Shown here piece by piece: positions 1 through 32,000 of a stretch of 32,000 bases of DNA. The position numbers and the translations under genes are program-made. Numbering within the stretch: the stretch's first letter is position 1; each line of letters opens with the position of its first letter. Location: the NCBI GenBank assembly GCA_963718915.1, contig CAVRAI010000003.1, forward strand, positions 600,001 to 632,000. The letters run 5' to 3'. Origin of the DNA: an uncultured Chloroflexia bacterium (GTDB lineage Bacteria > Chloroflexota > Ktedonobacteria > Ktedonobacterales > JADMIN01). The notes below the pieces were generated by a model, which saw nothing but the letters and a program-made list of their open reading frames with translations, was not told the origin of the DNA and ran no database searches.

Positions 1-219
1 GTTGAGCGTGAGGCTCTACGTGACGCGCTGCAACAGCTTTCGATTGAAGACGCCGCCTGTGTGCTGCTACACGCTGTGTGGGGGCTGACTTCCACCGAGA
101 TTGCCGCGATTCTCGACATCTCGCGCGCGGCGGCGAAGAAGCGGCTGACCCGCGCCAAGCAACGGCTGCGCATCTCTTATTTCGACCAGAACCGCACGCA
201 GGGGGAGGATCCGCGATGA
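1..219 (+). CDS. ECF (sigma-70 family) sigma factor, C-terminal part; 5' end lies outside the window
   Basis: Frame 1 reads ...LSIEDAACVLLHAVWGLTSTEIAAILDISRAAAKKRLTRAKQRLR..., a sigma-70 region 4 HTH. It stops at TGA 217-219, overlapping the next ATG (ATGA at 216-219). Confidence 0.8.
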   Translation, partial: VEREALRDALQQLSIEDAACVLLHAVWGLTSTEIAAILDISRAAAKKRLTRAKQRLRISYFDQNRTQGEDPR

Positions 220-1682
220 CTACTATAGAGCCGCAACCTGTTCTGCCAACCCAGGACTGCGCGGCCATCGCGCCACTGCTCCCGCTGCTCGATTCATCCG
301 ATCTCAGCGCCGAAGACGCCACCCGCGCCCGCGACCACCTGGAGACCTGCGCGTGGTGCACGCGAGAACACGCCGCCCACGTGATTGTGGATGCCGCGCT
401 GCGGCGTCAGTATGGCGAGCCGCCAGAGCGCGCGCTGCCTTTCCTTACGATGGAGAGCTTTGTGAATACACCAGACACGCGGGACAGGCTAGGTCAACTA
501 GATACCACCTATCCGCCGAGCGACACAGACAGAACCGTTCCTGATTACCCGCGTCGTGGCCCTGGTCGGCTCACTGGTATCGCGGCGGTGGCGGCCGCGC
601 TGCTGCTGGTGGGGCTGGCGGCCACGCTCTTTACCGTCTTCTCCCAGACAGCGCATGGCCCCGCGCGTAACAGCGCGCCGACCGCAACGTCGATTGCCCA
701 CCAGCCACTCGCGCCGCTGCATCTGCCAGCGGGAGCCACCCTGCTAGGTCTCTCGATGACTTCACCAACCGACGGCTGGGCAGTAGGTGTGAGTGCCAAT
801 CCTCAGCAAGTTTTACTGGTGCGCTATCACGATGGGCAATGGGCCATCTGGCCTGGTACCCTGCCGCAGTTGCAATTGTTATTGAGCGCCGATAGCCTCT
901 CGATGGATTCGCCAACCGATGGCTGGATGACCGGCGATGGCGGCATGCTGCACTATACCAACGGGCAGTGGGTGGCCGTCGCCTTACCCGGTGTTGGCGG
1001 GATTGACAGAGTACAAATGGTCTCGCCAACTGATGGCTGGGCGAAAGCCTTCATCCAGTCCGCCGATAAGCAGAGTGGCGTATTTGGGATGCTGCGCTAT
1101 ACCGGGGGCGCGTGGTCCGTCGTCCCGCTACCACCGGCCTTGCGGGAGATTAGCGATGAGACACAGCTCGATTTCTCTGTGACCGAGTCGGGCGAATGCT
1201 GGTTGCTGTATCGTGTCGCTAGCAGTAATAGCACCGAGATTCTGCGCTATACAGGCGGCTCCTTCCAGGTGGTCTATACGCTGCCCGGCGTCCAGGAATA
1301 CCATATCACCATGGGCACATCGGAGAATGGCTGGCTGACCGGCATCAACGCCAACAGCAGTCCGTTCTATCACTTCGACGGTTCCGCCTGGACAAAGGTG
1401 GCGATTCCCGCCAGCTTCACTGGATCGTCCAGTAGCAACTATACAGCGGTGATTGCGCCATCTGGCGTGGCGTGGCTATTTGGTATTGGCGACTCCGGAC
1501 ACAATGGCGCGGCCGCTCGCTACCTCAATGGCTCATGGAAAGCGGTGACAGCGCCTTCGACAATCTTTCCGAGTACCTTCAGGTTGGTGGCCGATGACGA
1601 AGGCTGGGCCATCGGCACAGGTGGAGACCGCTCTGTGCTTTATCACTACCAGAACGGCAGTTGGACACCGTATCCGAATTGA
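216..1682 (+). CDS. zf-HC2 anti-sigma factor, single-pass membrane protein with a repeat-rich (beta-propeller-like) extracytoplasmic domain
   Basis: Frame of ORF 78..1682. Start placed at ATG 216 because of the ATGA overlap with the sigma stop. HLETCAWC matches the H-x3-C-x2-C anti-sigma zinc motif. TM helix GIAAVAAALLLVGLAATLFTVF. Then recurring SPTDGW / ENGW / DEGW motifs. Confidence 0.75.
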   Translation: MTTIEPQPVLPTQDCAAIAPLLPLLDSSDLSAEDATRARDHLETCAWCTREHAAHVIVDAALRRQYGEPPERALPFLTMESFVNTPDTRDRLGQLDTTYPPSDTDRTVPDYPRRGPGRLTGIAAVAAALLLVGLAATLFTVFSQTAHGPARNSAPTATSIAHQPLAPLHLPAGATLLGLSMTSPTDGWAVGVSANPQQVLLVRYHDGQWAIWPGTLPQLQLLLSADSLSMDSPTDGWMTGDGGMLHYTNGQWVAVALPGVGGIDRVQMVSPTDGWAKAFIQSADKQSGVFGMLRYTGGAWSVVPLPPALREISDETQLDFSVTESGECWLLYRVASSNSTEILRYTGGSFQVVYTLPGVQEYHITMGTSENGWLTGINANSSPFYHFDGSAWTKVAIPASFTGSSSSNYTAVIAPSGVAWLFGIGDSGHNGAAARYLNGSWKAVTAPSTIFPSTFRLVADDEGWAIGTGGDRSVLYHYQNGSWTPYPN

Positions 1683-1703
1683 GACGTACCCACTATTCGT
1701 GAA

Positions 1704-1745
1704 GAGCCTGCCAGGCGGTAAGATGCCCACTGGCAGGCTCTTTCG
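1704..1745 (+). terminator. putative intrinsic terminator after the anti-sigma gene
   Basis: Perfect 11-bp stem GAGCCTGCCAG (1704-1714) / CTGGCAGGCTC (1730-1740), followed by TTTCG. The loop is long (15 nt) and the U-tract short. Confidence 0.5.
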
Positions 1746-2298
1746 CATGGGCATTTGTATGGACAGGACAATAGTACTCGTTTGCAGGAGCATGGCTGGT
1801 ATGGTATCATCCATTGTGAGTGCAACGGCTTTCCTGTCACACAGGAAATACTGTATTGGCACTACACAGGTTGGGCGCATGGCGGCAGCGGGCGGCGTAG
1901 CCCATTGGTACCAGGCGGGCATGATAACACTGGCCTGTTGTCGCAAACCCAGGTATAGTGCTGGTGAACGTTGCAAAGCACATTTGTTCTAGCTCTCGGT
2001 GGGCGAGGGGAGAACAAACGGTGAAGAGTCGCCACAGGGCGCTGGCAGGATCGGCCGCTATCGGCCATCTGGGGGCCAGCGATGTGGAGTGGGTGGTGGA
2101 TCGCCGAAGGAGTGTCGGCGCGGTGTGGAGCGGATGGCGGGCGCAGGATCGCGCCTTCGCCGCCGGGGAGGGGAGACGCGGGCATACTTGCGCCCGTGAC
2201 TTCCCTCTAAAGGGAGGTACGGCTCTTGTTAGCAGCACAGATTCGACGGATGTCGCGCGGGCAACTGCTCTCGCTCGTTCTGCTGGGAGGGATAGCGT

Positions 2299-3198
2299 TT
2301 GGCGCGGGCGCCGCCAATGCCACGCCACAGGCGCACGCCGCGCCAGCGCTATACGTGGGTCAACTTCGATGGGCAGTGGTTCTGCCGGAGTTGGAGCGCC
2401 TCCGTTCCAACCGTGAAAGTGATCCTGCCGGGGCTGGCCGCCAGCGCGGGCATGTCAGGCATGGGCCAGGCTGCCTGGGACTACGATCTCGCGGACGGAC
2501 GGGCCTCCAATGTCACCGGGCAGACGCTGACACAATGCACCACTCGCTGGCATGTCGACGCCTCGATGCGCCTGCTCTCCGATGATGACAACTGGGCGCC
2601 AAATCCCAATGGCGAATGGCCGATTGCCAGCGATCTGCTGGCCTTCGAGCAGACCACCCATCAGCACGTGCGGACGGTGAGCGTCCTGAAGCCTGTGGTG
2701 AAGCACAAGACGGTCGTCAGAGCAACGGGAATGGGTAGCGCTCACACGACAACGACCTTCACTCAGGGTACGACCGGTAGCTCCGCGCCCAGTGGCGGCT
2801 ACAACCCCTGGGCGCCCGTGCCGGGCCATCCCACCCACAGCCTTAGAGACTTCGGGGGCGATCCCTATGCCAGCGCCTACGGCGTCTGCACGTGGTACGC
2901 ATGGTATCGCCATCAGAGCGAGCCGCTGATGAAGCTCGGCGTCTCACACACCTGGCCAGCCAACGCGCCGAAGTATGGCCTCTCGGTCGGCAGCCAGCCT
3001 GCCGTCGGCGCGACAGTGATCTTCCAGCCGGGCGTCGAAGGCGCGGGCGGCACCGGGCACGCCGGACATGTTGAGGCGGTGCTTGGCGGTGGCTGGTTCA
3101 TCATCTCTGAGATGAACTTCTACTGGAACGGCGGCGGCTTTGGCAAAGTGGACTACCGTTACGTCTACGTCCACTCTGGCGTCAGCTTTATCTACTAA
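2299..3198 (+). CDS. CHAP-domain peptidoglycan hydrolase (amidase/endopeptidase); N-terminus appears frameshifted
   Basis: C-terminal ...GVCTWYAWYRHQ...GATVIFQPGVEGAGGTGHAGHVEAV...ISEMNFYWNGGG... shows the Cys...His CHAP pattern. The signal peptide lies in another frame upstream (see finding). Confidence 0.8.
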   Translation: MARAPPMPRHRRTPRQRYTWVNFDGQWFCRSWSASVPTVKVILPGLAASAGMSGMGQAAWDYDLADGRASNVTGQTLTQCTTRWHVDASMRLLSDDDNWAPNPNGEWPIASDLLAFEQTTHQHVRTVSVLKPVVKHKTVVRATGMGSAHTTTTFTQGTTGSSAPSGGYNPWAPVPGHPTHSLRDFGGDPYASAYGVCTWYAWYRHQSEPLMKLGVSHTWPANAPKYGLSVGSQPAVGATVIFQPGVEGAGGTGHAGHVEAVLGGGWFIISEMNFYWNGGGFGKVDYRYVYVHSGVSFIY

Positions 3199-3246
3199 AC
3201 TGTTTCAGCCCTGCGAAACTTTGACGCCGAACAAACGTACGCGAGG

Positions 3247-3271
3247 CCCGCTGGATTTCCGGCGGGCTTTC
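3247..3271 (+). terminator. putative intrinsic terminator after CHAP gene 1
   Basis: CCCGCTGG (3247-3254), loop ATTT, CCGGCGGG (3259-3266): 8 bp including one G.U. Followed by CTTTC, a weak U-tract. Confidence 0.4.
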
Positions 3272-3429
3272 GCATGCCCGCAAAAACTCCGCACGATTGC
3301 GCCCGATATGGCATAGTGCAGACGTATGCTCCATTTCCGATATAGGGACACGGTCGGAGATAGAGAGCGTTGAGCACAGTTGGGTAGAGTTGGGTGGAGT
3401 TGGCGGAGACGAACAGGGCAGGCTGGACT

Positions 3430-4407
3430 ATGCGCGCGGATCGCTTACTCTCGATTCTGCTGCTGCTCCAGGCGCATCGCCAGATGACGGCGGGCGAGCT
3501 GGCGCGGCGGCTGGAGGTATCGGAGCGCACCATCCACCGCGACATGGTGGCGCTTGGCATCGCGGGCATCCCCGTCATCGCGGAGCGCGGTACCGGCGGC
3601 GGCTGGCGGCTGCTGGAGGAGTATCGCACCAACCTGACCGGCATGAACACCGCCGAGATTCAGGCGCTCTTTCTGACTCGTCCTTCGCGGCTGATGGCCG
3701 ATCTGGGGATGGAGCAGGCGTCGGACGCGGCGCTTATCAAGCTGCTGGCGGCGCTGCCCGCGATCTCGCGCCAGAACGCGGAGGATATCCGCCAGCGCAT
3801 CCACATCGATGTGGCGGGCTGGGGCCAGCGCGACGATGCTGTGCCACTGCTGCCGATCATCCAGCAGGCCGTCTGGCAACAACGTCGGCTGCGCTTCACC
3901 TATGGCTACGACGGGGAGGGCGCGGGCGAGCGGCTGGGCGATCCGCTGGGGCTGGTGGCGAAGGGCAGCGTCTGGTACATGATCGTCGCGATAGATGGCC
4001 AACCGCGTACCTACCGCGTCTCGCGCGTGCGCAGCGCTGAGTTGTTGGACGATCTCTTCGAGCGCCCACCGGGCTTTGATCTGGCGGCCCACTGGGAGGA
4101 GTCCTCGGCGCGTTTCAGCGAGCGCATTCCCCGTTTTCCGGCGACGTTGCGTGTGGAGGCTGGCGCGTTGAGCGCCGTGCGCGCCGGTGGCCGCTATACG
4201 CGGATCGCGCGTGAAGATCCGCCCGACGCCGATGGCTGGGCATGCGTGATGGTGCTCTTCGAGGATGACCACAGCGCCCGCGAGTTCATCCTGAGCTATG
4301 GGCCACGGGTCGAGGTGATCGAGCCAGCGACGTTACGCGCCGCCGTCCTCAGTGCCGCGCGGGAGACGGTCGCGCGATATGAGCGGAGGGACGAGGAGAC
4401 GCCATGA
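3430..4407 (+). CDS. YafY-family transcriptional regulator (N-terminal HTH + WYL domain + C-terminal extension)
   Basis: MRADRLLSILLLLQAHRQMTAGELARRLEVSERTIHRDMVAL... is a YafY-type HTH. ...LVAKGSVWYMIVAIDGQPRTYRVSRV... is the WYL core. Start moved to ATG 3430 inside ORF 3394..4407. Confidence 0.85.
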   Translation: MRADRLLSILLLLQAHRQMTAGELARRLEVSERTIHRDMVALGIAGIPVIAERGTGGGWRLLEEYRTNLTGMNTAEIQALFLTRPSRLMADLGMEQASDAALIKLLAALPAISRQNAEDIRQRIHIDVAGWGQRDDAVPLLPIIQQAVWQQRRLRFTYGYDGEGAGERLGDPLGLVAKGSVWYMIVAIDGQPRTYRVSRVRSAELLDDLFERPPGFDLAAHWEESSARFSERIPRFPATLRVEAGALSAVRAGGRYTRIAREDPPDADGWACVMVLFEDDHSAREFILSYGPRVEVIEPATLRAAVLSAARETVARYERRDEETP

Positions 4408-5558
4408 GATCGATCACGTGGGAAGCGGCCTGCCAGCGACGACTTGCCCGCCAGTGTCTGCTCGCGCCCGCGCCATCGGCCCGGCTGGTCGAGACGGTTC
4501 GCGCCGTCGGCGGCATCCAGGCGCAGATTCTCTCCGCCGCCGAGCTTGCCATTGGCGCGCGCGTGGCCGATATCACCCGGCAGGACGTGCAGACGGCGCT
4601 CTGGGAGCAGCACGCGCTGGTCAAGACCTACGGCCCGCGCGGGACGCTTCACCTGCTCCCCGCGGATGAACTGCCGCTCTGGATGGCGGCGCTGCAAGCC
4701 GCCGAGGCGCTCGGTGGATCGCCCTGGTATCAGCATGCTGGGCTGGCGCGGTCGCAGGCGGACGACCTCCTCAACGCCATCGGAGATGCGCTCGATGGCC
4801 GCTGTCTCACCCGCAAAGAACTCGCCGACGCGGTGACCAGCCAGGTGGGGGAGTGGGCGCGGGAGCGGTTGCTCTCCGCCTGGGGTGAGTTGCTCGCTCC
4901 AGCCGCGCTTGCCGGGAAGCTCTGTTTCGGCGCGGGCACGGGGAGCCAGGTGAGCTTTGTCCGGGCGGACCAGTGGATCGGCCACTGGGAGCAGCATGAT
5001 CCCCAGGCGGCGCTCGTCGAACTCTGCCGCCGCTACATCGCGACGTATGGTCCGGCTACACACCAGGATATCGCGCACTGGTTCCGGCTCAAACCCGATC
5101 AGGCCCGCGCGCTGATGGAGTCGCTTGCCGCCGAACTGGAAGAAGTCGATTTTCTCGGACGGCGCGCCTGGCTGCTGGCGAGTGACGCGCGAGACGACCA
5201 GCAAGAGGCTGGCGCATCCGCACCTGGCGCGCTCTGGCTGCTCCCACAATACGACTGCTACCTGCTTGGCTGTGGTCCTCGCGAGCGTATCGTGCCCGAG
5301 GTGGCGCGCCCGCGCGTGAACACGTATGGACGCGGGCGTTTCGAGAGCGCCACGGGACTGCCGGTGCTGCTCATCGACGGGGCCGTCGCCGGGATGTGGG
5401 AGCGGCGCAAGCAAGGGAAAGGGAACGAGTTGCGGGTAGAATTGTTCAAAGAGCTCACCGCCCGGCAGCACGAGCAGCTTGAGGCTGAGGCCGCGTGTAT
5501 CGGCGCGTTTCTTGGCGTCAACCTGTCGCTCTCGCTCGGCGTCCTCGGCGCTTCATGA
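4404..5558 (+). CDS. winged-helix (HTH_42) AlkZ/YcaQ-like DNA glycosylase family protein
   Basis: N-terminus ...WEAACQRRLARQCL...VRAVGGIQAQILSAAELAIGARV...LVKTYGPRGTLHLLP... resembles the crosslink-repair glycosylase family. Q39-A40-Q41 fits the Q-hydrophobic-Q motif. Start overlaps the WYL gene stop (ATGA 4404-4407). Confidence 0.7.
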   Translation: MRSITWEAACQRRLARQCLLAPAPSARLVETVRAVGGIQAQILSAAELAIGARVADITRQDVQTALWEQHALVKTYGPRGTLHLLPADELPLWMAALQAAEALGGSPWYQHAGLARSQADDLLNAIGDALDGRCLTRKELADAVTSQVGEWARERLLSAWGELLAPAALAGKLCFGAGTGSQVSFVRADQWIGHWEQHDPQAALVELCRRYIATYGPATHQDIAHWFRLKPDQARALMESLAAELEEVDFLGRRAWLLASDARDDQQEAGASAPGALWLLPQYDCYLLGCGPRERIVPEVARPRVNTYGRGRFESATGLPVLLIDGAVAGMWERRKQGKGNELRVELFKELTARQHEQLEAEAACIGAFLGVNLSLSLGVLGAS

Positions 5559-5704
5559 TATCTTCTTTACCCTCTCCTTGTAGGGGAGGGTGGCCGACCG
5601 CAGGGAGGCCGGGAGGGGTTGGCTCCCTTCCCACACCTGCCGCCATTGCTGGCCAGAGTCTCCCACCACCTTCAGCCTCTCAGCAAAAAAGCGGTCTTCT
5701 GCCC

Positions 5705-5733
5705 TTGCGAAATTAGAATACTTGTTCTATAGT
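5705..5733 (+). promoter_or_regulatory. sigma-70-like promoter TTGCGA-17 nt-TATAGT with an inverted repeat in the spacer
   Basis: -35 TTGCGA 5705-5710, 17-nt spacer, -10 TATAGT 5728-5733. Inverted repeat TAGAA(5714-5718)-N6-TTCTA(5725-5729) overlaps the spacer and -10. Confidence 0.45.
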
Positions 5734-5834
5734 TTGGGGTGCGAATTGGTCAGCAAGGATGCCTGGCGAACGCACAGCATGTTGGCGTTTCATCTGGTAT
5801 GGGTGTCTGGTCAGGGGTCATGGGGCAGGGAATC

Positions 5835-6059
5835 ATGGGGGATATCGAGAAGGGGGAGCATGGAGAAAGCCACGAGGGCGAGCTGCGCTATGGCGGCATT
5901 CGGATGCGCCTGCGCGGACGGGCGTTGCGCCTCATCCTCTGGCTGGCGGGACACCAGACGCGCATCAACGAGACCGCGCCCGAGAGTGGCCAGATATGGC
6001 TGACCTGGAAGGGCGAGGGGCCGCAGTCGATTGACGGCGACATTCGCACGCGGCTGTAA
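5835..6059 (+). CDS. small hypothetical protein (about 74 aa), possibly phage-derived
   Basis: ATG 5835 inside ORF 5739..6059. From here third codon positions are strongly G/C (MGDIEKGEHGESHEGELRYGGIRMRLRGRALRLILWLAGHQ...). No family recognised. Confidence 0.35.
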   Translation: MGDIEKGEHGESHEGELRYGGIRMRLRGRALRLILWLAGHQTRINETAPESGQIWLTWKGEGPQSIDGDIRTRL

Positions 6060-6266
6060 GCTGGTTCGTTTGATTTGAATGGGTATGAATGGGGTGAGCC
6101 GGAGGATGGCGCCCTGGCTTCCTGAGAAGGGGAGGCTGGGGCGCTGTTGTGTTTTTGGGGGGCTGTGGCGGGGTGGAAGCGGCAGCGGTCAGTGTGGGGC
6201 CTTTGGGCACGGGAGCGCGGGGGCGGGGGCGCTCAACCCCTTCGGGAGAGCGGGGAGGCAGAAATC

Positions 6267-6758
6267 ATGGGGATTGATATGGATAACGAGCCAGGTGACA
6301 ATCTGGACGAACTTGAGCATAGCCGCGAGGAGCGGGCGTTCACACTCTATTGCCAGGGGATGCGCGTCGCCGAGATCGCGGTGACGCTCGCCGTCAGCGA
6401 GACGACCATCCGCCGCTGGCTGCGCGCCCGGCTGGAGACGCTTGCGCGGGAGGAGCGCGCCGAACGGGCCGAGCAGCTCTTGCGCGCCATCGAGAGCCAG
6501 CGTTCGATTGCCAGCGCCGCCTGGCGAGCTTACGAGCAGGTGCGCAACGACGACGAGCCAGATCGTCACGAGGGCGCGCGCTACCTCTCGATTGCCCTCG
6601 CCGCCCAGCGCGAGGTGGCGCGGTTACAGGGACTCTACTACCGCATCGGACGCGAGCCAGCGCCAGTGGACATCACAGTGACACGTCGCCCCGAGGACAC
6701 AGCCGCGCCAGAGCAGCCTTCCGAGAACGCCAATGGTGAGGCGCGCAAGCAGCCATGA
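6267..6758 (+). CDS. phage terminase small subunit-like HTH protein
   Basis: Start ATG 6267, preceded by GGGGAGG 8 nt upstream. HTH-like ...FTLYCQGMRVAEIAVTLAVSETTIRRWL.... Acidic N-terminus. Stop overlaps the terminase large subunit start (ATGA). The call rests mainly on position and architecture. Confidence 0.6.
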   Translation: MGIDMDNEPGDNLDELEHSREERAFTLYCQGMRVAEIAVTLAVSETTIRRWLRARLETLAREERAERAEQLLRAIESQRSIASAAWRAYEQVRNDDEPDRHEGARYLSIALAAQREVARLQGLYYRIGREPAPVDITVTRRPEDTAAPEQPSENANGEARKQP

Positions 6759-8044
6759 GCCAGTCAGATACGCCTGAGACACCGGGGATAATATGGACGC
6801 TCAATCCGGCGCAGTGGGACTTCGTGCATTGCGCGAGCCGCTTCAGCTTCTACGTCGGCGGGCTGGGCGCGGGCAAGACGACGGCGGGCGCGATGCGGGC
6901 GATCTTGCGCGCCGTCGAATATCCAGGCTCGCTCGGCGTCATCGGCGCGCCAACCTATCCGATGCTGCGCGACGCCACTGCCCGCACATTCTTCGCGCTG
7001 CTGCCACCCTCCCTGATCGCCCGCTACAACAAGACCGAAGGCCATCTCATCCTGCGCAATGGCAGCGAGATCCTCTTCCGCTCGCTCGATGCGCCAGATA
7101 GACTGCGCGGTCTCAATCTCGCCTGGTTCTGGCTGGATGAAGCGCCGCTCTGTGGCTACTATGCCTGGCAGGTGCTCAAAGGGCGGCTGCGCCAGCGCGG
7201 GTATGCCACGGCGGGCTGGGCGACGGGCACGCCAAAGGGGCGCGACGGCTTCGCCCGCGACTTCGAGCTAGCTCAGCGACCCTCCCACGCGCTCTTCCGC
7301 GCCTCCACCTGGACCAACGCGCACAATCTGCCGCCAGACTATATCAGCGAGCTGGGCTATAGCGGCGCGTTCGCGAAGCAGGAGATCGAGGGGCTGTTCG
7401 TCGCCTTCGAGGGGCTGGTCTATACGCTGGACGCAAGCGCGAACGGGCATCTGGCCGAGCCACCGGAGCGCGACCGCTGGCGGCGGGTCATCGGCGGCGT
7501 GGACTGGGGCTACACCAATCCCTCGGCGGCGACTGTCTTCGCACTGGATGGCGATGGTAGCGTCTGGCAGGTGGACGAGTTCTATCAGCGTCGCGCCGGG
7601 CTGGAAGAGACGCTATTGCCCGCGCTGCTGGATCTGACCCGGCGCTATGGTGTCGAGACGTGGTACTGTGGGCCGGATGAGCCGGAGCATATCGACGCGC
7701 TTGCCGCCGCGCTGGCGCGCGAGGGGCTGGCGTCACGGGCGCAACGAGCGGATAACAGTGTGCGCGCGGGCATCCAGACGGTGACGAGCCTGCTGGCACG
7801 CCGCCCCGATGGAAACTATGGGCTGCATATCGCGCCGCGCTGCGTCCACACGATTGCCGAGTACGGCAGCTATCAGTACGCCACCCGCGCCAGCGAGGGC
7901 CGCGATCCCTCGGAGCAGCCGCTCAAACAGAACGATCACGCGCTTGACGCCACCCGCTACGCGCTGCACACCGCGCTGGGCCGCGCCCGCGCCACCACAG
8001 CCTATCTGGACGCGATGCAACGGCGAGGCGGGGAGGGTACTTGA
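6755..8044 (+). CDS. terL: phage terminase large subunit (ATPase + nuclease), apparently intact
   Basis: Walker A GGLGAGKT, Walker B LAWFWLDEA, and RNase H-like nuclease motifs (VIGGVDWGYTNPSA..., ...NDHALDATRYAL). Confidence 0.9.
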   Translation: MSQSDTPETPGIIWTLNPAQWDFVHCASRFSFYVGGLGAGKTTAGAMRAILRAVEYPGSLGVIGAPTYPMLRDATARTFFALLPPSLIARYNKTEGHLILRNGSEILFRSLDAPDRLRGLNLAWFWLDEAPLCGYYAWQVLKGRLRQRGYATAGWATGTPKGRDGFARDFELAQRPSHALFRASTWTNAHNLPPDYISELGYSGAFAKQEIEGLFVAFEGLVYTLDASANGHLAEPPERDRWRRVIGGVDWGYTNPSAATVFALDGDGSVWQVDEFYQRRAGLEETLLPALLDLTRRYGVETWYCGPDEPEHIDALAAALAREGLASRAQRADNSVRAGIQTVTSLLARRPDGNYGLHIAPRCVHTIAEYGSYQYATRASEGRDPSEQPLKQNDHALDATRYALHTALGRARATTAYLDAMQRRGGEGT

Positions 8045-8065
8045 TGGCGCTGTGTGCGCCTGCGG

Positions 8066-8569
8066 CTAATCCCGGTCGGTTGACGCCCTGTTAGGGAGTG
8101 CAAGGGCGTCTTCCAACGCGCTCAGTGGCGCTGGCAGAGGGCCGCGCGTCCAGAGCACAATCCCATCGCGCGCTACGTTCGCAATGAACGTCGAATCCCA
8201 CTCCTGCAACGCGCGCGTGGCAAACATCACCTGCACCTCGCGCGGAGCATCGAGATGCAAATTCCGCGCCAGCCCGACGGTATGGGTAATATCGAGGCCG
8301 CGCGGGAGATACACAGGGTCTTCATCAGTATCGAAGACAGCAAGCAGGTCAACATCGCTCGGCTGCGGATCGCTCAATGGGCGCTCGGTATGGCGCGCAA
8401 CCGAGCCGAACAGCACGATGGCAAGCAAATCAGGATAGCGCTGCGCAAGTGTCGCGATAATATCCCGCACCAGCGCGCTCGACTGCGCTTCCAGCCACGG
8501 CGGAAGCGCTATGTTATCCAGATCACCTGCCGACTTGCTTATTGTTTCAGATATTACGTTGTCGCCCAT
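8066..8569 (-). CDS. nucleotidyltransferase (MNT-type) domain protein
   Basis: LFGSVARHTERPLSDPQPSDVDLLAVF matches the G-S...D-x-D minimal nucleotidyltransferase motif. Overlaps the upstream small gene by 16 nt. Confidence 0.8.
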   Translation of the reverse strand: MGDNVISETISKSAGDLDNIALPPWLEAQSSALVRDIIATLAQRYPDLLAIVLFGSVARHTERPLSDPQPSDVDLLAVFDTDEDPVYLPRGLDITHTVGLARNLHLDAPREVQVMFATRALQEWDSTFIANVARDGIVLWTRGPLPAPLSALEDALALPNRASTDRD

Positions 8570-8895
8570 GTATGAATATCTCCCAGGAGTGTGAGCGCGT
8601 TGGCCACTTTGGTCGCGTCTGGTTCACTACCGTACCAGCCACCTTGGCGTATGCGGTCTAACTGTTCCCAGGCATCGGCGACCGTCGTTTCACCCAGTGA
8701 CCGCAAGAACGTACCCAGACGCGCATGGCTCTCCTGATGTTTGCTGTGTTTCGTCTCACAGCCAAAGGCAACCCAGTGAAACGCTGCGCCCCATGCTCCT
8801 TCGATGATGAGCCGCGCTGCTCGTGGTGATGCGCCAAGCAGGGCTATAGTCGCCTCAATGTTTTCGGCTGCGTTGCGATGGCCATCCGCCAGCAT
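8554..8895 (-). CDS. small all-helical partner of the MNT, HEPN-like (tentative)
   Basis: 113 aa, overlapping the MNT gene on the same strand; His/Arg-rich segment KHSKHQESHARL. I do not see a canonical R-x4-6-H motif, so the HEPN call is weak. Confidence 0.4.
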   Translation of the reverse strand: MLADGHRNAAENIEATIALLGASPRAARLIIEGAWGAAFHWVAFGCETKHSKHQESHARLGTFLRSLGETTVADAWEQLDRIRQGGWYGSEPDATKVANALTLLGDIHTWATT

Positions 8896-9119
8896 ATCGG
8901 CTATTCCTCCCGCTCAGTAAGCAGTATAACACCTGTCCACTGATGAGTTACAAACCATCTTCCCGCCTGTATAACGGTGTCTCAAGCGAGCAACAAATGA
9001 GCCAGACAGCAGAGGCGCTCGAAATCACCTTGTTTCATAGGTGCGGAGTCCAGCCACTGAGGCCGAGAATCATCGCCCACAAGCTACTCTTAGGCTGTCG
9101 AGTTAGCCGAGCAGACAAA

Positions 9120-9954
9120 CTATATGAGAGGAGCCGCGAGGATCAGACGGAAGCCGTCGAAGCCACTTCCACCGCGACCGGAAAAGTAGTCGGGATACGC
9201 CTCGATGCGATAGGCTGCGCGCGCACCCCCAGAGTATTCAGCCCATGAGCCGCCGCGCAGCACTCTATCCCCAGCGGAGTTGGGCGCCTCGCGTCCATCA
9301 CTCGGATTGTAAGGATATGGTTTGATGAGGCTGCTCGTCCACTCGTTGACGTTGCCCGCCATGTCTTGCGCTCCGCACGGGCTGACCCCGCTTGGGTAAG
9401 CGCCCACTGGCGTCGTCGTACGCTTATCACTATCCTTGGTATTGGCGCGCGTCTCATCGAACTTGTCGCCCCAAGGATAAATGCGAGATGCGCGGCCATC
9501 CCATCTCGCGGCTTTCTCCCACTCCGCCTCGGTTGGCAAGCGCCACGGCTGCCCTGTGAGACCGGCAAGCCAGGCGGCGTACGCAGTGGCAGCGAGCCAC
9601 CTCACCGAGACAGCAGGGTGGTCAGGCCGCTGCAACTGCATTTGCCAGTCCACATTGTCGCCTCCAAGTGCTTCGCCTAGACTGCGTCGAGGCTCAGTCT
9701 GACCGCTTCGTAACGAAACAGGCATATTCGGCGACAGTAACCGGGAAACGAGCAATCTGAAAGGCGGGCAGCGTAAGGCGGTGTTGCGGCTGTTCCTCCT
9801 CATAGGCGCGTCTGTCCTTCTTCGGGTCGCTGCCCATCAGAAAGGCGCCTGCCGGTACCGAGCAGACTGGGGGCACGATGACCTCTACACCGTTGAATGT
9901 GTGTGCCTCAAAGCCAAGCTGTGATAGCCGTGGTAGTATTGCCATGACGACCAA
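9120..9954 (-). pseudogene. formylglycine-generating enzyme (FGE/SUMF1) family gene interrupted by a 1-nt frameshift
   Basis: ORF 9694..9954 carries the N-terminal part of the domain (...PAGAFLMGS...[32 protein letters not shown]). ORF 9120..9803 carries the rest (...[21 protein letters not shown]...[14 protein letters not shown]...GNVNEWT...RVLRGGSW...). The two frames meet near 9700. Confidence 0.7.
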
Positions 9955-10259
9955 CCTCCGGCTCGATGAAACTCATCATTGACTATCCTACTATGAGACT
10001 TGCCCGATACCTTAACAAATTACCAATCTGTTTACAATCTAGTGGCTACTGCTGACATATGATCCAGTGGTCAGCAAGTTCGCCGGGATGATGTTCTGGC
10101 AGCGGGGGCGTGGCGTTCAGCCGCCGGGGTTGACGATGACTGATGCGCTGGCGACGCTGACAGCGGCCGAGGCGTTCTTTGGCTTGTTGATCGAGGGCAT
10201 CTTCATCGCGGCGTTCACCCGCCGGGTCACGGGGAACTGAGAGACCTCACCAGGGGTAG

Positions 10260-10490
10260 CTGAGGGATGGTAGAATCCCACGAAAGAAGCGCGATATCAG
10301 GCGTGATTATCGCAAGGCCGACTTCAGCGAGCGACAGGGGAAGGGCGATCATACCGTCTTTCGTCATCCACTGCTTCCTAAAAACTATGCAGTAGATGGC
10401 AGAGATGGTTTGGATGCCCTGCGATACGATGAAGAGAACTTGCGCGACGCCTTGAATGTGCTGGAAAAAGCAAAGAGAAAACAGCCATGA
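10260..10490 (+). CDS. hicA: HicA-like toxin (no canonical start codon in frame)
   Basis: Frame reads ...RKKRDIRRDYRKADFSERQGKGDHTVFRHPLLPKNYAVDGRDGLDALRYDEENLRDAL.... Stop TGA 10488-10490 overlaps the hicB ATG. After the upstream in-frame stop (10257-10259) there is only CTG 10260 or ATC 10275 before the domain. Confidence 0.5.
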   Translation: MRDGRIPRKKRDIRRDYRKADFSERQGKGDHTVFRHPLLPKNYAVDGRDGLDALRYDEENLRDALNVLEKAKRKQP

Positions 10491-10723
10491 ATGAAGAACT
10501 GCGCTACACCATTGAGATCAAGTGGAGCGACGACGATAGCCGCTATGTGGTCATCCTGCCTGAGTGGGCTGATCGCTATGCCATGCCGGTAGCCGATGGC
10601 GCAACCTACGAGGAGGCAGTGGCGCGTGGCCATAATGCCCTCGAAAACTACATCGCGTTTGCCCAGCAGGATGGCATTCCCCTGCCTGAGCCAGCCACAT
10701 ATGCCAGTTCGCCCAGATCATGA
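10487..10723 (+). CDS. hicB: HicB-family antitoxin
   Basis: MNEELRYTIEIKWSDDDSRYVVILPEWADRYAMPVADGATYEEAVARGHNALENYIAFAQQDGIPLPEP is a typical HicB N-terminal fold. Confidence 0.75.
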   Translation: MNEELRYTIEIKWSDDDSRYVVILPEWADRYAMPVADGATYEEAVARGHNALENYIAFAQQDGIPLPEPATYASSPRS

Positions 10724-10799
10724 AGACTGGTGGCGCGCGGCAACCGATTCCTGGTCATTCGGGGCCCTGCTGAAACGTAAGGCGATCTGCTTGCATCGG

Positions 10800-10830
10800 G
10801 GATTAGCCGTAGGTCTTCAGCCTACGGCGC
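10800..10830. repeat. REP-like hairpin element, copy A
   Basis: GGATTAGCCGTAGGTCTTCAGCCTACGGCGC. Perfect 8-bp stem GCCGTAGG (10806-13) / CCTACGGC (10821-28) with loop TCTTCAG. Confidence 0.8.
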
Positions 10831-11182
10831 GCTTCACTTACCACCAATGGCGCCCTTCGCTTCTCCTGTCCCCGCGTATCTACAAAAGTCCGTCAGCCGC
10901 TCGTAAACCACATCCCACCCGCACGGCATAGCCTATCTGGGTAGCCGCGTGTATACCTCAACGATCCCGCTACGCTTCTTGTCTAACGCCATTGCGCCCG
11001 ACTGGATTTCGCGCTCGCTTGTCGCGAAACTCAGCCACTCTTGGTCATACTCCTCTGTACAGGGTGGATGCGATTGGGAAGCAGGGAGGGATGCCGTGGC
11101 AGACCAGCACCAGCACGAGCGCGAGCGCGGACGCGAGACATCCGCCGGAGCAGAGCCGGATACCCGGTGGAGAACGTGGGGG

Positions 11183-12652
11183 ATGGAGCGGGAAGCGGAT
11201 TCATCGGCGGCCAGACGGCGCATGCGGGCGTCGAACACGCCGGGTGGCGCATCCACTGGCTCCACTGGCTCCACCGGCTCCCCTGGTTCGTGGCCTACCA
11301 ACCTCATCCCACGAGTGCGTCCCGACGAACACGGGCCGGTGAGCCAGCCGCGACGCTCCACCGCGCCATGGCTCGCGAATATACCCCGCCTCACGAGCGA
11401 TACCGAGACACCCATCAGCAGGCCGCGCCAGACGAATGGCGGACTGCGGGCCGCGTCGGCGGCGCCCGAAGCGCCCTATGCGCCGACGACGAAGCATCGC
11501 GCATCCGCGCCACGCATCCGCGCCACAGGCTCGATGGACACGATGGATACGCTGGGCACGATGGACGACACACTGCCGCCAGACACAATCATCATGCCCA
11601 CGCGGCCCAACGATGACCCCGACTGGTTCGGCGGCTCCAGCAGCCAGGCGCGCCGACGGCGGCCATCCACCGCGCGGCCAGTGCGCCCGGAAGATACCAC
11701 ACTGGTGACACGCCAGACGATGATCTTGAATGCGCTTGAAGCCGTGATCGAGGATGCGCGTCTCGCCGCCGATCAGGCGCCCACCGTCTACCTGCCGACC
11801 GATATGGCGGTTGTGGACGCCGACCCGACGTCACGCATGCCTGTTACCGTCGTACCCGCGGGCAAGCTCGCTCCGACGCCGGCCTGGCTCCAGCCGCGCC
11901 GACGTGGAAGACGCAGCCTGGTCGCGGGATTCGTCGTCTGCCTGATGACGCTGGCCCTCGTCGCCGGCGTTCTCGTGCAGGTCAATCCCCTCGCCGCGAC
12001 ATCACTCCCCTTTGGGCTGCTAGGGGCGCAGACCGCCAGCAATAACACGACAGGCGATCCGAGCGGGCCATGGGATACGCAGGAAGGCGCGGTGCTTGGC
12101 CTCGGCGGCGGCGCTGGCCCTGGAGTCAAAGCGCCCGGAAGCGCCGGACTGCCCGCGGGGAAACCATCGGGCAACAGCGGCGCACCAACTGGCGCCTCGT
12201 CGCCATCCGCGAGTAGTGGCATATCGCCCGCGCCGGTCCGTCCCTGGCCGCCCAGGTGGGCCTATATGTATGTCCCTGGCCATCCGTCCTTCAAGATGAA
12301 TCGCCCGGCGAATGGCTACTACTGGTGGGCGTTCGGCCAATGCACCTGGTGGGCGCAATACAAGCGTCAGGGTGAGAACCTGCGCCATATGGGCAACGCG
12401 CGCTACTGGGCGGCGGGCGCGGCGTCGCGCGGCTACCGGATTGGGCGTACGCCACGCGCCGGGGCGACGGTCGTCTTCCAGCCGGGTGTCGAAGGCGCGG
12501 GTGGCGCGGGCCACGTCGCCCACGTCGAGAAGGTGTATCCTGGCGGCTGGTTCCTCGTCTCGGAGATGAATTTCTACTGGAACGGCGGTGGCTGGGGACG
12601 GGTGAGCTATCGCTTCGCCTACGTCCGCTCCGGCGTCAGCTTCATCTATTGA
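11183..12652 (+). CDS. membrane-anchored CHAP-domain peptidoglycan hydrolase (paralog of 2299..3198); start uncertain
   Basis: Maximal ORF is 10949..12652. G/C-rich third positions become convincing around ATG 11183. Disordered P/R/T-rich N-terminus, TM helix SLVAGFVVCLMTLALVAGVLVQV, Pro/Gly/Ser linker. CHAP domain ...GQCTWWAQYKRQ...GATVVFQPGVEGAGGAGHVAHVEKV...SEMNFYWNGGGWG...SGVSFIY. Confidence 0.8.
   Translation: MEREADSSAARRRMRASNTPGGASTGSTGSTGSPGSWPTNLIPRVRPDEHGPVSQPRRSTAPWLANIPRLTSDTETPISRPRQTNGGLRAASAAPEAPYAPTTKHRASAPRIRATGSMDTMDTLGTMDDTLPPDTIIMPTRPNDDPDWFGGSSSQARRRRPSTARPVRPEDTTLVTRQTMILNALEAVIEDARLAADQAPTVYLPTDMAVVDADPTSRMPVTVVPAGKLAPTPAWLQPRRRGRRSLVAGFVVCLMTLALVAGVLVQVNPLAATSLPFGLLGAQTASNNTTGDPSGPWDTQEGAVLGLGGGAGPGVKAPGSAGLPAGKPSGNSGAPTGASSPSASSGISPAPVRPWPPRWAYMYVPGHPSFKMNRPANGYYWWAFGQCTWWAQYKRQGENLRHMGNARYWAAGAASRGYRIGRTPRAGATVVFQPGVEGAGGAGHVAHVEKVYPGGWFLVSEMNFYWNGGGWGRVSYRFAYVRSGVSFIY
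11252..11287 (+). repeat. 4 x 9-bp in-frame tandem repeat (encodes STG-STG-STG-SPG)
   Basis: tccactggc tccactggc tccaccggc tcccctggt, read directly. Confidence 0.8.
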
Positions 12653-12719
12653 TTTTGGATATGGTCTGGCGCTGGCTATCTGACCTCCCTGCGGATAGAG
12701 AACGGCTACGCTCATCACA

Positions 12720-12749
12720 GGATTAGCCGTGGTCTTCAGGCCACGGCGC
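12720..12749. repeat. REP-like hairpin element, copy B
   Basis: GGATTAGCCGTGGTCTTCAGGCCACGGCGC. Stem GCCGTGG (12726-32) / CCACGGC (12741-47). Differences from copy A keep the stem paired. Confidence 0.8.
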
Positions 12750-12884
12750 CACATTGGGGTAACATCCCCTGCTGGACAAACGATGCGCTGCCCGGCTAGA
12801 ATGTGGAACGGCAACCCAACGGCCCATTGCGCAATGGCGTGCGTGCGCCGATGCCCAGACGTTGCCGGAAAGTAGTCGAGCAGC

Positions 12885-14021
12885 ATGAGCGCAGATACAT
12901 CTTCAACCGACGCCGCGACGCCGCAACTCAAACGCACCCCGCTCTACGATGAGCATCGCGCGCTGGGAGCGCGTCTCGTCGAGTTCAGCGGTTGGGAGAT
13001 GCCGGTTCAATATGGTGGCATCCTCGCCGAGCATCGCGCCGTCCGCGAACACGCGGGCATCTTCGATGTTAGCCACATGGGCGAATTCCAGATCGAGGGG
13101 CCGGGTGCGCTCGACTTCTTGCAGGGATTGGTACCCAACAACGTCGCCCGGTTGACCGATGGACAGGCGCTCTACACCCAGATATGCGACGAACAGGGCG
13201 GCACGCTGGACGATCTGACGATCTACCGCTTTGGCGACGAGCGCTATATGGCCGTGGTCAACGCGGGCACGATGGAGAGCGACTGGGCCTGGTTCACGCG
13301 GCAGGCCGCCGGACGCGCTGACGTCACGCTCACGAACACATCCGATGAGACAGGGCTGCTTGCGCTACAAGGTCCGCGCGCCCGCGATATCCTGAGTACT
13401 CTGACCGAAACCGACCTTGACGCCATTGTCTACTACCATTTCGCCGAAGGAACCATCGCAGGCGTCTCCTGTCTCATCTTGCGTACTGGCTACACGGGCG
13501 AAGATGGCTTCGAGTTGTGCTGTCCCGCGAGCGGCGTTGTGGCGCTCTGGCGGGCGTTGCTGGCGGCTGGCGCCCCGGAGGGTTTGCTTCCCGCCGGACT
13601 TGGCGCGCGCGATACGCTGCGGCTGGAGGCGGGCTTCTGCCTCTACGGCCACGAACTGAACGAGCAGATCACGCCGCTGGAGGCGGGCCTCGGCTGGTCA
13701 GTCAAGCTGGAGAAGGGACACGATTTTATCGGGCGCGAGGCGTTGCTGGCGCAGAAAGAGCAGGGGTTGCCACGCAAGCGTGTAGGCATCGAGCTACGTG
13801 ACCGGGGCGTGCCTCGCGCTGGATATCCCATCTTGCGCGAAGGTGTGGCCATTGGTGAACTGACCAGCGGCGCCGTCGGCCCCACCATCAACAAATCGAT
13901 TGGCATGGGCTACGTCCCGCCAGAGCATGCCGCCCCAGGCACGGAGATCGCCATCGAGATTCGTGGCAAGGCGATTCCAGCAGTCATCGTCGCGCTGCCG
14001 TTTTACAAGCGCGCGAACTAG
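12885..14021 (+). CDS. gcvT: glycine cleavage system T protein (aminomethyltransferase)
   Basis: ...LKRTPLYDEHRALGARLVEFSGWEMPVQYGGILAEHRAVREHAGIFDVSHMGEF... is full-length and typical of GcvT. Confidence 0.95.
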   Translation: MSADTSSTDAATPQLKRTPLYDEHRALGARLVEFSGWEMPVQYGGILAEHRAVREHAGIFDVSHMGEFQIEGPGALDFLQGLVPNNVARLTDGQALYTQICDEQGGTLDDLTIYRFGDERYMAVVNAGTMESDWAWFTRQAAGRADVTLTNTSDETGLLALQGPRARDILSTLTETDLDAIVYYHFAEGTIAGVSCLILRTGYTGEDGFELCCPASGVVALWRALLAAGAPEGLLPAGLGARDTLRLEAGFCLYGHELNEQITPLEAGLGWSVKLEKGHDFIGREALLAQKEQGLPRKRVGIELRDRGVPRAGYPILREGVAIGELTSGAVGPTINKSIGMGYVPPEHAAPGTEIAIEIRGKAIPAVIVALPFYKRAN

Positions 14022-14078
14022 CGTTTCACTCTTTGTGATTCAAGGCAGGCGCGCGGGCGCCAGAGGAGCAGAAGCAAG

Positions 14079-14486
14079 ATGGCCAAGACGGATCAGCCAG
14101 ACGATTTGAAGTACGCCGAATCGCACGAGTGGGTGCGAGTAGAAGGCGACGAGGCGACCATTGGCATCTCAGACTACGCCCAGGATGAACTGGGCGACGT
14201 CGTCTTCCTCGATCTGCCGTGGGATGACGCGAATAACCGCGACTTCAAGGCAGGCGAGCATTTTGGCGATATCGAATCGGTCAAGGCGACCTCGGAGCTA
14301 TTCATCCCGGTGAGCGGCACATTGATCGCCGTCAACGGCGCGTTGCAGAGCACGCCGGAGCTGGTGAACAGCGAGCCTTACGGCGACGGCTGGATGTTGC
14401 GTGTGCGGCTCTCCGATCCCACCGAACTCGACAAACTGATGGACGCCGCCGCCTACACTGAGTTTCTCAAAACGGCAGGCCATTAG
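14079..14486 (+). CDS. gcvH: glycine cleavage system H protein (lipoyl carrier)
   Basis: ...YAESHEWVRVEGDEATIGISDYAQDELGDVVF...IESVKATSELFIPVSG... with the lipoyl-lysine motif ESVKA. Confidence 0.95.
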   Translation: MAKTDQPDDLKYAESHEWVRVEGDEATIGISDYAQDELGDVVFLDLPWDDANNRDFKAGEHFGDIESVKATSELFIPVSGTLIAVNGALQSTPELVNSEPYGDGWMLRVRLSDPTELDKLMDAAAYTEFLKTAGH

Positions 14487-14536
14487 CGCGGGCGGTTAAA
14501 GCTGCGCCTGAACGGCCTCGCTAACGCTCGGCCACA

Positions 14537-14656
14537 AAACCTGCCTGCGCAGGTTTCTCCCAGATGCGCCAGGCGCGCATTGCGGTGGGCTACTTCTGGA
14601 GAGTCCGCGCAGGCGGACTTCGTGGCCGCAGGCCCTTCAGGCGCGACTTCAGTCGC
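14537..14656 (+). repeat. cluster of short GC-rich hairpins in the gcvH-gcvPA spacer
   Basis: AAACCTGC/GCAGGTTT (14537-56), AGTCCGC/GCGGACT (14602-19), GGCC/GGCC (14624-34), GCGAC/GTCGC with a TTCA loop (14643-56). The CTTCAG-type loops resemble REP copies A and B. Confidence 0.55.
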
Positions 14657-14800
14657 CAGCCGCTTCCTTGCCCGTTGGTCAGGGCGATATGGAGCTACAG
14701 CGTATAATGCTACTCAGGAGTTCATTGGCGACCTCCTGAGAGAAACCACTACGTCCCAGCGATGCCGATCATCGTGGGCTGGCGAGGAATCGAACACGAT

Positions 14801-16156
14801 ATGAGCTATGTGCCAAACACCTCCGCCGAGCAGCAAGAGATGCTGCGCGCGGTTGGAGCCTCCTCCATCGAGGATCTACTTACGCCCATCCCAGAGGCGG
14901 TGCGCCTCAAACGGCCACTGAATCTCCCCCCATCGCTGGCCGAGCCTGATCTGCGGCGGCTGATGCAGGGCATGGCCGAACAGAACGCCGACCTTGACCA
15001 CTACATCTCCTTCTTGGGGGCAGGCACATACGATCACTTCGTGCCGAGTCTGGTCGCCGCGCTGGGAAAACGAAGCGAATTTCTCACCTCGTACACGCCC
15101 TATCAGCCAGAGGTCAGCCAGGGGATGCTCCAGGCGATCTACGAGTACCAGACGATGGTCTGCCAGCTTACCAATATGGACGTCGCCAACGCCTCGCTCT
15201 ACGACGGCTCGACGGCGGTGGTGGAGGGCGCGCTGATGGCCGTTGGCCCGTCGGGGCGCGGCGAGGTGATCGTCTCGCGGGCGCTCGATCCGCAGTATCG
15301 CGCCACGTTGCAGACCTACGCCAACGCGCGCGGCTTTACCATGCGCGAGATTGGCCTGGACAATGGTATTACCTCGGTGGCTGAGCTTGAGGCGGCGATG
15401 ACCCCCAACACCAGAGCGGTCATCGTCCAGCAGCCGAACTTCCTCGGCGCGCTCGAAGATGTGCGCGGCATCGAGAAGGTGACGCACACGGGCAAGGCGG
15501 CATTCATCGTCGCCATCACCGAGCCTGCCTCGCTCGGCGTGCTGGCCGCGCCGGGAGACTACGGCGCCGATATCGTCGCGGCGGAGGGGCTGAGCCTGGG
15601 CAATCCGATGGGGTATGGCGGCCCCGCGCTGGGACTCTTCGCCGCGCGCAAAGACTACCTGCGCAAGCTGCCGGGGCGGCTGGCGGGCAAGACACTCGAT
15701 TCGCGCGGCCAAGAGGCGTATGTGCTGACACTGCAAACCCGCGAGCAGCAGATACGCCGCGAACGCGCCACCTCGAATATCTGCACCAATCAATCGCTGC
15801 TGGCGGTCGCCGCGACCATCTACCTCGCCGCGCTGGGCAAGCAGGGTTTCCGCGAACTGGGCGAGCAGTGCCTGCAACGCGCCCACTACGCGCAGGAGCG
15901 CATCTGCGCGCTACCAGGCTTCGAGCCGCTCTTCACTCGCCCGTTCTTCGACGAGTTCGCGGTGCGCTGCCCGATACCTGTGGAGCAACTCAACGCCGGG
16001 CTGCGCGATGAGGGCATCAGCGGCGGTTACGATCTGAGTCGCGACTACCCCGAACTGGGCAATGCGGCGCTCTTCTGTGTGACGGAGACCCGCACGCGCG
16101 AGGATATTGAGGCGCTGGTGGCGGCGATGGAAGAAGTGGCAGGCGAGAACCGATGA
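14801..16156 (+). CDS. gcvPA: glycine dehydrogenase (aminomethyl-transferring), subunit 1
   Basis: [19 protein letters not shown]...[22 protein letters not shown].... Start moved to ATG 14801 inside ORF 14762..16156. Confidence 0.95.
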
Positions 16157-17640
16157 GCACTGAGAAACTGATTTTCGAGATGGGCGCGCCCGGACGCCGC
16201 GCCGCCCTGCTGCCCGCGATGGATGTGCCGACGAAGCCGCTGGAGCAGCTTGTGCCGCGGGATATGCTGCGCGCGGAGCCAGCGCCACTGCCAGAGGTGA
16301 GTGAGATCGAGGTGGTGCGCCACTTCACCCATCTCTCGCAGCGCAACTTTGGCGTGGATACCGGCTTCTACCCGCTGGGGTCGTGCACGATGAAGTACAA
16401 CCCCAAGGTCAACGAGGAGATGGCGGGCATGCCCGGCTTCGCGCGGATCCATCCGCTGGAGCATGAGAGCATGACCCAGGGCGCGATCCAGTTGCTCTAC
16501 GAACTGGAGGGCTACCTGGCCGAGATCGCCGGGATGGAGCGGGTCACGTTGCAGCCAGCGGCGGGCGCGCACGGCGAGATCACCGGCCTGATGATTATCA
16601 AAGCGTATCACGTCCATCGCGGCGAGGCGCACCGCGATATCGTGCTCATCCCCGACGGCGCGCATGGCACCAATCCGGCGAGCGCGACGCTGGCCGACTA
16701 TCGCACCGTCGAACTGAAGTCGGACGCGCGCGGCGGCGTGGATGTGGAGCATCTCAAGCAGGTGCTCGCCCTGCACGAGGGCAAGATCGCCGCGCTAATG
16801 ATGACCAACCCCAACACGCTCGGCGTCTTCGACGAGAACATCGTCGAGATCGCGAAACTGGTGCATGACGTGGGCGGCCAGCTCTACTACGACGGCGCCA
16901 ACGCCAACGCGATTCTGGGCATCACGCGGCCCGGCGATATGGGCTTCGACGTCGTTCACCTGAACCTGCACAAGACCGCCAGCACGCCGCATGGTGGTGG
17001 TGGGCCGGGCGCTGGCCCCATCGGTGTCGCGAAGCATCTCGTGCCGTTCCTGCCGGGACCGCTCCCCGCGAAGGGACGCCAGGGCTACTTCTGGGAGGAC
17101 GCTGGCACGCTCTCGATTGGTCGGGTGCGCGCCCACGCGGGCAACTTCCTGGTGCTGGTGCGCGCCTACACCTACATCCGCAGCAACGGGCCGGACGGGC
17201 TGCGCCACGTTAGCAATAGCGCGGTGCTGAACGCCAACTACGTCATGCGGGCGTTGCAGGAATACTACGACCTGCCATTCGACCGCACCTGCATGCACGA
17301 GTTCGTCTTCTCGGCCAACCGCCAGAAGGCGCTGGGCGTGCGCGCGCTGGACATCTCGAAGCGGCTGCTGGACTTCGGCATTCACCCGCCGACGAACTAT
17401 TTCCCGCTGATCGTTCCTGAGGCGCTGATGATCGAGCCGACCGAGACGGAGACGAAGGAGACGCTCGACGAGTTCATCGCCATCATGCGCCAGATCGCCG
17501 AGGAGGCCGAGCGCCAGCCGGGCCTGGTGCTGGAGGCGCCCCACGTCACCGTCGTCGGGCGGCTGGATGAGGCGCTGGCGGCACGCAAGCCCAATCTGCG
17601 CTGGCAATCCGAAGCGGAACCCGAGGCGGCGAAGGCATAG
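16153..17640 (+). CDS. gcvPB: glycine dehydrogenase (aminomethyl-transferring), subunit 2
   Basis: ...[13 protein letters not shown]...[21 protein letters not shown]..., the PLP-lysine region. ATGA overlap with gcvPA. Confidence 0.95.
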
Positions 17641-17661
17641 CGCGCTGACCTCTTCCTCATA

Positions 17662-17695
17662 CCCCTCCCCGCACTGGGGAGGGGGCTTTCTGTAA
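17662..17695 (+). terminator. intrinsic terminator of the gcv operon
   Basis: CCCCTCCCC (17662-70), loop GCACT, GGGGAGGGG (17676-84), then GCTTTCTGT. Confidence 0.6.
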
Positions 17696-17721
17696 TACTC
17701 TCTTGGTAAGGCGTTTCAGCG

Positions 17722-18216
17722 ATGAGTAAGCGGATGAGCAAACAGGAACTCTACTATAAGGAATATCCTCTGCTTCTCAGCCAGTTAAAACACCTGGTCA
17801 TCCTGGCGCGTGTTCGCGACCCCAACGTAGCGTTCATCACGCTGTTTGGCTCAGCGGCCCGGCTTGAGCCGCATAAAAATAGCGACGCCGATGTCTTGAT
17901 ACTCGTTCACGACCAGACGCAGTTCTATGCCGCGCAGCCAACACCCGGAGTTGCCCTGCTCTGGATGGCCTATCAGGAGGAAGCGGTCAGGAGCGGAGAT
18001 GACGAACGGCTGAGCAACTGGCCTATAACGGCGGTTGTCTCTGATGCCGCCGCTTCCGATCTCGACCACGACTTCCTGAATAACGTCGCCCGTGATGGTG
18101 TGGAATTGTATCGCCAGTCTGGTTATATCCCACCGGAAGCACTCGCCCACCTGATGTCCTGGGAACGGTGGCGACGCCGCATCAACAAACGGTTGGCAAT
18201 TAGCATCGTGAATTAG
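17722..18216 (+). CDS. nucleotidyltransferase (MNT-type) domain protein, solo paralog of 8066..8569
   Basis: LFGSAARLEPHKNSDADVLILV (G-S...D-x-D) and a C-terminal ...DFLNNVARDGVELY, matching ...STFIANVARDGIVLW of the other copy. Confidence 0.7.
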   Translation: MSKRMSKQELYYKEYPLLLSQLKHLVILARVRDPNVAFITLFGSAARLEPHKNSDADVLILVHDQTQFYAAQPTPGVALLWMAYQEEAVRSGDDERLSNWPITAVVSDAAASDLDHDFLNNVARDGVELYRQSGYIPPEALAHLMSWERWRRRINKRLAISIVN

Positions 18217-18291
18217 CCGCCCTCTCCCATAAGGATTTGCCCCGACTCCATCACTGATGTCAGGGCAAATCTGTCGCGCGGTATCTCCCAC

Positions 18292-19422
18292 TCACGGAGC
18301 GATGGCGACATTCGAGTTCACCACGCCAGGGAATGGACGGCTCCAGATCAATGCGCCCGTCTGGGCGTTGAGCGCGTAGAGGTGATTGTCGTCGCTGCCC
18401 GCGTAGAAGACGCCGTGGGCGAGCGTTGGCTGTGTGCCGAGCGTCCCGCCGGTCTTGTAGCGCCAGACCAGCGTGCCATCGCTGGCATGGAGCGCGTAGA
18501 AGTAGCCGTCGTCGCTGCCGAAGTAGACCAGGCCGTTGCCGATGGTCGGGGCGGTATGCACCTCGCCCTGCGTCTGATAGCTCCAGCGCTGCTTACCCGA
18601 TTGCGCGTCGAGCGCATAGAGGCGCGTATCGAGCGAGCCGATATAGAGGGTATCGCCGTCAATTGTCGGACTGCGCCAGAGGAACGGCCCCTGCGCCTCG
18701 AAACGCCAGGCGAGTTTGCCCGTGGCCGCGCTGACCGCGACCAGCAGGTTCTGTTCGGCGCCCGCGTAGACCAGCCCGCCGCCCGTGGTGAGCGACATGC
18801 GTATCCTGCCGCCCGCCATATCGTAGCGCCAGGCGAGCGAGCCGTCCGCGATGTTGAGCGCGTAGAGATGCTGATCCCACGAGCCGATATACACCTTCGT
18901 CTCGTCGAGCGCTGGAGACGCCTCCACCGCGTCACCCGCCTGATAGCGCCAGACCAGCGAGCCATCCGTGGCTTTGAGCGCATAGAGGTAGTGATCGTTG
19001 GAGCCAGCGTAGACGACGCCCTTCGCGACCGCTGGTGAGGCAACAACCTCGTCGCCCGTTTGGTAGCGCCAGACCAGTTTCCCCGTCTGCGCCGAGATCG
19101 CGTAGATGTAGTGATCGGACGACCCCACGTAGACGACGCCATCCGCGACAGCCGCCGACGAATCGCCGGTGCTGTTGGTCTGGAACCGCCAGCGCTGCTC
19201 GCCGGTCGCCGCGTTCAGCGCATAGACATAGCCATCGCCGACACTGACGTAGAGCGTCAGACCGTGAAGCTGTGGATTGACGCTGGCAGTGGGCGACACT
19301 TGAGTGTTGGCCGATGTGCCGCCGCATCCGGCGAGCACGCTAAGCGCACAGAACAGGGCAACGCTCACGCTCCAGGCCAATACACCGCCCGGCTGGTTTT
19401 TGAGCGCATACTGTCTCATCAT
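18292..19422 (-). CDS. PQQ-like beta-propeller repeat lipoprotein (BamB-like fold)
   Basis: Start set at ATG 19422, with GGAGG 5 nt upstream. Signal peptide plus lipobox LAGC. Eight recurrences of ...YALNA.TG...WR(Y/F)... repeats. Confidence 0.85.
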   Translation of the reverse strand: MMRQYALKNQPGGVLAWSVSVALFCALSVLAGCGGTSANTQVSPTASVNPQLHGLTLYVSVGDGYVYALNAATGEQRWRFQTNSTGDSSAAVADGVVYVGSSDHYIYAISAQTGKLVWRYQTGDEVVASPAVAKGVVYAGSNDHYLYALKATDGSLVWRYQAGDAVEASPALDETKVYIGSWDQHLYALNIADGSLAWRYDMAGGRIRMSLTTGGGLVYAGAEQNLLVAVSAATGKLAWRFEAQGPFLWRSPTIDGDTLYIGSLDTRLYALDAQSGKQRWSYQTQGEVHTAPTIGNGLVYFGSDDGYFYALHASDGTLVWRYKTGGTLGTQPTLAHGVFYAGSDDNHLYALNAQTGALIWSRPFPGVVNSNVAIAP

Positions 19423-19454
19423 GATCCTCCCCCTTGTGTGAGATCGGTCCGGCG

Positions 19455-20525
19455 CTATGAGTTGCCAAGGAAACGGTCGAGTGCGCGGGACGTTTCGGTG
19501 ATCCGCGCGCGGTTGATGCTGTAGCACTTGGCGCCCTCGCGTCGGCGCTCCACCACATAGCCCGCCGCGCTGAGCTGTCTGAGATGGCGCGAGGTCGCCG
19601 ACTGGGTCAGGTGAAGTTGCGCCATGATGTCAGGCGAGCATAGCTCATCATGGTGGCTGAGCAGCGCCAGCATCGAGAGGCGGGTATCGTCAGTCAGCGC
19701 GCTCAGGCGCACAAGCAGGTCCGAGCGATGCAGGATAGACGCATTGTCAGCCTCGCTTTCAGGCAGACGCGCGCCGAAAATCAGCCACATCAGATCGCCG
19801 TGGACAAACGTATCGAGATATGGCCCTTTATGCGCCGAGGGCACGAAGATAATCTCGCTGGCGCTGCCCAGAATTTTCTGGCGCTCACCCATCAGCCGCT
19901 GGCCAGTAACGGCGTAGACCGCCTCCATGGCGGATAGTCCCCGCAGTGGGATGCGTTGCAACGCCGCGACCGATTCGCGCAGTAGCGGCTCGTTCCGCTG
20001 CCACTCTGGCGCGAGATAGCGCTCCCACATGTGCCGCAAATGCGCGATGATGACATGGCGCATCTCGTCGGGATGGTTCAGCAGGCGATGCACCTCCGTC
20101 TCGATCTCGTCATCGATGGTCGTATCGGGAAAGTGCTCGCGCAGGTAGGCCAGATAGTTGTCCACGCTGGCGAGCAACGGTCCCCACTCGCCCGACTGCT
20201 CGTCGCCACGCTGAGTAATCGCGCTGAGCAGGCGATCACGCAGCGCCGCAGGGTTGCGCGCCGCCAGATCGGCGATATAGGCGGGAAAGTCGGGCCAGCG
20301 TCCATCGGGGAGCAGCGCGAAATACAGCCCGTGGAAGACCAGCCGATTCATGCGCGCAATCTCCGGCGGCAGCGCCTCCGCCGTCCGCTCGACCCATTCG
20401 CCCAGTCCGGAGACTTCAGGGATCGAGTTGAGCAGCATCAGGCTATCGAGGCCACTGATGGCAGGTTCGAGCGCGACATGAAAGTGGACAGGCGGGGGTG
20501 GCGTCCTGCTGGTAGGCGCTGGCAT
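19455..20525 (-). CDS. ArsR/SmtB-family winged-helix regulator with a long N-terminal domain
   Basis: C-terminus ...LTDDTRLSMLALLSHHDELCSPDIMAQLHLTQSATSRHLRQLSAAGYVVERRREGAKCYSINR... is an ArsR HTH. Confidence 0.8.
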   Translation of the reverse strand: MPAPTSRTPPPPVHFHVALEPAISGLDSLMLLNSIPEVSGLGEWVERTAEALPPEIARMNRLVFHGLYFALLPDGRWPDFPAYIADLAARNPAALRDRLLSAITQRGDEQSGEWGPLLASVDNYLAYLREHFPDTTIDDEIETEVHRLLNHPDEMRHVIIAHLRHMWERYLAPEWQRNEPLLRESVAALQRIPLRGLSAMEAVYAVTGQRLMGERQKILGSASEIIFVPSAHKGPYLDTFVHGDLMWLIFGARLPESEADNASILHRSDLLVRLSALTDDTRLSMLALLSHHDELCSPDIMAQLHLTQSATSRHLRQLSAAGYVVERRREGAKCYSINRARITETSRALDRFLGNS

Positions 20526-20553
20526 AGATGACCTCCTCTGGTGGAGAGACGCA

Positions 20554-20580
20554 CCGCAATTGCGTGTTATGCGCTTAAGC
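20554..20580. promoter_or_regulatory. two 10-bp perfect palindromes (candidate operator pair) in the divergent arsR-like/DUF4190 intergenic region
   Basis: CGCAATTGCG (20554-63) and CGCTTAAGCG (20571-80), both of the form CGC-W4-GCG, 29-55 nt upstream of the ArsR-type gene start. Confidence 0.35.
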
Positions 20581-20762
20581 GACTAATGCGATTTATACAG
20601 TGTGTTTTGGTGGCTGTCAAGCCCACGCGCTCTTTTCGCTGATTCTGCGGCCAACTCTACGAGCCATCGTGCGAATGCTCCGTGGCGGATGGGGCTTACT
20701 TCGGGCATACTACCGATAACCAATGATGCCGATCTGTTGCGAGCCTCGAAAGGAAAGCCACC

Positions 20763-21233
20763 ATGACGCACCCAACATTCGCCACATCGTCAAGTTCATC
20801 CATGTCGTCACGTTCTGACCCCTCCACAGACATGCCCACCGTCTGGACGCAAATGCCCGGCAACGGCGCTAGCGCTCCCAGCAACCCTGGGCGTAATGTC
20901 CTGGCGCTGGTCTCGCTGCTTGCCAGCCTGGTCTTCCCCCTAGCCGCCACCATCAATCTGTTGGGGGCGGTAGCGGTGGCTAACCATCTGATCCCGCAGA
21001 GAGCGATGATGGTCGTCGTCACGATTGGGGGTGGATTGGGTACGCTGGGTATCCCGGCGATGCTCACGGCAATCGCGACGGGACATGTTGCGCTGGTGAT
21101 CGCCAAACGCTTCTCTCGCCGAGCCGCGCGCCGCTGGATGGCGATTGTCGGGCTGGTCATTGGCTACCTGTGCCTGCTGGCTTTCTGCGGGGTGATCGCG
21201 GTTTTCGTCATTGCCTCAATGAACGGCTTCTGA
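20763..21233 (+). CDS. DUF4190-like small membrane protein
   Basis: Ser/Pro-rich N-terminus, then TM segments ...NVLALVSLLASLVF... and ...GHVALVIAKRFSRRAARRWMAIVGLVIGYLCL..., the pattern typical of DUF4190. Confidence 0.6.
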   Translation: MTHPTFATSSSSSMSSRSDPSTDMPTVWTQMPGNGASAPSNPGRNVLALVSLLASLVFPLAATINLLGAVAVANHLIPQRAMMVVVTIGGGLGTLGIPAMLTAIATGHVALVIAKRFSRRAARRWMAIVGLVIGYLCLLAFCGVIAVFVIASMNGF

Positions 21234-21327
21234 TAGCGACGCTCACGCCAGCCACATGTGATATACTCTCTGGTCGGTTTGTTGAAGCTGTTCGCCAGCG
21301 GGCAGGGAGAGGCACGGGAGAGATATC

Positions 21328-22059
21328 GTGGCACGACTGAATCAGATTATCGCGGTCGAGAAGGGCATCAAGAGCCGCTCGTTCCAGGAACTGACCGAGG
21401 CGCATCAGGCGCTGCAGAAGCCCGCGCAGTTGGCGGGCATCGCGCGCACCTACCGACCCAAGGATGAGGAAGGCGAGACCTTCCCGCCAGAATCGACGCG
21501 AGTGCAGATCAAGGCGGAAGACATCATCCGCCAGACCACCGAGGTGCTGACGAAGCTCTTCGACGCGACGGCTGCCAAAGACTGGACGAACTGCACGGCG
21601 AAGGCCGACGTGGTGGTGGATGGGCAGACCCTGCTGACGCAGGCTCCAGCGACCTATCTGCTCTTCCTGGAGAAGCAACTAGTGGACCTGCATACCTTCG
21701 TGAAGAAGCTTCCGGTGCTGGACGCCTCCGAGACCTGGACCTTCGATGCCTCCGCCGATGCCTGGGCGACCGAGCCGGTGCAGACGGTCAAGACCAAGAA
21801 GCTGCCGCGCAACCACGTCAAGGCTGAGGCGACCGAGAAGCATCCCGCGCAGGTCGAGGTGTACTACGAAGACGTTGTCATCGGCTACTGGCGTACGGTC
21901 AAGTTCTCCGGGGCGCTGCCAGCTCAGCGTGTCAACGAGCTGCTCGACCGGGTGGAGAAGCTACAGCAGGCGGTCAAATACGCCCGCGAGGAAGCGAATA
22001 ACATCGAGGCCGAGGAGCCGAAGGTCGGCGAGCGCATCTTCAACTACCTCTTCGGTTAA
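21328..22059 (+). CDS. hypothetical protein, 243 aa, soluble, helical termini
   Basis: GTG start 21328, strong G/C third-position bias throughout. MARLNQIIAVEKGIKSRS...KFSGALPAQRVNELLDRVEKLQQAVKYAREEA.... No domain I can name. Confidence 0.7.
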   Translation: MARLNQIIAVEKGIKSRSFQELTEAHQALQKPAQLAGIARTYRPKDEEGETFPPESTRVQIKAEDIIRQTTEVLTKLFDATAAKDWTNCTAKADVVVDGQTLLTQAPATYLLFLEKQLVDLHTFVKKLPVLDASETWTFDASADAWATEPVQTVKTKKLPRNHVKAEATEKHPAQVEVYYEDVVIGYWRTVKFSGALPAQRVNELLDRVEKLQQAVKYAREEANNIEAEEPKVGERIFNYLFG

Positions 22060-22140
22060 CGGCTTGCCGCTGCCGAATAGGATGAGATAGACTGCGCAGT
22101 GGAGTGCCAGACTCAATAGCAAATTCAATCTGACGAGAAC

Positions 22141-22216
22141 GGCGTCCCAGTGCAGGTTCGAATCCTGCCCCCACCACCATTCACGGTGGGGTAGCCCAAC
22201 TGGCAGAGGCAGCGTC
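22141..22216 (+). ncRNA. circularly permuted tRNA-like module, 76 nt
   Basis: Order on the + strand: GGCGU | CCCAGU | T-arm GCAGG-TTCGAAT-CCTGC (22152-68) | CCCCACC (22169-75) | A | CCA (22177-79) | TTCAC | GGTGGGG (22185-91) | TA | D-arm GCC-CAACTGGCAGA-GGC (22194-210) | A | GCGTC (22212-16). The last segment pairs with 22141-45. Confidence 0.7.
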
Positions 22217-22397
22217 GCGACTCACCCAACGCTCAAGCTATCACTCCAAACTTGAGTATTCGTCGTCGAACACCAAATCGCTCGCCAGGAGCCGTGAATC
22301 GTTGGATGCGGGCGCATCTCCCGCTCGGTCCTCCAAGCCATGGACCGATAGTTTAATAGTAGAACACGACGATGTAAAGTCTGAGCGCCCGGCATAA

Positions 22398-22442
22398 TAA
22401 ACGTGTTGGTGTGCGCAAATGGGCGACACAACGAGGTCCAGG
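22398..22442 (+). repeat. 45-bp perfect direct repeat, left copy (att-like)
   Basis: TAAACGTGTTGGTGTGCGCAAATGGGCGACACAACGAGGTCCAGG, identical to 23946-23990. Confidence 0.9.
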
Positions 22443-22473
22443 AAAGGGTATTTCCTGGACCTCACCTTTTATT
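22433..22473 (+). terminator. intrinsic terminator (RNA locus, copy 1)
   Basis: GAGGTCCAGGAAA (22433-45), loop GGGTA, TTTCCTGGACCTC (22451-63), then ACCTTTTATT. Confidence 0.8.
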
Positions 22474-22548
22474 GAAGCCTCCGAATCACCTTTAGGCATG
22501 TGCTACGCATTACTGATACCCTCGTCTTCACTACCATAGGCTGTAGAC

Positions 22549-22577
22549 TTTACACTGATGGCGCTTTTGTGTACAAT
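22549..22577 (+). promoter_or_regulatory. sigma-70-like promoter TTTACA-17 nt-TACAAT for the XRE gene
   Basis: -35 TTTACA 22549-54 and -10 TACAAT 22572-77, preceded by TGTG. Lies about 45 nt upstream of ATG 22621. Confidence 0.5.
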
Positions 22578-22620
22578 GGCAGTAGTGGATGATTGCTTTT
22601 GACTGGAACGGAATTCAACT

Positions 22621-22866
22621 ATGCCAACAGATCGCGGTGTGCCAGTGCCATACCTTCGAGAGTGGCGGCTACGGGTATTGCTCAAGCAGGAGGAGCTGGC
22701 CGAAACGGCTGGCGTATCACGGCCGACCATTCTGCGCGGAGAGCGTGGCGAAACATTGAGTATCGACAACATCCGCAAGATTGCTGTCGCGTTAAATATC
22801 ACTGTCGACCAGCTACGATTCGAGCTGCCAGAAGTGGCAGGCCGCCCCAAGAATGACCCACTATAG
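22621..22866 (+). CDS. XRE-family helix-turn-helix regulator
   Basis: ...LREWRLRVLLKQEELAETAGVSRPTILRGERGETLSIDNIRKIAVALNITVDQL... is an HTH_XRE pattern. Confidence 0.85.
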   Translation: MPTDRGVPVPYLREWRLRVLLKQEELAETAGVSRPTILRGERGETLSIDNIRKIAVALNITVDQLRFELPEVAGRPKNDPL

Positions 22867-22974
22867 CCGCTTGAACCAGGTGAGGAAGAACATCGCTTGC
22901 GTCGTACATCGTAGTCGGATCAATACAGGCAGCCACGACTATTGTGCTTGAGACGGTATCTGGAGGGCTAACTC

Positions 22975-23910
22975 ATGAGTACCAGCGATAACCAGAGCGA
23001 CCAGAGCGACCAGAGCGATAGCTTCAGTCTGGAAGAGTTCGATGCGCAGGCATCTGGCAGAATCCGACATATCATGTATAACGGAGAGCCGTGGTACTCC
23101 GTGATTGATGTCGTGGGAGTGCTCACCGATGCGCCCAAGCCACGCCAATATTGGTTTGACATGAAACGCAATGTTCAAAATGAAGGCTTCCGTGAACTGT
23201 CGGAAAAAATCCGACAGTTGAAAATGGAGGCGCCCGATGGGAAACAACGTCTGACCGACGCCGCCAACGAAGAAACACTTTTGCGCATCATCGAGAGCAT
23301 CCCCAGCCCCAAAGCCGAACCGTTCAAGCGCTGGTTGGCGCGTGTCGGCCACGAACGCCTGCGGGAAATGGAGAACCCCGAACTAGCCGCTGATCGCATG
23401 CGCGCGCAGTATCGTCGCCTCGGCTACAGCGATGAGTGGATCGACCGACGCTTGCAAGGCATTGTGGTGCGTGACGAGTTGACCAACGAATGGCGCGAGC
23501 GCGGCGCCAGGGAGGGCAAGGAGTTTGCGACGCTGACTGATACACTCCAGCAGGGTACGTTCGATCTCACCACCGCTGAGCACAAAGGCGTGAAGCATAT
23601 TGGGCAGCGGCAGAATCTCCGTGACTCAATGACGACGCTTGAACTCGCCTTGACGATTCTCGCCGAGGAAACCGCTAAGGAGTTGCACCAGGTGCATGAC
23701 AGCGAGGGCTTCGACGAGCTTCATCAAGACACGCAAGAGGCGGGAGATGTGGGTGGCGCTGCGCGGCGCGACATTGAGGCGCGCACCGGTCGCCCCGTCG
23801 TGAGTAGCGAAAACTACAAGGCACTCCGCCAGGGCAGACAGCGCGAACTGCAAAGCCCGCTGTTTCCATCAGGTGATGCGAACAACGGCGGAGGCGAGGG
23901 CAGCGAGTGA
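22975..23910 (+). CDS. Bro-N domain protein (prophage antirepressor / DinD-like)
   Basis: ...IRHIMYNGEPWYSVIDVVGVLTDAPKPRQYWFDMK...RIIESIPSPKAEPFKRWLARVGHERLRE...NLRDSMTTLEL... shows a Bro-N core followed by a conserved C-terminal region. The N-terminus holds an SDQ tandem repeat. Confidence 0.8.
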   Translation: MSTSDNQSDQSDQSDSFSLEEFDAQASGRIRHIMYNGEPWYSVIDVVGVLTDAPKPRQYWFDMKRNVQNEGFRELSEKIRQLKMEAPDGKQRLTDAANEETLLRIIESIPSPKAEPFKRWLARVGHERLREMENPELAADRMRAQYRRLGYSDEWIDRRLQGIVVRDELTNEWRERGAREGKEFATLTDTLQQGTFDLTTAEHKGVKHIGQRQNLRDSMTTLELALTILAEETAKELHQVHDSEGFDELHQDTQEAGDVGGAARRDIEARTGRPVVSSENYKALRQGRQRELQSPLFPSGDANNGGGEGSE

Positions 23911-23945
23911 TACCACGAATCGCCAGGCGCCAGAGCCGGACGGAG

Positions 23946-23990
23946 TAAACGTGTTGGTGTGCGCAAATGGGCGACACAACGAGGTCCAGG
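23946..23990 (+). repeat. 45-bp perfect direct repeat, right copy (att-like)
   Basis: Identical to 22398-22442. Sequence diverges immediately after, but still folds into a terminator hairpin. Confidence 0.9.
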
Positions 23991-24020
23991 GAAGGATACT
24001 CTCTGGATCTCACTTTTTCC
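23981..24020 (+). terminator. intrinsic terminator (copy 2, after the right direct repeat)
   Basis: GAGGTCCAGGGA (23981-92) pairs with TCTCTGGATCTC (24000-11): 12 bp including two G.U. Then ACTTTTTCC. Sits tail-to-tail with the ADH gene. Confidence 0.7.
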
Positions 24021-24026
24021 TACTAT

Positions 24027-25139
24027 TTACTCCCCAAACACCAGCACGCCGCGTCCTGTCGTTCCCGCCCGCAGCGCATCGAGCGCCTCGTTGACCGCGT
24101 CGAGTGGATAGCGCTGCGCCACCAGTTCATCCAGCTTGAGGCGGCCGCTGCGATAGAGGCTGAGCGCGCGTGGCACATCCACCCGCGGGATCGAGGAGCC
24201 GAAGATGCAGCCCTTGAGCGTCTTCTCGCTCAGGAAGTCGGCGCGCAGCGGCACGGTCACGTTCTGTGGCGTCAGCCCCACCGCGACGGCTGTCCCGCCG
24301 GGCGCGAGACACTCCCACGCCTGCGCGACGGTCTCTGGCCTGCCGACCACCTCGAAGCTATAGTCCACACCACCGCCGGTCATCTGGCGTATCACCTTCG
24401 CCGGATTGCTGTTCGCCGGGTCACTGGCGTCCACCGTATCGGTCGCGCCGAACTGGCGGGCCATTGCAAGCGCCGCCGGACGCATATCCACCGCAATAAT
24501 GCGCGCCGCGCCAACCAGTGCCGCTCCCTGGATGACGTTGAGGCCGACGCCGCCCGCGCCGATGACGGCGACGACGCTGCCTGGCTCCACGCGCGCCGTG
24601 CGGGTGACCGCGCCGAGGCCCGTCAGCACGCCGCAGCCAATGAGCGAGGCGACTTCCAAGGGAATATCGGCGGCTATCGGGATGACGCCTTCCTCGCGCA
24701 CGAGCACGTGTTCGGCGAACGCGCCCGCATCGAGCAGCTGGTGGATGCCCTCACCCTCGGCATCATGCAGGCGTCGCCGTATCGCGCCACTGCCGCGCTC
24801 GACGCCCTGGCGGTTGTTGCAGAGCGCCGGTCGTCCGGTGGCGCAGTAGCGACAGTGGCCGCAACTGGGAATCCAGGTGAGCACGACGTGATCGCCCGGT
24901 GCGACGCTCGTCACCTGCGGCCCAACGCGCTCGACGATCCCCGCGCCCTCGTGGCCGAGCACGACGGGTAGCGCATGCTTGAAGACCGGGCTAATCATAT
25001 GCAGGTCGGAGTGACAGACGCCACAGGCCGCCAGCCGCACAACCACCTCTCCCGGCTCCGGATCATCCAGGGTAATCTCTTCCACCGTCAGCGGTGTCTC
25101 ATAGTTGCGCAGCACCGCTGCGCGCGTCTGTATGGGCAT
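24027..25139 (-). CDS. zinc-dependent alcohol dehydrogenase family protein (class III / formaldehyde-dehydrogenase-like)
   Basis: ...VRLAACGVCHSDLH...VLGHEGAGIVERVG...CGHCRYCATGRPALC...VIGAGGVGLNVIQGA... gives catalytic and structural Zn ligands plus a Rossmann GxGxxG. Confidence 0.9.
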   Translation of the reverse strand: MPIQTRAAVLRNYETPLTVEEITLDDPEPGEVVVRLAACGVCHSDLHMISPVFKHALPVVLGHEGAGIVERVGPQVTSVAPGDHVVLTWIPSCGHCRYCATGRPALCNNRQGVERGSGAIRRRLHDAEGEGIHQLLDAGAFAEHVLVREEGVIPIAADIPLEVASLIGCGVLTGLGAVTRTARVEPGSVVAVIGAGGVGLNVIQGAALVGAARIIAVDMRPAALAMARQFGATDTVDASDPANSNPAKVIRQMTGGGVDYSFEVVGRPETVAQAWECLAPGGTAVAVGLTPQNVTVPLRADFLSEKTLKGCIFGSSIPRVDVPRALSLYRSGRLKLDELVAQRYPLDAVNEALDALRAGTTGRGVLVFGE

Positions 25140-25185
25140 ATGAGTAAGTCTCCTGTGATTGCTGCCGCATGCCGAACGCTCTATA

Positions 25186-26109
25186 TCACGTCCGATACAG
25201 CCACGGCGTATTTATCAAGTCGTCAAGTTGAGCTTCGACATCAGCGAGTTGCTGCATCGTCAAATTCAGGTCTGACAACCAATCTCGCTTGTAATAACCT
25301 GGCGCATCTCCCTCGGCAATGCCACGCTGAACCGCATCGAGGTCATAGATCTGCCGCGTGATTTTCGCACGGGCCTGCTCTAGTCCATCCAGCAGACGAT
25401 TGCGGTATCTGTCCATATCGGATTTGACCCGGTAGACAGAGGGCGAAGCCCTCTGAGAATCGTTAGTCTCTGCCTCTCCAGATCGAGCGCCATTCCCAGC
25501 GCCTTCTTTACTCTCATCAGCTAATACGGCGGCCAGAGGTTCGTGTGGCTGATAACGCCATTCTGAACTCCGGGACCATGGTTCCGCAAGCTGACGTTCC
25601 AGCCATTCCTCAAGCGTATCTGCGCCGAAGCTGAACGTGGGGCCATTCCACTCGTCACCCTCGTAGATATCATCACGGATATAAATGTGTCCCGTGAAGC
25701 CATCGAGGTAAGCACAGACATTACAACCAAGGAGGGCAAACTCTACAAAGCCCATCGGTATGTGGGGACAAGTCACATACGCTCCGGGATGCGCGCGTAA
25801 AGCCTCAACCGTTGCGTCATCTAACACCCGAGGCCCATCACCGATAGTTTCACCCAAGATGGGGTAATTTAGGTGCGTCCTGGCGAAATCATCAAAGATA
25901 GTGAAAAAGCTGTACCCTGGCCCGAAAAAGTTGCTGCCGTTGGCGACAGTCATGTACAGTTCACGCAGCATCGGTGGAAGCTTGAATCCAAGGCGCTCCT
26001 CGCAGGCCTGAATCTCTGCTTCAGTGGCGCGCGGGAACAGCAGGCCCTCACCGATGTATACCGCATGCGCCCGCATGCGCTCGCATATCGTGCTGAAACT
26101 CAGGCTCAT
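25186..26109 (-). CDS. SMI1/KNR4 (SUKH-type) family protein with a helical C-terminal extension
   Basis: ...ATEAEIQACEERLGFKLPPMLRELYMTVANGSNFFGPGY... is the characteristic SMI1_KNR4 opening. Confidence 0.75.
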   Translation of the reverse strand: MSLSFSTICERMRAHAVYIGEGLLFPRATEAEIQACEERLGFKLPPMLRELYMTVANGSNFFGPGYSFFTIFDDFARTHLNYPILGETIGDGPRVLDDATVEALRAHPGAYVTCPHIPMGFVEFALLGCNVCAYLDGFTGHIYIRDDIYEGDEWNGPTFSFGADTLEEWLERQLAEPWSRSSEWRYQPHEPLAAVLADESKEGAGNGARSGEAETNDSQRASPSVYRVKSDMDRYRNRLLDGLEQARAKITRQIYDLDAVQRGIAEGDAPGYYKRDWLSDLNLTMQQLADVEAQLDDLINTPWLYRT

Positions 26110-26137
26110 GGGGATTCGATCTCCGCTATGCCTATTC

Positions 26138-27760
26138 TTACTCGCCGCCCGTCTCGCGCAGCACCGCCATCGCCGCGTTGCGCCCGTTGACCGCGATGAC
26201 GCTGCCGCCGGGATGCGTGCAGGCGCCGCAGAGGTAGACGCCCTCCATCGGCGTGCGATAGCGCAGCCGCTGATCCCACATATACTGCGGCAGGCAGTCG
26301 CCCTGGAAGATATGGCCGCCGGTCAGCCCGACCTCGCGCTCGATATCTGGCGGGCCGAGCACATCGACCTCCACCACCGCGTCGGGGAAGTTGCTGACGT
26401 AGCGCCCGATGGAGGCGATGCCAAGCCGCTTCACCTCCTCGCGGCGCGACTCCCATGTCCCGTCGGCGAACGCATAGGGCACATACTGCGAGAAGACGCT
26501 CATCGTGTGCATGCCATCGGGCGCCACCGAGGGATCATGCACCGTCTGGAAGTAGAGTTCCGTCCAGAGTTGCTCGGGTAGCTCGCCGCGCTCCATCGCC
26601 GCGTAGCCGTCGCGCCATTGCTGCTTCGAGAGCGGCGTGTTGATCTGCCCGGCGTGGTGCGGCTCGTTCGTGCCAGGGCGGGCGGTGAAGTTGGGCAGCT
26701 CGCGCAGCAGCATATTGAACTTGACCGTGCAGCCCGTGATCGGCACGGACTCCACCTGCCGCTGCCACGCGCCATCCGCGTGCTCGCCCAGCAGCCGGAG
26801 CGTGACGCGCGGATCGGCGTTGCTGATGACGGCTGGCGCGTGTATCGTCGTGCCATCATCCAGTTGCACGCCCTCGCCGGGGAGGATCTTCGCCACGGGG
26901 ACGCCCGCCGCGACGGTCGCGCCCAGCTCGCGGGCGATATCGCAGAGGATGAACGAGACGCGGCCCATCCCACCGGTCACGTAGCCCCAGACGCCGCGCA
27001 GGCCGTCCAGCCCGCCGGATGAGTGGTGGAAGTGGATGAAGGCGGTGCCTTTATCGAACGGCGAGGCGTGCGTGCCGATGATACCCTGGCCGTAGTAGGC
27101 CAGTTGCAGCCGCTCATCTTCGAGATAGCGCTCGACATATTCAGCGATGCTCCAGTCAAAGAGCAGGCCGCGCAGCTCCTCGTCGTGGCCGATACGGTCT
27201 TCGAGTTGCTCGCGGGTCGGCGGCTCACCCAGCCAGGCGTCGTGCTCATTGGCCGGACGCACCGCGTCACGCAGCCGCGACATCACGCTCTGCATCGCCC
27301 GCCAGCCCCTGACATCGCGCGGCGAGAAGCGGCGAATCTCCTCCTCGCAGGCGGCGTCATCCTCCCAAAGCTGGATGCTGCTGCCATCGTCGAACGGGAC
27401 AAAGAGGCCGTTGGTCGCGGGTGTCCACGAGAAGCCGTGTTCGCGCATCTTCAGCTCGTCGACCACCAGCGGATGAAGCAGGCCGACGAGGTAGGCGCAG
27501 GGCGACATCCTGACGCCGCCCCAAAGCTCCTCCAGCGTGCAGGCGCCGCCGACCCGCTCGCGCGCCTCCAGCACGAGCACCCGCTTGCCCGCGCGCGCGA
27601 GGTAGGCCGCGCAGGTCAGCCCGTTGTGGCCAGCGCCGACGACGATGGCGTCCCAACGTTGCGCCGCCAGGTCACGTATCGGCGCGGGCAATCCAATCTT
27701 TCCAAGAACAGCGTCGGCGGGCGGATTCGCGGCGTCATAGGCGGCCATGGGTATCTCCAT
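26138..27760 (-). CDS. NAD(P)/FAD-dependent oxidoreductase, phytoene-desaturase-like (COG1233-type)
   Basis: ...DAIVVGAGHNGLTCAAYLARAGKRVLVLEARERVGGAC... is a dinucleotide-binding motif. 540 aa with a C-terminal ...CGACTHPGGSV.... Confidence 0.85.
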   Translation of the reverse strand: MEIPMAAYDAANPPADAVLGKIGLPAPIRDLAAQRWDAIVVGAGHNGLTCAAYLARAGKRVLVLEARERVGGACTLEELWGGVRMSPCAYLVGLLHPLVVDELKMREHGFSWTPATNGLFVPFDDGSSIQLWEDDAACEEEIRRFSPRDVRGWRAMQSVMSRLRDAVRPANEHDAWLGEPPTREQLEDRIGHDEELRGLLFDWSIAEYVERYLEDERLQLAYYGQGIIGTHASPFDKGTAFIHFHHSSGGLDGLRGVWGYVTGGMGRVSFILCDIARELGATVAAGVPVAKILPGEGVQLDDGTTIHAPAVISNADPRVTLRLLGEHADGAWQRQVESVPITGCTVKFNMLLRELPNFTARPGTNEPHHAGQINTPLSKQQWRDGYAAMERGELPEQLWTELYFQTVHDPSVAPDGMHTMSVFSQYVPYAFADGTWESRREEVKRLGIASIGRYVSNFPDAVVEVDVLGPPDIEREVGLTGGHIFQGDCLPQYMWDQRLRYRTPMEGVYLCGACTHPGGSVIAVNGRNAAMAVLRETGGE

Positions 27761-27844
27761 TGATGTATTCAGGCGATTCTCTCAAGCGCGTCCACTCGCC
27801 GCGCAGTCGAGCCTATCATAGCATGCTCACGCATACCGGGGACA

Positions 27845-27888
27845 CTCACGAGTCGCTCACGAGTCGCTCACGAGTCGCTCACGAGCTG
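27845..27888. repeat. 4 x 11-bp tandem repeat (CTCACGAGTCG; last copy degenerate)
   Basis: ctcacgagtcg x3, then ctcacgagctg. Flanked by TACCGGGG on both sides. Intergenic, about 85 nt upstream of the oxidoreductase start. Confidence 0.9.
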
Positions 27889-28038
27889 CTTACCGGGGGT
27901 CGCATGCCATGCCTGGAGGTTGATGATAGACTATGAGGCCATCATCGCGGGATGAAGTGCGCGCCGATGGAGATCACGGAGGCGATGAGCAGGCACGTCA
28001 GCAGTGGAGTGACATTGGTACAGCGATGCTGGGAAGGG

Positions 28039-28710
28039 CTATCCCAGCGCTAGCAGGCCCGTGACACCGTGCCAGAGGAAGAAAGCACCCACGAAGAGAG
28101 AGACCACGATCATGACGGGACGGTGATGCTGCTCCAGCCAGTAGGCCGCGGCGGCGAAACGCCCTGCCGACCGGATTGACATGAGAATCGATATCACGAG
28201 CAGCGATATGGTTCCCACGATAAAGATGAAAAAGGCCAGGACGCTGAGTACCGCACCCATGTGCTCCTGGCTGATGATGCCAATCGCCGCCAGCGTGAAA
28301 AGCCATGAGCGCGATGATGTGGCGACGAGCGCCGCCCCCAGACCCAGCGCCCTGAGTGGCGTGATCGCGCTGACCATCCTCGTCCACGCGGGTGGCGGGC
28401 CATCCGGATCCTCGTCCTGAATGAGCAGCTTGAGCGCCGTCACCCACATCAGCAGGCCAACAACCACTAGCAGTGTCGAGATAATGATTGTCTCGATCTC
28501 GCTTCGACGATGGCTCACATCATACGCGCCGAAAATGGCGCCGAAGATAAGCCCTTGCAAGAGCTTCACGACGACGATGCCGGAGACAAACGCGATGGCC
28601 TCGACTGGTCCGCGTCCTTTTCTGAGCAACACGAGGACAAGCAAGACCCAGGTTGGCATCATCACGCTGCCAATGACGAGGGGAATCAGTTGGACGAGCA
28701 CACTTCCCAC
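28039..28710 (-). CDS. GAP/Sap-family polytopic membrane protein
   Basis: Six or so hydrophobic segments. The opening ...LVQLIPLVIGSVMMPTWVLLVLVLLRKGRGPVEAIAFVSGIVVVKLLQG... resembles the GAP (Sap) family as I remember it. Confidence 0.55.
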   Translation of the reverse strand: MGSVLVQLIPLVIGSVMMPTWVLLVLVLLRKGRGPVEAIAFVSGIVVVKLLQGLIFGAIFGAYDVSHRRSEIETIIISTLLVVVGLLMWVTALKLLIQDEDPDGPPPAWTRMVSAITPLRALGLGAALVATSSRSWLFTLAAIGIISQEHMGAVLSVLAFFIFIVGTISLLVISILMSIRSAGRFAAAAYWLEQHHRPVMIVVSLFVGAFFLWHGVTGLLALG

Positions 28711-28910
28711 ACGGCTACCCTCCGTGCCGCCGCCATACCGCTGTCATACTGCCATCGTGTTCGCCACCCCTGGTGGCCCGCGGCTACTCCCTGTCGTATG
28801 ATCGAACGGCTGCGGCGGCGATTCGCTCAGTGTTCGGTGTCTCCGCCTCTATCGGCCCGCCCTGTCAACGTATAAAACACTCTCCTCATAGCTGAAATAG
28901 TGAAGCGCTC

Positions 28911-31262
28911 TTATTGCCGGGCCATGACCACACGCAGTTCGGCTTCATCGTCTTTGATGAGGTCGCCACTGACATCGACTGTCACGCTGTAGATTTTGCC
29001 AGTGAATGCGAACGGTGATGTGTATTCGAGCGTGACCGGTAAGCCAGGATTGGCGCCGCAGGTGAGGCCACCAGGGTTGAGGATGATTGGCATGGTGACC
29101 GGAATCTCGGCCGCTCCGACGAGCTTGTCGTCGACGTAAAGCTGGCCACGCCCTGGTGTGCCTTTGCCGTGTGGAATGTCGGGCTGACCGGTCACTTCAA
29201 ACTCGAAGCGCAACTGGTGACGGCCCTCCGGAACCGGCGCTGCCGACACTACCTCGGAGATCGCCCTGCCGACATAATTGTGGGCGTACTTGAGTAGGCC
29301 ATCCTTGAGGTAGAGAGCATAGCCGCCCATCCCCGTACCCTGGCACAGCAGCGCGCCCTCCGCGCCGCCCCTGGGAATCTCGACGTCGGCGGTGATGCTG
29401 TGCGAGCGGTTGAGGACATGAACCGCGGCGAACCATGGAACTGTCTGCGTGTCTGGGAAGTAGGTATAGTGGGTATGCGCCACTGTGATTTGCGGACGCT
29501 CGGTGGCCATCCGCAGCACGGCGCTCCCGTCAATCGGCAGCACTTTGTACTTGCCCGCCTCCACATACCAGGCGGCGATCATCCCGATGAGCCGTTCGCG
29601 GTTCTCGTCGGCAACGTTGTGGTTTTCAGCAATATCTTTAGCGACGTAGTAGAGCTCCCAGTGATGGGCATCCAGATCGGCCAGCGTCTCAGCCGAGATG
29701 GGAGCGCCGAAGGGCTTGCCTGCCTCTTTGAAGGACGGGCCCGGCCAGGGACAGACGGCGCGCCAGCCATTGTAGTCGAGCGAGCGATGGCCGAACATCT
29801 CGAAATACTGTGTGTTGTGCTTTGTGGGCGCCGTGGCGTCGCGGAAGGTGTCGGCAAAACTCACGCCCTCGATGGGAGCCTGCGTGACACCCTTGATGAC
29901 CGCTGGCGCCTCGATACCCAGCGCGTCCAGCACGGTCGGAACCATGTCAATAGCGTGGGCGTACTGCGCGCGGATCTCGCCTTTCGCCGCGATGCCCTGT
30001 GGCCAATGGACAATGAACGGGTCGCTGGTACCGCCACGATACGTCTCGCGCTTCCAGCGGCGGAACGGCGTATTGCCCGCCCAGGTCCAGCCCCAGGGGT
30101 AGTGGTTGAAGGTCTTGGGGCCACCCAACTCATCTAGCTTCGCCAGGCTCTCCGCGAGCGTCTCTTGCGCGTTGTTGAAAAACTGCAACTCATTGGTCGT
30201 GCCAGTAGGGCCGCCCTCAGCGCTGGCGCCGTTATCCGAAATGACCATGATGAGTGTGTTGTCGAACTGGCCAATGGACTTAAGGTACTCCACTACACGT
30301 CCGATGTGGAAGTCGGTATGCGCGAGGAAGCCAGCGAAGACCTCCATCATGCGCGCGTACAGCCTCTTTTGCTCCGGCGAGAGCGTATCCCACTGTGGCA
30401 CATCTGGGTCATGGCGCGAAAGCTCGGCTGTCTGCGGGATGATGCCCAGCTCTTTCTGGCGGGCAAGAACCTTCTCGCGATAGGCGTCCCAACCATCGTC
30501 GAACGCTCCCTTGTATTTGTCAGCCCATTCTTTGGGTACGTGGTGCGGCGCATGTGTGGCGCCTGGGCAGAAATGCAGGTAGAACGGCTTATTCGGGGCG
30601 ATTTGCTTGGCGTCGCCAATGAACTGGATCGCCTTGTCGGCCAGATCCTCCGTCAGGTGGTACCCTTCCTCGGGCGTCCGGGGCGGTTCGACCTGATGGT
30701 TATCGTAGACCAGATCAGGGTAATACTGGTGCGTGTCGCCACCCAGGAATCCATAGTAGCGCTCGAAGCCCCGGCCCAGCGGCCAGCGATCATAGGGACC
30801 AGCGGCGGACTCCTGCTCAGAGGGCAGGAGGTGATATTTCCCGATCAAGTAGGTGTTGTAGCCGTTCAACAGCAGCATCTCCGAGAGGAAGCCGTTCTCG
30901 AACGGTACCTGGCCATTGTATCCAGGGTAGCCGGTGGCGCCCTCGGTAATGCACGCCATGGCGTTGGAGTGGTGGTTGCGCCCGGTGATGATACACGAGC
31001 GGGTGGGCGAGCAGAGCGCCGTGGTGTGCATATTGGTGTAGCGCAGTCCATTCGCCGCCAGCGCGTCCAGATTGGGTGTCTCGATGGGGCTGCCATAACA
31101 GCCAAGCTGACCGTAGCCGGTGTCATCCAGCACGATAAACAGGACATTTGGCGCGCCTTCCCGCGCGCGGAGTGGCTCTGGCCATGCCGGGCTAGACTGA
31201 TCCGCAGTCAGTCCGATAACACCAGAGAACGCTGTTCCGGGTTTGTATTCCTTGAGTGGCAT
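28911..31262 (-). CDS. arylsulfatase (Cys-type, large AtsA-like form)
   Basis: ...NVLFIVLDDTGYGQLGCYGS...LCSPTRSCIITGRNHH... carries the sulfatase signature C-x-P-x-R...TG with Cys84. 783 aa. Confidence 0.9.
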   Translation of the reverse strand: MPLKEYKPGTAFSGVIGLTADQSSPAWPEPLRAREGAPNVLFIVLDDTGYGQLGCYGSPIETPNLDALAANGLRYTNMHTTALCSPTRSCIITGRNHHSNAMACITEGATGYPGYNGQVPFENGFLSEMLLLNGYNTYLIGKYHLLPSEQESAAGPYDRWPLGRGFERYYGFLGGDTHQYYPDLVYDNHQVEPPRTPEEGYHLTEDLADKAIQFIGDAKQIAPNKPFYLHFCPGATHAPHHVPKEWADKYKGAFDDGWDAYREKVLARQKELGIIPQTAELSRHDPDVPQWDTLSPEQKRLYARMMEVFAGFLAHTDFHIGRVVEYLKSIGQFDNTLIMVISDNGASAEGGPTGTTNELQFFNNAQETLAESLAKLDELGGPKTFNHYPWGWTWAGNTPFRRWKRETYRGGTSDPFIVHWPQGIAAKGEIRAQYAHAIDMVPTVLDALGIEAPAVIKGVTQAPIEGVSFADTFRDATAPTKHNTQYFEMFGHRSLDYNGWRAVCPWPGPSFKEAGKPFGAPISAETLADLDAHHWELYYVAKDIAENHNVADENRERLIGMIAAWYVEAGKYKVLPIDGSAVLRMATERPQITVAHTHYTYFPDTQTVPWFAAVHVLNRSHSITADVEIPRGGAEGALLCQGTGMGGYALYLKDGLLKYAHNYVGRAISEVVSAAPVPEGRHQLRFEFEVTGQPDIPHGKGTPGRGQLYVDDKLVGAAEIPVTMPIILNPGGLTCGANPGLPVTLEYTSPFAFTGKIYSVTVDVSGDLIKDDEAELRVVMARQ

Positions 31263-31420
31263 GTCGCTTTCCCCTTTCAGCGAATGATTCTGAAGCGTGT
31301 GTAGCGCAAGTAGTGCAAGTCGCGCAAGTAACCCGCTCCCAGTAAACCCCCTGCCCTCTCCAGGAGGCGCGAAGAGGGCAGGGTTGAGGGTCAGCGGCCA
31401 GGGTTGCGTAACGTCGCAGG

Positions 31421-31972
31421 CTAGCGCGCCGGATTCGCCATCATATCCACCGCCACCGTCGCCGCCAGAATAACCACGTCATTCTGACCAGGCTCGATCT
31501 CGACGCCATAGGTGTCCGCCACCCGGAACCACTTCTTCGAGACTTCGGCGACTTTGTGGCCGCCCGCCTCCATCTGATACTCGTGATCGAGGATGTTGCC
31601 CTGAATCTCGAGGTCGGGGCCGTTCCCCACCTTGACGGTCCAGCGGTCGCGGACAGGCGTGATGAGCGCTTTCTTGATTGTCGCAAGGTTTTCGCCGTTT
31701 GGCCCCTCGATCTCCATCGTATCTTTCACACGCATCATCCGTTCCTGAATCTTGCAGAGTTCCTGACCCTGTGGATCCTCGAAGATCAGGGTATTACGAA
31801 CGCGCAACGCTTTGCCATCCACCTTGAAGGCGTGCTCGCCATGATCGTTCTCGATGTTGTAGTCATCCCCGATGGAGACAAGACGCTGGCGCATCTGATA
31901 GCGTATCGCGTTGCCACCTCGTCCAAAGGTTCCGCGCTCCTCGCGGCGTTCTTCTCTGCGTCCACGAAACAT
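31421..31972 (-). CDS. LURP-one-related (DUF567, tubby C-terminal-like) family protein
   Basis: ...YQMRQRLVSIGDDYNIENDHGEHAFKVDGKALRVRNTLIFEDPQGQELCKIQERMMRVKDTMEIE...VSKKWFRVADTYGVEIEPGQNDVVILAATVAVDMM. Confidence 0.75.
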   Translation of the reverse strand: MFRGRREERREERGTFGRGGNAIRYQMRQRLVSIGDDYNIENDHGEHAFKVDGKALRVRNTLIFEDPQGQELCKIQERMMRVKDTMEIEGPNGENLATIKKALITPVRDRWTVKVGNGPDLEIQGNILDHEYQMEAGGHKVAEVSKKWFRVADTYGVEIEPGQNDVVILAATVAVDMMANPAR

Positions 31973-32000
31973 GGTGTCTTCCCCTTCCCTTGTTCTCGTA

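What the first reader, a model, noticed from the sequence alone, without database searches (positions are those of the whole stretch)
22064..22473. Complete but circularly permuted tRNA-like module inside a ~370-nt terminator-ended non-coding locus
All four tRNA helices are present in 76 nt (22141-22216), but the 3' half comes first. The order is: anticodon-stem 3' strand GGCGU, variable CCCAGU, a textbook T-arm GCAGG-UUCGAAU-CCUGC, acceptor 3' strand CCCCACC, discriminator A, an encoded CCA, and a 5-nt linker UUCAC. Then come acceptor 5' strand GGUGGGG (perfect 7-bp complement), UA, a 3-bp D stem with a GG-containing 11-nt loop, A, and GCGUC. GCGUC pairs back to GGCGU (3 Watson-Crick + 2 G.U, plus C22140-G22217). 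The anticodon loop is replaced by the flanks. The acceptor GGUGGGG/CCCCACC-A-CCA matches what I remember of E. coli tRNA-Tyr. The only bacterial genes I know with this topology are two-piece (permuted) tmRNA genes and the tRNA-mimic domain of bacterial Y RNAs (YrlA). Neither fits cleanly: position 3:70 is U-A rather than G.U, I see no Ala-rich tag ORF, and there is no rsr gene nearby. The flanks also look structured. Leader UGGAGUG (22100-06) and AUAGC (22116-20) can pair contiguously with GCUAUCACUCCA (22237-48). UCGUCGU (22260-66) can pair with ACGACGA (22366-72). There is a bulged hairpin at 22405-32 and a 13-bp terminator. A triple in-frame stop TAATAGTAG lies at 22354-62. The locus has also been used as an insertion target (next finding), as tRNA and tmRNA genes typically are.
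Basis: partly seen in the sequence, partly recalled or inferred. Interest (0 to 1): 0.85.

Follow-up and report, generated by a model that had tools for sequence, protein, structure and literature searches.

The report
tRNA-mimic RNA paired with DUF7873
The flagged stretch is a real, roughly 370-base non-coding RNA gene carrying two "inside-out" tRNA look-alikes; it almost always sits next to one uncharacterised protein gene (DUF7873) in bacteria of at least seven phyla and in many phages, a pairing I could not find in Rfam 15 or in the papers searched.

Summary
Window 22141-22216 holds every tRNA helix except the anticodon hairpin, in permuted order. It is part of a ~370-nt structured RNA (about 22097-22470, + strand).

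- **Second module:** a second permuted tRNA-like domain lies at 22299-22372.
- **Conservation:** the RNA follows the DUF7873 gene (21328-22059) in 75 of 80 bacterial loci, in nearly all 80 IMG/VR loci, and in cultured phages. In those phages it sits inside tRNA gene arrays. No other neighbouring gene is conserved.
- **Covariation:** support is strong. In 94 sequences 96.7% of cells are paired, against about 48% in slid controls, and 18 of 21 pairs change on both sides.
- **TLD1 identity:** its D arm, variable loop and discriminator match a short phage-type tRNA-Leu.
- **Not a tmRNA, not a proven Y RNA:** there is no G3:U70, tag ORF or ARAGORN call, and no Ro60 gene nearby. YrlA scores only 23 bits against a cut-off of 69.

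The tRNA-like module does resemble YrlA closely. Best reading: a new Y-RNA-like tRNA-mimic ribonucleoprotein. RNase P cleavage, CCA maturation and leucine charging are inferred, not shown.

The parts
21328..22059 (+). DUF7873 protein gene (243 aa), the conserved partner of the RNA
   Evidence: Pfam PF25283, E 1e-116. 6913 homologues at 90% clustering and 2395 clusters at 50%. It is the only gene conserved next to the RNA. The AF2 model has pLDDT 93 and no significant fold match.
22064..22093 (+). Putative own promoter: -35 TTGCCG 22064-69 and -10 TAGACT 22088-93, 18-nt spacer
   Evidence: TTGC... and TAnnnT boxes keep this position in the Chloroflexota, cyanobacterial, myxobacterial and Armatimonadota rows of alignment A2. 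The site falls below the consensus-scan threshold. In Klebsiella phage FBKp24 a promoter is annotated at the equivalent place. Inferred, not shown.
22097..22470 (+). Whole structured ncRNA, about 370 nt
   Evidence: Conserved from just after the DUF7873 stop codon to the terminator. MFE z-score is -3.9. No Rfam 15 family reaches its gathering score.
22101..22247 (+). Helix P1: GGAGUG 22101-06 pairs with CACUCC 22242-47 and encloses the repeats and TLD1
   Evidence: Covaries as GGAGCG/CGCUCC and GGAGUA/UACUCC. It is 90-94% paired.
22108..22134 (+). Single-stranded array of four to five (C)UNA motifs at exactly 6-nt spacing
   Evidence: Information content peaks at 1.5-2.0 bits every 6 nt (A12, U16, A18, U22, A24, U28, A30, U34, A36) and is 0.2-0.6 bits in between, across 94 sequences. 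Proposed protein-binding platform (inference).
22140..22217 (+). TLD1: permuted tRNA-like domain of short tRNA-Leu type. Order: stem strand, CCCAGU, T arm, acceptor 3' strand, A-CCA, loop, acceptor 5' strand, UA, D arm, A, stem strand
   Evidence: (YrlA partial hit, 23.1 bits). Its D-arm signature occurs in 114 of 118 called tRNAs that are all tRNA-Leu of 73-79 nt. The discriminator is A in 29 of 30 sequences.
22262..22427 (+). Three nested long-range helices around TLD2: 22262-67 with 22422-27, 22271-76 with 22406-11, and 22284-92 with 22385-93
   Evidence: They are 96.8%, 98.1% and 78.7% paired. Changes on both sides occur in 4 of 6, 6 of 6 and 9 of 9 pairs.
22299..22372 (+). TLD2: second permuted tRNA-like domain of generic class-I type. 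Stem 22299-304 with 22367-72; T arm 22308-24; acceptor 22325-31 with 22342-48 closed by UCCAAGCCAU; D arm 22351-65
   Evidence: YrlA partial hit of 17.1 bits. T arm and acceptor are 100% paired with covariation. NCCA follows the acceptor in 15 of 26 sequences. The T loop is degenerate in this window (CGCAUCU; UUCAAnU in most relatives).
22433..22470 (+). 3' hairpin of 13 bp, followed by ACC and a U tract; acts as terminator and looks like a tRNA minihelix end
   Evidence: Terminator scan. The stem covaries, and the loop and the trailing ACC are frequent in relatives.

Best explanation
**What is shown.** This is a genuine, independently transcribed-looking ncRNA gene of about 370 nt. It belongs to a widespread family that is not in Rfam 15 and that forms a two-gene module with the protein DUF7873.

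The RNA folds into a scaffold that displays two circularly permuted tRNA-like domains. In each, the acceptor stem is closed by a loop, and the anticodon hairpin is replaced by helices that lead into the rest of the RNA.
- TLD1 copies the body of a short phage-type tRNA-Leu: the same D arm, the same AGU-ending variable loop, discriminator A, and all elbow tertiary nucleotides.
- TLD2 is a generic class-I body.

**What is inferred.**
- DUF7873 binds the RNA, most plausibly at the four to five (C)UNA motifs spaced every 6 nt and/or at the invariant D arm. The result would be a ribonucleoprotein analogous to Ro60-Y RNA, in which the tRNA-like domains are the effector-facing part.
- Both acceptor stems are 7 bp, and NCCA is often encoded after the discriminator. 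RNase P probably cuts 5' of G22185 and G22342. The 3' sides would then be trimmed or repaired to CCA, giving a base-paired multi-piece RNA, as shown for M. smegmatis YrlA.
- The particle would then engage tRNA-handling machinery. LeuRS is the leading candidate for TLD1.
- In phages the module lies in tRNA arrays, so the role is probably in the phage-host contest over tRNA and translation.
For: **RNA reality and structure**
- RNAalifold on 30 sequences from seven phyla: 55 of 68 pairs have compensatory changes.
- 3' domain: 92.8% paired against about 40% in slid controls, with 38 of 43 pairs changed on both sides.
- 5' domain in 94 sequences: 96.7% paired against about 48%.
- The anticodon-like stem covaries.

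**Link to DUF7873**
- The RNA lies directly after the gene in 75 of 80 genome loci and in nearly all 80 IMG/VR loci.
- It is found after the gene in Arthrobacter phage Mimi (117.7 bits), Gordonia phage Ziko (72.6), Klebsiella phage FBKp24 (41.6) and Ralstonia phage RSL1 (32.0).
- No other neighbour is conserved.
- In L128 the order is reversed but the two stay adjacent.
- A relative with 91% protein identity shares only the gene plus the RNA with this window.

**tRNA-Leu mimicry**
- The D-arm pattern is carried by 114 of 118 called tRNAs, all of them tRNA-Leu of 73-79 nt.
- The consensus of those 114 tRNAs equals the TLD1 consensus in the D arm, variable loop and T loop.
- A is the discriminator in 29 of 30 sequences.

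**Processing**
- The acceptor stems are 7 bp.
- ACCA follows TLD1 in 12 of 30 sequences and NCCA follows TLD2 in 15 of 26, against about 1.6% expected by chance at a fixed site (my estimate, 1 in 64).
- The closing loops tolerate insertions of more than 100 nt.
- There is a precedent: M. smegmatis YrlA has a 7-bp acceptor, is cut by RNase P and gains CCA in vivo (PMC4201824).

**tRNA context**
- All 6 cultured phages inspected have tRNA genes within 4 kb of the gene, five of them within about 1 kb and mostly in arrays.
- 267 tRNAs lie in 513 kb of IMG/VR flanks, against 12 in 509 kb of bacterial flanks.

**Kinship with Y RNA**
- Permuted TLDs with the same Leu-type D arm sit just upstream of TROVE/Ro60 genes in L216 and L228.
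Against: - There is no transcript, end-mapping, binding or charging data of any kind.
- DUF7873 is mildly acidic (pI 5.7) and has no recognisable RNA-binding or enzymatic fold.
- Four loci with full 3-kb flanks (Herpetosiphon L009-L011 and L007) have the gene but no RNA within 3 kb.
- CCA is encoded in only 40-58% of sequences.
- TLD2 in this window has a degenerate T loop, so its elbow may not be tRNA-like here.
- The promoter is weak by consensus.
- In bacterial chromosomes the module is not near tRNA genes: none in this 32-kb window.
- The LeuRS idea rests on sequence identity to tRNA-Leu genes, plus my recollection that bacterial LeuRS ignores the anticodon.
Confidence: 0.6

Rival explanations
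1. It is a true bacterial Y RNA (YrlA family) that works with a Ro60/Rsr protein encoded elsewhere in the genome. DUF7873 would be an accessory factor or a coincidental neighbour.
For: - The only Rfam hits with E below 1.5 are two partial YrlA matches.
- The TLD topology is identical to YrlA.
- Genuine Ro60-adjacent YrlA loci carry the same Leu-type D arm.
- A GNCGAA motif (GUCGAA, 22265-70) is highly conserved.
Against: - The scores of 23.1 and 17.1 bits fall far short of the 69-bit gathering cut-off, and only the TLD part of the model matches.
- There is no TROVE gene in the 32-kb window or in any of 168 family loci. YrlA is defined by lying within 4 kb of Ro60 on the same strand.
- The 5' and 3' ends do not form the Ro-binding stem.
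- The G that should follow GNCGAA is a covarying helix position.
- The strict partner is DUF7873.
Confidence: 0.08
2. It is a toxin-antitoxin or abortive-infection style pair. DUF7873 would be a toxic effector held in check by the repeat-bearing RNA, as in type III systems, and the tRNA-like domains would serve as stabilisers or sensors.
For: - It is a self-contained two-component module with no conserved neighbours, and its genomic context changes even between close relatives.
- It occurs in phages and near candidate defence genes; PDC-S13 lies directly downstream here.
- The RNA carries short periodic repeats.
Against: - The gene order (protein first, then RNA with its own promoter) is the reverse of type III systems.
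- There is no PADLOC, Pfam nuclease or ToxN-like match.
- The protein is conserved at 73-82% identity across phyla, which from general knowledge is unusual for toxins.
- The module is embedded in phage tRNA arrays.
Confidence: 0.1
3. It is a two-piece (permuted) tmRNA gene, or another ribosome-rescue RNA that carries a tag.
For: - The gene layout matches: T arm, acceptor 3' strand and CCA come before the acceptor 5' strand and D region.
- The protein gene lies directly upstream, as smpB lies upstream of ssrA (from my own knowledge).
- The 3' end serves as an integration site.
Against: - ARAGORN finds nothing, and no tmRNA family appears even at E of 10 or less.
- G3:U70 occurs in 1 of 30 TLD1 sequences.
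- There is no conserved ORF. Insertions and deletions in the region downstream of TLD1 are not multiples of three.
- The 'triple stop' is the TLD2 D loop.
Confidence: 0.02
4. It is a rearrangement scar or pseudogene: two tRNA halves joined by recombination, for instance at an attachment site, with no function of its own.
For: The locus has been hit by an insertion flanked by 87-nt repeats. From general knowledge, integrative elements do leave partial tRNA copies behind.
Against: - The permuted order, both domains and all the connecting helices are conserved with compensatory changes in well over 100 loci from bacteria and phages.
- The inserted element duplicates only the last 87 nt, not a tRNA-like domain.
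Confidence: 0.01

Closest known systems
YrlA-type bacterial Y RNA with Ro60/Rsr (Rfam RF02553; Chen et al. 2014, PMC4201824; Wang et al. 2018, bioRxiv 10.1101/312249)
   Same: - It has a permuted tRNA-like domain: T arm, loop-closed acceptor, D arm, and helices in place of the anticodon hairpin.
- It keeps the same tertiary nucleotides, including the A15-U48 Levitt pair.
- Some Ro60-linked YrlA loci carry the identical Leu-type D arm, and pair it with a second class-I-type domain.
- The RNA gene lies beside its protein partner.
[quoted passage not shown]
   Different: - The partner is DUF7873, not a TROVE protein.
- Two domains are joined in one RNA of about 370 nt, with P1, three long-range helices and a 6-nt periodic UNA array.
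- There is no Ro-binding stem formed by the two ends.
- The score is far below the Rfam cut-off.
- In phages it is embedded in tRNA arrays.
Two-piece (permuted) tmRNA with SmpB
   Same: - The order of the tRNA-like halves is permuted.
- The intervening segment is variable and dispensable.
- CCA is encoded.
- The partner protein gene lies upstream.
- The gene is used as an integration site.
   Different: There is no G3:U70, no tag ORF, no tmRNA-type pseudoknot architecture detected, and no ARAGORN or Rfam hit. It has two tRNA-like domains rather than one.
Short (73-79 nt) phage-type tRNA-Leu genes
   Same: The D arm UAGCCCAAnnGGnAGAGGC, the variable loop ending AGU, the T loop GUUCGAAUC and discriminator A are identical in consensus to TLD1. 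A gene of this kind, with anticodon UAG, sits just upstream of DUF7873 in nine Dactylosporangium loci.
   Different: TLD1 has no anticodon arm, its halves are permuted, and its acceptor is closed by a loop. It is a mimic, not a decoding tRNA.
Circularly permuted tRNA genes of Cyanidioschyzon merolae (PMC3978253)
   Same: The 3' half is encoded before the 5' half and joined by a short linker at the acceptor end.
   Different: Those genes mature into normal tRNAs with an anticodon loop through a circular intermediate. Here the anticodon position continues into a larger RNA, and no anticodon loop exists.

Membership tests
YrlA / bacterial Y RNA (RF02553) | tRNA-like domain with T arm, loop-closed acceptor stem and D arm | tested here: met
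   Two such domains, at 22140-22217 and 22299-22372.
YrlA / bacterial Y RNA (RF02553) | Reaches the Rfam gathering score (69 bits) over the whole model | tested here: not met
   23.1 and 17.1 bits, covering only model positions 26-82 of 114. No hit at gathering level in the window or in 14 related loci.
YrlA / bacterial Y RNA (RF02553) | Encoded within about 4 kb of a TROVE-domain Ro60/Rsr gene on the same strand | tested here: not met
   No TROVE domain among the 30 largest window ORFs. tblastn with two Ro60 proteins finds nothing in the window or in L001-L168, while positive controls are found elsewhere.
YrlA / bacterial Y RNA (RF02553) | GNCGAAN0-1G motif in the Ro-binding region near the 5' end | tested here: inconclusive
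   GUCGAA at 22265-70 is conserved (GCCGAA in most relatives). However, it is internal and lies between two long-range helices. The following G is present only where a covarying A-U/G-C pair happens to be G-C.
YrlA / bacterial Y RNA (RF02553) | Physical binding to Ro60 | not testable with these tools
   Needs immunoprecipitation.
tmRNA, one-piece or two-piece | Detected by ARAGORN or by the Rfam tmRNA models | tested here: not met
   (no tmRNA family even at E of 10 or less).
tmRNA, one-piece or two-piece | G3:U70 alanine identity pair | tested here: not met
   U:A in this window. G:U occurs in 1 of 30 TLD1 and 3 of 26 TLD2 sequences.
tmRNA, one-piece or two-piece | Conserved tag reading frame ending in a stop codon | tested here: not met
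   No conserved frame; variable-length segments lie downstream of TLD1. TAATAGTAG is the TLD2 D loop.
Functional tRNA-Leu (short type) | Leu-type D arm, A73 and elbow nucleotides | tested here: met
Functional tRNA-Leu (short type) | Anticodon arm with a Leu anticodon, and free 5' and 3' ends | tested here: not met
   The anticodon hairpin is absent and the acceptor is closed by ACCAUUCAC. ARAGORN makes no call.
Type III toxin-antitoxin | Tandem RNA repeats upstream of a ToxN/AbiQ-like endoribonuclease gene | tested here: not met
   The RNA lies downstream of the gene. The protein matches only DUF7873 and nothing in PADLOC or PHROGs.
DUF7873-associated double-TLD RNA (family proposed here) | P1, UNA hexamer array, Leu-type TLD1, nested helices, TLD2 and 3' hairpin, adjacent to a DUF7873 gene | tested here: met
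   137.7 bits to model R1. All elements align with relatives.

The most novel reading that the evidence does not exclude
This would be a third class of tRNA-mimic ribonucleoprotein, beside tmRNA-SmpB and Y RNA-Ro60. RNase P and CCA maturation would cut the DUF7873 RNA into a base-paired three-piece particle with two free acceptor ends. TLD1 would then be leucylated by LeuRS, or would sequester it. The particle would act on the translation apparatus, or would serve as a decoy against defences that target tRNA. That would explain why phages of very different hosts keep it inside their tRNA arrays. It would also point to the 'unknown factor' proposed to recognise the conserved D and T stems of YrlA.
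Probability: 0.2. Interest if true: 0.9.

Novelty: new variant of a known kind. Interest (0 to 1): 0.8.

Why it matters
**Scale.** The module is abundant. The protein family spans 2395 clusters at 50% identity. It occurs in Chloroflexota, Actinomycetota, Cyanobacteria, Myxococcota, Deinococcota, Armatimonadota and Acidobacteriota. It also occurs in cultured phages of Arthrobacter, Gordonia, Rhodococcus, Klebsiella, Vibrio, Rhizobium and Ralstonia. Neither the protein nor the RNA has a described function, an Rfam family, or a paper that I could find.

**New partner.** It shows that the permuted tRNA-like module of Y RNAs is reused with a different protein partner.

**New lead.** It ties that module to one specific tRNA identity, a short tRNA-Leu. 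This gives a concrete and testable candidate, LeuRS or another tRNA-Leu-specific factor, for the long-unknown effector of such domains.

**Annotation.** The finding has practical value:
- The 'tRNA-Sup-TTA' of Klebsiella phage FBKp24 looks like a mis-call on this RNA.
- Small ORFs gp125 and gp126 of Gordonia phage Ziko also look like mis-calls on this RNA.
- The RNA's 3' end is an integration site that genomic-island finders do not know about.

Tried and rejected
**Detectors and libraries that found nothing**
- ARAGORN on the window: nothing.
- Rfam at gathering level on the window and on 14 loci: only true tRNAs.
- PHROGs, NCBIfam and PADLOC for DUF7873: no hit.
- PDB sequence search with a single sequence and with a profile: nothing meaningful.
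- Foldseek against PDB and BFVD: no match at E of 0.001 or better. Weak Pur-alpha/PUR-repeat and 3KDQ resemblances (E 0.2-0.8) are leads only.
- Longer DUF7873 proteins carry no informative fused domains.

**Literature.** Six searches found nothing on this RNA or protein. The terms covered DUF7873, YrlA/tRNA-like, 'two tRNA-like', structured ncRNA motifs, phage tRNA clusters and permuted tRNA-like.

**Structural proposals tested**
- A pseudoknot between the first repeat (22111-16) and 22252-57: 77% paired, but the central pair fails in half the sequences. Left as inconclusive.

**Readings considered and dropped**
- A tag ORF or trans-translation reading: rejected.
- Conserved operon partners: none found.
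- RNA adjacent to the gene in Herpetosiphon and L007: not found.
Full report
**Observation**

In order it contains a stem strand, a 6-nt variable segment, and a canonical T arm (GCAGG-UUCGAAU-CCUGC). Next come the acceptor 3' strand CCCCACC, A, CCA and a 5-nt linker. Then follow the perfectly complementary acceptor 5' strand GGUGGGG, UA, a 3-bp D stem with a GG-containing loop, A, and the returning stem strand.

ARAGORN calls nothing in the 32-kb window, and no Rfam 15 family reaches its gathering score. A permissive Rfam scan gave two partial matches to the tRNA-like core of YrlA. One lies at 22151-22210 (23.1 bits, E 0.023). A 13-bp terminator hairpin sits at 22433-63 on the + strand.

**Context**

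The window is a high-GC bacterial chromosome. The best protein matches are to Ktedonobacterales of the Chloroflexota. The gene ending 5 nt before the finding (21328-22059) is a full-length DUF7873 protein, Pfam E 1e-116.

No TROVE/Ro60 gene is among the 30 largest ORFs in the window. DUF7873 has 6913 homologues in the 90%-clustered collection and 2395 clusters at 50% identity. It has no PHROG, NCBIfam or PADLOC family.

**Conservation of the RNA**

I fetched 80 genome loci through the protein. The genomes span Chloroflexota, Actinomycetota, Cyanobacteria, Myxococcota, Deinococcales, Armatimonadota and Acidobacteriota, at 73-82% protein identity.

- The non-coding stretch after the gene is itself conserved.
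- A covariance model of the 5' domain (R1) finds it directly after the gene in 75 of 80 loci at 76-144 bits.
- Of the remaining loci, L037 has a weak 35.6-bit match, L002 is too short to judge, and the three Herpetosiphon loci and L007 have nothing within 3 kb.
- Eighty IMG/VR loci, at 50-74% protein identity, nearly all have the RNA in the same place.
- So do cultured phages: Arthrobacter phage Mimi, Gordonia phage Ziko, Klebsiella jumbo phage FBKp24 and Ralstonia phage RSL1.
- All-against-all clustering of neighbouring ORFs shows that nothing except DUF7873 is conserved around the RNA.
- A relative with 91% protein identity shares only the gene plus the RNA with this window.
- In L128 the RNA lies upstream of the gene but still next to it.

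The unit is therefore a two-component module.

**Structure**

RNAalifold on 30 sequences predicts 68 pairs, 55 of which show compensatory changes. I then counted pairs for structures that I specified.

| Region | Paired | Slid controls | Pairs changed on both sides |
|---|---|---|---|
| 3' domain | 92.8% | about 40% | 38 of 43 |
| 5' domain, 94 sequences | 96.7% | about 48% | 18 of 21 |

No shuffle out of 500 reached the observed paired-cell and covariation scores in either case. The 94-sequence alignment was fitted to the model, which favours the structure somewhat. The MAFFT alignment A4 gives the same picture.

The architecture in window coordinates is as follows.
- **P1:** 22101-06 with 22242-47.
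- **Repeat array:** 22108-34, single-stranded.
- **TLD1:** 22140-22217.
- **Nested long-range helices:** 22262-67 with 22422-27, 22271-76 with 22406-11, and 22284-92 with 22385-93.
- **TLD2:** 22299-22372.
- **3' end:** hairpin 22433-63, followed by ACC and a U tract.

The anticodon-like stem of TLD1 covaries, for example CGGCGU/GCGUCG, CAACGG/CCGUUG and ACGGUA/UACCGU. Its geometry is constant: one nucleotide after the D stem, and a 5-6-nt variable loop that ends in AGU.

The repeat array is striking. Across 94 sequences the information content peaks at 1.5-2.0 bits at U and A positions spaced exactly 6 nt apart. That gives four UNA units plus a leading A, with almost no information in between. 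I read this as a binding platform for a repeated or oligomeric protein surface. That is an inference.

- GGAGUG/CACUCC is right.
- The AUAGC/GCUAU extension is only 32% paired.
- UCGUCGU/ACGACGA mixes strands that belong to two other, well-supported helices.
- The 'bulged hairpin' at 22405-32 is the 3' side of the long-range helices.
- TAATAGTAG is the D loop of TLD2.
- A possible pseudoknot (22111-16 with 22252-57) is inconclusive.

**Identity of the tRNA-like domains**

What is invariant is the D arm, UAGCCCAAnnGGnAGAGGC.

I scanned IMG/VR for that pattern. It occurs in 118 ARAGORN-called tRNAs, of which 114 are tRNA-Leu and 4 are undetermined. All of these tRNA-Leu genes are short (73-79 nt, with no long variable arm), and they carry six different Leu anticodons. 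Their consensus equals TLD1 in the D arm, in the AGU-ending variable loop and in the T loop, and both have discriminator A.

Nine Dactylosporangium loci carry such a normal-topology short tRNA-Leu(UAG) just upstream of DUF7873. The TLD2-type D arm is spread over many class-I identities. TLD1 is therefore a tRNA-Leu body without its anticodon hairpin. From my own knowledge, bacterial LeuRS does not read the anticodon, which makes LeuRS a natural candidate partner. This is untested.

**Processing**

Both acceptor stems are 7 bp. NCCA follows the acceptor 3' strand in 12 of 30 TLD1 sequences and in 15 of 26 TLD2 sequences. The closing loops tolerate insertions of more than 100 nt.

Chen et al. 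showed that M. smegmatis YrlA has a 7-bp acceptor stem, is cleaved by RNase P, and receives CCA in vivo (PMC4201824). By analogy I expect cleavage 5' of G22185 and of G22342, producing a multi-piece RNA. This is inferred, not shown.

**Relation to known systems**

*tmRNA* is excluded. There is no detection by ARAGORN or Rfam, G3:U70 occurs in only 1 of 30 TLD1 sequences, and there is no conserved reading frame.

*YrlA* is the closest relative in design. The pattern scan also recovered permuted domains with the same Leu-type D arm just upstream of TROVE/Ro60 genes in L216 and L228. There they are paired with a second, class-I-type domain.

This RNA nevertheless fails the defining YrlA tests.
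- It scores far below the Rfam cut-off.
- There is no Ro60 gene in the window or in 168 family loci.
- It has no terminal Ro-binding stem.

Wang et al. noted that the conserved D and T stems of YrlA probably bind an unknown factor. The tRNA-Leu identity found here suggests what kind of factor to look for.

**Phage context**

In all six cultured phages that I inspected, tRNA genes lie within 4 kb of the gene, and in most it sits in or beside a tRNA array. It is followed by an unannotated gap of 350-490 nt that holds the RNA. IMG/VR flanks contain 267 tRNAs in 513 kb, against 12 in 509 kb for the bacterial flanks. Some viral variants add a third, non-permuted cloverleaf whose 'anticodon' is not conserved.

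**Verdict**

The finding is real and more interesting than it first appeared. It is a widespread RNA-protein module that is not in Rfam 15, built on the Y-RNA principle of tRNA mimicry, with a new partner protein and a specific tRNA-Leu likeness. The function is unknown. The most likely mechanism is a DUF7873-bound scaffold that presents processed tRNA-like ends to tRNA-handling enzymes, in the context of phage-host conflict over translation.

My confidence is high that this is a functional structured RNA linked to DUF7873. It is moderate for RNase P processing and low for any particular effector.

Noticed in passing
window 22384-22470 and 23932-24018 (insert 22471-23931): An 87-nt direct repeat (85% identical, with a 43-nt identical core) duplicates the 3' end of the RNA. 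It brackets a 1548-bp segment that carries an HTH_3 gene (22621-22866) and a Bro-N protein (22975-23910) matching the candidate defence family PDC-S13. It looks like site-specific integration into the RNA gene's 3' end, but no integrase is present. The loop of the distal copy is closer to the family consensus, so that copy may be the displaced original end.
   Followed up: partly
L163 (Klebsiella phage vB_KpM_FBKp24) 4513-4597; L162 (Gordonia phage Ziko) 4729-5197: The annotated 'tRNA-Sup-TTA' of FBKp24 uses the T arm and acceptor strand of TLD2, so it is probably a mis-call. The small ORFs gp125 and gp126 of Ziko overlap the RNA and are probably not genes.
   Followed up: partly
L169-L288 (IMG/VR) and L024, L034, L035, L039, L049, L051, L053-L055 around 2500-2950: There is a large family of short tRNA-Leu genes (73-79 nt, no long variable arm) with six different Leu anticodons and an invariant D arm, UAGCCCAAnnGGnAGAGGC. 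Nine Dactylosporangium chromosomal loci carry one, with anticodon UAG, directly upstream of DUF7873.
   Followed up: partly
L216 3535-3780 and L228 4960-5330: Genuine Ro60-adjacent Y-RNA loci carry tandem permuted tRNA-like domains. One has the Leu-type D arm and one has a class-I D arm, mirroring TLD1 and TLD2 of the DUF7873 RNA.
   Followed up: partly
L090, L092, L111, L115, L117, L126, L133, L136, L138, around 4050-4240: Some viral variants have a third, normal-topology cloverleaf right after TLD2. Its 'anticodon' differs between otherwise homologous copies (GCU, UGU, AUG), so it is probably another mimic rather than a decoding tRNA.
   Followed up: partly
L064 and L066 (RNA about 2.4 kb after the gene); L005 (two RNA copies at 4531-4739 and 5143-5304); L101 (matches at 3737, 4341 and 4543): These loci depart from the usual layout. 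They show either an insertion between the gene and the RNA or tandem duplication of the RNA.
   Followed up: no
window 6147-8044, 2299-3198 and 10949-12652: Phage-like genes lie far upstream of the finding: small and large terminase subunits and two CHAP-domain proteins. This suggests a prophage remnant or a mobile region in the window.
   Followed up: no
window 17722-18216 (+) and 8066-8569 (-): Two Pol-beta/MNT-type nucleotidyltransferase genes are present, of the kind found in HEPN-MNT toxin-antitoxin pairs. They are not conserved next to the module.
   Followed up: no
window 12885-17640: This is a glycine cleavage operon (gcvT, gcvH and a split gcvP). No Rfam glycine riboswitch was detected upstream at gathering threshold.
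   Followed up: no

Follow-up and report, generated by a model that had tools for sequence, protein, structure and literature searches.

A recombinase-free XRE/Bro-N islet between repeats of the 3′ end of a previously unannotated structured RNA gene in Ktedonobacterales

Two identical direct repeats enclose a 1.5-kb segment of a Ktedonobacterales genome, and the locus raises the question of what these repeats are and how the segment came to lie between them. The stretch of DNA that was analysed, 32,000 nucleotides in length, is referred to here as the window, and its features lie on the plus strand unless stated otherwise. A sequence-only reading had proposed an element inserted into the 3′ end of an RNA gene, carrying a surrogate 3′ end that keeps the gene functional. 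The repeats themselves are as described by that reading: the 45-mers at 22398–22442 and 23946–23990 are identical, and they are the only two copies in the 32-kb window when up to three mismatches are allowed (expected 0 from 100 shuffles). A repeat search extends the pair to 87 nt with 85% identity (22384–22470 versus 23932–24018), the two copies being spaced 1548 bp apart. Both copies terminate in a hairpin followed by a T-run. The hairpin of copy 1 (22433–22463) is formed by 13 pairs that are all Watson–Crick (−24.4 kcal/mol), and that of copy 2 (23981–24011) by 12 pairs that include the two G·U pairs already noted (−20.0 kcal/mol).

Copy 1 is the end of a structured non-coding RNA gene of about 370 nt and 12 helices (22100–22470). 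The gene is full length despite the insertion, with an nhmmer match that covers model positions 3–383. It is a real, conserved and strongly covarying gene that was previously unannotated: over 72 pairs, 96.2% of cells are paired versus 40–49% in slid controls, 59 pairs have changed on both sides, and 0 of 500 shuffles reach the values of the RNA. A promoter-like sequence read just upstream (TTGCCG-18 nt-TAGACT, 22064–22093) may drive its transcription, and the Chloroflexota sequences in alignments A1 and A2 retain a TAnAnT element at this position. The 45-mer contributes the 3′ strand to each of two long-range helices and one half to the terminal hairpin. Its bases covary with pairing partners 130–160 nt upstream, and no other part of the RNA is as well conserved. 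In copy 1, the core (22398–22442) contains the 3′ strands of helix 6 (22406–22411) and helix 5 (22422–22427), the conserved loop GCGCAAAUGG and, of the terminal hairpin, the 5′ half. The earlier claim of an RNA gene at this position is thus substantiated, the 45-mer being its functional 3′ portion. In the window, ARAGORN detects 0 tRNA or tmRNA genes. For the Rfam tRNA model the match is 16.9 bits, below the gathering score (29), and the RNA reaches the gathering threshold of no Rfam family. Keyword searches of the literature found no paper describing an RNA of this kind.

The RNA contains two tRNA-like modules, each with a T-arm, a closed acceptor stem and a D-arm. Module 1 (22152–22210) is formed by a T-arm (22152–22168), a closed acceptor hairpin (22169–22191) whose loop begins with ACCA, and a D-arm (22194–22210), and its helices 2–4 covary. 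Module 2 (22308–22365) repeats this organization with a T-arm (22308–22324), an acceptor hairpin (22325–22348) whose loop begins with TCCA, and a D-arm (22351–22365), with covariation of helices 9–11. The closest known analogue is YrlA, a member of the bacterial Y RNAs (Rfam RF02553; PMC4201824), in which the three elements follow in the same order and a long-range helix likewise encloses the module; both RNAs are also present in phages. The resemblance is sub-threshold, with 23.1 bits (E 0.064) for module 1 and 17.1 bits for module 2 versus a gathering score of 69. The RNA differs from YrlA in having two modules instead of one, in its acceptor loops of 4–39 nt that often start with NCCA, and in its partner gene, which is DUF7873 here and Ro60/Rsr for YrlA. 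No TROVE (Ro60/Rsr) domain was found among the window ORFs scanned.

The partner gene lies directly upstream (21328–22059) and encodes a 243-aa protein that matches DUF7873 over its full length (Pfam PF25283, E 1e-116). DUF7873 relatives are 73–97% identical across phyla. Over at least seven phyla, 74 of 80 species loci have the RNA directly downstream of the gene, as do all 27 full-length viral loci. Searches for DUF7873 gave no PDB, PHROG, PADLOC or NCBIfam matches, its AlphaFold2 model is poor (mean pLDDT 60, pTM 0.48), and a literature search found no paper on it. The RNA was also considered as a general integration hot spot, a notion that was abandoned: the 119 nearest downstream ORFs, from about 70 species, are assorted housekeeping genes, and there is no integrase family among the 25 families listed of the 86 matched.

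By convention the insert is taken as the 1548 bp at 22443–23990, with a unique interior at 22443–23945. The G+C content of its left half is 0.48–0.55 versus 0.62–0.70 in the flanks. The interior holds a sigma-70-type promoter of the cargo operon (TTTACA-17-TACAAT, 22549–22577, 10/12 matches) and two genes, exactly the content initially reported, and leaves no room for a further gene. The first gene encodes an 81-aa XRE-family regulator (22621–22866; HTH_3, E 5e-12) that matches the PADLOC 'control protein' models and is 56% identical to the HTH protein encoded upstream of a Bro-N homolog in another locus (L005). The second encodes a Bro-N/DinD-like protein of 311 aa (22975–23910; Bro-N, E 2.8e-11). 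Its earlier designation as antirepressor-like is too specific, as the protein is matched at full length by the DinD-like PADLOC model PDC-S13 (E 2.6e-103, residues 24–290 on positions 9–275 of 286), whereas the antirepressor family phrog_2899 (Ant) matches the N-terminus only, with an E value of 3.6e-4. The best PHROG is phrog_15286 (E 1.4e-74), of unknown function. The protein has no PDB relative, and a literature search found no paper mentioning PDC-S13. This cargo is typical of defence islets, and as a PADLOC candidate defence protein the Bro-N/DinD-like protein may function in defence. The right flank is formed by a Zn-dependent alcohol dehydrogenase gene (ADH; Pfam) on the minus strand (24027–25139), which serves as the syntenic anchor.

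Copy 2 is a displaced fragment of the RNA 3′ end (23932–24018), recovered as a second nhmmer match at model positions 300–385. It comprises a diverged stub (23932–23945), the core (23946–23990), the hairpin and the T-run, and sits at the place expected for the terminator of the cargo operon. The core is perfect in both copies, with diverged homology on either side (9/15 matches upstream, 21/28 downstream). This arrangement indicates that two diverged copies of the RNA end recombined, and it does not resemble a target-site duplication. The segment at 22443–22476, which provides the distal half of the copy 1 hairpin, the T-run and ATTGAA, is a candidate for an element-borne surrogate 3′ end of the RNA.

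A search of related loci revealed an empty site. In a related species (L003), DUF7873 is followed by the RNA, one 45-mer with its hairpin, and then directly by ADH, and the interior of the insert is absent. In the genome of the window, an empty site would be expected to read ...GGCATAA followed by the core and GGAAGGATACTCTCTGGATCTCACTTTTTCCTAC. The nucleotide identity between L003 and the window is 88.9% for DUF7873 and 85% for ADH; the empty site thus lies in a different species, and so gain in the window and loss in L003 cannot be told apart from these sequences, although gain is the direction we presume below. The 45-mer itself is identical in the window, in L003 and in a further contig (L091). 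Copy 2 at first seemed nearer to L003, which would have made it the native terminator by sequence; the match is 24/28 for the hairpin tail of copy 2 and 25/28 for that of copy 1, in genomes that are 85–91% identical. Since both tails are equally distant from L003, the sequence argument was dropped and that of synteny kept, and it is on synteny that the tail of copy 1 is presumed to be the foreign one.

Different cargo is found at the same junctions in other related contigs. In L091, the RNA end is 97.5% identical to that of the window and has the same tail as copy 1, ...CACCTTTTATTGAA (31/34 identical over 22443–22476, versus 23/34 for copy 2), and the cargo that follows is AbiEi/AbiEii. In L096, ADH is 95% identical to that of the window and has a degenerate RNA 3′ fragment beside it, preceded by membrane-protein genes. 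L091 and L096 each show one junction, the opposite one being beyond the reach of the contig, and a second complete islet is not documented. Two further ADH-anchored loci lack the RNA, one of them (L094) containing IS elements and the other being L097.

Searches for a recombinase and for a parent element were negative. As the sequence-only reading had stated, no integrase or transposase domain was found in the islet or elsewhere among the 29 largest ORFs of the window; the interior consists of the XRE and Bro-N genes, with no integrase gene next to a repeat. Related loci likewise yielded no recombinase, among them the 119 ORFs that follow the RNA in about 70 species, and no cognate integrase-bearing element was found in the window, in viral contigs or among these downstream ORFs. 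An attP-bearing parent element was sought with a 21-mer of the core, which gave 0 matches in viral contigs, and with a 26-mer, which gave only one match in metagenome contigs. The loci of Bro-N homologs (L005–L009 and L098–L110) contain no RNA fragment, and BLAST searches of the cassette against plasmids and phages returned Bro-N homology only. The whole cassette is seen only in its own genome. A 1563-nt Logan contig (L090) was considered as an excision circle, whose expected junction is ...GAGCCGGACGGAG followed by the core and AAAGGGTATTTCCTGGACCTCACCTTTTATTGAAGCC. The contig corresponds to 22413–23975 of the window, is bounded on either side by 30 nt of the repeat, and is probably an assembly unitig cut where the repeat branches the assembly graph; as a repeat-bounded unitig it is uninformative on excision. 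The mobility of the islet is putative.

The interpretation that we favour, with confidence that is about evenly balanced, is a Campbell-type insertion of the islet that supplied the RNA with a surrogate 3′ end, the catalyst being most likely a recombinase that acted in trans or has since been lost. The 1,548-bp islet would have entered the chromosome by a single reciprocal crossover between the last ~90 nt of the resident RNA gene and a diverged, ~87-nt copy of the 3′ end on the incoming DNA, with the crossover point probably falling inside the 45-nt block, here at 22398–22442. The resident RNA, with its 5′ 300 nt and the core, would then end in the incoming half-hairpin and T-run, and would stay whole because all 13 hairpin pairs are intact. 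The native 3′ fragment would have been displaced 1.5 kb downstream, beside the ADH gene, where it is devoid of its pairing partners and its sole role would apparently be to terminate the cargo operon. With a site-specific recombinase in trans or since lost, the islet would represent a CIME-like element at a local hot spot. The intact RNA and the empty site in L003 lend support to the original proposal of an insertion into the 3′ end of an RNA gene. Of the two origins that it offered, a decayed remnant or a minimal cassette mobilised in trans, both are retained in the form of a lost or a trans-acting recombinase, but it overlooked a route without any integrase.

Such a route would be homologous recombination by the host, with the ultra-conserved RNA 3′ segment as portable homology. 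The repeat-flanked cassette could loop out in a RecA-type reaction and, once transferred, re-enter any RNA-bearing genome by a single crossover, or the cargo could be swapped by a double crossover, for which the RNA gene and the fragment beside ADH would provide the arms. Minimal mobile elements of Neisseria and the core defence hot spots of Pseudomonas are comparable to this. The failure to find a recombinase among the 29 window ORFs and the 119 RNA-downstream ORFs agrees with this, as do the homology that runs past the core on both sides and the different cargo between the same anchors in related contigs. The core, being identical between species that are ~89% identical, would moreover give any incoming copy a perfectly matching stretch of 45 nt. 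This length is near the minimum for efficient RecA recombination, however, a 1.5-kb circle requires a route of delivery, and no such duplication was seen among the ~70 other RNA-bearing species. The ATTGAA tail common to two junctions with different cargo also resembles a conserved att arm more than random homology. On the other side, PMC10121019 refers to the P. aeruginosa study (PMC10250203) for defence hot spots whose mode of mobilisation could not be identified. We regard homologous recombination as the less likely route, yet a serious candidate.

Considerably less probable is an origin without mobility, in which a local duplication of the RNA gene or of its 3′ end was followed by illegitimate recombination, with unrelated DNA splitting or replacing the second copy and leaving the 87-nt stub. 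Tandem copies do exist: L014 contains two complete RNA paralogs, and in L030 the RNA 3′ end lies within a tandem segmental duplication of 1.4 kb, the only case of a repeated RNA 3′ end seen among the ~70 other RNA-bearing species. Yet the paralogs of L014 are strongly diverged, while the cores in the window are identical, and a perfect core with flanking divergence fits a crossover between two alleles and not a decaying duplicate. The tail of copy 1 in L091, where the cargo is different, and the lower G+C and own promoter of the insert also argue against local duplication. That the 45-mer and hairpin are a common dispersed terminator or REP-like module, placed by chance after two transcription units, is effectively refuted. 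Both copies end in terminators that look functional, but there are only two in 32 kb, the bases of the 45-mer covary with partners far upstream, and wherever else the sequence was found it ends a member of one RNA family that follows DUF7873; a check proposed at the outset, whether the 45-mer is dispersed, gave this same result.

The Campbell-type insertion that we favour can be placed among known systems. The 3′ ends of tRNA and tmRNA genes are described in PMC10121019, citing Williams 2002 and 2003, as classic att sites for many kinds of defence-carrying elements. Islands and prophages that use tyrosine integrases at these ends share with the islet the direct repeats that originate in the targeted RNA gene at its 3′ end, the rebuilding of the gene by element sequence, the empty site in a relative, the different cargo at the same site and the defence-type cargo. 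The islet differs from them in its target, a ~370-nt RNA that has two tRNA-like modules and is neither tRNA nor tmRNA, in a crossover within 3′ helices that are not tRNA-like, in the lack of an integrase and in an insert of only 1.5 kb. The type of event is familiar, and the type of target is new. CIMEs are elements that keep attL and attR and have lost the genes for integration and transfer, and have been described for ICE families of Firmicutes (PMC6323972). The islet resembles them in its intact attL/attR-like repeats, its small cargo and its lack of recombination, integration and transfer genes, and differs in belonging to the Chloroflexota and in that no cognate integrase-bearing element was found in the window, in viral contigs or among the RNA-downstream ORFs.

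Minimal mobile elements of Neisseria carry variable cargo between conserved anchors, with no visible mobilisation machinery. The islet shares with them, and with the defence hot spots of Pseudomonas and E. coli, candidate defence cargo (PDC-S13, and AbiE in L091) between anchors. Mobility genes are not visible in the core defence hot spots of P. aeruginosa (PMC10250203) or in those of E. coli (PMC10121019). Unlike in these hot spots, one anchor is here duplicated as an exact 45-nt repeat from an RNA gene, which fits a single-crossover insertion better than the plain replacement of DNA lying between core genes.

That elements integrate at the 3′ ends of tRNA and tmRNA genes is textbook knowledge. 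The islet extends its logic, a crossover in the gene and a surrogate end, to an RNA that is missed by annotation pipelines and by Rfam, and because the target RNA goes unrecognised such islets are invisible to island finders anchored on tRNA genes. With no recombinase in the islet and other defence cargo apparently at the site in relatives, it is a small and tractable system in which to study the movement of defence cassettes that lack a recombinase. More speculatively, and on balance rather doubtfully, the DUF7873-linked RNA could be the RNA half of an undescribed ribonucleoprotein of many phyla and large phages, with its invariant 3′ end serving in Ktedonobacterales as a landing pad for such cassettes. 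In this tentative scheme, to which we give equally low credence, cassettes with XRE/PDC-S13, AbiE or other cargo would bring along a surrogate RNA end and rely for their movement on host recombination or an unlinked recombinase. If true, the landing pad would be an att site of a new class, and the cassettes might represent a mobility strategy that is new and independent of integrases. The weightier lead may be the target RNA itself, strongly covarying and tied, in bacteria and phages alike, to a highly conserved protein whose function is unknown.

Positions 22398–22442 and 23946–23990 of the window carry the same 45 nt; these are the only copies in the window with up to three mismatches, and 100 shuffles gave none. 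Ungapped extension yields an 87-nt repeat (22384–22470 versus 23932–24018; 85% identity, spacing 1548 bp), in which the perfect core is bordered by diverged homology on both sides, with 9 of 15 positions matching upstream and 21 of 28 downstream. Each copy ends in a hairpin followed by a T-run, with 13 Watson-Crick pairs (−24.4 kcal/mol) in copy 1 and 12 pairs including two G·U (−20.0 kcal/mol) in copy 2. Between the repeats lie a promoter (TTTACA-17-TACAAT, 22549–22577), a gene for an HTH_3/XRE protein of 81 aa (22621–22866) and a gene for a Bro-N protein of 311 aa (22975–23910), in agreement with the sequence-only reading, which had described the identity, the hairpins and this interior. The left half of the interval has a G+C content of 0.48–0.55 versus 0.62–0.70 in the flanks.

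The RNA gene proposed to end at copy 1 is real: it encodes a conserved, covarying RNA of ~370 nt that is neither a tRNA nor a tmRNA. ARAGORN finds no tRNA or tmRNA in the window, and Rfam gives no match there at gathering thresholds. At relaxed thresholds, two weak matches to YrlA (Y RNA-like; 22151–22210 and 22303–22366) appear in the 330 nt preceding copy 1, each comprising a T-arm, a closed acceptor hairpin and a D-arm. The RNA resembles YrlA (PMC4201824) in module topology, but scores below the YrlA threshold and has no Ro60 neighbour. Likewise, no family reached the Rfam threshold when the RNA copies of seven loci, including ones from Streptomyces, Rhodococcus, Deinococcales and phages, were scanned. 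The consensus fold, computed on 33 sequences, consists of 72 pairs in 12 helices, with 96.2% of cells paired versus 40–49% when the partners are slid. Both-side changes occur in 59 of the 72 pairs, a level reached by none of 500 shuffles, and the covariation is very strong.

The window RNA matches the RNA model end to end. With the fold mapped onto the window, the 45-mer includes the 3′ strands of helix 6 (22406–22411, paired with 22271–22276) and helix 5 (22422–22427, paired with 22262–22267), the conserved GCGCAAAUGG loop, and the 5′ half of the terminal hairpin. Far from being a generic terminator, the repeat therefore forms an essential part of the RNA, and this supports its earlier assignment as an RNA 3′ end. 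In the RNA alignment (A2), the acceptor-like hairpin loops often start with N-CCA, immediately following the 3′ strand of the acceptor (10 of 33 sequences in module 1, or 11 counting one row with CACCA, offset by one base; 17 of 33 in module 2), and loop 1 starts with A in 30 of 33. The corresponding window positions are ACCA (22176–22179) and TCCA (22332–22335). These loops could be a relic of tRNA descent, or could undergo processing like that of permuted or two-piece tRNA-like RNAs.

The empty site sought in a relative is present in a different species. In L003, a contig of an NCBI MAG with DUF7873 identities to the window of 97% (protein) and 88.9% (DNA), the order is DUF7873, RNA, one identical 45-mer, hairpin and then directly the ADH gene. 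The sole metagenome match to the core, L091, shares the 45-mer exactly, and its RNA end is 97.5% identical to that of the window; its tail (...CCTGGACCTCACCTTTTATTGAA) agrees with copy 1 at 31 of 34 positions versus 23 of 34 for copy 2, and past this shared tail an AbiEi/AbiEii pair takes the place of the XRE and Bro-N genes. In L096, a locus retrieved from the ADH side (ADH 95% identical), a degenerate 3′ fragment of the RNA adjoins the ADH gene. The fragment matches the final 28 core positions at 23 sites, has a hairpin identical to that of L091, and lies downstream of unrelated membrane-protein genes. The RNA is absent near ADH in the related loci L094 and L097. The RNA–ADH interval of this clade is thus empty in one genome and occupied by an XRE/PDC-S13 cassette in the window; other genes border it in L091 and L096, each at the single junction reached, with the opposite junction outside both contigs.

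On the other side of the ADH gene, a SUKH-1/SMI1-KNR4 family gene (25186–26109, minus strand) occupies a low-G+C stretch (0.51–0.55) between the ADH and FAD amine-oxidase genes, which are directly adjacent in L094, L095, L096 and L097. This stretch is a second strain-specific insertion, in which the SUKH gene seems to have captured the former upstream region of ADH (CATGGGGAT...).

The Bro-N protein is a full-length match to the PADLOC candidate defence family PDC-S13 (E 2.6e-103), and also matches a PHROG without assigned function; JGI names its homologues 'DNA-damage-inducible protein D'. Of the former label 'Bro-N antirepressor-like', the Bro-N domain holds, but the similarity to antirepressors does not extend beyond it. 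Homologues at 60–87% identity occur commonly, and in varied surroundings, within Ktedonobacterales, and DNA homology of the cassette is limited to the Bro-N gene. The related locus L005 (6750–16011) holds a larger counterpart of the cargo: an HTH/XRE homologue 56% identical to that of the window is followed by three small ORFs and a Bro-N homologue of 390 aa (87% identical), and the regulator–effector pairing therefore recurs. This homologue lies ~0.9 kb upstream of a complete type I restriction-modification system, which places the PDC-S13 family in the setting of a defence island. Defence is a candidate function of the cargo. Elsewhere in the window, a terminase small/large subunit-like gene pair (6147–8044, plus strand; Terminase_5 HTH, Terminase_6N/6C) is possibly a prophage remnant, with no other phage structural genes recognisable among the ORFs scanned. 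Two small Pol-beta-type nucleotidyltransferase genes (8066–8569, minus strand; 17722–18216, plus strand) are possibly, by our guess, of the MNT type of toxin–antitoxin pairs.

A target-site duplication would not be expected to give a perfect core with diverged flanking homology. This pattern is what a single crossover would leave if incoming circular DNA carried a diverged version of the RNA end and recombined with the resident one. Copy 1 would then consist of the native upstream part, the core, and a foreign tail with the start of the cargo, as supported by the tail shared with L091. Copy 2 would combine the cargo end and a foreign stub with the core, the native tail and ADH, as supported by synteny with L003 and L096.

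The sequence-only reading had noted no integrase or transposase, and indeed no recombinase was found in the islet or the 29 ORFs across the window, nor near the RNA in ~70 other species among the matches listed. On this basis four readings were ranked. A CIME-like islet, with its recombinase supplied in trans or lost, comes foremost, with about an even chance of being correct. Host homologous recombination, for which the conserved RNA segment would serve as portable homology, is a tentative second. A local duplication, later disrupted, is improbable, even with tandem RNA copies existing elsewhere (L014, L030), and a dispersed terminator module is effectively refuted. We infer the mobility of the islet, the ends of the RNA and the defence role of the cargo. 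The islet follows the logic of tRNA/tmRNA-type integration described by Williams, as cited in PMC10121019. Its content is similar to that of CIMEs (PMC6323972) or of defence hot spots without identifiable mobilisation (PMC10121019, PMC10250203). It differs from a classical integrative element in having no integrase and in targeting neither a tRNA nor a tmRNA.

The ORF just upstream of the RNA (21328–22059) encodes a full-length DUF7873 protein (E 1e-116), with relatives 73–97% identical in Chloroflexota, Actinomycetota, Cyanobacteria, Deinococcales, Armatimonadota, Polyangiaceae and Blastocatellia. Profiling with the non-coding sequence detects the ~370-nt RNA directly 3′ of DUF7873 in 74 of 80 species loci, spread over at least seven phyla. 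In L018–L020 (Herpetosiphon), L016 and L032, DUF7873 is present and the RNA is undetected within 10 kb; the H. aurantiacus ORF 3′ of DUF7873 (from ~10883) reads by eye as a putative ADP-ribosylglycohydrolase-like gene. The Ktedonobacterales MAG L014 has two complete, strongly diverged tandem RNA copies (6113–6538 and 6775–7100), and an extra 212-aa ORF between DUF7873 and the first. In the cyanobacterium Dapis sp. (L030), a tandem segmental duplication of ~1.4 kb (8424–9120 versus 9848–10400) starts inside the RNA 3′ end, with 61 nt at 92% identity and several further blocks; its likeness to the window repeats is superficial, the entire downstream segment being duplicated there.

DUF7873 also occurs in 75 GenBank phage records (~46–54% identity; Arthrobacter, Gordonia, Vibrio, Rhizobium, Klebsiella, Serratia and others), and the RNA follows it in all 27 full-length IMG/VR viral loci (L111–L137). 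In Arthrobacter phage Mimi (L092, RNA at 3269–3600) and Gordonia phage Keelan (L093, 3725–4044), the module adjoins or sits among phage tRNA genes, and either lacks annotation or is overlaid by small 'hypothetical' ORFs. Our literature search found no paper that mentions DUF7873 or describes an RNA of this kind. DUF7873 and the RNA with its two tRNA-like modules (21328–22470 in the window) form a conserved two-part module, which may represent an undescribed ribonucleoprotein.
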